Virus record (IMG/VR): IMGVR_UViG_3300030117_008055
Location: 1-64,000 of that record
From: an uncultured virus (IMG/VR IMGVR_UViG_3300030117_008055)
Taxonomy: Duplodnaviria; Heunggongvirae; Uroviricota; Caudoviricetes
Direction: 5' to 3' (one strand)
Length of the DNA stretch: 64,000 bases
In this document: positions 1 to 64,000 of the stretch, in pieces
Numbering within the stretch: the stretch's first letter is position 1
How the letters are laid out: each line of letters begins with the position of its first letter
The notes under the pieces: generated by a model
Told to the model about the DNA's origin: nothing
Seen by the model: the letters and a program-made list of their open reading frames with translations, nothing else
Database searches by the model: none
Made by a program: the position numbers and the translations under genes

Positions 1-921
1 GGCGGGTCTGGCGTAGTTAACTATGGTTTTGGAATCATGGTCACAAGCAGCCAGGAAGCTTATCGCGCAACGGCAGACTCTGGGTCTGAGTTGCAAAACA
101 CAGATGGGATAACTAAATCAACCTATACTAAAAGATTTTATTCTAGAAGTTCTGAATATTTCTTTAGAAGGCCTGTGATTGAGGCTCGCTGGGAAGACAG
201 AATCAGTGATGACAGAAATAAGTTTTTTGCTAGTAGTTCTCTGTGCAGCACGCAAAATACTCAAAGCGTCTACTTGTATAATTATATTGATGGAGTATTA
301 ACTAACTTACCTGACGAATCAGTTACAATTAATTTTTATGCTAGCTCTGGATCATTGCCAAGTGGCTCTTCTATCGCCAATACAACAGCCACAAAAGTTA
401 GCACTGGAATATATCGAGCTGCTTTGGCGATAAACACTACCGAGTCAGTTTTGCATGATGTTTGGTCAGAGACTGATGGAGGAAGTGTATACCATACAGG
501 CACAATTTCTGTACGAACACGAAGTGCTAGCGATTCAAATAAAATTGGTGATTTTACTAGCAATGTAACAAACTTAAAAGATACATACAAAAGAACTGAA
601 AATGCAAGAATAAAAGTTTTTGTTAGAAGAAGGAATGAGTGCCCTACTGTGTACACAGTGGCTACTAGTGTTGCAGAGGGAGAGACAATTGTTAGTGCAT
701 CGTACTCTGTCGTAAGAGATATAGATAATAAAATAATTTTTCAACATAGCACAGGCAGTTCAGATAGACATACATTCTTATCGTATGATAATTCTGGTAG
801 TTATTTTGATTTTGATATGTCGCTGCTAGAGGCTGGATATATGTATGGGTTTAAGTTTGCTTATTATGCCGCCGGAAAGTGGAGAGAGCAAGAAGAACTG
901 TTTAAATTTAGAGTAGAATAA
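1..921 (+). CDS. Virion structural protein, 5'-truncated by the window edge (DNRLRE-like region followed by beta-rich domains)
   Basis: Frame 1 is open from base 1 (GGSGVVNYGFGIM...). The NYGFGI...KRFYSRSS...RPVIE pattern resembles DNRLRE/CBM96-like domains. First gene of a structural run. Confidence 0.55.
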   Translation, partial: GGSGVVNYGFGIMVTSSQEAYRATADSGSELQNTDGITKSTYTKRFYSRSSEYFFRRPVIEARWEDRISDDRNKFFASSSLCSTQNTQSVYLYNYIDGVLTNLPDESVTINFYASSGSLPSGSSIANTTATKVSTGIYRAALAINTTESVLHDVWSETDGGSVYHTGTISVRTRSASDSNKIGDFTSNVTNLKDTYKRTENARIKVFVRRRNECPTVYTVATSVAEGETIVSASYSVVRDIDNKIIFQHSTGSSDRHTFLSYDNSGSYFDFDMSLLEAGYMYGFKFAYYAAGKWREQEELFKFRVE

Positions 922-942
922 TAATTACATGTGGGCACTTAA

Positions 943-3900
943 ATGAGTACAAAAGATCTTTTTGATAAAGGCTATTCTTTAAACTTTTTAAAGAACAAGT
1001 CTCTTACGGACTACAGAGAAGATGTAGAGTCGCCCAGATATATCGATGCTTATATCAAAAAAAGAGAAAGATTTTTTCCTGATGTAAATTATGCTACTGC
1101 TTCTAATTTTGCTGCATATGGATTAGCAGAGGAATATTACAAGCAATCTATAGAAAGAATATATAAAACATATCCTTACGATGGATCTTTAGCAGAAAAA
1201 TTAGAGTGGGAAAATGAAAGCACCTATTTAGATCTTTTTATTTTCGAAAATGAATATCCTAGGTCAAACGGATATGTCAATATAAGCAATCAATATACAA
1301 CCACTGAACAATCAGATGCTTACAGTAGTAGTTTTCCACAATATGTTTTTTTTACGGGAAATCCTCATGCAGATATTAGTGGAAACTTTAAGGAGCCACC
1401 AACGGCCGGCCCGTCAGGAATTGGTGTTTCTAAAGCTAACGTTTATGAAACAGGAAGTCAGAGAACAAACAATCTTGAAATGGATCCAACCAAGGGAGTT
1501 ACCGTTGAGTTTTGGTTGAAAAAAGATGGGTGGGCTGCAACAGACTCTAAAAAATTAGAATATATTTTTAACCTTGTAGCTTCAGGGTCAACCGGTGATA
1601 ATTTTGCAAACTTTAGAATTTATGCACTTGGTGAGAATCCAGGCAATATATATCTTAATGTAGACTCTGGCTCTAGCTCAGATTCACTAGTTTTTAACAC
1701 TGCGCTAACTGGTGGTGTTGCAGGTGGTCTAGCTGATGGCAAGTGGCATCATTATGCTATAACTTTTGAAAAAAACGATTCAGTTAATGTTGGAAAACTT
1801 TATGTCGATGGTGTACACAAGCAAACAAAAAATGGCGATGATCATGTTGATGCCTTTGATGGTAAGTTGGTTGCAACAATCGGTGCACTAGCTGGTCCTA
1901 GAGGATCAAATTTAACTATTGCAGATCGAGGGTGGGGAGGTTTAGTTTCTTCATCGATTGATGAATTTAGATATTGGAAATCAGAAAGATCATCACAACA
2001 AATTGGTCGACACTTTAGAGATCAAATTGGCGGTGGTACAAATACAGACAACGTTAAGTACGATAAGACACATAATCCTGTAGATTTAGGAGTATATTTT
2101 AAATTTAATGAGGGTATAACTGGCGATAATTCAATTGACTCTACAGTCTTAGATTACTCTGGTCGCATATCTAATGGAACTTTTGTAAACTATCAAAGTG
2201 GTTCATCTAGAAATACTGGATCAGCAATGGTTTCTGCTAGCGTGGCTGAGCGTGAATTTAAAGATCCTATTATATACTCGTCTCATCCAAGTGTTATTAG
2301 TCTAATACAGGAGAAAACAAGAGATGGTGCAGTGCACGATCATGAAAATGCTACTTCAATTTTCAAATCACTACCTGGATGGATAGCAGAGGAAGATGAA
2401 GAAAAATCTGGAAATTTAAAATATCTTATACAGATCATGTCAAGTGTTTTTGATGAGATTCAGCTTCAAGTTGGTTCTATTCCAAAATTAAAAGATATAA
2501 ACTATCCATACGATGCAAAGTTTGAAAAGCCATTACCTTTTGCAGATCGTCTTTTGTCTTCCCGCGGACTCGACGCACCAGAACTTTTTTCTGATGCATC
2601 TCTTCTAGCAAAATTTTTACAGAGGGGTGAAAAAAAGTTATTTGAAAAAAAATTATACGAGATAAAAAATACAATATATCAAAACATTTACAATAACTTA
2701 ACATACATCCATAAATCAAAAGGCACAATGAAGTCAATGAGAAACCTTTTAAGGTGTTTCGGAGTTGACGAAGAGCTTGTAAAAATTAATATTTATTCAA
2801 AAAATGGTACTTATGAGTTCAAAGATAATGTATCGCACATGGCTTTACGTAAAAAATATGCAGATTTTGATGACCTAGAGACAAGATTTGGAACAACCGG
2901 TATATATTCTGGCACTTTTGCTTCTACAGTTTATCAATATTACGATTCAACTAACGCTAATTCACTTTCTTATATTCCAGCGTTAGCCGATGTATCTCAT
3001 GGACTTGCTGCTACAATTGAAGCGGAGGTTATCTTTCCAAAAAGAACTCCCCAAAGAGATGATAATTTTGGACTTTTTCCTGGCAGAGAGGTTTCTTTGT
3101 TTGGACTGCATGCAGTCGAAGCTTCAAATACTAATTTAAATTACTTGAACGACAATATTAACTTCAATGTCATAGCTGTAAAATCTAACAACGACCCCAG
3201 AAGTGTAAAATTTGCTGTTACATCAAACTCTAACTCAAATATTCCACACATGGAAACAACTGGCACGTTTATGGGAGTTTATGATAATGAAAAATGGAAT
3301 CTTGCATTTAGAATCCGACCTGTAAAACACCCGTTAGCAGACAAAGTTAATGATTCTTTAGTTCCTGCAGCATCATCATATCAAGTTGAGCTTTACGGGG
3401 TAAATTATTTATCAGATCAGCTTCAGAATGAGTTTACTTTAACGCAGGTACTATCAGAAGCTAATGCGAGAGCATTTTTTAGCAAAGCAAAAAGATTATT
3501 TGTAGGTGCAAATAGAACAAACTTTGATGGAGATTTAGTTAGAGCTTCCGATGTTAAAATATCTTCTGTCAATATGTGGTATGATTATCTCGAAGATGAT
3601 GAAATTAAAGCACACGCAAGGGATGCGAACAACGACGGGCGCGCCCACCCTTACAGAAATGCAATATTTAACGAGGGCACACAAAATGATTTAATAGCTG
3701 GCGGTGACAGCGACCTACTGTGGACTTTTAGAGTACCAGAAATTGATACTTTAGTATTAAGCTGGAACTTTGAAAATGTTACAGGTTCAAATTCTGACGG
3801 CCAATTCTTAGTAAATGATATTTCATCGGGATCTGCAGAAGATAGAACTAATTTACGCTATGGAGCGTTAAGTGAGGTAAATACTTACCACTTTTCAGGT

Positions 3901-6900
3901 CGTGGAGACAAGTTTGTTGCAAATAGTGACCAGGCTGTGGATATAGAGTTTGTTCCGACAGGCAGAACTAGACTTCCAGAGGTTATTGCTAGCGATGATA
4001 TGGTAAAAATACTTAATCAACAAGATGATGTGATGTTCACAAGGGACACAACCTTCATACAGCACATTATATCTGTAGAGAAGAGCATGTATCAGTCTAT
4101 TTCTGAAGAAATGTTGAGAATGTTTGCTACTGTCACTGACTTTAACAACATTGTAGGTAGTCCTGTTAACAGATATAGGATGAATTACAAGGAATTGTCA
4201 AAATTAAGAAATATTTTCTTTGAAATTGTACAAAACGAGCCAGATATTGAAAAATATATTGAATATTTTAAGTGGATTGATGATGCAATATCATTATTTA
4301 TCTTTCAACTGCTTCCTGCCTCCTCAAATAAGGTAGAGTTCCTAAGAACCATGGTTGAAAGCCACATTCTTGAAAGATCAAAGCATTTTAATAAGTTTCC
4401 AACCATAGAAATGTTTAATCCAGAGCCAAACGAAGCTTTCAAGGGTATAAATCAGCTACTTTATAACTGGAAAATAGGCCATGCGCCCCTTCAGTCAAAT
4501 GGATCGGGACCAGACCAGGCACAAAACCAACACATGCACTCATTATGGTGGAAAGAGCGAGCAGAAAGAACAGGATCTGTCGTGCAAGGCGTTAATCATG
4601 CAGCTGTTCTTACATCAGGTGACGATAATATTGATGCTAGCAAACACGAAATACTAAAAGTAGCTATAACAGAGACGTCAGGTAATGATAGCTTGTCATT
4701 ATCGTTCGGGCCTTCTGGTTTGGACAAGGCAGATGGTAAGTATGGCGCCCAGGGGGGTACAAAGACCAAGTATTCCGCATCATATTACTCAGATCGCTCA
4801 ACAAGCACTCCAGTTAGGGTAACACAAAGTTTTGTTAAGACATACAAATCTGGTCCAAATCCTGATTCAAATAAGATATATGATTTTTATAAGGGTGTTG
4901 TTAAGTTTGCCAGTGATAATGACTATATTTTTCTAGATAAAGACCACGTTGTCAAACCTCTAGATTCAACTGACGTCCTCCAAGCTGAAAAAAGCTCTTC
5001 ATCCGAGGGTTTTTATCTTCCAAACAAGAAAGAGTATGTTATTAAAGCCCTTACAATGACAGGAGATGAAATTTCAAGCTCAAATGCTGCTGGCACGGGA
5101 GATAGCGACTACAAATACACAGATGCCCTTAATAAACTAACAACTCCGTTTAGTATGTTTGCAAATAAAGGCGTGGCGAACGGTGATTATACAGTATTTT
5201 ACGAAAATTATTTTGAAAATGGACATCATAATAGTCAAAATGACACAACTCGTATCGAAATAAACAACTTACACCATGACATATATCGTCCGACTTTTGA
5301 AGTTCCAATGCAGGGGCCTTTCAACAGACAGCATGTCGGAGGAAACCAACATCGACATATTAGTTTAAACTATCGTGACTATGATTCTACGGGCAGCTTG
5401 GGTGCTCTTGATACAAGAATGTCTAGACCGGAAGCTTGGGAGTTAGTTCACGATAAAGGAATGTCAAATTACATTATTTTAGATATGCCGTTTGCTCGGT
5501 ATAACATGCCTCCAGAAATGTCCGGGTCAGATCCAACAACTGGCCATGTTGATGTTTTTCGTGCCTTTGGTGATCCTGAACCTCGTGATAGGTGGAGAAA
5601 CGTAACTAAAAATGACAAGCTAGCTGGTTCTATTAAAGGGTGGCAAAGAGCAACGTTTATATCAGACCCAGATTGTGGACCAGAAAATGACTCTGGTGAT
5701 GGAACTACTTTTTTTGCATATGCAAGACTAGAAAACGAAGAAAACATTACAAATAAATATTTTGGATATCGGACACCTTTAATTGATGCTCATGATGCGC
5801 ATCGAGGCTTGACAATTAAATTCTATTACCATGTAACATCAGCTCCAAATTTAGAAACTGGACGATTTTTTGTTGATTATTCTTATGATGAAGATTTTAG
5901 TGATGGTGGAACAAACTTAACTACTACATGGGACATTGGTGCAGCTGGTCAAGAAAGCGCAGTGATTCTTCCAAAAACTTTAGAACAAACCTCTAAAAAA
6001 GATTCTTGGAAGTTGGCATCAATAGATCTTAGCGCGTTCATGGGGCAAAGAGTATATCTTAGATTCAATTACGTAGCAGCGCCACACTCATTTAATATAT
6101 GTGCTATAGATCAAGTTGAAGTTGTTGCTGTATCTGGAATATCTTCTTTGCGGTTACTTCATCCAACTCATGATGATCATCATCGTCCATACGCTCCATA
6201 CATGCGAGAAGAGTATGCAAAACGCCCAGTCAATATTAAAAATATTCAGATTGGCAAACTAGAAAGTAAAGGTAATTTAAATTCTTTACATGCTGGAGAT
6301 TTTGGCGCACTTCAAAGAACAATAGCTGGAAACTATCGCAATACATATGAATATGTTAATACTGTTAGTCGAGAGGCCAACGATCCTACATTTAAAAAAC
6401 TAATAGAGACTTTGCCAGAATCTAGTAATCCACAAGAAGGGATGCAAGAAATAGCATCGATGTATTTAGGATACAGTGATTCTTTTCCAGTGTTGTTTTC
6501 TTCTCAAAAAACTCAACATGGTACAGAAAATCGCTTAGCTAGATATTTAACTGTCCATCAGATAGAGAATGGTGTTACATCTTCTTCTGAAATTACTTCA
6601 AACGCAATTTCTGTTAACCCAGTGCCGGGAAGAGACAGGCGGGAGCCTCACAAAGGAATTGAGGCTGCATATAAGCAAAAAACAAGAATGGTTAATTTAT
6701 TTTCTGCTCCGGGTGATATTTTAGATTCTTGCACTGGATTTTTAGATGAAGCGCACAGAACTTATTCTGCTTATAATTGTCTTCCTTGGAGAAATTATAG
6801 GATCAGACAAAGAATGCAATCGATGTTGACAGCACACTGTGGCAAATTTGGAATTGGATCTCATACGCAAAATGCTACAGCAGCTGCAGGAAGTATAAAA

Positions 6901-7776
6901 ATTGTAGATAATAATGCAATTAATACTTATCAAACTGCTGTGGGAAAAGTTTTTGTTTTTATGATTACTGATGGAAATGGAAAAACTATTAATATTCTTC
7001 TTAAAACATCCGCTCAACAGCCAGATCCTTCTTTTTCTTGGACCGACGAGTATGAAAATTTAACAATTAATTTTGTGATTGGTGACAACGAACAAGATAC
7101 TGCTAGTAAATTACTTATTGCGTTTAACAGTGCAAAAGCACTTTTTTCCAATACTGAAGGCGCTTCGTCTTTCAATGTTTCTGCAGAGCCCGATGAGTCA
7201 GACAATTCAAAAATTAATTTTACACATGATATTTCTGGGTTTGTCAGCAACACTAGAATATATGTTAGACAGGTAGATGAAACAGACCAGACAAAAATGG
7301 TTGATGTACCAGCCTCAATGGTTGAAGTTTTAACATTCATAGGCGGTAAAAATGCAACCGCTAGAGTATACAGATCTCAAGCTGTGCAACCACCTCAGCC
7401 TGGTGTTATAGAAAAAGCTGATTATACAGTTGTAAGTGCTAGTTTTCACAAATATCATCGCAATAGAGCAGATAAATTTTTCTTAGGTGACGCTACACAA
7501 GATAATTCTTTTTACAATAACATGCAGCAGACTGCTAGTACTCTGCAATACGCCGACACCCCAACAGATATACTAGCAAGAGGCTCGGTATATGATAACG
7601 CTTATATTGGACATGCAATTCCACGTTCAGATGATCAAGTTCACTGGGTTAGGAGCGTCAATGGTCTAGTTCAAGAGCAGCTCAATTTAGAATATGAAGA
7701 AAACGATCCTACTTTAAAGCTTGTTATAAATGATTTATCATTAATCGAAGCCTTGGCTGACGTTATAAAGCCGTGA
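943..7776 (+). CDS. Large baseplate/virion protein (2277 aa) with a LamG/ConA-like domain, a P2 gpI-like baseplate motif and a MAM-like insertion
   Basis: LamG signature VTVEFWLK...WHHYAITF...LYVDG...IDEFRYW (~1500-1980). IHKSKGTMKSMRNLLRCFG (~2707-2763) resembles the P2 gpI/baseplate wedge K.KGT motif. IKFYYH...WKLASIDLSAFMGQRVYLRF...AIDQVEV (~5640-6130) is MAM-like. Confidence 0.65.
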   Translation: MSTKDLFDKGYSLNFLKNKSLTDYREDVESPRYIDAYIKKRERFFPDVNYATASNFAAYGLAEEYYKQSIERIYKTYPYDGSLAEKLEWENESTYLDLFIFENEYPRSNGYVNISNQYTTTEQSDAYSSSFPQYVFFTGNPHADISGNFKEPPTAGPSGIGVSKANVYETGSQRTNNLEMDPTKGVTVEFWLKKDGWAATDSKKLEYIFNLVASGSTGDNFANFRIYALGENPGNIYLNVDSGSSSDSLVFNTALTGGVAGGLADGKWHHYAITFEKNDSVNVGKLYVDGVHKQTKNGDDHVDAFDGKLVATIGALAGPRGSNLTIADRGWGGLVSSSIDEFRYWKSERSSQQIGRHFRDQIGGGTNTDNVKYDKTHNPVDLGVYFKFNEGITGDNSIDSTVLDYSGRISNGTFVNYQSGSSRNTGSAMVSASVAEREFKDPIIYSSHPSVISLIQEKTRDGAVHDHENATSIFKSLPGWIAEEDEEKSGNLKYLIQIMSSVFDEIQLQVGSIPKLKDINYPYDAKFEKPLPFADRLLSSRGLDAPELFSDASLLAKFLQRGEKKLFEKKLYEIKNTIYQNIYNNLTYIHKSKGTMKSMRNLLRCFGVDEELVKINIYSKNGTYEFKDNVSHMALRKKYADFDDLETRFGTTGIYSGTFASTVYQYYDSTNANSLSYIPALADVSHGLAATIEAEVIFPKRTPQRDDNFGLFPGREVSLFGLHAVEASNTNLNYLNDNINFNVIAVKSNNDPRSVKFAVTSNSNSNIPHMETTGTFMGVYDNEKWNLAFRIRPVKHPLADKVNDSLVPAASSYQVELYGVNYLSDQLQNEFTLTQVLSEANARAFFSKAKRLFVGANRTNFDGDLVRASDVKISSVNMWYDYLEDDEIKAHARDANNDGRAHPYRNAIFNEGTQNDLIAGGDSDLLWTFRVPEIDTLVLSWNFENVTGSNSDGQFLVNDISSGSAEDRTNLRYGALSEVNTYHFSGRGDKFVANSDQAVDIEFVPTGRTRLPEVIASDDMVKILNQQDDVMFTRDTTFIQHIISVEKSMYQSISEEMLRMFATVTDFNNIVGSPVNRYRMNYKELSKLRNIFFEIVQNEPDIEKYIEYFKWIDDAISLFIFQLLPASSNKVEFLRTMVESHILERSKHFNKFPTIEMFNPEPNEAFKGINQLLYNWKIGHAPLQSNGSGPDQAQNQHMHSLWWKERAERTGSVVQGVNHAAVLTSGDDNIDASKHEILKVAITETSGNDSLSLSFGPSGLDKADGKYGAQGGTKTKYSASYYSDRSTSTPVRVTQSFVKTYKSGPNPDSNKIYDFYKGVVKFASDNDYIFLDKDHVVKPLDSTDVLQAEKSSSSEGFYLPNKKEYVIKALTMTGDEISSSNAAGTGDSDYKYTDALNKLTTPFSMFANKGVANGDYTVFYENYFENGHHNSQNDTTRIEINNLHHDIYRPTFEVPMQGPFNRQHVGGNQHRHISLNYRDYDSTGSLGALDTRMSRPEAWELVHDKGMSNYIILDMPFARYNMPPEMSGSDPTTGHVDVFRAFGDPEPRDRWRNVTKNDKLAGSIKGWQRATFISDPDCGPENDSGDGTTFFAYARLENEENITNKYFGYRTPLIDAHDAHRGLTIKFYYHVTSAPNLETGRFFVDYSYDEDFSDGGTNLTTTWDIGAAGQESAVILPKTLEQTSKKDSWKLASIDLSAFMGQRVYLRFNYVAAPHSFNICAIDQVEVVAVSGISSLRLLHPTHDDHHRPYAPYMREEYAKRPVNIKNIQIGKLESKGNLNSLHAGDFGALQRTIAGNYRNTYEYVNTVSREANDPTFKKLIETLPESSNPQEGMQEIASMYLGYSDSFPVLFSSQKTQHGTENRLARYLTVHQIENGVTSSSEITSNAISVNPVPGRDRREPHKGIEAAYKQKTRMVNLFSAPGDILDSCTGFLDEAHRTYSAYNCLPWRNYRIRQRMQSMLTAHCGKFGIGSHTQNATAAAGSIKIVDNNAINTYQTAVGKVFVFMITDGNGKTINILLKTSAQQPDPSFSWTDEYENLTINFVIGDNEQDTASKLLIAFNSAKALFSNTEGASSFNVSAEPDESDNSKINFTHDISGFVSNTRIYVRQVDETDQTKMVDVPASMVEVLTFIGGKNATARVYRSQAVQPPQPGVIEKADYTVVSASFHKYHRNRADKFFLGDATQDNSFYNNMQQTASTLQYADTPTDILARGSVYDNAYIGHAIPRSDDQVHWVRSVNGLVQEQLNLEYEENDPTLKLVINDLSLIEALADVIKP

Positions 7777-7850
7777 GGATCATAATACTTTAACTTAAGG
7801 TATATTTGTTATATAATCTAATTATTTAAGAATACCCACAAAGGTGAAAA

Positions 7851-10800
7851 ATGTCAAGAAGCAGATATATTACACTCGAACAAAGCAGAGCAAATAGAGC
7901 AACCACTTTTACATCAGTTAAAACTTATACTCTTGAATCTAGAAACACAGCCTCAGTCACGGCTTCATCAGAGTTTGTTCCTCTAAACACTCTTATTGTT
8001 GATAATTTTCCTGAAACTTCTAAAAAAGGGTCATGGTATCTATATGTTTTTGATAATCCCACCGGTAGTTTTTTTCAACTAGAGACGCCTGAAAAAACAC
8101 ATAAGTTTACAGCTGTTAACGACACAACTCCACTAGTGCCAGCTAGTGCTAGCATAAGTGTAGTTGCAAATCAAGCAGTTGCCAAAATTACTTTTGATGG
8201 TACTACAATCCAAAATGGTGAAAATTTTAGAATTATTGACGGTGAGGGTAAGACAACTTTGTTTACGTTTGATACCGGGTCAACATCGTCTACTGGAACA
8301 ACTGTTGGTTTATCGGGAAGATCAACCACAAGCACTATTGCCACTGCTGTTGCTTCATGTATTAATTCTGAATCGATCAAAATTACAGCAACTGCCTCTG
8401 GAAGCAGTGTAGAGCTAAAGCAAGATATCTTTGGAAGCCATGGAAACACACTAACACAGACTTCTGGGAGCACAACTTTAAACTCCGGATATAGAGTTTC
8501 TAATTTTTCCGGCGGTCGAGGACTAAATTATTCCTCACATAATCAAGGAATTACTTTTTCTGATGCTTCAAATAATAGTTACAGCGCATCAATAGACGCG
8601 GGGACACGATCAACTTTGTCTATTGATCTGGTTTCTATTGATAATATTGCTTCTAGTGCAGCTGCCTCAGGCTCAATAACAGTAACAGACTATTCAGCTT
8701 TGACAGCTGCGACTACAGCATCAGCCACAGTTTCGGTTTCAAGCGCGAACATAACTGCTGGAGACACTATTAGGCTAATTGATTCCTATGGCTACGCGCA
8801 TTCATTTAGGGCAGTTGCCTCTCGCGGCAATGAAAGCACAGATTATATTTTTGATTCAGGAAGCTCTAGCACTACAGCAACAAATTTAGCTAGGATAATA
8901 AATCTAAATAATTCTTTTTCTGCCTCCGCATCCTCAAATAACGTTACAATTACTCAGTTTGTTGGAGGTGCTGCAGGAAATACAACCATCACAATTACCC
9001 AGCCATCAGGCAGCGCTGGTATTGAAGTTACCTCCAACTTTTCATCAGGTGCAGATGGTACAAAAATTGTTTTAACGTCTGCGGATGGTCAGCAATATAA
9101 TTTATTAGCTGATAGTAAAGTAACGTCTGGTGATGTATCAACTACAACTGCTTCTCCTGCCTTTAGAGGAAATACACTATTTTTTAAGATTGGTTCAACA
9201 AACGCAGCCACAGCAACTAATATAAAAACTGCGTTAAATCAAATAGGAGCATTTAATTCTTCTATTTCCAGTAATGTAATATCTGTCACTCAGCAATTTG
9301 CAGGAACCTCTGGAAATATTTCTATAACAGAGAATTCATCTGGATTGACTGCAGATGGCTTTGCTGGTGGTACTGCTGGGGACTCATTTGTCTTTACAAC
9401 AAGACACTCTGATAGCGTAACTCTTCGAGCAGGAGAAAATTTTCTTGTTAAGTCTGGAGATAGAGAATTAACAAGAGATAATTTAATTTCCTCTATTAAT
9501 TTAAACCCAATTTTATTTGCTAATTTTACTGCTTTTCCACACGATTGCGATCCAGGCATTGCAGTTTTAACTTCTCGCAGGGCTGGTACAAGCGAAAATT
9601 CTCATTCTGTTTCTTTTTCTTCTACTAGTACTGCAGCTGGCGATATTAAAATTCAAGATACTGCAATAACAAATAGTAGAAGCATATCAGCTCAATCTTT
9701 TGTCTCAGGGGCTGCATCGGCTACAACATCAAAAACAATTATTGGAGTTAGCAGCGTTACTACTCCAACGGAGTTTGCTGCAGAAATAAATACTTCTTTG
9801 GCAGCAGCAATAACTGATGGACTAAAAGCTACCACGTCTGCTAGTGGAGCCACAGTTTCTGTGGTGTCGTCAGTTGCAGGATCTGCAGGAAATAACACCA
9901 TAAGTGGTTCATATGTTTTTGGATATAATGCATTTACTTCTGGTTTTTCTGGTGGTGCAGACAATGTGCATGTAGGTTCTAGCAAAACAGACTATGCTAC
10001 TAATCTTGTTTCTAGAATAAACACGTCTTTATCTTCTTATGTCACTGCAACTCTTGGAGATCTTACAACAATAACTGCGCCGCGTCATCCTCCAACTGGA
10101 AAGATTACATTTGTATCTACCACTCTTAGCGATTACACATCGCAGACTATTACTATAAGTGGACTGGAAAAAACTAAAACTTATAAATTTTCTGATGAGT
10201 GCGGAGACACTGGGGAATTAAGCGGATCTAGTGTGATGGTTTACTTAGGAAACCAAACAACCATAAATGTAAATAATATAGCTAATGAGTTTGTTGGTGC
10301 ATTAAATCATTCGAATGGCCACGGGTTTAACATTAGAGTTAAAAACCCCTCCAGCGGAGTCATAATTTTATCTCTAAAACATGGTACTGAGAATTCTATT
10401 ACAGCTATGTCAAAAACCGCTGCAGATTCTGTCATGACCAAGGAAGATATAACGCAACAGACTGCAGTTCCAATTACAATTGCAATGAAATTTGGAGGAG
10501 ACTTTAGGGACGCATATCCAGCATCAATTAGCATAGATGGTAGTCTTTTCTTAGATAAGACACCTTCAACTAGTTGTGATTCCTGTGAGGATGATGTAGA
10601 TAATCATTTCGAGACCGGTCCAATAGGTGGAGAAGGCCCATCGATTATTAATTTTGACAATATTAAAGGTGGAGGAAACACAGATACGAGTGATTACCTC
10701 AACCCAAATTATCAAGATTTTTATGGCTCTGGATCGCAAGCAAACTCTGGTGGACTCTTAAATGATATCCTTGTTAATAGAAATGGAATTTATGAATATC

Positions 10801-13800
10801 CCACTTTTAAGCAATATGGCGAGGTTATTGAAAAGCTTGGTGGAGGAAACTATTACACTACACCTCCGCTTGGTATGGGATTTCAGCCACCAGAATATGA
10901 TACTACTTTTGAGATACCTCAGCCTACAGGTGATGGCCCTCCATACAAACTAGGTGCAATTATTTTAGATGGCGATGACGATAATATTCCAGATAATGCA
11001 ACGTTGGGCGAACTAGGTGAAATTGGTGAAGGCGACATTTTTGATCCAAAACCTAGAATTCCTGGGCTTCCTCACCTTCGTGCTAAGCCAGTACAATATT
11101 TTTATGAGCCAGCCTTAGAGGATAGGCATAAGCCATTGATTTATCAATTTTCTTCTGATGAGGGATCTCCAAATTCAGTCGCAATTGCAAGACAGACTTT
11201 GTTTAATGGTATTCACTTTTTTTCAAACAAGTATCAAAATATAAAATATAGACTTTTGGATGGAGATGCTAGAGACTTCAAAGTTGGTTCGCTTAGAAAA
11301 TCTCATTTATATGATTTATTTAGGGCTGCTCGCGCAATGGGAGGTCGAAGATTTAGGTTTAGAGAGCGTTTGTTCCCAGGAGAGTTAAATTCAAGAAGAT
11401 CTCAATTAAATAAGCGTCCTGATTATCATGAACTAGATAGTATTGTTGCGTTTGACGGTCAAAAAATAGATCCAAAACAAGATATAGATCACAGAAAAAG
11501 ATTGACCGATCTTAGAATATTTTGGAGAAATAAACAAGTAGATAGGGTAAGAAACATACGAGCTAGCCATGCAGATGAATCAGTTTTTCTTACGCCTACA
11601 AGCTCTTTAGGTGGTGTATATCAACCCTCTCCAATCACCAAGGATGGAATGTTTCACGAGATAAGACAAATATCTCATGGTTTTTATGTTCAGCCTGGAG
11701 ATTTAAAAGATCAGTTTGCAGGCTCTGATGGACGTAAGCATCATATTGCTGCTGGTATATCTACAAGATATCAAATGGCTAAAACTGCAGACAGCACACC
11801 AAATCTAGGCGAAAATGCTATAATTGTCAATGATGAAAAACATGAGGGCAATCTTAATGCACAATCTGGCGCGCCACAACAAGAACCTGTAAAACTAAAT
11901 AGCTCTATGATTGAGGCTATAATTTTACCTACTTCTGCCATGCAAGGTATAGATTCCCCATTTTTGCCTGAAGATTCTTTAATTGTTGCATTTTCAGCAA
12001 CATCTGCATCCTTCATAGACTCAAATAGCCAAACTGTAACTAATGATGTTGATGTAGGCCATGAAATCCACTACAATCAACCTTTTGATTTTAGTTTAAT
12101 AAGTATGTGGCCTTTAGATTTTCCAGAATATCTCCGTTTGCCCTTCAAGCCAAAAAGTAATCTTGCTAGCCTGCAAGACCCTGATGACTCAACTTATCAG
12201 ATTTTGGATAGTGGGCCTTTTGTTTATGGAATTCAAAGAGTTGGTCTTGCCCCTAACAGAATTGCTCCTGATAGAGTTGAGGGTGCAAATGGCACGCCTG
12301 TTCCTAATTTTTATGAATTTCTCGAAAACAATCCTCATGCTTCTAACTTTTTTAATCAAGAATATGCGAACAGGCTTGGAGACCCTAAGCTAGCAACACA
12401 TGGTCAAAATCCAAAAAATCAAGTTACTGGAGCCGCAGGCGAGCTTTTGTTCAGCACCAAGCCGACAATTACTTTGTATAATAAGCACGCGTACAGAAGG
12501 CCTTTGCCTTTTCCAAGCAACGGTTTTTTACCGGGAGGCAAGCAGTTTTATTCAAACTTAACTACTAATTCTCCAAGTGAAACACTGCTTTTCGACGCCG
12601 CATATGTTTTTAATGGCGCAGAATTTAGTGAGCCAATATTTGTTGATGATGCTTCAGATTTGATAAAAGGATATGGTATTGTTAGTGAGTTGTCTAATGA
12701 GCTTGAAACTACAGAAACTTCCCTTGCTAGCGCTATTTCTAGTGCAGAGCCAAATAGTGAAACTCTTCTTAACAGCTACGAGCCAAAACCAGCTATTTCT
12801 TTTCAAGGAGGAAAAAAAATAGGTGATTCAGACAAGAAAGAAGACTCCAACGGTCTAATAGCGCAAGATTTTGGCACAGCATATAAATATGATTATAGCT
12901 CAATACATCATACTGCATTTTTAAGAGATGGAGCACCCAAACCAGGAACTACATATGACCTTGAGTTCGAATCCGGGGATATCAGTTTCAAATTTACTAA
13001 TATAGAAAATCGCGATAGTTATTTTACTTTAGAGAGGGCAGCAGAGGGTGCAGCTGGGTATGCTAGTGCAACAGCTAGTATGCAATATTTACGTCATGCT
13101 TGGCCTTATTACCAGCCAATATGGAGATTGGATAAATTAACTGGTCGCTCTCCTTTTCATGACTCATATCAAGATTTTACTAATGATGTTGATATTGTTG
13201 GCCGTGGATATTCACAAATTGCAGAGTTTACAATTTCAGATCATTTTGAGCACTACAATGATTTCTTAATTGAGTCTATTAATAATGACAGGCCTGTGTA
13301 TTCGATTACTGAATTTAATAGAATTAAAAGAAACTTAAATGTTCCAATTAATTATGCTGCTAACTTTGCAAAAATTATTGGATCATCAAATGTTGGTGAT
13401 GTGCAAGTTTCTGCTCTGGCTGGCCAGTCTGGTCTTTTAAGTGAGTCTCCAAAAGTTATACACACTGCTAGTGCCATGTCCTCTACTTTTAATGCAACCT
13501 CTACAATGCATGATTTAGAATATGCAGACTACACTGTTGTATTTAATTCTTTATCTGCCAGCCAATATGAAGAGGCGAATGGACACTGGAGAATGGATTC
13601 TCACAGTACAGCCTTTATGCCAAAATACATGCAGGCTGATGCTAGCAAAAACTTTGCAAAACTGTCGCGACAAAACGATAGAGGGTTTTTAGACGATAAA
13701 GATACTATACCAAATAAAATTACTTTGACTGTTAAATCAATTAAAAAGCTCTTGCCTCAAAAAGATATGTATCCTTTGTTTAGAACAATGAAACTTGGCT

Positions 13801-16800
13801 CAATGTTAACGGATGCATTTTCTGACTCAATAAGCTACTCTACTAGGGAATATGATGGAATAAATTCTGGCGTAACTGACTCTCATAAGGCTGCTGCTGC
13901 GACACAAAGCTTTTTAGAGCCTCTTTTTGCTCCTGGAATCATGTTTAATTCAATTAAATCTGGGTTAGGAGTTAGTTTTCCTATTTTTGTTGATGAAGGA
14001 GCCGGCCGCGGCGCTCCATACTATTATGGCAATCCTCACATATATGGTCCATGGGGACCATCTCCATTTACCTCCTCCGGCCAGCAACATGCAGGATTTG
14101 ATAATTTAGCATATAGAATAGATGATCCTGTTACAATGTTTAGTTATGGATTAGCCAATAGTGCTGGAGTTAATAGAACGGCGCCAACATATTTGATGCG
14201 TAGGCCAAGCTTTCAGTTGCCTTTTGAAGCGATATATAAGCCAAATTATTTAGAAATAATGAAAAAACGCAAGACTTATATGGTTGATGATCTTTTTGAT
14301 CAAACGAGGTCAACTTATGTTACAGGGGCCTATAATCAGATAGAGTATGAGACCGGCACACCAGGCGGATCACATGAATGGACATTTACAACTGCGTCAA
14401 TTTCATATGTTATTACAGGAACTTCTAATCATGCTCACATGACAGGTTCAAGATTTACATTGTCTGCTTGGCATGCGCAATCAGGAGAGAAAACAAAAGA
14501 TTTTGATTCTCAGGTGCAGTATGATTATGGAACCCCAGAGGACACATCTTATTGGGAGTTTAAAAATCACCCCCAAAGTGCCTTAGACCCTTCAATAGCT
14601 TTATTTCCAGAGATAAATAGTTTAACTGCTTCAGTCGATGATGAAAGTATTGATGATTTTCCATTATTTTTGAATTATAGATTTGAAGGCGTTGCTAATG
14701 ACACTGATGCTGTTAATATAACAGGATCTCAATTTTTAGTAGGAACTACTCCATACGAGTATGCTACAAATTTAGCAGACGCAATCAATCGTCGATGCAA
14801 AGTTACTCATTCAGTGCAAACAGGCTCAACACCATCTTACGATATTGATGGAAATGAAGTGGTGGCTTCTAGTAAAACTATGAAGTTACGTATTCATCAA
14901 TTTTTTACAGCTAGTGTGCTAGTGGATACCACAGGAAAATTTGGTCAACCGGTCGGACAAGTCGCAAACGTGCTAACAATACACACTGCTGGCCCATTAA
15001 TGAATCATGGAATAAAAGAAGGTATAGTATTTTTTAACAATGATGATGAATTACTTATGTTTGATGACACAAATATTCATCCTCTTGTATTTGCTAGAGA
15101 AATGAGACTTCCAGTTGGAGACGCCAACGCAGATTGTATATTCGGTACCCCCATATGCCATACATCATCACATGGTAAAAGATTTACCAGTTCTACAACT
15201 GCACTAGGATTAGTGAATCATTCCTATGGCTTTTTCGATAGACCAGGAAGTTCTCACTCTAGAAACGTTGCGCAACATGAATTTAAACCTCATGTCCTTC
15301 TGTACCCAGACATGCCAGATACTGGCAGTTTTCAAAGTAGATTATATGAAGCATCAATTAATAACTTTTTAGCAGAAACAATTAATTTCTTTATAGATTC
15401 TGAAAGTGAAGGCAGGTACTATGATTTAAAAATGCCAGTTATTGTATCTGATCCAATAGAAACTGTACCGGTGACGTCTGGTACGGTATATTATATGTCT
15501 GTAAATCTATACATGGGCAAAAGTCACATTATGTGTGAAGGCCCTAGGTTTGCAAATATGCCTCACGCAGCTCATAATGCATCTTCCTCAATGAGAGGTG
15601 CTTTTTTTGGGCCACCAATGGAGGTTGTGCACCGTGATTCTAAGATAAATGGACCCGCTAGTGGAGGATACACAAGTGATGCTGAGGCAATGAGTTCTAA
15701 TTTAACAGACCCAGCCTATCATCATGTAACACCCCCATATTTTTATGGCCCATCATCTATTCTATTGCGATACCAAGCTACTAGCAGTGGCGATGTTACA
15801 ATTGATGATATATGGACAAATACTAAAAAATCATCATTATATTTTGAAGAATATATTACAGACATTCCAGATGGATCAACTACTACAATCGGAGATGAAG
15901 TCCCGGTATCCGACTTTTTCTTCCCAACTTCGTCGTTGAGTCCAAAAGTGCCGACAAAAAAATCTGTATCGCAAGGCTCGGCTGCAAGAATGAAATTAGA
16001 AGAGTGTGTTGATGTTTGGTCTCCAAAAAATCTTGTTGAAGTACAGGCGCTTGATCCAGCAACAAACATCCCCTCTGCAACTCCGACAAAAGTTTGGGCT
16101 ATGACTCCAAAATGGGTTTGTCCCGTTTTAGATTTTGGTCTGCCAGCAACACTTTTCATGTCTGCTAGTTCATATGATTCTTTTGATAACAAAATATTTG
16201 AATCTTCATTTCAACTTAATGATCCAGCAATTAAGTCAACTTTATCTTACTATAACATGCTTACAGGTAGATCTATGTGGACTGGATACGGAATTGACCC
16301 ATATGATGGGTCAGATTTAAAAAGAATTGAATTGTATATGAACAAGCAACAACTTCTTAAAAAACAGTTTGAAGATTATTATGAAATTTTAAAACAAGAT
16401 GAATTAGAAAATGGAAATATAGAAAAAGAAACTATCGCTTTTGTGGTAGAGCCAGATCAAGATGTTTCTTCTGTTAATAAAAAAGGAATTTATTTTCAAA
16501 TATCAGAAACGTTCCCGGAAGAGCTTGCAACACAAGCTGCTTCTTCTGTCACATTCCAAACCCCATACGAGGGTGCAGAAAATGCTTCCGGATATTATAC
16601 CTCCAGAGAAGAAGTGTTTTCATCAACTAGCGTAACATCATCTCTTGTACCCTTGCTGGGCTTTAACGATACAAACAGAAGGCCAATTGGAAAAATTTCA
16701 AAGAGCAAAGTCGTCTCTGAGGCTATTGTCGCTATCCCTTATCTACCCAAGCCTTTTGGAATATACGGAAAAATTAGAGGAACTGGCCCAGATGGATCAG

Positions 16801-17747
16801 TAATTGCATCTAAAGATTTGCTTAGTCTTGTGGAAAAAGGACCTGATCAGTCTTTAGTAAGAACTTTAATGGGTACTACTGAGGTTATTCCAGGATATCA
16901 CTTTTTGTCAATTGACAATTTGGTTTTTGACAATTTCTTAAATACTATTTTAATAGACTTTTTAACTCCAAACAGCTCGCCCAGAAGTGAAGAGTTAAAG
17001 CAAAGGTACGAAAATTATTCAAATGCATTAGAAATATGTGATGCTAGTGATCTAGGAATAATGATAAACACACTCCTAGGTCGTGTTGGCCCATCTAAGC
17101 TTGGCTATATGCTTCCGCCAGAGATGGACTTTATAAACAATTCAGCGATTGCACCTTTTCAAATGGCTGTAGTTCCTCTTGCTCACGAGTTAGACAAAAG
17201 AGATCTTATGAATATGTGGCAAAATATAATGCCAGATATATCCACTAAATTGATAAAATCTGTTGATAACATTTCGTTTAATCCAAATGCAAATTTCTTT
17301 GGAACGCCTGAAGCTGAATTTGACTTATTGGCAATATCTAAGACTGGTGGAAATCTAGGATCGCCTCCGCTTGCCGAAGTTTGCCCGGGCCAGTTCTTGA
17401 ATACTAAATCTCTTTCAAAGAATTTTCAAAAAACTTTTGAAGACGATATACTTCCCTATAATATTCCATTCATCCCTCCTAATTCATCTGTTTTTTTTGA
17501 AAAGCTTAAGTGGCTTGTATTTAAAGTAAAGCAGCGCGCCGCAAAAGATTATGAAACCTACAGAGAGCGTCAAATAGATGCTGCAATTGCTTCGAAAGGA
17601 TACCAAAGAAAACAACAACAAAACTTGCAATATTCTGCTTTAGATTGTCTAAATACAAAAGAGATCTATGGTGCAAATTGGCCCTATGATTTCTTCTCAT
17701 TAACTGAGAGAGCAAAAATAGAAATTGAATATGAGGTGCAGTCTTAA
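7851..17747 (+). CDS. Giant virion structural protein (3298 aa) with nested Ser/Thr/Gly-rich modules in its N-terminal region
   Basis: Uninterrupted 9.9 kb ORF within the structural block; AGGTG SD-like sequence upstream; repeated A.A.I.V / ATN(L/I)...IN / GN..I...F.GG modules. Confidence 0.6.
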   Translation: MSRSRYITLEQSRANRATTFTSVKTYTLESRNTASVTASSEFVPLNTLIVDNFPETSKKGSWYLYVFDNPTGSFFQLETPEKTHKFTAVNDTTPLVPASASISVVANQAVAKITFDGTTIQNGENFRIIDGEGKTTLFTFDTGSTSSTGTTVGLSGRSTTSTIATAVASCINSESIKITATASGSSVELKQDIFGSHGNTLTQTSGSTTLNSGYRVSNFSGGRGLNYSSHNQGITFSDASNNSYSASIDAGTRSTLSIDLVSIDNIASSAAASGSITVTDYSALTAATTASATVSVSSANITAGDTIRLIDSYGYAHSFRAVASRGNESTDYIFDSGSSSTTATNLARIINLNNSFSASASSNNVTITQFVGGAAGNTTITITQPSGSAGIEVTSNFSSGADGTKIVLTSADGQQYNLLADSKVTSGDVSTTTASPAFRGNTLFFKIGSTNAATATNIKTALNQIGAFNSSISSNVISVTQQFAGTSGNISITENSSGLTADGFAGGTAGDSFVFTTRHSDSVTLRAGENFLVKSGDRELTRDNLISSINLNPILFANFTAFPHDCDPGIAVLTSRRAGTSENSHSVSFSSTSTAAGDIKIQDTAITNSRSISAQSFVSGAASATTSKTIIGVSSVTTPTEFAAEINTSLAAAITDGLKATTSASGATVSVVSSVAGSAGNNTISGSYVFGYNAFTSGFSGGADNVHVGSSKTDYATNLVSRINTSLSSYVTATLGDLTTITAPRHPPTGKITFVSTTLSDYTSQTITISGLEKTKTYKFSDECGDTGELSGSSVMVYLGNQTTINVNNIANEFVGALNHSNGHGFNIRVKNPSSGVIILSLKHGTENSITAMSKTAADSVMTKEDITQQTAVPITIAMKFGGDFRDAYPASISIDGSLFLDKTPSTSCDSCEDDVDNHFETGPIGGEGPSIINFDNIKGGGNTDTSDYLNPNYQDFYGSGSQANSGGLLNDILVNRNGIYEYPTFKQYGEVIEKLGGGNYYTTPPLGMGFQPPEYDTTFEIPQPTGDGPPYKLGAIILDGDDDNIPDNATLGELGEIGEGDIFDPKPRIPGLPHLRAKPVQYFYEPALEDRHKPLIYQFSSDEGSPNSVAIARQTLFNGIHFFSNKYQNIKYRLLDGDARDFKVGSLRKSHLYDLFRAARAMGGRRFRFRERLFPGELNSRRSQLNKRPDYHELDSIVAFDGQKIDPKQDIDHRKRLTDLRIFWRNKQVDRVRNIRASHADESVFLTPTSSLGGVYQPSPITKDGMFHEIRQISHGFYVQPGDLKDQFAGSDGRKHHIAAGISTRYQMAKTADSTPNLGENAIIVNDEKHEGNLNAQSGAPQQEPVKLNSSMIEAIILPTSAMQGIDSPFLPEDSLIVAFSATSASFIDSNSQTVTNDVDVGHEIHYNQPFDFSLISMWPLDFPEYLRLPFKPKSNLASLQDPDDSTYQILDSGPFVYGIQRVGLAPNRIAPDRVEGANGTPVPNFYEFLENNPHASNFFNQEYANRLGDPKLATHGQNPKNQVTGAAGELLFSTKPTITLYNKHAYRRPLPFPSNGFLPGGKQFYSNLTTNSPSETLLFDAAYVFNGAEFSEPIFVDDASDLIKGYGIVSELSNELETTETSLASAISSAEPNSETLLNSYEPKPAISFQGGKKIGDSDKKEDSNGLIAQDFGTAYKYDYSSIHHTAFLRDGAPKPGTTYDLEFESGDISFKFTNIENRDSYFTLERAAEGAAGYASATASMQYLRHAWPYYQPIWRLDKLTGRSPFHDSYQDFTNDVDIVGRGYSQIAEFTISDHFEHYNDFLIESINNDRPVYSITEFNRIKRNLNVPINYAANFAKIIGSSNVGDVQVSALAGQSGLLSESPKVIHTASAMSSTFNATSTMHDLEYADYTVVFNSLSASQYEEANGHWRMDSHSTAFMPKYMQADASKNFAKLSRQNDRGFLDDKDTIPNKITLTVKSIKKLLPQKDMYPLFRTMKLGSMLTDAFSDSISYSTREYDGINSGVTDSHKAAAATQSFLEPLFAPGIMFNSIKSGLGVSFPIFVDEGAGRGAPYYYGNPHIYGPWGPSPFTSSGQQHAGFDNLAYRIDDPVTMFSYGLANSAGVNRTAPTYLMRRPSFQLPFEAIYKPNYLEIMKKRKTYMVDDLFDQTRSTYVTGAYNQIEYETGTPGGSHEWTFTTASISYVITGTSNHAHMTGSRFTLSAWHAQSGEKTKDFDSQVQYDYGTPEDTSYWEFKNHPQSALDPSIALFPEINSLTASVDDESIDDFPLFLNYRFEGVANDTDAVNITGSQFLVGTTPYEYATNLADAINRRCKVTHSVQTGSTPSYDIDGNEVVASSKTMKLRIHQFFTASVLVDTTGKFGQPVGQVANVLTIHTAGPLMNHGIKEGIVFFNNDDELLMFDDTNIHPLVFAREMRLPVGDANADCIFGTPICHTSSHGKRFTSSTTALGLVNHSYGFFDRPGSSHSRNVAQHEFKPHVLLYPDMPDTGSFQSRLYEASINNFLAETINFFIDSESEGRYYDLKMPVIVSDPIETVPVTSGTVYYMSVNLYMGKSHIMCEGPRFANMPHAAHNASSSMRGAFFGPPMEVVHRDSKINGPASGGYTSDAEAMSSNLTDPAYHHVTPPYFYGPSSILLRYQATSSGDVTIDDIWTNTKKSSLYFEEYITDIPDGSTTTIGDEVPVSDFFFPTSSLSPKVPTKKSVSQGSAARMKLEECVDVWSPKNLVEVQALDPATNIPSATPTKVWAMTPKWVCPVLDFGLPATLFMSASSYDSFDNKIFESSFQLNDPAIKSTLSYYNMLTGRSMWTGYGIDPYDGSDLKRIELYMNKQQLLKKQFEDYYEILKQDELENGNIEKETIAFVVEPDQDVSSVNKKGIYFQISETFPEELATQAASSVTFQTPYEGAENASGYYTSREEVFSSTSVTSSLVPLLGFNDTNRRPIGKISKSKVVSEAIVAIPYLPKPFGIYGKIRGTGPDGSVIASKDLLSLVEKGPDQSLVRTLMGTTEVIPGYHFLSIDNLVFDNFLNTILIDFLTPNSSPRSEELKQRYENYSNALEICDASDLGIMINTLLGRVGPSKLGYMLPPEMDFINNSAIAPFQMAVVPLAHELDKRDLMNMWQNIMPDISTKLIKSVDNISFNPNANFFGTPEAEFDLLAISKTGGNLGSPPLAEVCPGQFLNTKSLSKNFQKTFEDDILPYNIPFIPPNSSVFFEKLKWLVFKVKQRAAKDYETYRERQIDAAIASKGYQRKQQQNLQYSALDCLNTKEIYGANWPYDFFSLTERAKIEIEYEVQS

Positions 17748-18775
17748 TGGAATTTTTTGATTCAAAAGAAGAAGTTATTGATCTTCAATTAACTCAGTTT
17801 GGGCGTCATTTGCTCTCTAAGGGGAAATTTAAGCCTGTATATTATTCTTTTTTTGATGACGATGTGCTTTATAATTGTGAAAATGCAGGCTTTTCAGAAG
17901 AACAAAACCAAACTCACGAAAGAATATACAAAGCAGCAGAAAATATTACAGGTTCCGGTGCTCCAAGGATGAAACCTCAAATATCTTTCTTAAGTTTAGA
18001 AAAAGAATTTCTTAATAACTACAATAAAACTGTTTCTGGGCAAGAAAAGCCTGGTGACCCTGGGCAACAACCAACAGCAATAAAAAATTACACCCTGCCT
18101 CAACCAATTGGTACTATCGCAGCTGACAAAGACTCCGCCCCAGCATTTTCTGTGAAGGTCTTACAAGGAGAAATATCCAGTTCAGCCGGTTTTATAGATC
18201 TTAAGCAAACATCTGGCGGCAAAAATACAATTATGATACCTCAGCTTGAGATGGAGCTTGATATAGAATACATACCTCAAGAACACGATGAATTTTATGA
18301 AATAGAAGACGCGTCTGCAATATCTTTTGGTGTTACAACAAAAAATGAAGAAATGTTTTTGTTTGTTAAGATTTTAGAGGAAAATGCGCCGTATCAAAAA
18401 AGAAATTTTGATATGGAGGTTTATGAAATATCTGAAGAGGTGTCTGGTTCAACCACGGTTGAGCACCTCAGACAATTAGAGTTTTTTAATATGCCTAAGT
18501 GGCTTTTTGATAGTGAAAAACCAAGTGATCCATCGCTTTTAATAAGCTCAAACACCACTCCTGAGTTAGCTCAAAACAATGTTGAATACTATTTTGATGT
18601 TTTTGTTGATGAAGAAATTGATGAAGAAATTTGCAGGCTAGATCCTGACACATTTAATAGAGGTGTCTTTGCAAATAAAGATAATAAATTATGTCGTGAT
18701 GTATTAAATGATGATAATAAAGTATCTTATGATATTTATGAAGCAGAGGCTGATGATCCTGGAGAAGTTTGCTAA
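17747..18775 (+). CDS. Virion structural protein, N-terminus paralogous to 25826..26869
   Basis: MEFFDSKEEVIDLQLTQFGRHLLSKGKFKPVYYSFFDDDVLY aligns by eye with MAFLDNSGDIILDAVLTDTGRLRLAQGDGSFKITKFALGDDEINY; TAATG stop/start overlap with the previous gene. Confidence 0.55.
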   Translation: MEFFDSKEEVIDLQLTQFGRHLLSKGKFKPVYYSFFDDDVLYNCENAGFSEEQNQTHERIYKAAENITGSGAPRMKPQISFLSLEKEFLNNYNKTVSGQEKPGDPGQQPTAIKNYTLPQPIGTIAADKDSAPAFSVKVLQGEISSSAGFIDLKQTSGGKNTIMIPQLEMELDIEYIPQEHDEFYEIEDASAISFGVTTKNEEMFLFVKILEENAPYQKRNFDMEVYEISEEVSGSTTVEHLRQLEFFNMPKWLFDSEKPSDPSLLISSNTTPELAQNNVEYYFDVFVDEEIDEEICRLDPDTFNRGVFANKDNKLCRDVLNDDNKVSYDIYEAEADDPGEVC

Positions 18776-21700
18776 TGGCTAGTAATGTTTTAGATACTCT
18801 TGTTGGCGATATTCTACCTCATGTTCACATTAAAAAAATTATTGTTGAAGACTGGGATGGTAGTAGCCAAGCCGGCTTAAATGATGGTCCTGGCATACCA
18901 TATCTTCATACAATAACTGTCCAAATGGAGCTTTATCAGCGTAAAGATAGCTTATTAAAAAGTTCATGGCTGGCAGATATAGACTTAAACCTTGAAGAAG
19001 AAGGCGTAACTAGTCTTTTTGATTTTTTTAAATTAAATTTTGCAACTGTTCAAAGTTCTACCTCTATTAGGAAGCTAAGAAAGTCCAATCCTACTAGTGC
19101 TCTAAAATCAGATCGATCTGTATATCTACATAAGCAATCTGATATTTCTGATCAAGATTATTGGCCGGCCGCTTTTAAAGGAAGAGAGTCAGGGATGGGT
19201 GTTTCGTCGGCGTATGGTGATCCATTTGCTAGAAAATGGAGCGTTCCTGTTCATCTAGGTGCTCTTGCTGGTCTAACTCAATCAGGCTTCGATGGTAATT
19301 CTTCTGTTCTACATGATGCTAAAATTAGAGAAGAAATTTATAATGGAGATGTGTACTACGCTATACCATATCAAACTAAGTTTAACTGGCGACCAGTTAT
19401 GGAATTGTCACAGGTCGCTGAATATGATGCTTCTGGAGAAAACCTGGCCGCGTCAATTAACAAAAAAAATCTAAAACTTATTGGCGATGTGTCACGTTTA
19501 ATTAGTTCTGGTGAACTATCAGCGTATAATCTTGGATTTGTAGCATATATGTCTCTAAAGTTAGACGATGCTTTGGGCCTTCCAGCAAACTCTGTCTATA
19601 GAGATGTGGTTAATCTAGAGGGCACAATATCTACAGAAGTTATAATGGCTAATGGTGTTCCAGTTGACACAAGAGAGGCTTTTGTTGACCCCAATGGAAA
19701 GGAGTGGTCTGGCGCTGTGCACTATCATGGCCCAGAAAACCCAGTTGAAGGATATCAAGGATACATGGTTGGACTTAAGCACCGTCCGGGAGAGAACCAG
19801 CCAAAGTTAACTGTCATAGAGAAACCTAATGTTTTAATTTCTGATATGACAGACCCAATTCAACAAAAAGTGCCAAATGAGATGTTTAGTATTGATAAGT
19901 CTGGCAATGTTGTTGTAACCGGCGAAGACTCAACATCAAATATTGGGCCTTCCTACGCTAATGCAAAAGAAATTTTTGATTTAATAAACGAGCCTATACA
20001 GGTTCAGTATCAAAAAAACACTGTAAAGGATATTTTTAAGAACGATAAAGATAATGATACTGAATTCTCTGGCCTGTACGTTAGTAGGGACTCTTCCAAC
20101 AATGCCAGAGGAATGTTTTTCATTGATTTTAGAGAACTTTTATTAAATAATTCTCAATACATGCAATATATCAGGCCACAAATTAGAAAAAGCCTAGGTG
20201 TTGTTTCAGAGGCACTTCTTAAAAGCAGGATAATAAATTTATCTTTGTATAGAAGAAGAATTAACCCGCATATAATGGAAAAAGGCTATAAGGCCTTTGC
20301 TGTAAACACAAGTTATGAACACCCACCAGAGCTTATAGGGACACTTCAAGATAATGATTCTTTCAAAACTGCATTTACTTCTTATGAAAAAAGCACTACT
20401 TCTTTCAGAGAGACAAAAATAGATACGGAAAAATCAAACTTTACAAGATATTTTGCTTTTTCTGACTCTGATATTTCGCTTTTAGGGTCAGGGTATTATC
20501 AATATGAAGTCGAGCTTGAGTTTTTTGATGGCACTGCAATTGTAATGCAGGAATTATCAGATAATTTAAAATCACTTAAAGTTGAAATAGACGATTACGG
20601 CAGATTAGCGTCATCTTCAGAACAAAAACAGGTTGCGCAAAGCGAAACATTGCAGAAAATTAAAGGAAGCAAGAAATCTACTTCTGTTACTACTAATAAA
20701 TACATGTATGTTCCGTACTATGATAATAATTACAAATCTTACAGAACGGAATTTTCTAAATTAGCTCATGAGCAGTTTCAAAAAAATGGATCGCACGTTT
20801 GGACAAGAACAGCAGAAGCCATGGTGATTTATTTTACTTTATTTTCATCAAAAAAATTGTCTACAGATCTTTTAGGCCAATCTAAAGTAGGAAAGAAAAT
20901 TCTTAAAATGTTAATGCCTGGTCCTGTGATAAATGGAAGTCCGGATGAAATTGCGCTTGTCTCCAGAATATTGAACAACTCGATCAAGTCTTTAGATAAA
21001 ATTTTGTATCAAAAATCGTCAAAAAAACAATATAATTCAAATATTTTTCAAAGCATTGTTAAAACAGATGATCCAAAAAATCAATTTGACTATAAAATGC
21101 CTTCATATTCAACAATAAAAGAAAAACATAGCTATGATCATCCAAGAGAAATAGTTAGAGCATCTCGCGCCTCATCTTTTTACGCTGATTACTTATCAAC
21201 TAATAATGAACCACTTTTTTCAAGCTACTCTGGGCCTAGAGTTATTTCAAAACAAACTTTCAAAAAAAGATGTTACTTGGAGCTTTTAAAGTTTTCTCCT
21301 TTGGCGTTAAATCAATTTGCTGTGCATGGCACAGACCCAGAATCTGCACCTTTTGGAGGAGCTATTCCAAGATTGATTCAAGGGCAGGCTAGACGAGACG
21401 CAGATAACTTCACTATGGATAATCTTTCTAAAACTATGTTTAGCTATTTGTGTCCATCGCTCATATCTTTAGCATCTAATGTTGAAAATGAAGCTAGTTT
21501 TAATTTTAGATATTCAACTTTTGATTTAAAAGCAGAGGAAGTTTTGCTTGGTAATTTACAACCAGCCTATACCAATATAATGTCAAGAAGAGGTAGAAAC
21601 AACAGCTTGTTAAACACTATGCTTTTAACCATAGGAAATTATGCAAAAAATTTGCAAGATGTAAGATACGCAGAACAAGTTGATGCTTTTGTAATTCCTC

Positions 21701-22773
21701 CCGATATCGCTTTAAAGCTTCCAACTCCACCATCGCAGTCCCAGAACAAGCTTGTACAGTCTGAGGCTTATAAATCATTTTTTTCAAAGCACAACATCAC
21801 TGTTCATGATACATCAGCCCACACTAAAATATTTGGTGATGGGTCAGTGAAAGAAGGTGGCGCACTTGGATATAGCCACACTCCCTCTATTGATGAATTT
21901 CCTCTTCGAAGTGAGTACTTTACAGATTCTGGTGTGCAACCAAGATCGTTTTTTTCTAAAATAATCACCTCAAAAGAACAAACATACTTAAAAGTTCCAA
22001 AAGGACAAATTCAGCCTTATGATTACTCTGTAAGTTTGCCAAATATTTTTAAATTTAAATATGTTAGAGATGATTTTGAATCTGCAAATATTGATGTCAA
22101 GTTTTTAAATGGCACATTTTTTAATATGCTGGCTGCGTCAAATGAAAGTCAAACTTCTGAACTTAATGCATTTAAGTTTTTTAATTTTAACATGGTTGTG
22201 AAAATAGAAAAATTGTCAGGACATGGCCTAGCAGGCGTCGGTGCATCTGCGGCGATAGAAGAAAAATGGCAGCTTTTAACTGAGTCTGACTTAGTTGGCG
22301 AAGAAAGATTACTATGTAAAATGAGTTATTATGATTCTTCTTTGTTGTCTGGTATTGAGCTTCCTATTTTAGATCAATATTTTATTCTATCTCCTAATTC
22401 AAATGAAGAAACAGCTCCAATAATGCTGCCATCTGTGCTTCTAGGTCCTTTGGTGGACAGTACACTGGCTGATGATATTCTATATTTTGAGAGTCAAAAT
22501 ATTGATAAGTTAAATGAGGTGATGACAATATTAGAGAAAGGAAAAACTAAAATTAGCCCCTCGTCTCTAAAGTTACCATCCTTAACTGGTCCGGTTTTGG
22601 ATCAAATTAGCTCTGCAGTTGTTCCTGGACAAACACAAACCCCAACTGGACAAGATGTTACTCTGCCAAGCCAAACTCAGATGCCAGGTGAGGCACCCTC
22701 CTCCCCATCACCAGGAGGAACAGTTACAGGTGGCGGAGGAGGCTACGGCGGTGGAGGAGGAGGTTCATACTGA
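18775..22773 (+). CDS. Large hypothetical (probably virion) protein with a Pro/Gly-rich C-terminal tail
   Basis: Start is probably the ATG at 18775 (TAATG overlap, GGAG at 18761) rather than the TTG at 18769. Ends in GGGGGYGGGGGGSY. Confidence 0.5.
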   Translation: MASNVLDTLVGDILPHVHIKKIIVEDWDGSSQAGLNDGPGIPYLHTITVQMELYQRKDSLLKSSWLADIDLNLEEEGVTSLFDFFKLNFATVQSSTSIRKLRKSNPTSALKSDRSVYLHKQSDISDQDYWPAAFKGRESGMGVSSAYGDPFARKWSVPVHLGALAGLTQSGFDGNSSVLHDAKIREEIYNGDVYYAIPYQTKFNWRPVMELSQVAEYDASGENLAASINKKNLKLIGDVSRLISSGELSAYNLGFVAYMSLKLDDALGLPANSVYRDVVNLEGTISTEVIMANGVPVDTREAFVDPNGKEWSGAVHYHGPENPVEGYQGYMVGLKHRPGENQPKLTVIEKPNVLISDMTDPIQQKVPNEMFSIDKSGNVVVTGEDSTSNIGPSYANAKEIFDLINEPIQVQYQKNTVKDIFKNDKDNDTEFSGLYVSRDSSNNARGMFFIDFRELLLNNSQYMQYIRPQIRKSLGVVSEALLKSRIINLSLYRRRINPHIMEKGYKAFAVNTSYEHPPELIGTLQDNDSFKTAFTSYEKSTTSFRETKIDTEKSNFTRYFAFSDSDISLLGSGYYQYEVELEFFDGTAIVMQELSDNLKSLKVEIDDYGRLASSSEQKQVAQSETLQKIKGSKKSTSVTTNKYMYVPYYDNNYKSYRTEFSKLAHEQFQKNGSHVWTRTAEAMVIYFTLFSSKKLSTDLLGQSKVGKKILKMLMPGPVINGSPDEIALVSRILNNSIKSLDKILYQKSSKKQYNSNIFQSIVKTDDPKNQFDYKMPSYSTIKEKHSYDHPREIVRASRASSFYADYLSTNNEPLFSSYSGPRVISKQTFKKRCYLELLKFSPLALNQFAVHGTDPESAPFGGAIPRLIQGQARRDADNFTMDNLSKTMFSYLCPSLISLASNVENEASFNFRYSTFDLKAEEVLLGNLQPAYTNIMSRRGRNNSLLNTMLLTIGNYAKNLQDVRYAEQVDAFVIPPDIALKLPTPPSQSQNKLVQSEAYKSFFSKHNITVHDTSAHTKIFGDGSVKEGGALGYSHTPSIDEFPLRSEYFTDSGVQPRSFFSKIITSKEQTYLKVPKGQIQPYDYSVSLPNIFKFKYVRDDFESANIDVKFLNGTFFNMLAASNESQTSELNAFKFFNFNMVVKIEKLSGHGLAGVGASAAIEEKWQLLTESDLVGEERLLCKMSYYDSSLLSGIELPILDQYFILSPNSNEETAPIMLPSVLLGPLVDSTLADDILYFESQNIDKLNEVMTILEKGKTKISPSSLKLPSLTGPVLDQISSAVVPGQTQTPTGQDVTLPSQTQMPGEAPSSPSPGGTVTGGGGGYGGGGGGSY

Positions 22774-25700
22774 TGTCTGACTTAGTAGGAAAAAAGAAAC
22801 TTGTTATAAATGATGAACTTTGGGGCGCCCCTGAGCAAACAGCTGGTCATGAGCCAGTTTTTGAAGATCCAAATTTTGATGTTATGGTGCAAAACTCACC
22901 AGTTGGAATGACATTTTTAGCTTATGATAGTAATGGATTTCAAACGGAAGATAATTTAAGAATAGCGTTAGGAAAAAATTGGAATACCGCCCCAGAAGAC
23001 TCTAATGACGAAAATTCTCAAGTTGTTACAAAAAATGATTGGGGTTCTTTAAAACTTTTTTACGGACAGCCTTTAGGTATAAAATATTGTTTTGAAGGTC
23101 AGGGTCTAGATTCAGAATATCCTGGATTCTACTCTGAAGCAGGATCTCCTACAATTGCTATTGAATCGTTTTTCACAGAGGGACTTATAGCGGATCCAAT
23201 TTATTTTGAGGCTATTTGGAAAGAAAAAATTGTTGTGTCTTGTTCTGTTCCAAAAGGACCAAAAGCTGATTTGGAAGATGATGCAGCAGCTAATCCAGAG
23301 CTTAACAAATTTAAAAGACCAAATTTAGAGTTATGGTCTGGGTTTATAAAAACAGGAGTCACTTCTGATGGAAAGTATTACTTTCCAATTATTAAAAATA
23401 AGGGTAACGGACTTCAAGTTGATGTCGTGCCAGGTAGAATGTATGGCGATCACTATCATGAATCTGTTAACCCTTTTACACCAAAAGAACTGTTATCTAA
23501 ACAGCCATTTGGAAAGTCTGCTTTTGCCAATGTAAGCACTTATTATAAATCAACCAGCGCTTCTACTTCAAATATGCTTTTTAGTAATTTATCATATGAA
23601 AAGTTCATTGGTCAATTAGCAGATCCATCTAGCATTGGGATTTCAGTTTTTCCTGGCAATGTAGCTAGTTTTAATACAATTATGCCAACTCCATATGGTT
23701 TTTTAAGATTAATGACAAATAAATTTGAGGTTGAAGATCTTTATGACCTAGATGTACCATCTAGCACTCTATTTCCGCATCCTTACAAAAATGTCGGCCA
23801 GCTTTTTAAGAATTTTCCATTAGAGGCATTAACAACATATTTTTCTAGAGTGCCTCATCAAACTTTATCAAAATTTATGAAAAGCAGTTTTAAAAATTTA
23901 GATATTTCAGCTTTCATGGACGAATATTTTATAAGATGGCAAGAAGCGCACACATCAATCAACACAAAGGGCACTCAATCAAAATCAACTCGATCTTTGT
24001 TTTTGCAGCTTTTAGATCAAAGATTGTCAAACATCGTTATAAGCCCAGAAATGATAAAAAAATTAGATAAAGTTGAATCTATTAAGAAATATTTTCCTTT
24101 TTATTGTGAGTTAGAATTTAGTACTAGTATATTCACTGAACTTGGAGATTTAATTAAAAAACTTTTATTTACTAAATTTTTTACTAATAAGATAGCAGAG
24201 TTTAACACAAGAGACTACTCAGATCCAAGTCAGTTGGCAACTACGCACACCCCAGCAGCGGAAGTACCCTTTTACGATCACTATACTGATGGATATTATG
24301 AGAATATATTAGCTGATGAGATGATTGGAGATCAGCAAACCGGTAAAACAGTTACTCAGTCCAACCTTCAGTTTAGTGTTGGCTCTGTTGACGGATCTGT
24401 GTCTCAAGAGGTGACCAAAAAGGTGTATGATATTGCGTCTCTTTTGAATACATATCTTGATGAAGATAACGTGGATTATTATAGGGACCCTGGAGACAAC
24501 GGCACTAGTTTAGATATCCAAGATTACATTACATATCTTCGAAGCGACCTAGAAGAGCCAATAAATATTGATGAATACAATAATGTCTGGAAAAATGTGT
24601 TAGGTCAAATTTTAAAAGTTAAATTATTAAAAACTTATAAAAAACATCACAGAACATATCAAGACTTGCTAGAAGGTAAGCCAGCTTATTATGAAACAAT
24701 AGCTTATAAAATTGAAAAATTTGAAAAAAATCCTGAAGATGCTCCTAGCGCGTATACTCCTGTGCAAAGTTTTATTATTCCAAATACCTCTGAGTTGGAT
24801 GTTTTTAAATATGTCGACACACAAGTTAGATACGGAGATACAAAAGTCTATCGATATGATGTAAATGCTATCAAAATAGTTTTTGGTTGCAACTACAGAT
24901 ATTCTTTTAATGATGAAGCTGATGGATTTGAGGCTGTAGATGCATCGACACCAGAAAAAGTTTTGAATCCAAACAATTATCAAGATTTATTGGCAACTCC
25001 TTTTTCTGAAGATGGAGAGCCTCAACAATATAGCGCTACTTGTGGGGTAGAGATTTATCCCAGCATTGTTATGATGGAAGATTTGTATTTTAGGACGCCT
25101 GATATTATTATATCAGATAACCCACCGATATCTCCAGATGTTAACATAGTGCCCTACAGAGCGGTTAATGATAGAATTTTAATCTTACTCAATAATATGA
25201 TAGACTCCCATAGGCTACCACCAATAGAAATATTAGATTCAGATAATGATAAATTTGAGTTTAACAAAAAAGCTCAATTAACACCGGATGATAAAATTTT
25301 ATTTTCATCTGATGATGCAATTAAAAAATACGAAATATTTAGGACAGAAAAAGAGCCTTATTCATACACAGATTTTGAAAGAATCGAACAAACCTCAAAA
25401 ACACACTATGTTGATCAGATTACACCAAATAAAAGATACTGGTATTGCTTTAGATCTATAGATGATCACGGCAATATATCAAACCCAACAGCTGTTTTTG
25501 AAGTTGAGCTTGTTGACGATCAGGGCGCGGTTAGGCCAATGATAAGAGTCTTTAATTTTAAAGAACCAAAGAATTCTCAGGCGATTAAGGAATGTCAAAA
25601 ATATTTAATGATAAGACCTAGTTTTGAGCAAATTTACTACGATGGTGAAAAAGACCTAGATCACATGTTTAACAACAAAGATGACACAACTAAAAGAAAA

Positions 25701-25781
25701 TTCAAAATTAGGCTTACTTCTAAATCAACTGGAAGAAAAATAGACTTTAACGTTGCTTTCAATAAGAAAGCAGTAACATAA
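22773..25781 (+). CDS. Probable virion protein with FN3-like C-terminal domain(s)
   Basis: TGATG overlap with the previous gene. YEIFR...YVDQITPNKRYWYCFRSIDDHGNISNP matches the fibronectin type III pattern; a related YVDTQVRYGDTKVYRYDVNA segment lies upstream. Confidence 0.55.
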   Translation: MSDLVGKKKLVINDELWGAPEQTAGHEPVFEDPNFDVMVQNSPVGMTFLAYDSNGFQTEDNLRIALGKNWNTAPEDSNDENSQVVTKNDWGSLKLFYGQPLGIKYCFEGQGLDSEYPGFYSEAGSPTIAIESFFTEGLIADPIYFEAIWKEKIVVSCSVPKGPKADLEDDAAANPELNKFKRPNLELWSGFIKTGVTSDGKYYFPIIKNKGNGLQVDVVPGRMYGDHYHESVNPFTPKELLSKQPFGKSAFANVSTYYKSTSASTSNMLFSNLSYEKFIGQLADPSSIGISVFPGNVASFNTIMPTPYGFLRLMTNKFEVEDLYDLDVPSSTLFPHPYKNVGQLFKNFPLEALTTYFSRVPHQTLSKFMKSSFKNLDISAFMDEYFIRWQEAHTSINTKGTQSKSTRSLFLQLLDQRLSNIVISPEMIKKLDKVESIKKYFPFYCELEFSTSIFTELGDLIKKLLFTKFFTNKIAEFNTRDYSDPSQLATTHTPAAEVPFYDHYTDGYYENILADEMIGDQQTGKTVTQSNLQFSVGSVDGSVSQEVTKKVYDIASLLNTYLDEDNVDYYRDPGDNGTSLDIQDYITYLRSDLEEPINIDEYNNVWKNVLGQILKVKLLKTYKKHHRTYQDLLEGKPAYYETIAYKIEKFEKNPEDAPSAYTPVQSFIIPNTSELDVFKYVDTQVRYGDTKVYRYDVNAIKIVFGCNYRYSFNDEADGFEAVDASTPEKVLNPNNYQDLLATPFSEDGEPQQYSATCGVEIYPSIVMMEDLYFRTPDIIISDNPPISPDVNIVPYRAVNDRILILLNNMIDSHRLPPIEILDSDNDKFEFNKKAQLTPDDKILFSSDDAIKKYEIFRTEKEPYSYTDFERIEQTSKTHYVDQITPNKRYWYCFRSIDDHGNISNPTAVFEVELVDDQGAVRPMIRVFNFKEPKNSQAIKECQKYLMIRPSFEQIYYDGEKDLDHMFNNKDDTTKRKFKIRLTSKSTGRKIDFNVAFNKKAVT

Positions 25782-25798
25782 AATAAATAATGATGTAT

Positions 25799-25806
25799 AC
25801 TATTTA
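25799..25806 (+). promoter_or_regulatory. ACTATTTA putative late promoter element
   Basis: Intergenic, 19 nt before start 25826; recurs before other structural genes. Confidence 0.6.
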
Positions 25807-25825
25807 TATTTGCGAGGAATAAACC

Positions 25826-26869
25826 ATGGCATTTTTAGACAATTCTGGAGATATTATCCTAGACGCTGTTCTAACGGACACAGGCCGCTTGCGCCTAGCG
25901 CAGGGCGACGGCAGCTTTAAGATTACAAAGTTTGCTTTAGGAGACGACGAGATAAATTATGGACTTTACAACAAAAATCATCCATCAGGTAGTGCTTACT
26001 ACGATTTAGAAATTTTGCAAACACCAGTTTTAGAAGCTTTTACTAATAATACTTCAAATCTTAATTCAAAGCTAATGTCTATCTCAAGAACAAATCTTCT
26101 TTTTATGCCTGTCTTGAGACTTAATAAGACAGATAAAACCGCTGGACCAAATTCAAGATCTACTTTAATGTATGATCGTAGCAACAACGATGGTTCTGTT
26201 GCTGCTGGCTCATCTTTCAAAACAAAGTTTGTTGTTGCAGTTGATGAGACGACCTTCAATATTTTTAATACAGGGTCGGTATCTGTTCAGGGCGTTATTC
26301 AAGGATATCAAAGCACAGGATCTCTAGTTGGTGGCCAAGTAAGAGTCGACCAGGGGATGTCAACTTCACAAATATCCCCAGCTTCTGGACTGGACTCTGA
26401 TCTTCTTGAAACTCAGTTTATTTTAGAGCTTGATTATCGTCTAGGCCGTCTAGCAAGGCCTAATGCTCAGACTGTACAAAATGTAAACTTTATCGATGAT
26501 GACAGCATTGCTTCATATTATGTGGCTGGCACCAATTTTGTTAGCCCAATTAATAATACTGATTCGGTTGCTAGCGCTTCTGCGCAGAATCCACAAGTTT
26601 TTGATGGTCCTCGTGGAAACGCTCTTATGTTTAGGCTTCAAGCATCAACAGAGCTGCAATATTCTACCTATTTGTTCACTCAAATAGGAAAAACTTTATC
26701 CAATAGTAACGTTGGTAATAATGTCTTTGGTATTTCACAAGCAGACATCACTAATAGTCCCGCTGGCGCAAATGCATCATTATACTACATTGATTCTACT
26801 GTTCGTGTTGTAGGTGCGAATACTGGCTTTAGGCTTGATATCCCCGTAAGGTACGTTAAAATTCAATAG
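25826..26869 (+). CDS. Virion structural protein (tail-collar/baseplate-like N-terminus)
   Basis: LTDTGRLRLA...ITKFALGDDEINY resembles the N-terminal part of tail-collar fibre (DUF3751-like) domains; GAGGA SD; ACTATTTA motif upstream. Confidence 0.55.
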   Translation: MAFLDNSGDIILDAVLTDTGRLRLAQGDGSFKITKFALGDDEINYGLYNKNHPSGSAYYDLEILQTPVLEAFTNNTSNLNSKLMSISRTNLLFMPVLRLNKTDKTAGPNSRSTLMYDRSNNDGSVAAGSSFKTKFVVAVDETTFNIFNTGSVSVQGVIQGYQSTGSLVGGQVRVDQGMSTSQISPASGLDSDLLETQFILELDYRLGRLARPNAQTVQNVNFIDDDSIASYYVAGTNFVSPINNTDSVASASAQNPQVFDGPRGNALMFRLQASTELQYSTYLFTQIGKTLSNSNVGNNVFGISQADITNSPAGANASLYYIDSTVRVVGANTGFRLDIPVRYVKIQ

Positions 26870-26880
26870 GAAAAACAATC

Positions 26881-28026
26881 ATGGCAAGCACTTTTAAAAC
26901 TTTACTAAACGATGATGTGGTCAGCACACGCACTCTTCTTCACGAGGCAATCCCAATTACAGGTACAATTGTTAGTGGGACGTCCTATAATACAGCGCAG
27001 ATTAAAACTTATACACACGGTATGTTTGAGTCGACGTTTGATTATCCTTATTTAAGCTCATCAGCTAATCATATTTTTGATCTTACTTTTGGACATCATG
27101 AAAGTGTTTACAACACTTTAGAGACAGCTAAAGCCGCCGGCACCGCCACACCTTATCAAAACCAGAAAAAACGAGACATTTATAATCAATTTGCACAGGT
27201 TTTGATGGGGTATAACGAGTCTGGCTCTATCCGGCACTTTGACTCTGACGGAACACTTGATGACGGTGACACTGGAAAGATGACAGAGTGCTTTTTCTTA
27301 TCTTTTTCTCGCTTGCTTGTGAAAGATGAGATCAAAAAGAACAGCTTTAGACTTCAGTACCGTCCAAGTGGAACAGTAGCTAATATTGTTTCATATAAAG
27401 CCGCGGATAATTTTCCTGCCGGCAATCTCGAAACTGAAATAATTACTTTGGGCGACTATGCATCTGCAAACGAATATTACACTTCACCGGCTGGCGATTA
27501 TGGATTAATATTTAAAACAAGCAGTGATTCTTCGGACCCTGCTAATAGCGTTGGTTTAATTTTCTATCAAGCCGGTGTGGCTGTGCTTAGTTCGTCTGTT
27601 TTTGACCGAGCCGATTCTTTTGGCTATAGCGGTTCTGAAGGTAGTGCAACTAGTTGGGGCGATGACACCGCAGATAATTTAGATGGCGTGAAAAGAGCCA
27701 TTGTATCAGGCTCGATCGAGAACGCAGCTCAGGGTTTTAGAAACAGATGGGTTGATTGTGACTTCAACAACACAATTGAGCTTAACTCTACCATTTATTT
27801 CGCTAGAATTAACCATAATGAGTTTAATTATAGCGCAAATCCGACTTATGTAAGCGGAAGCAAGCTAGTAGTTAAGAACAACGTTAATGATCTTCCTGTT
27901 ACATATATCACAACAGTTGGGCTATACTCACCAGACAACGAATTATTGGCATGCGCCAAGCTATCAGAGCCGATCCGAAAGGATCCAAACACGGAGTTGA
28001 CGCTGAGGGTCAGATTAGATTACTAG
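26881..28026 (+). CDS. Virion structural protein, paralog of 28040..29257
   Basis: Shares EIKK, VG.I.Y..G...L, NEFNYSANPTY and the C-terminal TYITTVGLY...ELLACAKLSEPIRK...RLDY with the next gene. Confidence 0.6.
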   Translation: MASTFKTLLNDDVVSTRTLLHEAIPITGTIVSGTSYNTAQIKTYTHGMFESTFDYPYLSSSANHIFDLTFGHHESVYNTLETAKAAGTATPYQNQKKRDIYNQFAQVLMGYNESGSIRHFDSDGTLDDGDTGKMTECFFLSFSRLLVKDEIKKNSFRLQYRPSGTVANIVSYKAADNFPAGNLETEIITLGDYASANEYYTSPAGDYGLIFKTSSDSSDPANSVGLIFYQAGVAVLSSSVFDRADSFGYSGSEGSATSWGDDTADNLDGVKRAIVSGSIENAAQGFRNRWVDCDFNNTIELNSTIYFARINHNEFNYSANPTYVSGSKLVVKNNVNDLPVTYITTVGLYSPDNELLACAKLSEPIRKDPNTELTLRVRLDY

Positions 28027-28039
28027 GAGGCGATAAAAG

Positions 28040-29257
28040 ATGCCATTAAAGCCTCAATATGGTAATTTTTTTGAATTTGATGAAAATGACCTTATTATTA
28101 ACAGGATAGAAGCCTTTCCAAAGGTTGAATTCTTTGTGCATAGCAATGTTGTTTACCTTAATAACGAGAATAACAACGCTTCTAACCCTAATGTTCCTAA
28201 TGGTCACCTTAGTTTATACGACTACAACGTCAATAGAGATTCAAACGCGGCAAATGGGCAGCTAATCCACCCATTTGTAACTAAAATTGGCGCTGGAACA
28301 AGCTTGGGGACTGTTACAACGTCAAATTATGTCTTTGATTTCGACGTCGGAGACAAAATAACTGGTTCTTACCCAATGACTGCCTCAATTTCGATTGATA
28401 GATTAGGCACAAAAGCAATGTGGTCGACTTTAACAGAGTCAGCAGATGGTAAAAAACAGTATTATATACCTGCTCTAAAGAATCACCTCAATTATTATAC
28501 GAAACTTAGCCCTCACTACGAATATTCTTCCTCTCAGCACGGAGATTTAAATGATAAGTACGTAAATCTGATTAGTATTCCAAGTATCTTCTATGGTTCA
28601 GAGATTAAAAAGGGTACAGTAACCCTTAAGTACTTTGTGTCTGGAACTCTTATAGGAGAGGCATCAGATATTAACAAAAACGGCGAGCTAATTCACACAA
28701 CTGGCAGTGAGGGTGCCGTTACTACAGGATCTGTGGTCGGAGTCGTGTTATATAACGAAGGTTTTATACTTTTGAAGTCAAATGACTCAATTGCAAGTCA
28801 CACAGAGAGATATGATGGTCCAACCGATGGTGTGGAGCCAGCTGTGGCTAACGCTTCATGGTTTAACTTTGGTGCTACCGGATCAACGGCGGGGGCGCCT
28901 TCATCGAGCTTCTCGATCCACCTAAGCGGAACTTCACATATAGATACAATGACAATGTTTGCTCATGCATCCGAAAATAAGTTAAATTTTTCAAATAATC
29001 CAACTTATCTTACGTCAGCAGTTAAACAGGTAGTTACAGGAAGCGACCATTATGTGGAAAGCGCAGGAACTGCGATTAAAAACATAGTTTCTAGTTCTTA
29101 TGCTGCTCACAGCGCTACTTTTGAACCAACAACGTACATATCAAAAATTGGTATATATGATCAGAACAAAAATCTAATTGCAATTGCATCATTAGCTAAG
29201 CCGATGCGAAAAAGAGAAAAAGATAGCTATACCTTTAAACTAAAGCTTGATATTTGA
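28040..29257 (+). CDS. Virion structural protein, paralog of 26881..28026
   Basis: NKLNFSNNPTY and C-terminal TYISKIGIYDQNKNLIAIASLAKPMRK...KLDI; AGGAGG SD. Confidence 0.6.
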   Translation: MPLKPQYGNFFEFDENDLIINRIEAFPKVEFFVHSNVVYLNNENNNASNPNVPNGHLSLYDYNVNRDSNAANGQLIHPFVTKIGAGTSLGTVTTSNYVFDFDVGDKITGSYPMTASISIDRLGTKAMWSTLTESADGKKQYYIPALKNHLNYYTKLSPHYEYSSSQHGDLNDKYVNLISIPSIFYGSEIKKGTVTLKYFVSGTLIGEASDINKNGELIHTTGSEGAVTTGSVVGVVLYNEGFILLKSNDSIASHTERYDGPTDGVEPAVANASWFNFGATGSTAGAPSSSFSIHLSGTSHIDTMTMFAHASENKLNFSNNPTYLTSAVKQVVTGSDHYVESAGTAIKNIVSSSYAAHSATFEPTTYISKIGIYDQNKNLIAIASLAKPMRKREKDSYTFKLKLDI

Positions 29258-29263
29258 TATAAT
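29234..29263 (+). promoter_or_regulatory. Putative sigma70-type promoter with extended -10 (TGaTATAAT), possibly giving a leaderless transcript
   Basis: TG at 29255-56 and TATAAT at 29258-63; the ATG at 29270 falls where +1 would be expected; no SD. Confidence 0.5.
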
Positions 29264-29269
29264 TGTGGC

Positions 29270-29791
29270 ATGATTTTAGGACTAGATGTTAGCACCAGCA
29301 TAACAGGTGCCACTGTCATTGGCAGTGATGGAAAAATAGTATATAATGAGGCGTGGGACCTGAGAAAGTATAAAGATTTCTTTCAAAAAGCAGAAGTTGT
29401 AAAAGGCAAAATTTGGGAACTAGAAGATACTTTTCTTATCAAAGAAATTTACATTGAGCAGTCTCTTCAGAGCTTCAGAAGTGGCTTTTCCTCTGCAAAA
29501 ACTCTCTCTACTCTTTCTCGCTTCAATGGTGTTGTGTCTTGGCTGTGTTATGACATTTTAAAAACTGCGCCAGAGTATATAGCTGCCACAAGCGCCAGAA
29601 AAAAGGTTGGGATAACAGTTCCAAAGGGAACAAAAGCTAAAGAGTGTGTTATTAAGCATGTAATTGACAATGTGCCAGATGTTGCTATAACTTATACTAA
29701 GTTCGACAATGTGAAGCCTGAATGCTACGACAAAGCAGACAGTTGGGTTATCGCTATGGCAGGTCATATACAATGCAAGACAAAAAACTAA
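29270..29791 (+). CDS. RuvC-like Holliday junction resolvase
   Basis: RNase H-fold acidic motifs MILGLDVSTSITG, IYIEQ and C-terminal YDKADSWVIA. Confidence 0.8.
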   Translation: MILGLDVSTSITGATVIGSDGKIVYNEAWDLRKYKDFFQKAEVVKGKIWELEDTFLIKEIYIEQSLQSFRSGFSSAKTLSTLSRFNGVVSWLCYDILKTAPEYIAATSARKKVGITVPKGTKAKECVIKHVIDNVPDVAITYTKFDNVKPECYDKADSWVIAMAGHIQCKTKN

Positions 29792-30714
29792 AAATCCTAA
29801 CCTCAGTATTAGGAAGATATTTTTCTTCCAGTGATGAAAAACTTTTTCACTGTCCTAGATGCGAGCACCACAAGCAGAAGCTCTCTGTAAATATAGAAAA
29901 AAACGTATTTAAATGTTGGGTTTGTGATTACAAAGGAAAAGACCTTTATAGGCTTGTCAAGAGATATGGCGTATACGAGCAGCGTCGCAAATGGAAAGAG
30001 TTGACATCTACAGTTGATGTAGAGAACTTTACAGCCAATCTTTTTGATCAGAGGCAAGAACAAGAGAAGCAGATTATTGACATGCCCCGCGAGTTTATAT
30101 CGCTAGCAAATAAAAATCTTCCACCCTTGTCGATGTATGCTTTAAATTATCTTCACTCACGTGGACTATCAAAGGCGGATATTATAAGATGGAAAATAGG
30201 TTTTTGCCCAGATGGAGATTACGGAGGAAGAGTTATTATACCATCGTTTGATGAGGACGGAGATTTAAATTACTTCATTGCTAGATCTTATGATCACACG
30301 TGGCCAAAATATTTAAATCCTAAAGATGCCAATAAGGGTATTGTATTTAATGAACTTTTTTTAGATTTTGATGAGGACCTTATCTTAGTTGAGGGGGTGT
30401 TTGATGCAATTGTCGCTGGTCCCAATGCTGTGCCAATACTTGGATCAACTCTGAGAGATGAACACCCTTTAATTCAAAAAATCATTGATAACGACACAAC
30501 AATATACATTGGGATGGATCATGATGCGAAAAAGAAAGAATTAGACATAATTAAGCTGCTACTCAAGTATGATATTGAAGTTTACAAAATTGATACTGGC
30601 AATCATGATGATATTGGCTCAATGAAAATATCTGAATTCAGAGAAAGAAAACAATCTTCTTCATTAGTTACAAATGACAACTATTTATATCAAGTTATAC
30701 AGGAGTTTTTGTAG
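29773..30714 (+). CDS. DNA primase (zinc finger + TOPRIM)
   Basis: CPRCEH...FKCWVCDYKG zinc-binding domain; YL.SRG, GRVIIP, ARS, KYLNP; TOPRIM LVEGVFDA and MDHD. Start more likely at ATG 29773 (AGGT at 29761) than 29722. Confidence 0.85.
   Translation: MQDKKLKILTSVLGRYFSSSDEKLFHCPRCEHHKQKLSVNIEKNVFKCWVCDYKGKDLYRLVKRYGVYEQRRKWKELTSTVDVENFTANLFDQRQEQEKQIIDMPREFISLANKNLPPLSMYALNYLHSRGLSKADIIRWKIGFCPDGDYGGRVIIPSFDEDGDLNYFIARSYDHTWPKYLNPKDANKGIVFNELFLDFDEDLILVEGVFDAIVAGPNAVPILGSTLRDEHPLIQKIIDNDTTIYIGMDHDAKKKELDIIKLLLKYDIEVYKIDTGNHDDIGSMKISEFRERKQSSSLVTNDNYLYQVIQEFL
30680..30687 (+). promoter_or_regulatory. ACTATTTA putative late promoter element
   Basis: Within the primase 3' end, 26 nt before start 30714. 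Confidence 0.55.
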
Positions 30715-31040
30715 TGAAGATTACCATCCTTAAAGAAAAGAAGCAAAAAAAACAAATTGATGAGGGGTTGCCCTTAGCTGGATTGGCTACACTTATTGGC
30801 GGTGCAATCTCTGACGCGCTAGATGACGAGCCTGCAGAAACAGCAGACAACATTATAGATAAGTCAGGCAACAAGCCAGTAATGGTACAAGCTCATGGTG
30901 ACGAATTTAGATCTATAAAAAGAATCCTACAGGCCATACAAGCACAACTAATTAAGATGGGCGGAGGTCCTACAGGGAAGCGCTCTTCTAAGGCCGCTCC
31001 AGCCGCGGCAGGTGTTGTTTCTGAGGAAAAAATAGATTAA
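30714..31040 (+). CDS. Hypothetical protein, possible internal head protein
   Basis: GTG start in a TAGTG overlap, AGGAG SD, ACTATTTA at 30680; leader MKITILKE...IDEG. Confidence 0.5.
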   Translation: MKITILKEKKQKKQIDEGLPLAGLATLIGGAISDALDDEPAETADNIIDKSGNKPVMVQAHGDEFRSIKRILQAIQAQLIKMGGGPTGKRSSKAAPAAAGVVSEEKID

Positions 31041-31044
31041 AATT

Positions 31045-31317
31045 ATGAAAGTTACGAAAGAAAAACTTCGAGAAATCATAAAAGAAGAGCTTCAAGAAGC
31101 TTACGTTCAGTCCTTATCTTCTAAAGGCTCACATGAGGGAAGAATGGCTAGAAGCCAACTTTTAAGGTCTGCGGAGTATTCTGTTAAGCTCATTAATATG
31201 ATTGAAGACGATGATGAATTGCCCTCATGGGTACAATCAAAAATTACGTTGGCATCAGATTATTTAGCTAAAGTTTATCACTATCTTTATGGTGAAGAAG
31301 TTTTTGATCAAGAATAG
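31045..31317 (+). CDS. Small hypothetical protein, possible internal head protein
   Basis: Leader MKVTKEKLREIIKEELQEA followed by a helical HEGRMARSQL...ELPSWVQSKITLASDYL domain. Confidence 0.55.
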   Translation: MKVTKEKLREIIKEELQEAYVQSLSSKGSHEGRMARSQLLRSAEYSVKLINMIEDDDELPSWVQSKITLASDYLAKVYHYLYGEEVFDQE

Positions 31318-31319
31318 TA

Positions 31320-31347
31320 TTTACATGCTATATTGTGTTTGTATAAT
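31320..31347 (+). promoter_or_regulatory. Putative sigma70-type promoter of the Mre11-Rad50 gene
   Basis: TTTACA (31320-25), 16 nt spacer, TATAAT (31342-47), then AGGAG SD and ATG at 31367. Confidence 0.6.
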
Positions 31348-31366
31348 GCTATGAGCAGGAGTTTAT

Positions 31367-34300
31367 ATGAAATTTGCTCACATAGCTGATACTCACATCA
31401 GAAACTTAAAATATCACAAAGAATACAAAGAGGTATTCAACAACCTTTACAAGTCCTTAAAGGAAAAAAAGGTTGACTACATTGTCCATTGTGGAGACAT
31501 TGCACACACAAAAACTCAGATCTCGCCTGAGTTTGTTGAGATGTGCTCTGATTTTCTTTTTAACCTAGCAGAGATTGCCCCTACATATGTTATTCTTGGG
31601 AACCATGATGGAAATTTAAAAAATTCAAATCGTCAAGATGCGCTAACCCCAATTGTTCATGCGCTGAATCATGATAACTTATTTTTGCTCAAGAACTCTG
31701 GAGAAACTCAGATTGATAATAAATTTACTATTAATGTATTATCAGTCTTTGATAGGGAAAACTGGCAACTACCTACTAATGAGGAAAAAATAAATATTGC
31801 CCTATACCATGGCTCTATTAGTGGTGTAACCACAGACTCTGGCTGGACAATGGAGAGCGGTGAAGATGATATCAATATTTTTAATAACTTTGACTATGGG
31901 TTTCTTGGTGACATCCACAAGACCAATCAGACCCTTGATAAAAAAGGAAAAATTAGATATCCAGGATCAACCGTGCAACAAAACCATGGAGAAACAAACG
32001 ACAAGGGTTTTCTATTATGGGACATTGTAAGCAAAGATAGCTTCACTTGTGAGCACATAGTATTAAAAAACCCTAAGCCGTTTATTACAATAAAGCTGAC
32101 ACCTAAGGGTCGCTTACCTAACAAAATTTCTATTCAAGAAAACTCTAGATTGCGCCTTGTAGCAGAGAACAATTTACCCCTTGATGTTATTCGTCGAGCT
32201 ATAGACGTAGCAAAACACCGGTTCTCTCCAGAGTCTGTAACCTTTCTAAATCGTGCACAAGGCGATCGTAAGGATATGCAAGAGAGTACAAACTCTTTGG
32301 GCAAGCAAGACCTTCGAGATCTTGCAGTTCAGGAAAAGCTAATACAAGAGTACCTAGAAGATTTTCACCCTAGTCAGGATACACTCAAGTCTGTTTTTTC
32401 TTCAAACTCATCATACAATACAAAAGCTGAAGAGCAAGAGGACATCCAAAGAAATGTTAACTGGAGACTTCTTAAGCTAGAGTGGGACAACCTTTTTAAC
32501 TACGGAGAGGGCAACTGTATTGATTTTTCTGAAAAACAAGGAGTTGTAGGTATTTTAGGGAAGAATTTTTCTGGAAAATCAAGCACTATTGATAGCCTTC
32601 TTTATACCTTGTACAATACTACTTCGAAACGTAATAGAAAAAATCTTAATTTAATTAACCAAAATAAAGACAATGCACGTGGTTATATTGAAATTGGAAT
32701 TGGAACAAAAATCTATTATGTTGAAAGAACAAGTACAAAATATACTAAAAAGCTAAAAGGAAAGCAAACTCTAGAGGCTAAAACTGATGTTAATTTTTGG
32801 CTTGTTGACGAGGCAACCGGAGAGGAAAGATCGCTAAACGGTATTACACGTGCAGAAACTGACAAAAACATTCGTAAGGTTTTTGGAACTTTAGAGGATT
32901 TTTTGACAACCTCTATGGCTAGTCAGCTTGACTCTCTTTCATACATAAATGAAGGGTCAACTCGAAGAAAAGAAATATTAGCTAAGTTTTTGGATTTAGA
33001 ATTTTTTGATAAAAAGTTTAAACTTATAAAAGAGGATACCACTGACGTAAAAGCCGTTGTTAAAAGGTTTTCTGATGTAGATTATGATGATGAGATCTCA
33101 AATGCCAGAACTTTACTGGCTAGATCTCAAACAGAGCTTTCTGTAAATCAAAGAGAGCTTGAGAAGATAGAGCTAGATAAAGAAAATCTCGTTGTTGCAT
33201 TGACTAGTATTAACTCTAAGCTGCAGCAAATACCTAATGAAGTCGTCGAAGGTAGCGGCCTAGAAGATAAGATATCTAAAACTCAAGACACTATCTCAAC
33301 TTTAGAAATTAATTCTTCATCTATTTCAGACAAGCTTCATGCCTGCAATAATGTACACACTAAGCTTGAAAATTTTATTGAAAATTTTGATATTGAGAAT
33401 TGGAAAAGTCGTAATCAAAATATTGAAGATATGAATGATCGTCTTCAAAAAGTTCAAAGAGACTTAGATGAGTATGAGACCCTTAACAATAGAAATAATT
33501 CAAAAATAGAGCTTTTAAAAAGCGCACCTTGTAACAAAGCATTAAAACAAAAATGTCATTTTGTGAAAGATGCGTATAGGGCCTATGAGGACGTCTCTAG
33601 AACCAGAATGGCTGTTAATCAACTATCTTTAAATAAGAAAACTTTAATTTCTAGGTTGAAAGAGTCGCAGCCTGAAAAAGTCATGCGCTATATTGAACAA
33701 TATGAAACGCTCTTAGAGAAAAAGAGGCAAAAAACCATTGAAGTAGCTAATCTAAAGCTTGACATGCAAAAAAACAAGTCTCAGCTATTTCAGCTTAGGT
33801 CTCTTTACGATGAGCTTCTTGTAAAGCAGCAAAAACAACAAGATAACCTGGACTTGATAAAAGAACTAAATGGCCTAGAGAAAGAAAGGATTGAAACTGA
33901 AAAATTGCTTCAACAGACTTCAATCGAATATGAAGACCAGAAAATTTTAGTTCTTGATTTATACAAGAAGAGTGGTAGTTGTGAACAAAGCCTTCAGGAA
34001 CTTATCGATCAAAAAGAGGAATTTGAAAACATGGAGAAGGAGTTTACAACTCTAGATCTTTTGATGCGATGCATGCACCCTAATGGCATTTCGTATGATA
34101 TTATTAAAAAACAATTGCCAGTTATTAATACTGAAATTTCTAAAATTTTAACTAATATTGTAGACTTTCAAATCTTTTTTGAAAATGACGAAAATCGGCT
34201 CAACATTCTCATTCAGCACCCTGGATATGCAGCTCGCCCAATTGAGATGGGCTCAGGCGCAGAAAAGACTATAAGTGCCATGGCAATCAGATTAGCCCTT

Positions 34301-34522
34301 CTAAACGTATCTACTTTGCCAAAAAGCGATGTTTTTATTCTTGATGAGCCTGGTACTGCGCTAGATGAGGACAATATGGAGGGCTTTATTAGGATTCTTG
34401 AAATGATTAAAACACAGTTTAAAACAGTGTTGTTAATCTCTCACCTTGACACCCTTAAAGATATTGTTGACCAGCAAATTATCATTGATAAGAAAAATGG
34501 ATATGCTAGTGTAAACGAATAA
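31367..34522 (+). CDS. Fused Mre11/SbcD-like nuclease and Rad50/SbcC-like ABC ATPase (T4 gp47-gp46 equivalent)
   Basis: Metallophosphoesterase motifs HIADTH, GDIAH, GNHD, YHG, GDIH; then Walker A GKNFSGKS, a long coiled coil, signature GSGAEK, Walker B FILDEPG and H-loop ISH, all in one ORF. Confidence 0.9.
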   Translation: MKFAHIADTHIRNLKYHKEYKEVFNNLYKSLKEKKVDYIVHCGDIAHTKTQISPEFVEMCSDFLFNLAEIAPTYVILGNHDGNLKNSNRQDALTPIVHALNHDNLFLLKNSGETQIDNKFTINVLSVFDRENWQLPTNEEKINIALYHGSISGVTTDSGWTMESGEDDINIFNNFDYGFLGDIHKTNQTLDKKGKIRYPGSTVQQNHGETNDKGFLLWDIVSKDSFTCEHIVLKNPKPFITIKLTPKGRLPNKISIQENSRLRLVAENNLPLDVIRRAIDVAKHRFSPESVTFLNRAQGDRKDMQESTNSLGKQDLRDLAVQEKLIQEYLEDFHPSQDTLKSVFSSNSSYNTKAEEQEDIQRNVNWRLLKLEWDNLFNYGEGNCIDFSEKQGVVGILGKNFSGKSSTIDSLLYTLYNTTSKRNRKNLNLINQNKDNARGYIEIGIGTKIYYVERTSTKYTKKLKGKQTLEAKTDVNFWLVDEATGEERSLNGITRAETDKNIRKVFGTLEDFLTTSMASQLDSLSYINEGSTRRKEILAKFLDLEFFDKKFKLIKEDTTDVKAVVKRFSDVDYDDEISNARTLLARSQTELSVNQRELEKIELDKENLVVALTSINSKLQQIPNEVVEGSGLEDKISKTQDTISTLEINSSSISDKLHACNNVHTKLENFIENFDIENWKSRNQNIEDMNDRLQKVQRDLDEYETLNNRNNSKIELLKSAPCNKALKQKCHFVKDAYRAYEDVSRTRMAVNQLSLNKKTLISRLKESQPEKVMRYIEQYETLLEKKRQKTIEVANLKLDMQKNKSQLFQLRSLYDELLVKQQKQQDNLDLIKELNGLEKERIETEKLLQQTSIEYEDQKILVLDLYKKSGSCEQSLQELIDQKEEFENMEKEFTTLDLLMRCMHPNGISYDIIKKQLPVINTEISKILTNIVDFQIFFENDENRLNILIQHPGYAARPIEMGSGAEKTISAMAIRLALLNVSTLPKSDVFILDEPGTALDEDNMEGFIRILEMIKTQFKTVLLISHLDTLKDIVDQQIIIDKKNGYASVNE

Positions 34523-34535
34523 ACAACTTTTTATA

Positions 34536-34560
34536 GCTATTTAGTATATATACTATTTAG
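34536..34560 (+). promoter_or_regulatory. Tandem (G/A)CTATTTAG putative late promoter elements
   Basis: GCTATTTA at 34536 and ACTATTTA at 34552; the second is 19 nt before start 34579. Confidence 0.6.
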
Positions 34561-34578
34561 TTTTAGGAGGTTTGTATT

Positions 34579-34776
34579 ATGCAAAGGGTAAGAGCTTGGC
34601 TTGATAGGCAAGTACAAAGATTTATTTCACGTAAGTTTTTAGCGTGGGGCACTGCGACTTATCTTGTCGCGACACAGTCGCTTACTAGCGAGGATTGGGT
34701 TGCCGTTACCTTAGTTTATATTGGGTCTGAAGCGCTTGTAGACGTCGCTATGCGGTGGAAACATGGAGGTCAGTAA
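34579..34776 (+). CDS. Small membrane protein, holin-like
   Basis: 65 aa with two hydrophobic segments after SRKFLAW; AGGAGG SD; doubled CTATTTAGT upstream. Confidence 0.45.
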   Translation: MQRVRAWLDRQVQRFISRKFLAWGTATYLVATQSLTSEDWVAVTLVYIGSEALVDVAMRWKHGGQ

Positions 34777-35180
34777 TGCTGACTGCACTTTTTTGGAAAA
34801 AAGTTTGGACTTGGCTTAAACATTATTGGTATTGGCCTGTTATAATAATATTATTAATTTTTGGAGTAGTTGCTGGAAGAAGCACAAGAGCTAAAATGTT
34901 TGAGCTTCTTGAAAAACAAAAGCAAGGCTATGAAAAAGAAATAGAAATATTACAAACTGCTAACAAAGAAAAAGAAGAGAAGAAGAATAAAGTTTTTTCT
35001 GAGCACAAAGAGGAAATTAAAAAGATCGAAGAGCAGCACGAAATTAAAGTAGCCGACCTTCAGGAAAAGAAAAAAGAAGAATTAGCCTCAACTATTCAGA
35101 AAAACAAAGATAATCCTGAATCTCTAGCGCGAGAAGTTGCAAGAGTTCTTAGTTCGCAGTTTCACAAAAACAATAGGTGA
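34776..35180 (+). CDS. N-terminal transmembrane + coiled-coil protein (i-spanin-like topology)
   Basis: Start probably ATG 34776 (TAATG overlap, GGAGGT SD). WPVIIILLIFGVVAG TM segment followed by a K/E-rich coiled coil. Confidence 0.5.
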   Translation: MLTALFWKKVWTWLKHYWYWPVIIILLIFGVVAGRSTRAKMFELLEKQKQGYEKEIEILQTANKEKEEKKNKVFSEHKEEIKKIEEQHEIKVADLQEKKKEELASTIQKNKDNPESLAREVARVLSSQFHKNNR

Positions 35181-35184
35181 TGTT

Positions 35185-35649
35185 GTGTTTAAGAATTTTA
35201 TAGTTTATTTTATTTCAATTGCGATTATTATTTTACCGTTTTCAGCAATGGCGGATGAGGGATTACAGGGTCGTGTAACGTCACTTTCTGCAGATGAGCG
35301 AGCGCCATATGCTGGGGTGCTTCTTGATTCTATTGCTGCGTCAAAAATGATTGTTGACAAAAAGTATTTAAAAATTGAAATAGAATTAGAGCTTAGAAAA
35401 GAATTTCAGAAAGACCTTGCAGATAAGAGAATGGCATATGACCTTTTAAAGGTTGATTATGACTCTCTCAAGACTGTTCATGAGCAGACCATTGCTCTTA
35501 AAGAAAAACAAATTAACGATTTAAATATTCTCTTGAAAGAAGAGATGGCAAAAGAAGACCACACAGAGTGGTGGATATTGGGAGGAGTTGCAATTGGAAT
35601 CGTATTATCTTTGGGCGTATTTTATGCCAGTGTGGAAATCGCCAAATGA
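35185..35649 (+). CDS. Exported coiled-coil protein with a C-terminal transmembrane anchor
   Basis: Probable GTG start at 35185 after AGGTGA; signal-peptide-like FIVYFISIAIIILPFSAMA-DE; C-terminal WWILGGVAIGIVLSLGVFY. Confidence 0.5.
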   Translation: MFKNFIVYFISIAIIILPFSAMADEGLQGRVTSLSADERAPYAGVLLDSIAASKMIVDKKYLKIEIELELRKEFQKDLADKRMAYDLLKVDYDSLKTVHEQTIALKEKQINDLNILLKEEMAKEDHTEWWILGGVAIGIVLSLGVFYASVEIAK

Positions 35650-36062
35650 AAAAAGATCTAAACTACATAGCAGGCCTTGAGAAGGCCATAAAGAAACAAT
35701 ATGGCGAGGACGCTATAATTAATCCTAGAAGCGGATGGTCGCAAGAAAAGGAAAATGATTATTTAAAGCAGGTACAAGATTCGTATGATTATGAGCAAGA
35801 TGATGAGTCGTTTGAAGATCTTAATGGAGTTTTAATACATAAAAAACTAATTAAAAAGAGGAAAACAAAACATTGTCACACATGTAGCGAGAAGATAAAA
35901 AATTTAGATGATGATGCTTGCTACACAAAATATCAAACTTGCTTTAAGTGCTACATAAATTATATTGAGGGCCGTGAAGAAAGATGGCTAAAAGGATGGA
36001 GACCAAAACATGTCAGAGAAAACACTACAAATAATTCAGGGCCTGGCTCAAGCGGCTGCTGA
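35646..36062 (+). CDS. Hypothetical zinc-finger protein
   Basis: Start probably ATG 35646 (ATGA overlap); CHTC...CYTKYQTCFKC. Confidence 0.5.
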   Translation: MKKDLNYIAGLEKAIKKQYGEDAIINPRSGWSQEKENDYLKQVQDSYDYEQDDESFEDLNGVLIHKKLIKKRKTKHCHTCSEKIKNLDDDACYTKYQTCFKCYINYIEGREERWLKGWRPKHVRENTTNNSGPGSSGC

Positions 36063-36540
36063 TTCATATGACGGCGCTTCGGATAAGGATGGCAGTCCTT
36101 TAGATATTGGCCTAAAAAGAGAAAAAGGACATCCTATTTTAGACTCTAGGCAGATTGACGGCTTTAAGTGCCGTATTGATGGAACCCATTTAATGGTTAC
36201 TTATCATGGTGAGATCAAACTTAAGGACGTATACTGCACTAAAAACAAGTTTGAAGACAGTCTAGAAAACACCATGGCTGATATTGTTTCTCATTTGAAA
36301 AAAAGGTATAAAGAAATAACAGGAAAGTCAGTTCGCCTCACACCTGCAGGAGAAGTCGATGCTATTGTAGAAAAAATTAGCAAAGTTCGTGTGCATGTTG
36401 TTGCAAAGAAGGTTTATAGAATCGGTGGAATGGACGGAGTTGAGGACAGAATGGCTCCAAGCGCAGACCGTCTAGAAAACAGTTTCAAGAATTTTCTTTC
36501 TCAGGGAGGCTTCGGTCAAAAATCAGTACGGCGTGATTAA
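36010..36540 (+). CDS. Hypothetical protein upstream of terminase
   Basis: 176 aa ORF with GGAG SD; no motif recognised. Confidence 0.5.
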   Translation: MSEKTLQIIQGLAQAAADSYDGASDKDGSPLDIGLKREKGHPILDSRQIDGFKCRIDGTHLMVTYHGEIKLKDVYCTKNKFEDSLENTMADIVSHLKKRYKEITGKSVRLTPAGEVDAIVEKISKVRVHVVAKKVYRIGGMDGVEDRMAPSADRLENSFKNFLSQGGFGQKSVRRD

Positions 36541-36542
36541 AA

Positions 36543-38114
36543 ATGTCGTCAGTATTGTCCAAGAAAGAGATAATTGCAGAAGTGGTAAAAGCTGGTAAAG
36601 ATCCAGTTTACTTTATAGATAATTACTGCAGAATATCTCATCCCCAATTAGGCTTGATACCTTTCAAAACTTACGACTTTCAAGCTAGTCTTGTGGGTGA
36701 TTTTAATGAGCATCGATTTAATGTTATTTTAAAGGCTAGGCAGCTTGGAATATCTACTATATCTGCAGCTTATATTGCTTGGTTGATGATGTTTCATCGT
36801 GACAAAAACGTTCTTGTTATTGCCACTAAGTTTCAAACGGCTGCAAATCTAGTTAAAAAAGTCAAGGCTATTCACAAAAATTTGCCAGATTGGCTTCGAA
36901 TATCTGAAATATCTATAGACAACAGAACTTCTTTTGAGCTTTCAAATGGGTCACAGATTAAAGCATCATCCACCTCGTCAGATGCTGGACGTTCAGAAGC
37001 ACTTTCTTTATTGGTTATTGACGAGGCTGCTCATGTCGATGGGTTAGATGAGTTGTGGGCTGGCCTATACCCTACCTTATCAACTGGAGGAAGATGCATA
37101 GCTCTTTCAACTCCTAATGGCGTTGGTAACTGGTTTCATCAAACGTGTATCGATGCTGAAGCAGGAAAAAATGACTTCTTTTTGACCACGTTGAAATGGG
37201 ACGTCCACCCTGACCGCGACCGAGAGTGGTTTGAAAAAGAAACTAAAAATATGCCTGTTAGGCAGATAGCTCAAGAGCTAGAATGTAACTTTAATATGTC
37301 TGGCGAGACAGTCTTTCATCCTGAAGACATGCAATGGATTAAAGAGAACCTAGAGGATCCAAAATATAGAACAGGTTTTGATAGAAATTTGTGGATCTGG
37401 GAGGAGTACCAACCAGGCTCCTCTTATATGGTTTCTGCTGATGTTGCTCGTGGAGACGGAAATGACTACTCCGTGTTTCATGTTGTTAAGTTGGAGACAA
37501 GTGAAATAGTGGCAGAGTATCAAGGAAAGCCAAATCCAGATATGTTTTCAGTGATGCTAAACGAGATAGGAAAAGAGTATGGAAATGCGCTCTTGGTTGT
37601 TGAGAACAACAATATAGGCTGGTCAGTTCTTGATAAAATACAAGAACAGCAATATGATAATTTATACTTTAGTAAGAAATCAACTCATGAATATGTTGAC
37701 GCACATGCTAGTCTTTATGAAAATGTTGTACCTGGTTTTTCCACAACTATCAAGACAAGACCATTGATAGTTGCAAAGCTTGAAGAGTTTATAAGAAATA
37801 AACTAATTAAAATTAAGTCTAAAAGAATGTATAATGAAATGCAAACATTCGTTTGGCAAAATGGCAAACCTCAAGCAATGAAAAAAAATAATGATGATTT
37901 AATTATGGCATGCGCAATTGGATGTTGGGTAAAGGATACGGCACTCTCAGTATCTCAACGAGAGGTAGCATATCAAAAAGCATTCTTATCTTCCATAGGA
38001 ACTTCAGAAACAAAACTTAATACCGCAATACCCGGCATGGAAGGTTATAAGTCTACAAAAAAGAACAAACAACTAGAGAAGCTTAAAGATCACTTATGGC
38101 TTTTGAAGGGATAA
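36543..38114 (+). CDS. terL: Terminase large subunit (T4 gp17-like)
   Basis: DPVYFI..YC.I.HP, Q-motif YDFQ, Walker A KARQLGIST, Walker B LLVIDEAA, motif III STPNG, nuclease ADVARGDGND and DDLIMA. Confidence 0.93.
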   Translation: MSSVLSKKEIIAEVVKAGKDPVYFIDNYCRISHPQLGLIPFKTYDFQASLVGDFNEHRFNVILKARQLGISTISAAYIAWLMMFHRDKNVLVIATKFQTAANLVKKVKAIHKNLPDWLRISEISIDNRTSFELSNGSQIKASSTSSDAGRSEALSLLVIDEAAHVDGLDELWAGLYPTLSTGGRCIALSTPNGVGNWFHQTCIDAEAGKNDFFLTTLKWDVHPDRDREWFEKETKNMPVRQIAQELECNFNMSGETVFHPEDMQWIKENLEDPKYRTGFDRNLWIWEEYQPGSSYMVSADVARGDGNDYSVFHVVKLETSEIVAEYQGKPNPDMFSVMLNEIGKEYGNALLVVENNNIGWSVLDKIQEQQYDNLYFSKKSTHEYVDAHASLYENVVPGFSTTIKTRPLIVAKLEEFIRNKLIKIKSKRMYNEMQTFVWQNGKPQAMKKNNDDLIMACAIGCWVKDTALSVSQREVAYQKAFLSSIGTSETKLNTAIPGMEGYKSTKKNKQLEKLKDHLWLLKG

Positions 38115-38117
38115 AAC

Positions 38118-40133
38118 ATGGCAAAAAATAAAAATAAATCAGGCGATAGAAATCCTAAAAATCCACTCTTTAGACAACTATCAAAGCTACTTTCAGGGCC
38201 GCTTGTCCGATATCGTAGGCAAGATGCAAAGCAGTTAAAAAGACGACAACTAGATAAATATGCCACTCGTTTTAATTCTACCTCTGGGCAAGAGTTTAAG
38301 ATGTCCTCCTACAGCGATGTATACGGCATGCTCCAGGCGGAATATTATGCAAACCAAAACAGGCTTGATCGATATGTTGATTTTGATCAGATGGAATACA
38401 CGCCTGAAATTGCGTCAGCGTTAGATATATACGCGGACGAAATGACAACATCTTCCCCGTATACTCCTATAATTAATATACAATGCAGCAACAGTGAAAT
38501 AAGAGGGGTACTGGACACTTTATTTTTTAATATTTTGAATATTGAATTTAACTTATACGGCTGGGCTCGTTCAATGTGTAAGTATGGAGATTTCTTTCTT
38601 TACCTTGATATTGAGCAAGATGAGGGGATTAAAAACACTATAGGCCTGCCCCCAACAGAGATTGAAAGACTTGAGGGCGAGGATCGAATGAATCCAAACT
38701 ACATTCAGTTTCAATGGAACTCTGGTGGTCTTACGCTAGAAAATTGGCAAGTTGCTCATTTTAGAGTCCTTGGTAATGACAAATTTGCCCCGTATGGCAC
38801 TTCAATTCTTGATGGAGCAAGAAGAATTTGGAGACAATTAACCCTTCTTGAAGATGCAGTTATGGCATATAGAATTGTTAGATCTCCTGAGCGGCGAGTA
38901 TTTAAGATTGATGTTGGCAATATACCCCCGGAAGATGTGGAACAATACATGCAAAGGGTCATGACCCAGATGAAGAGGAATCAAATTGTAGACGCTAGCA
39001 CCGGTCGAGTTGATTTAAGATACAATCCTCTCAGCATTGAAGAAGACTACTATATTCCTGTTAGAGGTGGTCAAACTAGCACTGATATTTCTGTTGTTGG
39101 TGGTGGCAAATATACTGGAGATATCGAAGATGTTAAGTATCTTAGAGATAAGCTATTCAGCGCGCTTAAGATCCCTATGTCCTATTTATCTCGCGGTGAC
39201 GGCGCCGACGAGGACAAGTCTACTTTAGCACAGAAAGATATTCGATTTGCTAGAACTGTGCAGAGACTACAGCGCTCTATTATATCTGAGCTTCACAAGA
39301 TGGCAGTTATTCATTTGTATACAATTGGATATCGTGGTAATGACTTGTTATCGTTCAAGATTAAATTAAACAACCCTTCGAAACTAGCTGAATTGCAAGA
39401 GTTAGAGCACTGGAAGGCTCGCTTTGGAGCGGCTGGTGAAGCTACTGAAGGATACTTTAGTCGTCGATGGGTTGCTAAAAATATTCTTGGGTTGCAAGAA
39501 GAAGAGTTTAGAAGACTCCAAGCAGAGAGTTATTATGATAAAAAGCATGATATTTCACTTGAGAAAGTTGGAGAATCAGAGGCAGAAGGTGCTGGCGGCG
39601 GCGGTGCTTTAGGTGGAGACTTAGGTGGCGGTTTAGGCGGTGATCTTGGTGGTGGAGATTTAGGAGGTGATCTTGGTGGAGACCTTGGCGGGGATCTAGG
39701 AGGAGAAGCTGGCGCTGGAGAAGGAGGAGACGCTCCTGGCGCTGAAGAACCACCGGCACCAGGGGGAGATCTCTTGGCTACCCCACCTGGAGAAACAGCA
39801 CCAGCAAAAAGAGATGAAGATGGCAACCTGAAAAAGGGTCAAACTAGAAAGTATAAAAAATCAAAATATAAAACAAAAGGGCAGTCGGGCAAAAGCAGAG
39901 GCGCTTTTACTAGGTCTCAACAAGGAATGTATTCAAAAGAAACCTCTTCAGGCACTGTACGCAACATTCACAAGGGAAAAGATAGTTTAGACGCTGCCAT
40001 AAAACATTCTCATAGCCTAACAGAAAACAAAACTGATTTTTATGATCAGGAAGAAATAAAACTATTTAAAGAGAACCATGAATTTAAAACACTAATCAAC
40101 TCTCTGGAGAAAAACCATGAAGTTTCATCATAA
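38118..40133 (+). CDS. Portal protein (T4 gp20-like) with an extended low-complexity C-terminus
   Basis: PEIASALDIYADE, LLEDAVMAYRIVRSPERRVFKIDVGN, EEDYYIPVRG, DIEDVKYLRDKLFSALKIP, DIRFARTVQRLQ. Confidence 0.92.
   Translation: MAKNKNKSGDRNPKNPLFRQLSKLLSGPLVRYRRQDAKQLKRRQLDKYATRFNSTSGQEFKMSSYSDVYGMLQAEYYANQNRLDRYVDFDQMEYTPEIASALDIYADEMTTSSPYTPIINIQCSNSEIRGVLDTLFFNILNIEFNLYGWARSMCKYGDFFLYLDIEQDEGIKNTIGLPPTEIERLEGEDRMNPNYIQFQWNSGGLTLENWQVAHFRVLGNDKFAPYGTSILDGARRIWRQLTLLEDAVMAYRIVRSPERRVFKIDVGNIPPEDVEQYMQRVMTQMKRNQIVDASTGRVDLRYNPLSIEEDYYIPVRGGQTSTDISVVGGGKYTGDIEDVKYLRDKLFSALKIPMSYLSRGDGADEDKSTLAQKDIRFARTVQRLQRSIISELHKMAVIHLYTIGYRGNDLLSFKIKLNNPSKLAELQELEHWKARFGAAGEATEGYFSRRWVAKNILGLQEEEFRRLQAESYYDKKHDISLEKVGESEAEGAGGGGALGGDLGGGLGGDLGGGDLGGDLGGDLGGDLGGEAGAGEGGDAPGAEEPPAPGGDLLATPPGETAPAKRDEDGNLKKGQTRKYKKSKYKTKGQSGKSRGAFTRSQQGMYSKETSSGTVRNIHKGKDSLDAAIKHSHSLTENKTDFYDQEEIKLFKENHEFKTLINSLEKNHEVSS
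39594..39704 (+). repeat. Degenerate (GGDL)n coding tandem repeat in the portal C-terminus
   Basis: GGALGGDLGGGLGGDLGGGDLGGDLGGDLGGDLGG with varied synonymous codons. Confidence 0.85.
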
Positions 40134-40926
40134 TAAGAAAAGAAATACCGCTTTGATTTATGAAATGATGGTCAATGAGCTTACCAAAGCCATCATAAAT
40201 AAGAATCAAGAATCTAAAAACAAAATCTCTACCATGTTTAAAAAGTATTTTAGTAAGGGTACAGTACTGCACAAAGAAAACTCAATTTATTCATCACTAA
40301 CAGAAAGTAGAGATCTTGGAAATGAAATATTTAAAGAAGTTTTAGAAACAGCAAAAAAACAGTATAATTTACTTGACAAGAAAAGTATATTTAATCAACA
40401 GACACGCTTAATTAGCGAGGTGAATAAAAGTCTGGGGAAAGATTTTTGGAGTAACTATGTTAAGGATTATCAATGGACTGCAACGTTGAATCAGGTTCTT
40501 AAGCAAGACAATCCTCCAAAAAATCAAGTGCTTTTAGAGCATAAGCTTGTTGATATTAAGAAGCCTGTCGAATCAAAAACTGCGAGCTTCCCAAAGATAG
40601 ACAATCTTGCAATAAAAAGCTTTGTTCAGAAATTTAACAGCACTTACAAACAAACTTTAACGGAGTCTCAACGAACTATTTTAAATAAGTTTATATTATC
40701 TTCGCATGACAATGGGCTAGAGTTAAAAACCTGCATATATGAAGAATTAGAAGACATAAGACAGCAATTACAAGAAGCACAATCAAATACTAAAGATGAC
40801 AGTGTAAAAAACAAAATTAATAAAGTTGTGCAAAAAACACAATCTTATCAGGACAGCAAAGTCGATCAAAAAATTATTTTTGAAGTGTTTCAAATGCGAA
40901 GTCTTGTTGAGGAGTTAAAAAAGTAA
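40117..40926 (+). CDS. Hypothetical head-module protein
   Basis: 269 aa helical ORF overlapping the portal end; GGAG SD; ACTATTTA at 40061. Confidence 0.55.
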   Translation: MKFHHNKKRNTALIYEMMVNELTKAIINKNQESKNKISTMFKKYFSKGTVLHKENSIYSSLTESRDLGNEIFKEVLETAKKQYNLLDKKSIFNQQTRLISEVNKSLGKDFWSNYVKDYQWTATLNQVLKQDNPPKNQVLLEHKLVDIKKPVESKTASFPKIDNLAIKSFVQKFNSTYKQTLTESQRTILNKFILSSHDNGLELKTCIYEELEDIRQQLQEAQSNTKDDSVKNKINKVVQKTQSYQDSKVDQKIIFEVFQMRSLVEELKK

Positions 40927-41464
40927 TGGCTATTATTATAAAAATACAAGCAACTCCTGCAGCAACCGAAGAGATAAAGAAGGTAATATTAAAAGCCAGA
41001 AGAACTCTAGATGGCAAAATATTAATTCCTGACCATCCAGATATTGATATCGCGATAATACCTGAAAAGAGCAAAGTTATTGCTTTTCCAAAGGAAGAGA
41101 TGGATGACGAAGTATATGAAACGCAAGACAGGCTTTTTAAGCACCTAGTAAGGCAAGGTGTTTGTGATTATGATTCAGTTCAGGGTGGTGGTGTTTTTAT
41201 GTCAATGGAAGCAAAAATACCTCAGATGAAAGATGGTGATAATTTACAATATTTAATATACAGTATCAGTCAATTTCTTGATAGTGACCTTCCTTTCTAC
41301 AAAGATCGTNNNNNNNNNNGTTTGAAAAAGAACACGAAAAACGTCTTTTGGAGCCTGAGCCGGATGAGTATACTGAAAATCCACAAAGATTCCATCATGA
41401 TGTTAAGGGCACACTAAGACCAAACATGCGTCCTTATGGAATAAGTACAGTGTACAGAATTTAG
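40926..41464 (+). CDS. Hypothetical protein spanning an assembly gap; true end probably 41464
   Basis: Ten Ns at 41310-41319. After the gap another frame reads FEKEHEKRLLEPEPDEYTENPQRFHHDVKGTLRPNMRPYGISTVYRI-TAG(41464) and abuts the next gene's SD. Confidence 0.6.
41310..41319. other. Scaffold gap (10 N placeholder)
   Basis: Run of n bases in the sequence. Confidence 1.
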
Positions 41465-41471
41465 GTGAAAA

Positions 41472-41783
41472 ATGCATTTATTATGGTTTGTTTTAGCAGC
41501 ATATGGGATGACCTTCATCCTAGTTTACGGCTCAATATTCAACTCAATTAGGCCAACCAAAGGAAAGTTGGGGGAATTGTTACATTGTCCCCTCTGTACT
41601 GGCTTCTGGGTTGGGGTCTTTTTGTGGAGTGTTAACCACTGGACAGAACTATTTAGTTTTGACTACAATTTAATAAATGCTCTTGTTTGTGGGTGTGTAT
41701 CTGCAGGCACGAGTTATTTTTTGAGCATGGTGCTGAATGATTTTGGAATCAAAATATACAAAAGGGGAGGTGATGAAAAATGA
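41472..41783 (+). CDS. DUF1360-like membrane protein
   Basis: Three hydrophobic segments with LGELLHCPLCTGFWVG (CxxC.GFW motif). Confidence 0.65.
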   Translation: MHLLWFVLAAYGMTFILVYGSIFNSIRPTKGKLGELLHCPLCTGFWVGVFLWSVNHWTELFSFDYNLINALVCGCVSAGTSYFLSMVLNDFGIKIYKRGGDEK

Positions 41784-41857
41784 AACGTCGTAATTGTCCA
41801 CAAGTTCGTCGTTGTTGTAACGGCAGCATGTTCGTGCGGGTTGCGCCCGCATTTTAA
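41780..41857 (+). CDS. Putative 25 aa Arg/Cys-rich peptide (MKRRNCPQVRRCCNGSMFVRVAPAF)
   Basis: GGAGGTGA SD ending 6 nt before ATG 41780; ATGA overlap with the DUF1360-like gene; below the ORF-track size cutoff. Confidence 0.45.
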   Translation: MKRRNCPQVRRCCNGSMFVRVAPAF

Positions 41858-41894
41858 AATATTTTATTGTTCTTAATTACAGGAGGAAATTTAA

Positions 41895-42047
41895 ATGAAT
41901 AAGGGACATGGAGCTGGCAACATGCCAAAACCAGGAGCAAATGTTTGCCCTGCAGGAAGCGGAAAAGGAAACATTGGAAAATCTCTCGGTGATCCACTAA
42001 GCGTCAAAATTAGGACAGGTAAGTCTGCTGACAAGCCTAAGAAGTAA
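41895..42047 (+). CDS. Small Gly/Lys-rich protein (50 aa)
   Basis: AGGAGG SD at 41881-86; MNKGHGAGNMPKPGANVCPAGSGKGNIGKSLGDPLSVKIRTGKSADKPKK; stops 3 nt before the protease start. Confidence 0.6.
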   Translation: MNKGHGAGNMPKPGANVCPAGSGKGNIGKSLGDPLSVKIRTGKSADKPKK

Positions 42048-42050
42048 ATA

Positions 42051-42686
42051 ATGTCAAAGAAGCTTTTAAGAGAGTATTTTGAGCTGTGCCCAGAAGGTCG
42101 CTGCCCCGTTGATGTTTTAACTGAATCTGAAAAAAGAAAAGTTATGAATGAGGGAGCAGTGTACCTTGTTGGCGTATGCCAGAGGGCAGGCGTTAAAAAT
42201 GGCAATGGTAGGATCTACAACAAAGAAACTTTAAGTCGTGAGATTCAAAAATATCAAAATGCCATTAATGACCGTCGATCTTTAGGCGAGCTTGATCATC
42301 CTGATGATTCTGTTATAAATCTTAAAAACGCATCTCATTTAATTACGAAGATGTATTGGGATGGGGATAATGTAATGGGAAAAGTTGAGGTGCTAGACAC
42401 ACCTTCAGGAGCTATTCTTAAGGCATTGGTAAAGTCGGGTGTTAAGCTAGGGATTTCATCTCGTGGCTTGGGCTCTGTTAAGCAAGTTAATGGAGACACG
42501 ATTGTTGAAGACGATTTTCAATTAATTTGTTTTGATGTTGTTTCAGAGCCTTCAACACCAGGCGCATATTTGGACCCTCACAAGTCTGCTAAAACTATAA
42601 ACATATCGCCGACAATAAATAAGTATATTAATGAAGGCAAGCAGAACAAACTAGATGATCTTTTCAGTTCAATTTTAGGTGATTAA
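42051..42686 (+). CDS. Prohead protease (T4 gp21-like)
   Basis: NGNGRIY, LGELDHP, LDTPSG, LGISSRGLG, FDVVSEPSTPGA. Confidence 0.92.
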   Translation: MSKKLLREYFELCPEGRCPVDVLTESEKRKVMNEGAVYLVGVCQRAGVKNGNGRIYNKETLSREIQKYQNAINDRRSLGELDHPDDSVINLKNASHLITKMYWDGDNVMGKVEVLDTPSGAILKALVKSGVKLGISSRGLGSVKQVNGDTIVEDDFQLICFDVVSEPSTPGAYLDPHKSAKTINISPTINKYINEGKQNKLDDLFSSILGD

Positions 42687-43049
42687 ATGAAGTTAAATGA
42701 GTTTAAAAAACTACTACAACCAATGGTCAAGGACATGATCAAAGAGGCTCTCCTAGAGGAGGGTTTATTGTCGAATATTGTGTCAGAAGTCGCCAAAGGG
42801 CTTGTTTTAGCAGAGGTAAAAACTAACCAAGAGCCTCAAAGACAACGAGATCTTCACTCTGAAGCGGTCGAGGCGGCTAGAAGAGACTTACAAGCTACAA
42901 AAAATGAAAATAGACACATATTTGAGGGCACAGAGCCTGCGCCTTCAGGTGACGGCCGCGGCCCTCTTTCGGGAGTTGCACCAAACGACCCTGGTGTAGA
43001 TATTAACAAGCTTTTAGGCGGTTCGCGAGACTGGTCTAAGCTAATATAG
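42687..43049 (+). CDS. Hypothetical protein, possible prohead-associated protein
   Basis: Leader MKLNEFKKLLQPMVKDMIKEALLEEG; lies between the protease and bS21. Confidence 0.5.
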   Translation: MKLNEFKKLLQPMVKDMIKEALLEEGLLSNIVSEVAKGLVLAEVKTNQEPQRQRDLHSEAVEAARRDLQATKNENRHIFEGTEPAPSGDGRGPLSGVAPNDPGVDINKLLGGSRDWSKLI

Positions 43050-43057
43050 GAAAAAAA

Positions 43058-43282
43058 ATGTCAAAAACAGTAAACGTATCAGTTAGCTTAAACGAGGTTG
43101 GAGGAAATCCACACCGCTTGATACGAAAATTCATTAAAAAGTGCAAAAAAGAAAGAATTATTGAAGATTATAGAGACCGTCGTTTTTACGAAAAACCTTC
43201 AGTAAAGAAAAGAAGAGACAAAAAACGAAAATTAAGAAATGCTAGAAAAGCAGAAGCAGAGAGAAATAGGAGCAAAGGATAG
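43058..43282 (+). CDS. rpsU: Ribosomal protein bS21 (phage-encoded)
   Basis: 74 aa, very basic; LIRKFIKKCKKERIIEDYRDRRFYEKPSVKKRR matches the bS21 pattern (LRRFK...E.R.R..YEKPS). Confidence 0.85.
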   Translation: MSKTVNVSVSLNEVGGNPHRLIRKFIKKCKKERIIEDYRDRRFYEKPSVKKRRDKKRKLRNARKAEAERNRSKG

Positions 43283-43755
43283 TGGCGACAACAGTAGCAT
43301 CAGCAACATTAAAAGTTACTCTTAAGGAAGATATTGTCCTAAATGGCCGTCAGCAAGGCAGCGAAGCTGTTTTGTCAATCCCCAGCATCAATGAGATTTC
43401 AAAGAGAATTGTAACAGTTACGACTTCAAAGCATGAATTGATTAGCTTTTCTGGTACTGCTGGTAAAGGCATGTATATTTTAGCAGATATGCGCTATTTG
43501 AGATTTACAAACTTAGATGATACAAATCATTTATTTTTAATTTTTAAGAATGAAGACAACGATGAGTTTGTGGTAAAATTAGATAAAGGACAATCTTTTG
43601 TATATAATGGAGATTTGGATGGCGGAACAAATGATACAATGGAGGCTTTGACCGCTGGCACAGCCAGTGTTAGTAATGTAGGATATTTGCTTAGTGTCTC
43701 AGCACAAGCTGATACTGATTCTTGTGATTTAGAAATGTTTACAGCCTCAGCCTAA
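43282..43755 (+). CDS. Hypothetical beta-rich, probably virion, protein
   Basis: GTG start in a TAGTG overlap; 157 aa; RYLRFTNLDDTN. Confidence 0.5.
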   Translation: MATTVASATLKVTLKEDIVLNGRQQGSEAVLSIPSINEISKRIVTVTTSKHELISFSGTAGKGMYILADMRYLRFTNLDDTNHLFLIFKNEDNDEFVVKLDKGQSFVYNGDLDGGTNDTMEALTAGTASVSNVGYLLSVSAQADTDSCDLEMFTASA

Positions 43756-43816
43756 ATTTAGAATGATTATTAGCAATATCCAATATACAAAACTAAATAC
43801 ATAGAGAGGAATTATT

Positions 43817-44305
43817 ATGGCAACATTTTCAAGACACGTAGCTAGCGTAGGTAACGCAGCATCATACCAGGTATCTGGCATACCGTGGATTTCTGGTTCT
43901 TCGATGCCCATCAATGATGGAAGTGCGGACGGCGGCGCGGATGACATGCCGGCCGAAATTAAATTCGAGTTTCCAAGAGTCACAAAGTCTGTTACAATTC
44001 TATATGCAGCCGGCGCCGCTGGCACTCCCACAAATGGCGGAGGGACCATGCATGGTTCAACCACCGCGGGGCTTAGAATCCACTTTAACTCTACTGGGTC
44101 AGGTAATGTATTGTCAAAACGTCACTTTGTGGAGCTTAATGAGATTAACGAGTCAATGACTTTTAATGTGCGGTGCAAAGAGATATACATCTCTAGAGCG
44201 GAAACTGCTGATGGCGAACCCATTGAATTTAGGGTAATTTGTGACTTAACAAACATTCCTGCCGGCGAAATGGGTGCACTAACTGGCTCTGGCTTGACAG
44301 AGTAG
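43817..44305 (+). CDS. Hypothetical, probably virion, protein
   Basis: GAGGA SD; ACTAAATA motif variant at 43792; three [ST]GS motifs. Confidence 0.5.
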   Translation: MATFSRHVASVGNAASYQVSGIPWISGSSMPINDGSADGGADDMPAEIKFEFPRVTKSVTILYAAGAAGTPTNGGGTMHGSTTAGLRIHFNSTGSGNVLSKRHFVELNEINESMTFNVRCKEIYISRAETADGEPIEFRVICDLTNIPAGEMGALTGSGLTE

Positions 44306-44319
44306 GGAGATAAGAATTA

Positions 44320-47300
44320 ATGTCAGGATTCAGATCAGGTCAGGGTGGAGGTTCACCAACAGATTTAAAGCCGAGAGATTCGGTTACAGTTCAAGGCACA
44401 ACGCCTACGATTACAATTGGTGATGGTGGCGATGAAGATATTAAACTTCTCTTCAATAGCAACACCAACGACTACTATGTTGGATCTGATGCCACTGATG
44501 ACAAGCTTCATGTCGGAGTTGGTTCTGCAATCGGCACGAACGTTGCGATAACGGTAGATAGCTCTGCTCAAGTTTCAAAGCTTAACCTAGCAGCTGCAGC
44601 GGTTGCTGTGGCTGATGATCACATTGTGATCCTTGACGGTGGTGCAACTGGTGCCCCAAAGGCAGAGAGCATTCAAGATCTTCTCTCCGCAATTGCTGGC
44701 TCTGGAATCAGTGTCAGTGGAAATCAGCTAGTAGCTGATGGTGGCGGAACGGCTGATTCAGTTGCCGCTGACAATATTTCTACTGGTGATGCAGCTATAA
44801 GTCTTGCTACAAGCACTGGCAATATCACTATCGATGCCCAAGGTAACAATACAGATATTATCTTTAAAGGCACGGATGCCACTTCAGACATTACGATGCT
44901 TACGCTTGATGGTAGCGAAGCTGGAGCAGCTACATTTAATTCAACTGTTACTGCAACTGGTTTTACTATTGGCTCTGCAGCAATCACTGAAGCAGAGCTT
45001 GAAATTTTAGACGGTGCTAGCGTAACTACTACTGAGCTTAACTTAATTGATGGTGATACCTCTAGAGGCACAACCGCAGTTGCAGACGGTGATGGCTTTC
45101 TACACAACGATGCCGGCACAATGAGAATGACAAATGTCAGCAAGTTAGCTGACTTGTTTGCTGGCACCGGTCTAGGCGCGTCCAGCTCAGTTTTGAGTGT
45201 TGATGCAGCACAAACAGGTATCACGTCTATTCTTGCAACAGATCTTAAGATTGGCGAAGATGACGAAACGAAGATCGACTTTGAAACTGCCGACGAGATT
45301 CATTTTTATGCGGCAAACGTAGAGCAAGTTTATTTAGCAGACAATATCTTCGGACCCCAGAGCGATTCTGATGTCGACCTAGGCACAACCGGCGTGCGCT
45401 GGAAAGACGCGTACATCGACACTATCACCACAACTAGTACCATCACCGCAGCCGGCAGAGTAATAGTTGACGACGCAACTGAAGCTACGTCGACAACTGA
45501 CGGCTCACTACAGACCGATGGCGGATTAAGTGTTGCAAAAAGCGCAGTTATTGGAGACGATCTAGATCTGTTATCAAACGGCGCTATTCTTAATATAGGC
45601 AGCGCTCAAAAGTTTACGGCAACGCATGCCAACGCAAACAACACGCTAACAATAACTGCTGATCATAGATTGGCATTTGGTGATGCTGGAGATTATATTG
45701 CTGGAGATGGCACTGACTTATCAATTGTTTCAAGCGGCGCCGCTAATGTTAGTGCAACTATGTTAACAGTCACAACAGACACTGCCCTCTTTACTTCTGC
45801 AAATGCAAACGACCCACTAGTCACGATAAGAAACACCGCTGACGATGCAACTGGCGCTAGACTAGTGTTTGTTAAGGACAAAGGCTCCCCTGGTGCAGAC
45901 GGCGATGACCTAGGTATAATCGAGTTTATTGGCGATGATGCCGCACAAACTCAGACTACGTTTGCTAAAATTGTTGCTGAAGTGTCTGAGGCTGATGATA
46001 GTGATGAAGCTGGTAAATTATCCTTCTTCGTAGCAGAAAGTGATGGCACCACGGTGCATCTGACTGAAGGGCTTATCTTAGAAGGTGAGCATGCAACAGA
46101 TGGTCAAGTTGACGCAACAATCGGTGCAGGTGCAGCCTCAACCACAACGGTTGCTGGTGATTTAGCGGTCACTTCTGATGCTACAGTTGGAGACGATTTA
46201 TCTCTTACATCAGATTCCTCTGTCTTCAACATGGGCGCTGGCAACGACTTCACAATCACGCACGATGGAACAACCGGAGCAACTATTGCTGGTAATCCAA
46301 TTATTGTCGATTCAGGTGGCAATCTAACATTAGATGCACACACTGGAATTTTTATACTTAAAGATGCGGGCTCGGAAGTTCTTAGGCTTACCGAAGGCAA
46401 TTCTGGCGATGTTACAGTCAAGTTAGCAACTGATGGGAAAGATCTAGTCTTCACAGACAATGGCGATGCCACGAACATGAAGATTCTCGATGCCGCGGCC
46501 GGTATTAATGTTCCCGGAGAAGTACAAACAACTAAAATAGCTTTTACTGATGGCGATGATGCAATCACAATTGCAGATGGTGGAGGAGTTACTTTTTCAG
46601 ACACAGTTAAGATTCAAGATGACAAGACTTTGACCTTTGGAACAGGCGATGAGTGGACGATTGAATACGATGAAGATGGTGATAATGATTTAGTTTTGAC
46701 CGGTTCAGATATTAGTATTGAAAGCAGCACGTCAGCTAAGCCTGTGATGCAGTTGCTTAATACCAATGCTGATGCAAATGGCTCTACATTTAAATTTAAC
46801 AAGAATGGATCCAGTGTCGCTGATGGTGATGTTATAGGTAACCTTGAATTTGTCAGCGAAGATGACGGAAGTAATGTTCATACTTATGGTAAGGTGATCG
46901 GTTCTATTGATGTCGATGCTGCAGGCGAAGAGTCTGGCAAATTACAGCTTCAAGTGGCCTCACACGACGGTGGCGTTGAGGATGGTCTTATCTTAGTTGG
47001 AGGATCCGCGGACGCCGAGGTTGATGTAACTATCGGCAAGGGCACCGCATCTATTACTACCATAGCAGGTGGTATAGCTGTACAAGGCCTTCAAACAACA
47101 TCTGCTAACTCTAGCGGCGTCGCGTTAACCACTAGTGGGCTGACTGGGTTAACCGCCGGCGCCGATAGTTCGAATGATACGTACACTCTTGCAAACGGTG
47201 AAGTAAATGGACAAATAAAAGAGATAACGCTCCTAGGCGCCGCGAACCCCGCATCAATTGATAATCAGGTTATAACAGTTGCAACAGCCGGCTGGAATAG

Positions 47301-47433
47301 CGATTCAGATCCCGATGGTATTATAACTATGACGGCGATAGGCGACTTTATAAGATTGATGTGGTTAAACCCTGGATCTGGATTTGTTTGGGTGCCGATT
47401 ATAAGGATTGGAAACACAAGCTTAAGCGACTAA
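44320..47433 (+). CDS. Fibre/appendage-like protein (1037 aa), Asp/Thr/Ala/Gly-rich with an internal duplication
   Basis: Beta-strand-rich low-complexity composition; a ~120 aa unit occurs twice (45796-46160 and 46723-47073); DLGTTGVRWKD and STTDGSLQTDGGLSVAK resemble phage fibre motifs. Confidence 0.6.
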   Translation: MSGFRSGQGGGSPTDLKPRDSVTVQGTTPTITIGDGGDEDIKLLFNSNTNDYYVGSDATDDKLHVGVGSAIGTNVAITVDSSAQVSKLNLAAAAVAVADDHIVILDGGATGAPKAESIQDLLSAIAGSGISVSGNQLVADGGGTADSVAADNISTGDAAISLATSTGNITIDAQGNNTDIIFKGTDATSDITMLTLDGSEAGAATFNSTVTATGFTIGSAAITEAELEILDGASVTTTELNLIDGDTSRGTTAVADGDGFLHNDAGTMRMTNVSKLADLFAGTGLGASSSVLSVDAAQTGITSILATDLKIGEDDETKIDFETADEIHFYAANVEQVYLADNIFGPQSDSDVDLGTTGVRWKDAYIDTITTTSTITAAGRVIVDDATEATSTTDGSLQTDGGLSVAKSAVIGDDLDLLSNGAILNIGSAQKFTATHANANNTLTITADHRLAFGDAGDYIAGDGTDLSIVSSGAANVSATMLTVTTDTALFTSANANDPLVTIRNTADDATGARLVFVKDKGSPGADGDDLGIIEFIGDDAAQTQTTFAKIVAEVSEADDSDEAGKLSFFVAESDGTTVHLTEGLILEGEHATDGQVDATIGAGAASTTTVAGDLAVTSDATVGDDLSLTSDSSVFNMGAGNDFTITHDGTTGATIAGNPIIVDSGGNLTLDAHTGIFILKDAGSEVLRLTEGNSGDVTVKLATDGKDLVFTDNGDATNMKILDAAAGINVPGEVQTTKIAFTDGDDAITIADGGGVTFSDTVKIQDDKTLTFGTGDEWTIEYDEDGDNDLVLTGSDISIESSTSAKPVMQLLNTNADANGSTFKFNKNGSSVADGDVIGNLEFVSEDDGSNVHTYGKVIGSIDVDAAGEESGKLQLQVASHDGGVEDGLILVGGSADAEVDVTIGKGTASITTIAGGIAVQGLQTTSANSSGVALTTSGLTGLTAGADSSNDTYTLANGEVNGQIKEITLLGAANPASIDNQVITVATAGWNSDSDPDGIITMTAIGDFIRLMWLNPGSGFVWVPIIRIGNTSLSD

Positions 47434-47453
47434 TATGGAGGATAGTTTATAAA

Positions 47454-48008
47454 ATGTCAGTAGGTCACTTTCCATTTTTCGGATTAACAAAGTTCGGAGG
47501 CTATTGGGATCCAAATACCAATACGCTTACAGGAACACTTGGAAATACCGGCATTGTATCTGAGACCCCAGTGAGCAATGCTCTTGCTAATGGCAATCTT
47601 AATTCTGTTGTTGTAACGCCTGCAGGTCGCCCACTTTTACCTTTTAATGGATTATATTTCTCCGTTAACACTGCGACAACTGGCTCATCTGGAACAATAA
47701 TTGATAGCATGGGCTCCCTTAACATTAATGATTTGGTTATTTATGATGCTAACAATTCAAGCGATATTAAGTGGATAAGAGTTGATTTTGGAACTGTATT
47801 CTCGTCTGTGTTTTTTGGGGATGTAAGTCAAAACGGAATCGGAAATTCAAATCCAATATCTTTTACCTCGGACTTTGCAACCCCTAGAGCGTCATATTTT
47901 AGAATTTTATCTAAGAAGGGTGACGATGGTATTTTATTTTCTAAAGTTGAAGACGCCGGATCTTTAAGAATATCAACAGATGCAGAAGCAAAACTAGATG
48001 AGTTTTAA
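47454..48008 (+). CDS. Fibre-associated hypothetical protein
   Basis: Start probably ATG 47454 (GGAGG at 47437); GYWDPNTNT...YFSV...DLVIYD...W.RVD resembles a motif of phage fibre proteins. Confidence 0.5.
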   Translation: MSVGHFPFFGLTKFGGYWDPNTNTLTGTLGNTGIVSETPVSNALANGNLNSVVVTPAGRPLLPFNGLYFSVNTATTGSSGTIIDSMGSLNINDLVIYDANNSSDIKWIRVDFGTVFSSVFFGDVSQNGIGNSNPISFTSDFATPRASYFRILSKKGDDGILFSKVEDAGSLRISTDAEAKLDEF

Positions 48009-48046
48009 ATGTGCGATAATATATATAAAAAACAGGAATCAAAAAA

Positions 48047-51000
48047 ATGAGTAGATTATTTGTAGATAAGATTGCAGCGAACACCACCAACGGTGACGTT
48101 CATGTCGAAACAAACTTAATTGTTAGCGGAAACTTAAATGTTACTGGCACTTTTGATGCGCATGTTGCAGACTTTAAAGTTAACGCCAATTCAATGGTTC
48201 TTGGTGATGCATCCACGGATACTGTCACTTTTAATGCTTCGACAGCTTCGATTCCAAACAACTTAAGCTTCACGACTGGCTCTATTGCTGTCGGCACAAC
48301 AACTTTTGTTGCCCCGTCTGGCGTGGCTAAGTATATACTAGTTTCCGACGCGTCCTCTGCTGGCATTAGCTTGAATGACACTCAAGGAACCCAATGGGAC
48401 GTTTACTCAGCAGACGGTAGATTAAACTTTTTTGCCAGCGCCAACGGCGCTGGTGTTGCAAACAGAATGGCAATACTACACGATGGGCAAGTTGGCATTG
48501 GAACAATAGCCCCATCTACGCTCTTGGAGGTCGCAGGCGACGTAAAAGTCAGTGGTGCGAACAAGCTGTACCTTTTCGACTCAGGCGGCGAATATCTTTC
48601 ATCTGACGGAACAGACCTCACAATCGCTGCTGGCACTGCAATTAACATTGCAGCCGGCGTACTAGATTTAAGCGCTCAAACAGTTGACGTTACTTTAAAT
48701 GCCGCTGTTGACGCACTTAATTTCGATTCAAACACCCTATCGATCGATGCTAGCAACAACAGAGTTGGTATCGGTACCGCAGCCCCGGCTATGCCACTGC
48801 ATGTTGTCAACTCTGCTGGTGGACGAATTATGCTCCACAGATCGTCCGGAGATAGTAGCAGCCAATTAGGTGGAATTCTATTTGGGGCTAATGATGGTGA
48901 TACAAACCTAGCAATGATAACAGCTTACCAAGATGGTGCTGCTGACGCTGCTTATATTTCGTTTGAAACTGAGGCAACTGGCGGTTCGTTGGCTGAACGC
49001 CTTCGCATCACCAGCGCTGGCAACGTTGGTATTGGCGTGACCGACCCAGATGAGCTTTTAGAGGTCGCTGGCGATGTTAAAGTTAGCGGCGCCAACAAGC
49101 TTTATCTTTTCGATTCTGGCGGTGAGCACCTCTCATCTGATGGAACAGATCTCACAATTGCCTCCGGCCAGGATATTAACTTAACAGCGACAACTGACAT
49201 TAATATTCCCGCCAATGTTGGACTTACACTTGGCAGCGATGGCTTCAAGCTTGAAGGCAATGGAACCGATTTGACAGTCACGTCTAGCAATGATATCAAC
49301 TTAACAGCGACAACTGACATTAATATTCCTGCTAACGTTGGACTTACTTTTGGTGACGATGGTGAGAAGATTGAAGGTGATGGAACTGATCTAACTATTT
49401 CTGCGGGTGCCGCCATCAATATTGCGGCTGGCACTTTAGACCTTAGTGCTCAAACAGTAGATGTTACGTTAAACGCTGCTGTCGATGCTCTTAATTTCGA
49501 TTCAAACACTTTATCAATCGACGCCAGCAACAACAGAGTCGGTATCGGAACGGCCGCACCACAGCGCCAGCTTCATATTGAGAACACGGATACTAGAGTC
49601 TTGTTGAAGTCTACTGCTACTAATAGTAATTGCCAGATTAGATTTGAGACAACAGCTTTGGAAACGACAATTGGTGCCAATATTAAAACAAATGGTTCGC
49701 AGTTTGAGATTGTCGATACCACTAATAATGTTGCACGATTAACAATAGATAATGCTGGCAATGTTGGCATTGGAACGGCTAGCCCTAGCAGCCTTCTTCA
49801 TGTCGATGGTGATGCCTTAATTGGCGATGATCTATCCTTGAAATCCGACAGCGCAGTACTTAACTTCGGTGCAGATGATGACGTATCATTAACACATGTC
49901 GCTGACACAGGCCTTCTGCTTAACGGCACAATGAAGATTCAGTTCAATGACGCATCACAGTTTATCCAAGGCTCTTCAGCTACAGTACTATCCATTGGGG
50001 CGACGGATGAGATTGATCTTACAGCGACAACTATCGACATCAACGGCGCCGCTGATATTAGCGGAAATCTTGTTGTTGGCGGCAATCTTACAATCAACGG
50101 AACAACCACAACGGTTAATTCTACAGTTCTAACTGTTGAAGATCCAATTATAACAATTGGCGATGCTGCAGGCGATATCGCCGCGGACGACAATAAAGAT
50201 CGTGGTATAGAATTTAAATACCACAACGGATCTTCTGCTAAAGTTGGATTCTTTGGATTTGATGATAGCACAGGCAAGTTTACCTTTATTGCAGACGCAA
50301 CAAATTCATCTGAAGTTTTCAGCGGAACAGTGGGCCCAATTGATGTAGGTGCGATTAGCGCGTCTTCACTTGAAACATCAGCCGCTGCCACAGTCGGCAC
50401 GGATCTAACAGTTACCGGTGGCGACATTATCTTTGGAAATGGCCAAAGCGCGACAATTGATGTTGCAGATGTTTCTGGTACGGATACTTCTGGTAAGGAC
50501 CTTACCTTGCTGGCAGGCGCCGGCACAGGAAACGCAACCGGAGGAGAATTTAGAGTTGAGTTAGCACCAAATGTTAACTCTAGCGGCACCTCGGTCAACA
50601 GCCATGCTCGCATGCTGACTATTACTGCTGGTTCTGTTGCAAATGGCGCCGGCGGTCTGATGCTGTTTGAGGGAGCAAATTTGAGAGTGACTCCAGATAC
50701 AGCAGCGAGCGTGGATGCAACGCTCTGGGCCACAGGTGGCGAAGGCCAAAATGCTAATTTAAAATTAGTTTCCGACGATCATGATGACGCCGGGGACGCG
50801 TGGCAGGTTAGAGGTACAGGCGCCAGTGGCTTGCTTTTCCAGAATGACATAGCCTCAAAAGACACTTTTGTTTCTCAAATGAGCTATATTCCCCATGCCA
50901 CAGCTGCTAGTGGTTATCTGTCTCTGGCTGGAAGCCTTAAAGTTGGAAGCAACATTATTCAAAACTCTGAGGGCACAACGACCATTACAATGGACACCAG

Positions 51001-52414
51001 TGAAAATATCACTGTGGCCGGCGGCATTGTCTCCACTGGCAATCTTACCGTTAATGGTGATGCGTCTTTTGCTGATGACGTAACGCTTGGCTCTGATGGT
51101 GCGATTGTTAACTTTGGCGCCAACAGCAAAGTCACTCTAACTCACAGCACTGACACAAACTCAGGTTCGGCTACTGCTGAGGGTGTGATATTACAAACAT
51201 CATCAGCTTTAGATGACGACATGGCATTCCCTCTTGTCCTCTCTCACCTTACCTCTGGCAACCCAGATGGCCCGGATTCAGATCCTTCCCCTGGCTTGGG
51301 TGTTGGATTAGGATTTCAAATTGATTCTGATGCCGGAGCGCTTCAAGAAGCGGGAGCGATTACTGTACAGACCGTCGATGCAACGAGTGGGGCAGAGTCG
51401 TATGGCATGACTTTTTCTCTAATGAAAAACGGCGCCACGCCAACCAGTATATTGTCGTTGGATAACGATCTCGGCGGTGGCGGCAACACGCACATGCAGC
51501 TTTATCATGATATGACAAATTATGCTAAGTTTCAAGTTCAAGCCAATGGATATTTAACTATTAGCACTGAAGATAGTGACGGAACAGTCGGCCACATGTC
51601 CTTGCAACCCGATGGTGATTTTGAAATTAAGCCAGCTGGAAATACTATTACATTCAAAAACAGCAGCAATGATACGGCGATTAATTTTGATATAGCTAGT
51701 GCAGACGCGTCAACAATTAGTTTTGGTGCAAATAGCGAGATTACTTTAAAAAATGTACACGACACTGGGCTAACCTTAACGAACACTATTAGCGACACAG
51801 ACAACCGCCCAATTGTTCTGCAGTTAAAGTCCGAAGAGGATGATATTGCAGCTGACGACGTCATCGCGTCTATCGAGATGGCTGCTGGCGACTCTGATGG
51901 CACAGATGGAGCAACGGTGGCTGCAGGTATTCATGCAATCGCAGAGGGTGCATTTAGCGCCAGTGCCAATGCAACCAAGCTAGTGTTCACAACTGGTGCT
52001 AGCGAAACTGCAGCTTCAAGTGCAACTGCAAAAATGTCTCTATCGTCTACAGGTGTGCTTGACGTCAAAGCAGGTATAGAAATTACTGACAATGATGCGG
52101 ACACTATAACGGCAACCGGTGGATCTGCTGTTACGGCAGGGACTGTAACTCAAACTGCTCGAAAGGGAGTTATTACTGTTGACTTGGCAACTAATAGCTG
52201 CAATATTGCTGCTTCATCTACATACATCATCACACTAACAAATGCTTTTTGCGACACAGATAGTGTTGTGTTCGCGTGTAGCACAGTTGATCAAGGAGCA
52301 GTTGGTATTTCTGTAACAGCGCTTAGTAATTCTGGATGTAAAATAAATGTTCAGAACGCTCATCCATCTCAAGCTATTACAAACAACTTTACTATTAACT
52401 ATGTGATACTCTAG
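48047..52414 (+). CDS. Long fibre protein (1455 aa) built from VGIGT..P-containing repeats
   Basis: Several (N/R/Q)VGIG(T/V)..P units, near-identical internal repeats, and GNLTINGTTTTVNSTVLTVEDPII...DRGIEF...FFGFDDS, typical of phage fibres. Confidence 0.7.
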   Translation: MSRLFVDKIAANTTNGDVHVETNLIVSGNLNVTGTFDAHVADFKVNANSMVLGDASTDTVTFNASTASIPNNLSFTTGSIAVGTTTFVAPSGVAKYILVSDASSAGISLNDTQGTQWDVYSADGRLNFFASANGAGVANRMAILHDGQVGIGTIAPSTLLEVAGDVKVSGANKLYLFDSGGEYLSSDGTDLTIAAGTAINIAAGVLDLSAQTVDVTLNAAVDALNFDSNTLSIDASNNRVGIGTAAPAMPLHVVNSAGGRIMLHRSSGDSSSQLGGILFGANDGDTNLAMITAYQDGAADAAYISFETEATGGSLAERLRITSAGNVGIGVTDPDELLEVAGDVKVSGANKLYLFDSGGEHLSSDGTDLTIASGQDINLTATTDINIPANVGLTLGSDGFKLEGNGTDLTVTSSNDINLTATTDINIPANVGLTFGDDGEKIEGDGTDLTISAGAAINIAAGTLDLSAQTVDVTLNAAVDALNFDSNTLSIDASNNRVGIGTAAPQRQLHIENTDTRVLLKSTATNSNCQIRFETTALETTIGANIKTNGSQFEIVDTTNNVARLTIDNAGNVGIGTASPSSLLHVDGDALIGDDLSLKSDSAVLNFGADDDVSLTHVADTGLLLNGTMKIQFNDASQFIQGSSATVLSIGATDEIDLTATTIDINGAADISGNLVVGGNLTINGTTTTVNSTVLTVEDPIITIGDAAGDIAADDNKDRGIEFKYHNGSSAKVGFFGFDDSTGKFTFIADATNSSEVFSGTVGPIDVGAISASSLETSAAATVGTDLTVTGGDIIFGNGQSATIDVADVSGTDTSGKDLTLLAGAGTGNATGGEFRVELAPNVNSSGTSVNSHARMLTITAGSVANGAGGLMLFEGANLRVTPDTAASVDATLWATGGEGQNANLKLVSDDHDDAGDAWQVRGTGASGLLFQNDIASKDTFVSQMSYIPHATAASGYLSLAGSLKVGSNIIQNSEGTTTITMDTSENITVAGGIVSTGNLTVNGDASFADDVTLGSDGAIVNFGANSKVTLTHSTDTNSGSATAEGVILQTSSALDDDMAFPLVLSHLTSGNPDGPDSDPSPGLGVGLGFQIDSDAGALQEAGAITVQTVDATSGAESYGMTFSLMKNGATPTSILSLDNDLGGGGNTHMQLYHDMTNYAKFQVQANGYLTISTEDSDGTVGHMSLQPDGDFEIKPAGNTITFKNSSNDTAINFDIASADASTISFGANSEITLKNVHDTGLTLTNTISDTDNRPIVLQLKSEEDDIAADDVIASIEMAAGDSDGTDGATVAAGIHAIAEGAFSASANATKLVFTTGASETAASSATAKMSLSSTGVLDVKAGIEITDNDADTITATGGSAVTAGTVTQTARKGVITVDLATNSCNIAASSTYIITLTNAFCDTDSVVFACSTVDQGAVGISVTALSNSGCKINVQNAHPSQAITNNFTINYVIL
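48521..49561 (+). repeat. Mosaic coding repeats in order A-B-x-A-C-C-B
   Basis: A at 48521 and 49055; B at 48638-48787 and 49412-49561; C at 49172 and 49292, including an identical 32 nt block (49178-49209 = 49298-49329). Confidence 0.85.
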
Positions 52415-52447
52415 TGTTGGATTTTAGTTAAAACTTAAAATCAGTCA

Positions 52448-52471
52448 TTTGCAAAAATTAATTACTATTTA
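52448..52471 (+). promoter_or_regulatory. TTTGCA-N10-ACTATTTA putative late promoter (scaffold/capsid operon)
   Basis: Intergenic; same elements and spacing as 58222-58245. Confidence 0.65.
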
Positions 52472-52500
52472 TTATGGAAAATATTCTCAGGAGAAAATAA

Positions 52501-53619
52501 ATGTCAGACATGCTAGAACAAGCTATTATCGATGCTGAGGCTCTAAAGGATGCAGCAGTAAAAAATGCTGAAACTTTAGTTTTAGAGCAGTATTCAGGTC
52601 AGATTAAAGAAGCAGTTCAGGCTATGCTTGAGCAGGAGGATCCTTTGGCTGATTTAGGCGGTGGTGATCCTCTTGGAGGCGACGCCGGCGCAGGTGATGC
52701 TGCAGCTGCAGGACCTGCGGCTGGAGAAGGAGCAGAATCGGCAGAGTCTAATGTGATTAAGCATATTCCTTTGGTTGCTGACGCTCGCGGCCCAAACGAG
52801 ACTGTTACAATTCCTCTTGATTCCTTAATGGAAGAGCTTAAGCTTATGAGTGAGAACTTAGAGCATCAGCTTGAAGAAGAGTTTACCTTTGATGAAGGAA
52901 TCGCTCGTGGCGTAACGGATGCTTTAGTTGACTATGATCCTGATGCCGCTGGCCCTGGACAAATGAACGAAGAGGAAGAACTAGAGGAAGTAGAGCTAGA
53001 TGAAGAGTTTATATCAGATCTAGCCGAGGCTCTAAAAGTTGATATTCTTCCAGTTAAGTCTGGATTCTTGTCTACCCCTGAATCTGCATATGAACTAGCT
53101 GAGGAAGAAATCCTTGCCCTTGAGCAAGACTCTGAAGTTAGAGAGAAAAAGGCTGCTATGAGAAGAGCAGTCGAAGAATTAAAAGCTGTCAACGAGGTTC
53201 TACAAAGCAAAAATGATGAAATTTCAGAATCTCTTGACGAAGCAAAAGACTTTATTGTCAAGTTACGCGATGCAGTTGTTGTGTTGAAAGAAAAGATGGA
53301 GGCAACTTCACTTTCTAACGCACGTCTTCTGTATCAAAATAAAGCTTTAACCAGCGACTCTTTAAATGGGCGGCAAAAACGTAAGCTTGCCGAAGCTGTT
53401 TCTAAAGCTACAACAATTGAAGAAGCAAAAGTAATCTATGAGACACTTCATAGCACAGTGGGCAGCACCAACCCTGCGAAGCAGCCAAATTCACTGCGCG
53501 AGGCGGTAGAGAAGTCTTCTTCTGTGATCCTGGCCGGATCCCGTAAAGCGGAAAAAAGCCAAAAAGAAGATCCTTCGTTTGATCGTTGGAGATTTTTAGC
53601 AGGAATTAATAAAGACTAA
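52501..53619 (+). CDS. Prohead scaffold/core protein (gp22-like by position)
   Basis: Very acidic coiled-coil protein directly upstream of the major capsid gene; LSNARLLYQNK; C-terminal RWRFLAGI. Confidence 0.7.
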   Translation: MSDMLEQAIIDAEALKDAAVKNAETLVLEQYSGQIKEAVQAMLEQEDPLADLGGGDPLGGDAGAGDAAAAGPAAGEGAESAESNVIKHIPLVADARGPNETVTIPLDSLMEELKLMSENLEHQLEEEFTFDEGIARGVTDALVDYDPDAAGPGQMNEEEELEEVELDEEFISDLAEALKVDILPVKSGFLSTPESAYELAEEEILALEQDSEVREKKAAMRRAVEELKAVNEVLQSKNDEISESLDEAKDFIVKLRDAVVVLKEKMEATSLSNARLLYQNKALTSDSLNGRQKRKLAEAVSKATTIEEAKVIYETLHSTVGSTNPAKQPNSLREAVEKSSSVILAGSRKAEKSQKEDPSFDRWRFLAGINKD

Positions 53620-53638
53620 TTTATAGGAGGATTTCAAA

Positions 53639-55486
53639 ATGTCTGTATTACAAAAATTAACAGAAGGCATTGTTAATCGGAATCTTTCAAGAGATGGTGC
53701 TGCCCTAATGGATAAGTGGGAAAAGACCGGTCTTCTTGAAGGAATTACTGATCAAAATCAACGCCAAGGAATGGCCCGTCTCTTAGAGAATCAGGCCGCA
53801 CAGCTTCTTAAGGAGGCTTCAACTCTAGGTGCAGGTGACGTCGAAGGTTTCGCTTCGGTTGCTTTCCCTATCGTTCGCCGTGTTTTCGGTGGACTTATTG
53901 CTAATGAGCTTGTGTCGGTTCAGCCGATGAGCTTGCCTTCGGGCCTCATCTTCTTCCTCGACTTCAAGTACGACGACGGGGATCTCAAGTCCGGAGCGAC
54001 CGAAGATGCGTCGGTATATGGCGGTGGACGCCTCGGTGCAGAGATCACTGGTGGTGTGCTCCTTACGGGTGTTAACGCTGAGCGTGGTTTCTACGGCCTC
54101 ACTAACGGCTATTCTAGCCCAAGTGGTTCCGTAGTGGCAACTGCTGCGATCAAGACTGCTTCTGCAGAGGATGGTAGCACTGTCGTTATGAGTGGTGCTC
54201 TTCGCTTAAATCAGCTTACGGGCTCGAATGCATTTGCAAGAAACTTGCTTAAGCATGATCCTGATTTGGTTGAAGCTCGACGCTACATTGTTCTGACCGT
54301 CGCCAAGTCTGATCTTACTGACTTCGACGAGAATAATCTTATCGCGGTTCAGTGGGAAGGCACTGCAGTTACTGCAGATACTGCTGGTGATGCTGGCGAG
54401 ATTTTGAATGGAGCAAACAACGGCATTCAGATTCGTCGACTGACTCAGGTCGACCCAGACAATGCTGCCAATCTTATGCTCGTTTTCGAGCGTACAACTG
54501 ACAGCACACCTACTGTTAGCGACAGCACGCCCGATCTCGCATTGGCATATGCACGTCAGGACAACTTTGATAACACTGCAGCTAACGTCCCTGGTGGCGT
54601 TGTTGGTGATATCTTCGCTCTTGAGGGTGCAAACAATAATAACGCCGGTACATCTGTCGGTGGTGAGTTTGTTGGTGATGATAGTGGCACTGGCGGGGCG
54701 CACGTCGACAGCATGAAAGAGCTTAACATCGACGTGTCCAGCATCGCTGTGACCACGCAGACCAAAAAGCTCAAGGCTAAGTGGACCCCTGAGCTTGGTC
54801 AGGATCTTAATGCGTACCATAACTTGGATGCCGAGGTTGAGCTTACTCAACTTCTTTCCGAGCACATTGCGCTTGAGATTGATCGCGAGATCATGAGTGA
54901 GTTGGTTACGCAGGCTACTGCTGATACCTTCCATTGGTCGCGACGACCTGGTAAGTTTCTGGATCGAAGCAGTGGTGAGCAGGTTGGTGGCGATGTTGCC
55001 AATGAGTCTCTCATGGGTGCTGACTTCACCGGTACTGTGTCCGAGTGGTACGAGACTCTGATCGAGACCATCAATGATGTGTCGGCTCAGATTCACCGTA
55101 AGACTCTCCGCGGTGGCGCTAACTTCATTGTCTGCGGACCAGAAGTTGCTAATATCCTTGAGTTCACCTCTGGTTACCGTGCAAACGTTAGCCATGAGGA
55201 TAGCCGTGGTGATATTGGTGCAGTTAAGGCTGGTAACCTTAGCCGTAAGTTCGATGTTTACGTCGATCCTTACTTCCCTCGTTCAACGATCCTTGTTGGT
55301 CGTCGTGGGGCTAGCTTCCTTGAGAGCGGCTATGTTTATGCACCTTACGTGCCTCTACAGGTTACTCCGACAATCTTCGGTACTGAGGACTTCGTGCCCC
55401 GTAAGGGCGTGATGACTCGTTATGCCAAGAAGATGGTCCGACCTGATATGTACGGTCTGGTTATCTGCCATGATCTCTTAGGCTAA
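53639..55486 (+). CDS. Major capsid protein (T4 gp23-like)
   Basis: KWEKTGLLEG, LLENQA, PIVRRVF, VSVQPMSLPSGLIFFLD, KKLKAKWTPELGQDLNAYHNLDAEVEL, EIDREI, YAPYVPL, PRKGVMTRYA. Confidence 0.95.
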   Translation: MSVLQKLTEGIVNRNLSRDGAALMDKWEKTGLLEGITDQNQRQGMARLLENQAAQLLKEASTLGAGDVEGFASVAFPIVRRVFGGLIANELVSVQPMSLPSGLIFFLDFKYDDGDLKSGATEDASVYGGGRLGAEITGGVLLTGVNAERGFYGLTNGYSSPSGSVVATAAIKTASAEDGSTVVMSGALRLNQLTGSNAFARNLLKHDPDLVEARRYIVLTVAKSDLTDFDENNLIAVQWEGTAVTADTAGDAGEILNGANNGIQIRRLTQVDPDNAANLMLVFERTTDSTPTVSDSTPDLALAYARQDNFDNTAANVPGGVVGDIFALEGANNNNAGTSVGGEFVGDDSGTGGAHVDSMKELNIDVSSIAVTTQTKKLKAKWTPELGQDLNAYHNLDAEVELTQLLSEHIALEIDREIMSELVTQATADTFHWSRRPGKFLDRSSGEQVGGDVANESLMGADFTGTVSEWYETLIETINDVSAQIHRKTLRGGANFIVCGPEVANILEFTSGYRANVSHEDSRGDIGAVKAGNLSRKFDVYVDPYFPRSTILVGRRGASFLESGYVYAPYVPLQVTPTIFGTEDFVPRKGVMTRYAKKMVRPDMYGLVICHDLLG

Positions 55487-55515
55487 GCTTAAAGATTTGG
55501 TTATAACGCCAAACG

Positions 55516-55549
55516 ACCCCGCCTGTTCATTCAGGCGGGGTTTTCTTTT
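55516..55549 (+). terminator. Rho-independent terminator after the major capsid gene
   Basis: ACCCCGCCTG-ttcatt-CAGGCGGGGT perfect 10 bp stem followed by TTTCTTTT. Confidence 0.9.
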
Positions 55550-55557
55550 GTCTTCAA

Positions 55558-55565
55558 ACTATTTA
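55558..55565 (+). promoter_or_regulatory. ACTATTTA putative late promoter element (neck genes)
   Basis: Directly after the capsid terminator, 25 nt before start 55591. Confidence 0.6.
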
Positions 55566-55590
55566 CCTTGTACAATAGGAGATAAAATGT

Positions 55591-56868
55591 ATGTCGCTCC
55601 CAAACCTTACACCCGCATCTTCAGCCAGCGCAGTTGTTCTGCCTGAGACTGGCTCTTTATCAAACGCAGCGATATCAACCAATTATCCCTATGGAATATA
55701 CGCTTCTGGCTCGCTTTCAAATAGTAGTTTTGTCACAGGCGCAGCAGAGCAAGTAAATTATACTTACCGCAAACTCGGCGGTGATATACTTGACATTGAA
55801 CTAACAGAGAAGAATATATTTGCATCTTATGAAGAAGCTGTGCTAGAGTATTCTTATATTTTAAATGTCCATCAGGCAAAAAATATACTTCATAGCGCTT
55901 TGGGCTCTACAACTGGCACTTTTGATAGTGATGGCGAAAGAACAGATGCTAAGGCTGACGACAAAATACAATTAAAATATCCAAAGTTTAGATTTGGCTA
56001 CGCCAAAAGAGCTATGGACCACAGCATTTCAGAAACTGGCTTAGGCGGGACAACTCCAGTGTATACAGCTTCCTTTGACGCAGTGTCCCAAAAACAAGAA
56101 TATGATTTACAAGAGATAGTCCAGAATCTATCTTTAACTGGAAGCTCAAATTATCCGGGCGTTGTTGATAACAGTAGGGTTATCATTCGCAGAGTGTACT
56201 ATAGGACTCCTCATACAATGTGGAGATTTTATGGATACTATGGAGGGATGAATCAAGTTGGTAATATGTCAACTTATGGCATGTATGCAGATGATTCAAC
56301 ATTTGAAGTTATTCCCCCATGGCACAACAAACTTCAAGCCATGGCATATGAGGACGCGATCTACACTAGGAACTCACACTATTCATACGAAATTCAGAAT
56401 AATGTTTTAAAATTATTTCCGTTTCCAACAACTTTAAGTCCCGAAAAATATTTTTTTGAATTTACTGTGCACAGCCCTGATGAAATATTCGAAGAACAAG
56501 ATATTAAAAAAGATGGAATTGATGGCGTCAACAACATGAACACGCTTCCTATGTCTAATATACCTTATGAGAATATCAATGCCATAGGAAAGCAGTGGAT
56601 TCGTAGATTTGCTCTTGCTTTGACAAAAGAAACACTTGGGCAAGTGCGCTCAAAGTTTGGAAACGTTCCAATTCCAAACAATACTGTACAGCTTAATGGA
56701 GCTGCACTTATTACAGAGGGCAAAGACCTACAAAACAAGCTTCGCGAGGAACTTCAGAAAGTTCTAGATGAAATGACTTATGAAAAGATGGTGGAAACTC
56801 AAAGCAATATCACTGAGAAGACTCAAGGCATTGCAAAACACTATCCTTTCTTTATTTACCAGGGATAG
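55591..56868 (+). CDS. Neck/head-tail adaptor protein (gp13-like)
   Basis: RKLGGDILDIELT, WIRRFALALTKETLGQVRSKF, LNGAALITEG; position after the capsid gene. Confidence 0.8.
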   Translation: MSLPNLTPASSASAVVLPETGSLSNAAISTNYPYGIYASGSLSNSSFVTGAAEQVNYTYRKLGGDILDIELTEKNIFASYEEAVLEYSYILNVHQAKNILHSALGSTTGTFDSDGERTDAKADDKIQLKYPKFRFGYAKRAMDHSISETGLGGTTPVYTASFDAVSQKQEYDLQEIVQNLSLTGSSNYPGVVDNSRVIIRRVYYRTPHTMWRFYGYYGGMNQVGNMSTYGMYADDSTFEVIPPWHNKLQAMAYEDAIYTRNSHYSYEIQNNVLKLFPFPTTLSPEKYFFEFTVHSPDEIFEEQDIKKDGIDGVNNMNTLPMSNIPYENINAIGKQWIRRFALALTKETLGQVRSKFGNVPIPNNTVQLNGAALITEGKDLQNKLREELQKVLDEMTYEKMVETQSNITEKTQGIAKHYPFFIYQG

Positions 56869-56873
56869 TATAG

Positions 56874-57368
56874 ATGGCTGATGAAACAGATAAGTGGACA
56901 AGACCAGCTGTGCCTCCACCGCCCTTGTTTTTAGGCGAAAAAGAACGCGATCTTGTCAAGCAAGTTAACGATGAAATCATTGAGCGTGTTATTGGGCAAG
57001 CAATTGCTTACTATCCTATTGATTTAGAGCGCACAAGATACCATCAGCTTTACGGTGAGGCAATTGTAAAAACATTTTTGCCACCGGTTCGCGTGCATGC
57101 TTTGATCGACTTTCAGGGTCAAGAAACAAAGGCTGAAAATCATGGAATTGACAAAATGACAAAGATAACTGTGCATTTTCACAAGCGTAGGTTGACCGAA
57201 GACCAAGATTTGTTTGTTAGAGAGGGGGACTTTGTGCTCTATGGCGAAGCGTTCTACGAGATTGTGTCTTTAAAAGAAGCAAAAGAGCTTTTTGGCCAAG
57301 TTGATCGAAGAATAGAGATATCAGCACAATGTATACGTTCAAGGGAGGGCTTGTTCGATGGCACGTGA
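56874..57368 (+). CDS. Neck/head-closure protein (gp14-like)
   Basis: E.I...GQ...YY, LYGEA..K.F, REGDFVLYGEAFYEI; synteny. Confidence 0.7.
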   Translation: MADETDKWTRPAVPPPPLFLGEKERDLVKQVNDEIIERVIGQAIAYYPIDLERTRYHQLYGEAIVKTFLPPVRVHALIDFQGQETKAENHGIDKMTKITVHFHKRRLTEDQDLFVREGDFVLYGEAFYEIVSLKEAKELFGQVDRRIEISAQCIRSREGLFDGT

Positions 57369-58209
57369 TAAACAAAAAGGCGATGTACAAGAAAAAGAAA
57401 GAGATATACCCTATTACAAGTCTGATTTAGAAGATGTTGACATGTCTGTATTTAATTTTTTCAATAAAAAGCTTAATATCAGCACCAGAACCAATAAAGG
57501 CTTTGCATCTGTGCCTATTGTGTGGGCTGGATACGAAAGAGCTAACAATGTAAAGCGAGACGACATTAAACGAGACTCAAAAGGTAACGTTACTTATCCT
57601 ATAATTGTTATTGAAAGAGGGAATATTGTAAAAGACCTGCAAAATGCAAAATCCTTTCCTTACGCAGCTGTCGACCCCCGCGGAGATTTGAAAGGCGGGC
57701 TAATAGAGATCAACCGCGTTATAAAACAAGATAAAACTTCAAACTTTTTAAAAGCTGATACAATGTCTCGTTTATCGCAAGAAGGTCTTCCTGTAAAAAG
57801 AGGTCAAGAAAGCAATAAAGTTGTTTACGAAACCCTAACCATACCTATACCCATATATGTTAATATTGATTATAAAATAGTTGTCAGAACAGAGTATCAA
57901 GAGCAAATGAACGATATAATGACGCCAATTATTAGAGCGTCAAATGCGCATCGTAGAATTATGATTGGTCATGGTGGAAATGCTTATGAAGCCTTTATGG
58001 ATGACAGTTATTCAGTAGCAAACAATATTTCAAATTATGAAACTAATGAGAGAAAATACGAAACATCTATGAATATGAAAGTTTTGGCTTATCTTATTGG
58101 GGACACTAGAAATCAGAAACAACCTCGTGTTGTTCGCAGAGAAAATCCAGTCAAGGTGCGCCTTTTAAGAGAGAGAGTTGTGGTCGGTGACATCGACGAC
58201 GTATTTTAG
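57358..58209 (+). CDS. Tail terminator/sheath stabiliser (gp15-like)
   Basis: VPIVWA..ER, YPII.IER, PIYVNIDY.....EYQEQMNDI; lies between neck and sheath genes. Confidence 0.7.
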   Translation: MARDKQKGDVQEKERDIPYYKSDLEDVDMSVFNFFNKKLNISTRTNKGFASVPIVWAGYERANNVKRDDIKRDSKGNVTYPIIVIERGNIVKDLQNAKSFPYAAVDPRGDLKGGLIEINRVIKQDKTSNFLKADTMSRLSQEGLPVKRGQESNKVVYETLTIPIPIYVNIDYKIVVRTEYQEQMNDIMTPIIRASNAHRRIMIGHGGNAYEAFMDDSYSVANNISNYETNERKYETSMNMKVLAYLIGDTRNQKQPRVVRRENPVKVRLLRERVVVGDIDDVF

Positions 58210-58221
58210 AATTAAAAGGAT

Positions 58222-58245
58222 TTTGCATTTAGGATATACTATTTA
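58222..58245 (+). promoter_or_regulatory. TTTGCA-N10-ACTATTTA putative late promoter (sheath operon)
   Basis: Intergenic; same elements and spacing as 52448-52471. Confidence 0.65.
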
Positions 58246-58300
58246 TTAGAGAAAAATGTTCTACAAAAAGAACAACCTTTAGTGGTTAAGGAGTAAAAAA

Positions 58301-61300
58301 ATGTCAGACGATAGATTTAAGTTTATTTCACCGGGCGTCTTCATCGAGGAGATTGATCAGTCACAGTTGCCGGAGTTAACTGAGCGCATGGGTCCAGTTG
58401 TTGTTGGGCGTTTTCGCAAAGGACCATCAAATAGACCTGTAAAAATTAAAGATTTTAACGAGCTAGTTGACGTTTTTGGAGCGCCTGCTCCTGGAAACGC
58501 ATCTGGCGATATCTGGCGCTCTGCTGCGATGACAGCACCCACTTATGCTGCATATGCTGCTCAAGCTTGGTTAAGAAATAATACTCCTTGCACCATTATC
58601 CGCTTGCTTGGTGTTTCGCACGAAGATGCAGACTCATACAGCACCAGCCCAACTGCTCCTGCAGGCTGGAGAACGGCTAATACTATAGCGAAAACCGGAT
58701 CCGTAGGTGGAGCTTACGGCTTGCTTGTCATGCCTGATCCTGATGCAACAAATCAAGGTGCAACGACAGGCTCTCTGGTAACCACAATAAAAATTCAACA
58801 AGACCTTCAAGCTGGCCACTGGATTAAGATTGGAATTCCAAACCATCTTCATGTAGGCGGCGTGGGCGCAACTCCAAACGAAGCGCAGTCTCTGCAGTTT
58901 CTTTTCGCGGCTAACTCGGACGCCCCAGGAGACCAAACATCAATCAAGATTCTTGCTGGTACTGGAACTGGAGAAGCGAACACTACAGAAGCGATGAACA
59001 GGCTAGTTGCTCTTATTAACGGAAGCACTGCAGAGGGCGCTGGTCAGCAGGCCGCGCTCGATGCCTTGGAAAATGGCGCTTATGGCGTGCATGCTGCCGG
59101 CACAACTGGTGTTGCCTCGTTAGCAGCTATTCAAGCCTCTCTCACTGCTAGCTACACTGCTACCAATGTAGGCGCTGAGGACAACGCAGTAGGGACGCTC
59201 ACAATCTCGACTGTTCAGGGAGGAAACTTACCTAACAATATTAGAATTATGGTGCGCGATTCTCTTATCGGCGGCGCCGATGGTGTCGCTACTCTTGGAG
59301 TCGCAACTGTCGATTCTGAGAATCATGCTGAGATGGAGTTAACTTCATCAACCGCTGTGCCTGTTACAGGAGCTTTGGGTGCCATCTGGTATGTTGAAGA
59401 TGGCTACGTCCAGCTAATGGGAACTCCCCGTGATGCTCTTGATTCTGATAATGTACCAGTTACAAGTTCTGGTGTTTGGATTCGTTCGACAGGAGGCCAG
59501 TCTTTCCACGCAAGGGTTGCTTCAGGTTCTGCTGGAACTGTCTTGCAAGGAGCTAAGTTTAATTTTGATCCAACCTCGGATCAATTCATCCGTAAATCCT
59601 TTAACACTGATCCAACTGCAACTAATTCTGATTTGATTGATACATCAGCCGGCGGCGCTGTGCAGAAATACTTCTTGGGCGAGACCTTTGAGGAGGAGAT
59701 TCGCACAAGGCTAAGTGCTAACTCTGTTAGCGCTTCAGCTGCAGGTGATTATCTTGCATGCGTTGTTGGTCTTAGCCGGCCCACACCTTCAACTGATTGG
59801 TCTAATCACCTTGTCTCTGCAACAGCAGGCGGAACTGGTTGGTTCTTCTCACAAGACAAGCGTGGAGCTGTTGAATCTGGTAACGGATTTGATCCAACTG
59901 ATACTAGCATGGTTGAGAAACTTTTCCGGTTTGTTGCTCTTGACAATGGCGAGATGACAAATAGAGAAATTAAAATTTCACTAGCAGACATTAAGCAGCC
60001 TGCTAATAACTTTGTAAAGTTTGGATCTTTCACTGTGTTGATTCGCGATGCAAAAGATACAGACAATAATCCAGTTGTCTTAGAAAGATACACAGGAGTT
60101 AACTTAGATCCTACATCTTCAAAATACATTGGCAGGGTTATTGGTGACAAAGAGTACGCCTATGATACTGTCTCAAGAACAGTTAGACAGTATGGTACCT
60201 ATGATAATGCATCTAAATTTGTACGCGTGCTTGTCTCTGCTTTTGTTGACGCAGGAAATGCTGAAGGATTGCTTCCTTTTGGTGTATACGGACCTGTTGT
60301 GCCTGATACCTTGGAAGTTCTAGGAAATCAAGGTCATACTGATGCTGATCCTAAAATTAACAATTTAACTCTCGCCACTCCTGCTGATATTAAAGGCGCT
60401 GGATCTTGGGTTGTTGGAGCAGATAGCTTACCAACTGCTTCTTTGCAGAACATCGATGCTCTTGTTAATACGGCCGCATCGCCTATTGATGGGGATGGTA
60501 GTGACAACGTTGTTTGGGATGCTGGTCGCGCCGATCTTACTGGTGCCATTGAGTGGCCATCAAATAGAATTAGAGTTAGCGCTTCCGAGGGAGACTTAAC
60601 TCGCCTATCTCAGGCCTACTTTGGATATCAATCCAATCGTGCCGGCACTAGAATATTTGCTGAGGAAAACTTGGACCACTTCAGAGGGCCGGCACTTGGA
60701 GTTGACATGTTTAGTCAAACAGTTAGCGCTAGCCATTACTCTTGGATCTTTACTTTGGATGATCTGGTCGTTGTTAATTCTGCTGATGGGCTATCAGTTA
60801 AGTCCGCAGTTCACACTAGTGGATCCCGAGCTAGCGCCACATCAAAGACCGGCCTAAGCGGATCAGACTCAATTCTTGATGCGGGATTCAACCGGTTTAC
60901 CTCTCCAGTTTTTGGAGGCCAAGATGGTCTAGACGTCACAGAGAAGGATCCGTTCCGGAATCGTTACTTGTCTACCGGATCGTCGGCGACTACAAACTAT
61001 GCTTGGAATACTATTGAGCGATCAATTAATGTTCTGTCAGACCCAGAGTTTATCGAGTTTGATATCGCAACAATTCCAGGCTTAACCAATCAAACTCTTA
61101 CTGATCAGCTTGTTGTTGCAGTTGAGGAACGCGCTGATGCTTTGGCAATTATTGATCTTAGCGGAAGTTACGAGCCTCCTCATGAGGGCATTGTTGCCGG
61201 CGAAGCAGTCTCTAGAAGAACTGGGTCAGTTGATAATGTTGTTGCAAATCTTAAGGGTCGAGGCCTTAACTCAAGTTACGCATGTGCCTTCTTCCCGTTT

Positions 61301-61918
61301 GTTCAGATTCGAGATACGGTGAGCGATGCGATTCTATTCGTCCCGCCCTCCGTTGTCGCTCTGGGTACTATGTCTAGTTCGCAGCGCAGATCAGCAGTCT
61401 GGTTTGCCCCAGCTGGATTTACCCGCGGTGGCTTAAGCGAAGGTTCTGCCGGCTTGCCTGTTGTAGGAGTGCGCACCCGCGTTACTTCCGACCAGCGTGA
61501 CAAGCTTTACGATGCAAACATTAATCCAATTGCAAGTTTCCCTGCAGAGGGTATTGTGGTGTTCGGTCAGAAAACACTTCAGGTTACGCCTTCGGCCCTT
61601 GACAGGATTAATGTTCGACGGCTTCTTATCTTCCTTAAGAAGGAAATTTCCAGAATTGCATCGAGAACACTCTTCGAGCAAAACGTTCAGTCGACTTGGG
61701 ATCGCTTCAAAGGCGAGGTTAACCCATTCTTGGCTGGAGTGAAAGCTGGGCTAGGCTTAACCGACTACAAGTTGGTTCTCGACAGCACCACAACCACAGA
61801 TGAGCTTGTAGATAGAAACATTCTATACGCAAAGATTTTCATTAAACCAGCAAGAGCCATTGAGTTTATCGCACTTGATTTTATTATCACACGCAGTGGC
61901 GCATCTTTTGACGATTAA
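58301..61918 (+). CDS. Contractile tail sheath protein (gp18-like) with large insertions
   Basis: FISPGVFIEEIDQS, ELVDVFGAP, WFAPAGFTRG, LYDANINPI, FGQKTLQ, SALDRINVRRL, IKPARAIEFI. Confidence 0.95.
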   Translation: MSDDRFKFISPGVFIEEIDQSQLPELTERMGPVVVGRFRKGPSNRPVKIKDFNELVDVFGAPAPGNASGDIWRSAAMTAPTYAAYAAQAWLRNNTPCTIIRLLGVSHEDADSYSTSPTAPAGWRTANTIAKTGSVGGAYGLLVMPDPDATNQGATTGSLVTTIKIQQDLQAGHWIKIGIPNHLHVGGVGATPNEAQSLQFLFAANSDAPGDQTSIKILAGTGTGEANTTEAMNRLVALINGSTAEGAGQQAALDALENGAYGVHAAGTTGVASLAAIQASLTASYTATNVGAEDNAVGTLTISTVQGGNLPNNIRIMVRDSLIGGADGVATLGVATVDSENHAEMELTSSTAVPVTGALGAIWYVEDGYVQLMGTPRDALDSDNVPVTSSGVWIRSTGGQSFHARVASGSAGTVLQGAKFNFDPTSDQFIRKSFNTDPTATNSDLIDTSAGGAVQKYFLGETFEEEIRTRLSANSVSASAAGDYLACVVGLSRPTPSTDWSNHLVSATAGGTGWFFSQDKRGAVESGNGFDPTDTSMVEKLFRFVALDNGEMTNREIKISLADIKQPANNFVKFGSFTVLIRDAKDTDNNPVVLERYTGVNLDPTSSKYIGRVIGDKEYAYDTVSRTVRQYGTYDNASKFVRVLVSAFVDAGNAEGLLPFGVYGPVVPDTLEVLGNQGHTDADPKINNLTLATPADIKGAGSWVVGADSLPTASLQNIDALVNTAASPIDGDGSDNVVWDAGRADLTGAIEWPSNRIRVSASEGDLTRLSQAYFGYQSNRAGTRIFAEENLDHFRGPALGVDMFSQTVSASHYSWIFTLDDLVVVNSADGLSVKSAVHTSGSRASATSKTGLSGSDSILDAGFNRFTSPVFGGQDGLDVTEKDPFRNRYLSTGSSATTNYAWNTIERSINVLSDPEFIEFDIATIPGLTNQTLTDQLVVAVEERADALAIIDLSGSYEPPHEGIVAGEAVSRRTGSVDNVVANLKGRGLNSSYACAFFPFVQIRDTVSDAILFVPPSVVALGTMSSSQRRSAVWFAPAGFTRGGLSEGSAGLPVVGVRTRVTSDQRDKLYDANINPIASFPAEGIVVFGQKTLQVTPSALDRINVRRLLIFLKKEISRIASRTLFEQNVQSTWDRFKGEVNPFLAGVKAGLGLTDYKLVLDSTTTTDELVDRNILYAKIFIKPARAIEFIALDFIITRSGASFDD

Positions 61919-61947
61919 ACTAGTTAATGATATAGGAGACCAGATAC

Positions 61948-62547
61948 ATGGCATTTTTTACAGAGACAGATAAAAAGTTAGGCAATCCTTTCGAGCCTAA
62001 AAGAAAATTCAGATGGCTTGTGAGCTTCAGTAATATTGGACAGCAAGCTAGCTTTATGTGTGTTAGCGTCTCCAAGCCATCAGCCAACATAGATGTTCAC
62101 AAGCATGAATTTTTAAATCATGAATTTAAATTTCCAACCAAGCTTAAGTGGCAACCTATAAGCGTTAAGTTTATTGATTCGTTTCAAGCAGACATGGGAA
62201 ATAAATTCTATAATTTAATGAGAAATTCTGGTTACCAAGCACCTGAAAGCTTTGAGGCTGCAAAAATGGGCTTTACTAAGTCACAAATGCAGTTTGCTAT
62301 CGGTCAAGTTACAATTAGCCAGTATGATGGTGGTGACGTCGATGTAGATCCGTCCACTGTTGCAATTACTGACAACCCAGGCTTTAACTTAGGAGTGCCA
62401 AGAGAAACTTGGACTTTGCATAATTCTCTTATGACTTCTGTTAAATTTGGTGACGGTTTGAGTTATACTGATAATGGCATAGTTGAAGTTGAAGTTGGTT
62501 TAGAGTATGATTATGCTACAATTTTAACTGGCCCACTAGCAGTATAA
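61948..62547 (+). CDS. Tail tube protein (gp19-like)
   Basis: FEPKRKFRW, SVSKPS, KWQPISVKFID, ETWTLHN, LSY...VEVEVGLEYDYA; follows the sheath gene. Confidence 0.85.
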   Translation: MAFFTETDKKLGNPFEPKRKFRWLVSFSNIGQQASFMCVSVSKPSANIDVHKHEFLNHEFKFPTKLKWQPISVKFIDSFQADMGNKFYNLMRNSGYQAPESFEAAKMGFTKSQMQFAIGQVTISQYDGGDVDVDPSTVAITDNPGFNLGVPRETWTLHNSLMTSVKFGDGLSYTDNGIVEVEVGLEYDYATILTGPLAV

Positions 62548-62571
62548 AATAAATAAATTTACGAGGTAAAA

Positions 62572-63432
62572 ATGAGAAACAACGAGAAGCGCGTTGGGCA
62601 ACCAGGGGGCCAAAACCCTGAGAGCCCAGCTGCAGCAGTTGCTGCGCAGCAGTCTCAACCACTTTCTTTTGTAACACCAACGCAGTTTGTTGAGTTGCCT
62701 TCTAAGGGAGAGCTTTATCCTGAAGGACACCCTCTTCATAAGCAAGGGGTTATCGAAATTAAGTATATGACTGCCAAAGAAGAAGATATCCTAACTTCAG
62801 AGGCTTTGCTTAGACAAGGCTTGGCGTTGGAGCGTCTTTTGTTTAGCATTATTTTGGATAAAAGAATTGATCCCGAAACACTACTTTCGGGAGATCGCAA
62901 TGCAATACTTATTGCGGCCAGAGAGAGTGGGTATGGTGCATTATATGAGACAAAAATAACTTGTCCCTCATGTGGTAGTGTGTCGGACTATACTTTTAGC
63001 TTAGAGGAAAAAACACTTAGCTTAGGCTGCTTAGATGACAACATACTCAAAGACAATTCTGTTAGATTGAAAGACGGAGTGCTTTATACAATGCTTCCCA
63101 AAACTGGTGTTGAGGTAGGCTTTAAGCTTCTTACAGGCAAAGATGAAAATGATTTGTCAAACCAGTCAAAACAAAAGAAAGCCAAAGGTCAGCATAATAC
63201 GGTTACAGATCAGTTGTATAAAATAATTACCTCTGTAAACGGAAGCGAGGATAGATATACAGTGCATGAATTTATTATGTCTATGCCTATTAGTGATTCT
63301 AAACTTTTAAGAAAACTGCATAGGAAAATGACACCTAATGTAGATTTAACTCAGCTATACGGCTGTTCTAAGTGCGGTCACACCACAGACATGGAGGTGC
63401 CGTTTAATACGGAATTTTTTTGGCCTGAATGA
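62572..63432 (+). CDS. Tail assembly chaperone / baseplate hub assembly protein (gp26-like)
   Basis: VELPSKG..YP, MTAKEEDIL, GDRNAIL..AR..GYG, CPSCG and CSKCG, C-terminal FFWP. Confidence 0.8.
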   Translation: MRNNEKRVGQPGGQNPESPAAAVAAQQSQPLSFVTPTQFVELPSKGELYPEGHPLHKQGVIEIKYMTAKEEDILTSEALLRQGLALERLLFSIILDKRIDPETLLSGDRNAILIAARESGYGALYETKITCPSCGSVSDYTFSLEEKTLSLGCLDDNILKDNSVRLKDGVLYTMLPKTGVEVGFKLLTGKDENDLSNQSKQKKAKGQHNTVTDQLYKIITSVNGSEDRYTVHEFIMSMPISDSKLLRKLHRKMTPNVDLTQLYGCSKCGHTTDMEVPFNTEFFWPE

Positions 63433-63607
63433 TGAATATATGGAATATGTCTATAATGACTTTTTCCTATTAAAATACCACGGTGGCTGGAGTTTCATCG
63501 AAGCCTATAACTTGCCTGTGGGATTGAGAAAGTGGTTCTTGAAAAGGTTGCAACGTCAATTTGAAGACGAAAAAGATGCGATCGAAAAGGCCAATGAAGA
63601 TAGTTAA
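63419..63607 (+). CDS. Chaperone extension ORF (gp51-like / lambda T-like), probably reached by frameshift
   Basis: The +1 frame reads FGLNDEYMEYVYNDFFLLKYHGGWSFIEAYNLPVGLRKWFLKRLQRQFEDEKDAIEKANEDS; the internal ATG at 63440 has no SD. Confidence 0.7.
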   Translation, partial: FGLNDEYMEYVYNDFFLLKYHGGWSFIEAYNLPVGLRKWFLKRLQRQFEDEKDAIEKANEDS

Positions 63608-63610
63608 TAC

Positions 63611-63641
63611 GAGGAGGGCTAGCGCCCTCCTTTTCTTTTTT
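63611..63641 (+). terminator. Rho-independent terminator
   Basis: AGGAGGGC-tagc-GCCCTCCT stem followed by TTTCTTTTTT. Confidence 0.88.
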
Positions 63642-63649
63642 GTATTAGC

Positions 63650-63657
63650 ACTATTTA
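63650..63657 (+). promoter_or_regulatory. ACTATTTA putative late promoter element (tape measure)
   Basis: Directly after a terminator, 19 nt before start 63677. Confidence 0.6.
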
Positions 63658-63676
63658 GTTTAAGGGGTACAGTAAG

Positions 63677-64000
63677 ATGTCTGACGCAGAAAATCTAGAA
63701 AAAATCCTGCAGCTAATGAAAGACATAGCTGCAGAGAAGATAAAAGCTAGTCAGCTAAGTCGTGGCGAACGAGAGGACGTCGCCGCGTTGTCTAATTTAT
63801 TATTACAGCAAGAAAGTACCACAAACAAGCTTATACAGCAATATAATAGAAAAATACAGGCTGCTAGATCTAATCAAAAAGAAGAACTCGCGCTGCAGCT
63901 TGAACAAGAAAAAAAATTATATGACTTTATTCAAAGAAAAAGACAAGCTGAGGGCAATGCTCTTAAACAAAGCGCTGAAGAAGCCCGCAAAAATAACGAC
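63677..64000 (+). CDS. Probable tape measure protein, 3'-truncated by the window edge
   Basis: Open from ATG 63677 to the end (MSDAENLEKILQLMKDIAAEK...), Q/E/K/A-rich helical; position after tube and chaperone genes; AAGGGG SD-like sequence. Confidence 0.55.
   Translation, partial: MSDAENLEKILQLMKDIAAEKIKASQLSRGEREDVAALSNLLLQQESTTNKLIQQYNRKIQAARSNQKEELALQLEQEKKLYDFIQRKRQAEGNALKQSAEEARKNND

What the first reader, a model, noticed from the sequence alone, without database searches (positions are those of the whole stretch)
8000..10500. Self-nested (Russian-doll) domain insertions, up to five levels deep, in a 3298 aa virion protein
Seen: one module recurs with four ordered parts: (a) A.A.I.V strand, (b) G..(I/F).L.D..G...F, (c) ATN(L/I)...IN helix, (d) A.....V..(Q/S)...G..GN..I....F.GG. 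Only some copies are contiguous (8172-8516, 8703-9050, ~10074-10460). The others are split, and their halves bracket inner copies like parentheses. ASSAAASGSITVTDY (8649) resumes as ADGTKIVLTSADG...FAGG (9051-9371) around 8703-9050. TRSTLSIDL (8604) resumes as TAGDSFVFT...FVSG (9372-9710). PASASISVV (8139) resumes at 8517-8603 and again at 9711-9956 (...FSGG). An outermost copy (TGSFFQLETPEK, ~8060) resumes as DYATNLVSRIN at ~9990. Inference: the module has adjacent N- and C-termini and has repeatedly inserted into loops of earlier copies, building a branched, tree-like appendage rather than a linear repeat fibre. Nested domains are established for tail sheath proteins, but I do not know of recursive self-insertion of one module like this.
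Basis: partly seen in the sequence, partly recalled or inferred. Interest (0 to 1): 0.8.

Follow-up and report, generated by a model that had tools for sequence, protein, structure and literature searches.

The report
Self-nested domain tree in phage tail
A giant, likely tail-baseplate protein of an uncultured phage carries seven copies of one small domain encoded one inside another, four deep and likely five, predicted to fold into a branched stalk that likely helps the virus attach; the same domain nests this way in other proteins too.

Summary
Confirmed. Residues 55-905 of the 3298-aa protein hold seven copies of a ~120-aa module, ordered S4[S3[X1, S2[S1[X2]]], X3]. The module has the fold of the tail-sheath outer domain and FliD D2.

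With inner copies left out, the orphan N-parts are predicted to dock into the C-parts that bracket order requires (score 0.74, best control 0.00). The same host loop holds 0, 1, 4 or 7 modules, or a LamG domain, in relatives. In the 150 best family hits, a whole copy is flanked N-half/C-half 36 times and the reverse once, with host-insert identity up to 77%.

Weak points: S2 and the outermost S4 barely gain by rejoining, the full-length model failed (pLDDT 41), and function is inferred.

The principle is published: six-level Si3 of cyanobacterial RNA polymerase, and one self-insertion of a FliD-D2-related flagellin domain. I found no paper on deep self-nesting in virions. This scan reported it before on apparently near-identical DNA (e1-5858101) and other genomes. 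Verdict: new variant of a known kind.

The parts
7851..17747 (+). Host ORF, 3298 aa. C-terminal part of a giant, likely baseplate protein that is one gene (fused to the homologue of ORF 943-7776) in P0002, P0003, P0004 and P0011
   Evidence: a gp6-like wedge gene lies two genes upstream of the first part in relative L036; no Pfam/PHROG hit
7974..7988 (+). Left host anchor motif (aa 42-46) before the inserted nest
8013..8132 (+). S4 (level 1, outermost), N-part: first strand and hairpin, aa 55-94
   Evidence: aligned to L003; weak HMM support
8133..8165 (+). S3 (level 2), first strand, aa 95-105
   Evidence: adds 7 bits on rejoining, 52 vs 45
8166..8516 (+). X1, contiguous module (level 3 side branch) in S3's first loop, aa 106-222
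   Evidence: 61 bits; model pLDDT 90.5; sheath outer-domain fold
8517..8603 (+). S3 hairpin part, aa 223-251
   Evidence: residues within 233-250 are in the predicted interface
8604..8654 (+). S2 (level 3), first strand and linker, aa 252-268
   Evidence: aa 253-259 predicted to pair antiparallel with aa 570-575; weak by HMM
8655..8705 (+). S1 (level 4), first strand and linker, aa 269-285
   Evidence: aa 272-278 predicted to pair antiparallel with aa 476-481 and to touch aa 504; 44 vs 36 bits
8706..9050 (+). X2, contiguous innermost module (level 5), aa 286-400
   Evidence: 48 bits; VIA Z 9.0 (rmsd 2.4, 83 aligned) to PhiTE tail chain 9cb9_A
9051..9371 (+). S1 C-part, aa 401-507
9372..9713 (+). 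S2 C-part, aa 508-621 (diverged copy)
9714..9956 (+). S3 C-part, aa 622-702
   Evidence: 38 bits alone, 52 rejoined; in the predicted interface
9957..10088 (+). S4 middle part (strand, helix, strand), aa 703-746
   Evidence: 7.7 bits, profile positions 62-89; L003 has the same resumption
10089..10466 (+). X3, contiguous diverged module (level 2 side branch) in S4's third loop, aa 747-872; not recognisable at this place in L003
   Evidence: 24 bits
10467..10565 (+). Probable S4 C-part, aa 873-905
   Evidence: hhalign places it at profile 95-107 when rejoined, low score
10779..10817 (+). Right host anchor motif (aa 977-989) after the nest
943..7776 (+). Upstream 2277-aa ORF, N-terminal part of the same giant protein family, with LamG and one probable single diverged module at about 6871-7347
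   Evidence: LamG E 9e-13; module weak: 7.7 bits, hhalign E 0.007

Best explanation
Seven copies of one ~120-residue module with the tail-sheath outer-domain/FliD-D2 fold are encoded inside one another, four deep and likely five, in one loop of a giant, likely baseplate protein, and are predicted to fold as a branched stalk that likely serves as an accessory attachment structure on the virion. SHOWN in sequence: bracket order of the parts, whole-module gain or loss at the same junctions in relatives, and family-wide breakpoints at three profile positions (about 20, 45-55, 80-90). PREDICTED: each orphan N-part completes the sheet of its own C-part, and the module's two ends lie together. INFERRED: at least two of the three receptive loops lie at the end opposite the termini, so each new copy extends the arm outward (stalk S4-S3-S2-S1-X2, side branches X1 and X3). 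New copies likely arise by copying a module into a loop of itself or a neighbour through illegitimate recombination or template switching. The loop is likely a display site, since other relatives carry a LamG lectin-like domain there.
For: Rejoined S3 52 bits vs 38/35 and S1 44 vs 36/40. L003's rejoined S3 40 vs 23/21. Two-chain model: score 0.74, best of 3 controls 0.00; the mark was reached by 116 of 157 solved and 2 of 215 mismatched pairs (own alignment, so roughly); runs agree in at least 89% of contacts; partner pLDDT at least 78; strand registers as the nest requires. Host loop length in 37 sequences with both anchors: 36-112 aa in 32, 194 (one module, L041), 289 and 300 (LamG), 855 (L003) and 935 (window). 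Among the 150 best family hits: N-half/whole/C-half order 36 times, reverse once; 28 clean triplets in 24 of 150 proteins; host-insert identity median 41%, 9 of 28 at 50% or more (max 77%), against median 29% and 5 of 599 between proteins. X1 model pLDDT 90.5, best Foldseek match A-1(L) sheath-tube chain E 4e-4. The module profile hits Milano sheath 90-183 (E 0.02), inside its extension domain 91-203 (PMC10811340).
Against: The full-length model was uninformative (pLDDT 41, pTM 0.23). In the sliding-window control the proposed N-part ranked 16 of 982 for S1, but 219 of 982 for S2, 71 of 970 for the S3 hairpin and 524 of 959 for S4, so sequence alone does not fix these pairings. The two-chain job left out X1, X2, S4 and S3's first strand, and halves of a known fold can pass by likeness to solved structures. 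L003's single inner module fits the window's S1 best (250) and S2 worst (162), so the order of insertion is unresolved. Non-nested copies within one protein also reach 50% identity in 33 of 187 pairs, so similarity shows local copying, not nesting as such. No direct hit places the host in the baseplate, and no binding function was tested.
Confidence: 0.82

Rival explanations
1. Same nested architecture but no adhesive role: the arm is a docking platform for fibres or other virion proteins, or neutral accretion tolerated at an exposed loop.
For: The same fold matches T7-type tail complex chains (6r21 Z 7.3, rmsd 3.8, 96 aligned; 8i4m Z 8.6, rmsd 2.7, 87 aligned) and T4 gp11, titled as the baseplate/short-fibre interface (Z 5.0). 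32 of 37 sequences have a short loop with no module here. The tips are the same module, not a specialised binding domain. T4's additional sheath domains are described as supposed nonessential (PMC9230969).
Against: The seven-copy order is kept in relatives at 55-58% identity as far as they extend. The same loop takes a LamG lectin-like domain in L057 (above the Pfam cut-off) and weakly in L051. GbpA, which contains a structural match (Z 6.2), uses its domains 2-3 to bind bacterial surfaces (PMC3257281).
Confidence: 0.4
2. Sequential or strand-swapped folding: C-parts fold in a row, borrowing the last strand of the previous copy or strands from another chain, and the short N-parts are linkers.
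For: The sequential reading of S1 scores only 4 bits below the rejoined one (40 vs 44), and S2 and S4 gain little or nothing. The full-length model gave no nested contacts at usable confidence.
Against: With the preceding copy's last strand available in the same chain for S2 and S3, the model still placed chain-2 segments in the C-parts in bracket order. Family-wide order asymmetry is 36 to 1, with matching N-end and C-start positions. L003 and L041 show intact modules at the same loop.
Confidence: 0.08
3. The pattern grew by two separate tandem duplications (N-part, then C-part) rather than by one-step insertion of a whole module; the final fold is nested all the same.
For: The linear order a-a-a-bcd-bcd-bcd at aa 252-621 can be written either way. 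Some family proteins give unbalanced stacks (e.g. P0015, P0025, P0045), though missed halves explain these too.
Against: Many stacks are balanced (e.g. P0027 depth 5, and at least ten proteins at depth 3). Whole modules also appear singly at unrelated loops and in other genes, which shows whole-module mobility.
Confidence: 0.2

Closest known systems
Si3 insertion of cyanobacterial RNA polymerase beta'2 (nested SBHM/HABAS domains; PMC13114784, PMC10895346; passages read)
   Same: Recursive insertion of one domain type, described as six levels with bifurcating nodes, forming an elongated arm in a loop of a host protein; some copies continuous, others discontinuous.
   Different: Different fold and setting (an enzyme, not a virion). 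Here the copy number at one loop varies from 0 to 7 among relatives, and the nesting recurs in proteins of different kinds, including a tail sheath and a tail protein.
Geovibrio thiophilus flagellin D4/D5 (PMC11532411; passages read), and FliD D2/D3, H. pylori FliD D4/D5 (PMC8306008; passages read)
   Same: The paper states that D5 is a duplication of D4 inserted in one of its loops and that D4 is related to FliD D2. The module here matches FliD chains at Z 5.2-7.0.
   Different: One level of self-insertion is stated there; four to five levels with branches here, in a phage protein.
Outer (extension) domain of contractile tail sheaths: Milano gp20 SED, A-1(L), PhiTE, Mu; Russian-doll sheath layout (PMC10811340, PMC6088184, PMC9230969; passages read)
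   Same: Same fold and weak sequence similarity; sits as an insertion in a host domain and faces outward.
   Different: Sheath dolls nest domains described as less conserved and differing between systems; here one module nests in itself, and the host is not the sheath (the sheath is gene 58301-61915).
crAss001 auxiliary capsid protein (PF25650; PDB 7qof)
   Same: Feature look-alike at 0.89-0.90 and VIA Z 6.4 for 7qof_a, 333 aa.
   Different: No Pfam hit for any of 42 modules; a lead only.

Membership tests
Recursive domain insertion (A1-B1-C-B2-A2 architecture, as in Si3) | Inserted domain itself hosts a further insertion; halves in bracket order | tested here: met
   firm for S3>S2>S1>X2, weak for S4
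Recursive domain insertion (A1-B1-C-B2-A2 architecture, as in Si3) | Discontinuous halves fold into one domain | tested here: met
   Predicted only: for S1, S2 and part of S3; S4 not tested; full-length model uninformative
Recursive domain insertion (A1-B1-C-B2-A2 architecture, as in Si3) | Host and insert are the same domain family | tested here: met
   One HMM scores X1, X2, X3, S1, S3 at 24-61 bits; S2 16; S4 9
SBHM/HABAS family (Si3 module) | Sandwich-barrel hybrid all-beta motif | tested here: inconclusive
   The X1 model has a central 14-residue helix and its top matches are sheath and FliD chains; SBHM was not compared directly
Tail-sheath outer domain / FliD-D2 fold | Same topology as the solved sheath extension domain | tested here: met
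   Foldseek 8kee E 4e-4, TMq 0.59; VIA Z 9.0 and 8.6
Tail-sheath outer domain / FliD-D2 fold | Sequence homology to solved members | tested here: inconclusive
   Profile E 0.005 (9hz7) and 0.02 (8fop) over the sheath's inserted domain; no Pfam sheath-domain or flagellar hit in 42 modules at E 0.1
Tail-sheath outer domain / FliD-D2 fold | Termini adjacent; occurs as a loop insertion | tested here: met
   Last strand (aa 504) touches first strand (aa 272-274); single copies at many loops of host proteins
T4 gp7 / P2 gpI-type baseplate wedge protein (host) | Gene downstream of a gp6-like wedge gene | tested here: met
   In relative L036: phrog_219 E 2.5e-17, then a 516-aa gene, then the two giant parts; the window's contig starts just upstream, so not seen here
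T4 gp7 / P2 gpI-type baseplate wedge protein (host) | Sequence or fold homology to gp7/gpI | tested here: inconclusive
   No PHROG, Pfam or PDB-sequence hit; a motif resemblance is recalled, not from a call
Phage accessory adhesion domains | Binding to host surface or glycan | not testable with these tools
   Inferred from LamG in the same loop and fold neighbours

The most novel reading that the evidence does not exclude
An unnamed, very large family of sheath/FliD-fold modules (2657 clusters at E <= 0.001) follows a recursive building rule in virion proteins. It copies itself into three fixed loops of its own fold and so grows trees of variable depth and branching (one 3548-aa protein holds over 20 stretches). 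This would be a general, still-active alternative to tandem repetition for lengthening virion appendages, and a natural scaffold for branched protein design.
Probability: 0.6. Interest if true: 0.75.

Novelty: new variant of a known kind. Interest (0 to 1): 0.6.

Why it matters
Most repeat proteins grow end to end. This module grows by recursion, which standard domain annotation misses (no Pfam or PHROG hit for the whole protein). A 0/1/4/7 series at one loop, three recurring insertion loops and young host-insert pairs (up to 77% identical) make the origin of nested domains testable at DNA level. The architecture also poses a folding question: outer copies cannot complete until about 250-650 downstream residues are made. 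A domain that tolerates its own insertion at three loops is a ready scaffold for branched protein design. The principle itself is already published for Si3 and, at one level, for a flagellin domain related to this fold, which caps the surprise.

Tried and rejected
Full-length AlphaFold2 of aa 51-910 with a 5-row alignment gave pLDDT 41 and pTM 0.23, uninformative. A deeper alignment with single modules (A4) was not used, because MAFFT split the modules between X1 and aa ~690-700 and would have biased the fold.

Pfam on the 3298-aa protein, the nest and 42 modules gave nothing meaningful, and PHROGs gave nothing on the 3298-aa protein. A PDB sequence search with the host alignment gave only chance hits. 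tblastn of X1 against GenBank phages found no match. Scans for further close relatives with the nest alignment returned only 98% copies; a 'longer' protein search added one protein with single modules.

The module tree was a quick, unfinished search with most forks open. It groups L003's S3 with the window's S3 only weakly and was not used to order events. A module-like insert seen by eye in this phage's sheath (aa ~151-330) failed two tests.

Assembly artefact was rejected. A VIA search with the good X1 model could not be obtained, so VIA Z values come from the X1/X2 parts of the low-confidence large model.

Literature searches for self-nested virion modules listed nothing relevant beyond sheath Russian dolls. 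The library covers open-access papers only, I saw listings of the top hits, and no supplements were read; the supplementary figure on D4 and FliD D2 in PMC11532411 may bear on how close that precedent is.

Full report
SETTING. The window is the first 64 kb of a 118.8-kb single-contig assembly of a T4-like myovirus: terminase, T4-type portal, gp23-type capsid, sheath, tube and baseplate hub are all present. The closest cultured capsids are only 41-47% identical. The finding lies in ORF 7851-17747 (3298 aa), which has no Pfam or PHROG hit. Four distant relatives (P0002-P0004, P0011) encode this protein fused to the homologue of the upstream LamG-bearing ORF 943-7776. In relative L036 the gene order is gp6-like wedge (phrog_219, E 2.5e-17), a 516-aa gene, then the two giant parts. 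A baseplate location is therefore inferred from synteny; no direct homology to gp7 was found.

OBSERVATION. My parse in residues is: S4 55-94, 703-746, 873-905; S3 95-105, 223-251, 622-702; X1 106-222; S2 252-268, 508-621; S1 269-285, 401-507; X2 286-400; X3 747-872. That is S4[S3[X1, S2[S1[X2]]], X3]: seven copies, five levels. DNA repeats in the region are at most 30 nt, and P0006, P0007, P0008 (55-73% identical) and a 99% locus keep the same order as far as they extend, so misassembly is excluded.

EXCISION TEST BY SEQUENCE. I gathered modules from 79 of 81 loci (the two near-identical to the window were left out) and built an HMM from 42 copies that exclude the window and L003. The gathering had been seeded partly with X1 and X2, so independence is not complete. 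Contiguous X1, X2, X3 score 61, 48, 24 bits. Rejoined S3 scores 52 against 38 (C-part) and 35 (sequential); S1 44 against 36 and 40; S2 16 against 14 and 12; S4 7.5-9.3 against 7.7. hhalign with orthologue rows agrees: S3 88 vs 67/65, S1 73 vs 66/66, S2 23 vs 20/21, S4 23 vs 18. Against my reading: when every same-length window of aa 1-1000 was tried as N-part, the proposed one ranked 16 of 982 for S1 (the better ones were all first strands of module copies), but 219 of 982 for S2, 71 of 970 for the S3 hairpin and 524 of 959 for S4. Sequence alone thus supports S3 and S1, barely S2, and not S4.

STRUCTURE. AlphaFold2 of aa 51-910 with five rows failed (pLDDT 41, pTM 0.23). A two-chain prediction of aa 223-285 against aa 401-702, which leaves X2 and X1 out, scored 0.74 with a best control of 0.00. 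The tool's mark was reached by 116 of 157 solved and 2 of 215 mismatched pairs (rough here, own alignment); runs agreed in at least 89% of contacts and partner pLDDT was at least 78. The tightest contacts pair aa 272-278 antiparallel with 476-481 and with 504 (S1), and aa 253-259 with 570-575 (S2). Residues within 233-250 and within 615-675 are also listed in the interface, which fits S3. This is the bracket order, and it rescues S2. Caveats: halves of a known fold can pass by likeness, and S4 was not in the job. From these registers the termini lie together at one end, while the loop after the first strand and the hairpin before strand d lie at the other (inference), so children would stack outward. 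X1 alone folds at pLDDT 90.5 with 42 rows. Foldseek's best matches are sheath or tail chains of A-1(L) (E 4e-4), Milano, PhiTE and Mu, then tail-complex and FliD chains. VIA on the X2 part of the large model gives PhiTE Z 9.0, A-1(L) 8.6, P-SCSP1u 8.6, T7 7.3, Mu 7.2, FliD 7.0, FliC 6.6, crAss001 capsid chain 6.4, GbpA 6.2 (X1 part) and T4 gp11 5.0 (Z under 8 can be a common arrangement). The module profile also hits Milano sheath 90-183 at E 0.02, inside its extension domain 91-203 (PMC10811340). BFVD matches include baseplate J-like, major tail, tail tubular and capsid proteins.

PRESENCE AND ABSENCE. Of 204 long proteins examined, 53 had the right-hand anchor and 37 both anchors (16 dropped; L003's left anchor set by hand; some loci are near-duplicates). 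The loop is 36-112 aa in 32 of 37, 194 aa in L041 (one intact module), 289 and 300 aa in L051 and L057 (LamG, E 0.003 and 6e-7), 855 aa in L003 and 935 aa here. L003 has S4[S3[X1, one intact module]]. The intact module sits at the very junction where the window has three nested copies, and X3 is not recognisable. L003's own S3 rejoins from three pieces to 40 bits against 23 and 21. Its single inner module fits the window's S1 best (global score 250), then X2 (222) and S2 (162); the best of 97 contiguous 255-aa deletions scored 199 and a control dropping aa 401-621 scored 214. So whole-module differences are shown, but the order of events is not.

THE FAMILY. The module profile finds 2657 clusters at E <= 0.001 among 1.84 billion representatives. 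I analysed only the best 150, which are biased to multi-copy proteins and include P0006 and P0007. A whole copy is flanked N-half then C-half 36 times and the reverse once; 28 clean triplets occur in 24 of 150 proteins. C-halves start mostly at profile positions 15-25, 45-60 and 80-90, and N-halves end mostly at 45-55 and 75-90 (short first-strand halves are below detection). These are the three loops used in the window. Rejoined hosts and their inserts are 41% identical at the median, 9 of 28 at 50% or more (max 77%), against 29% and 5 of 599 between proteins; non-nested copies in one protein give 33% and 33 of 187. A crude stack count gives depth 3 or more in 23 of 150, several unbalanced and unreliable (e.g. 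P0126). Of 17 hosts scanned, one is a tail sheath, one a tail protein and 15 are unannotated.

MECHANISM. Shown: bracket order, whole-module variation, three recurring breakpoints, local copying. Predicted: complementation of S1, S2 and part of S3; adjacent termini. Inferred: an insertion domain with adjacent ends is copied into a distal loop of itself or a neighbour (two illegitimate junctions, for example by template switching; two successive tandem duplications give the same order and are not excluded). Each copy would extend a stalk S4-S3-S2-S1-X2 with side branches X1 and X3. An accessory attachment role is my best guess (about even odds against docking or neutral accretion). It rests on LamG at the same loop, on the adhesion hypothesis for extra sheath domains (PMC9230969) and on GbpA domains 2-3 binding bacterial surfaces (PMC3257281).

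WHAT IS KNOWN. Sheaths are described as Russian dolls of domains inserted into one another (PMC6088184). Cyanobacterial Si3 has eight SBHM copies, several discontinuous (PMC10895346), described as a six-level recursive insertion with bifurcating nodes (PMC13114784). In Geovibrio flagellin, D5 is a duplicate of D4 inserted in one of its loops, and D4 is related to FliD D2 (PMC11532411). FliD D3 lies inside D2, and H. pylori adds similar D4 and D5 (PMC8306008). For all eight papers I saw search listings and keyword passages only. Searches showed no paper on deep self-nesting in virion proteins. Earlier scan notes report the same reading for a 3302-aa protein sharing 147 of 180 words with this one and similar nests elsewhere. 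They gave me the Si3 lead, which I checked in print; they are not independent support.

VERDICT. It is a new variant of a known kind: a known principle and a known fold, but unusual depth, branching and a recurring family-wide rule in virion proteins. Interest 0.6.

Noticed in passing
P0012 (3548 aa), aa ~98-1670: Over 20 module stretches with repeated N-half, N-half, N-half, whole, C-half, C-half, C-half order; a larger and probably deeper tree than the window's. Host unannotated.
   Followed up: partly
P0020 aa 369-731; P0095, P0024, P0073: Young nests: host and insert 68-77% identical, suited to junction analysis at DNA level.
   Followed up: partly
P0097 (876 aa) aa 102-445 and P0027 (1804 aa) aa 97-823: Self-nested modules inside an annotated tail sheath (depth about 3) and a phrog_457 tail protein (depth about 5).
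   Followed up: partly
window 7776-7851: The giant protein is split into two genes here and in several relatives (e.g. L003, L010, L036), at about the same place just before the variable loop, while it is one gene in others.
   Followed up: partly
window 58751-59290 (sheath aa ~151-330): Insertion in this phage's 1205-aa sheath that looks module-like by eye but failed HMM and hhalign tests.
   Followed up: yes
L057:279-1046 and L051:8048-8860: The loop that holds the nest here holds a LamG domain instead.
   Followed up: yes
L003:7358 ORF aa ~645-860: After its nest L003 has a long acidic, unrecognised segment before the host resumes.
   Followed up: no
window 31367-34522: SbcD-like and SbcC-like nuclease subunits are fused in one 1051-aa ORF.
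   Followed up: no
window 53639-55486: The 615-aa major capsid protein matches gp23 in two pieces, suggesting an inserted domain; no module hit.
   Followed up: no
P0002 C-terminus (3713 aa): Precomputed Pfam PF07591 and PF14890 (Hint/intein-type, names recalled) near the end of a giant relative.
   Followed up: no
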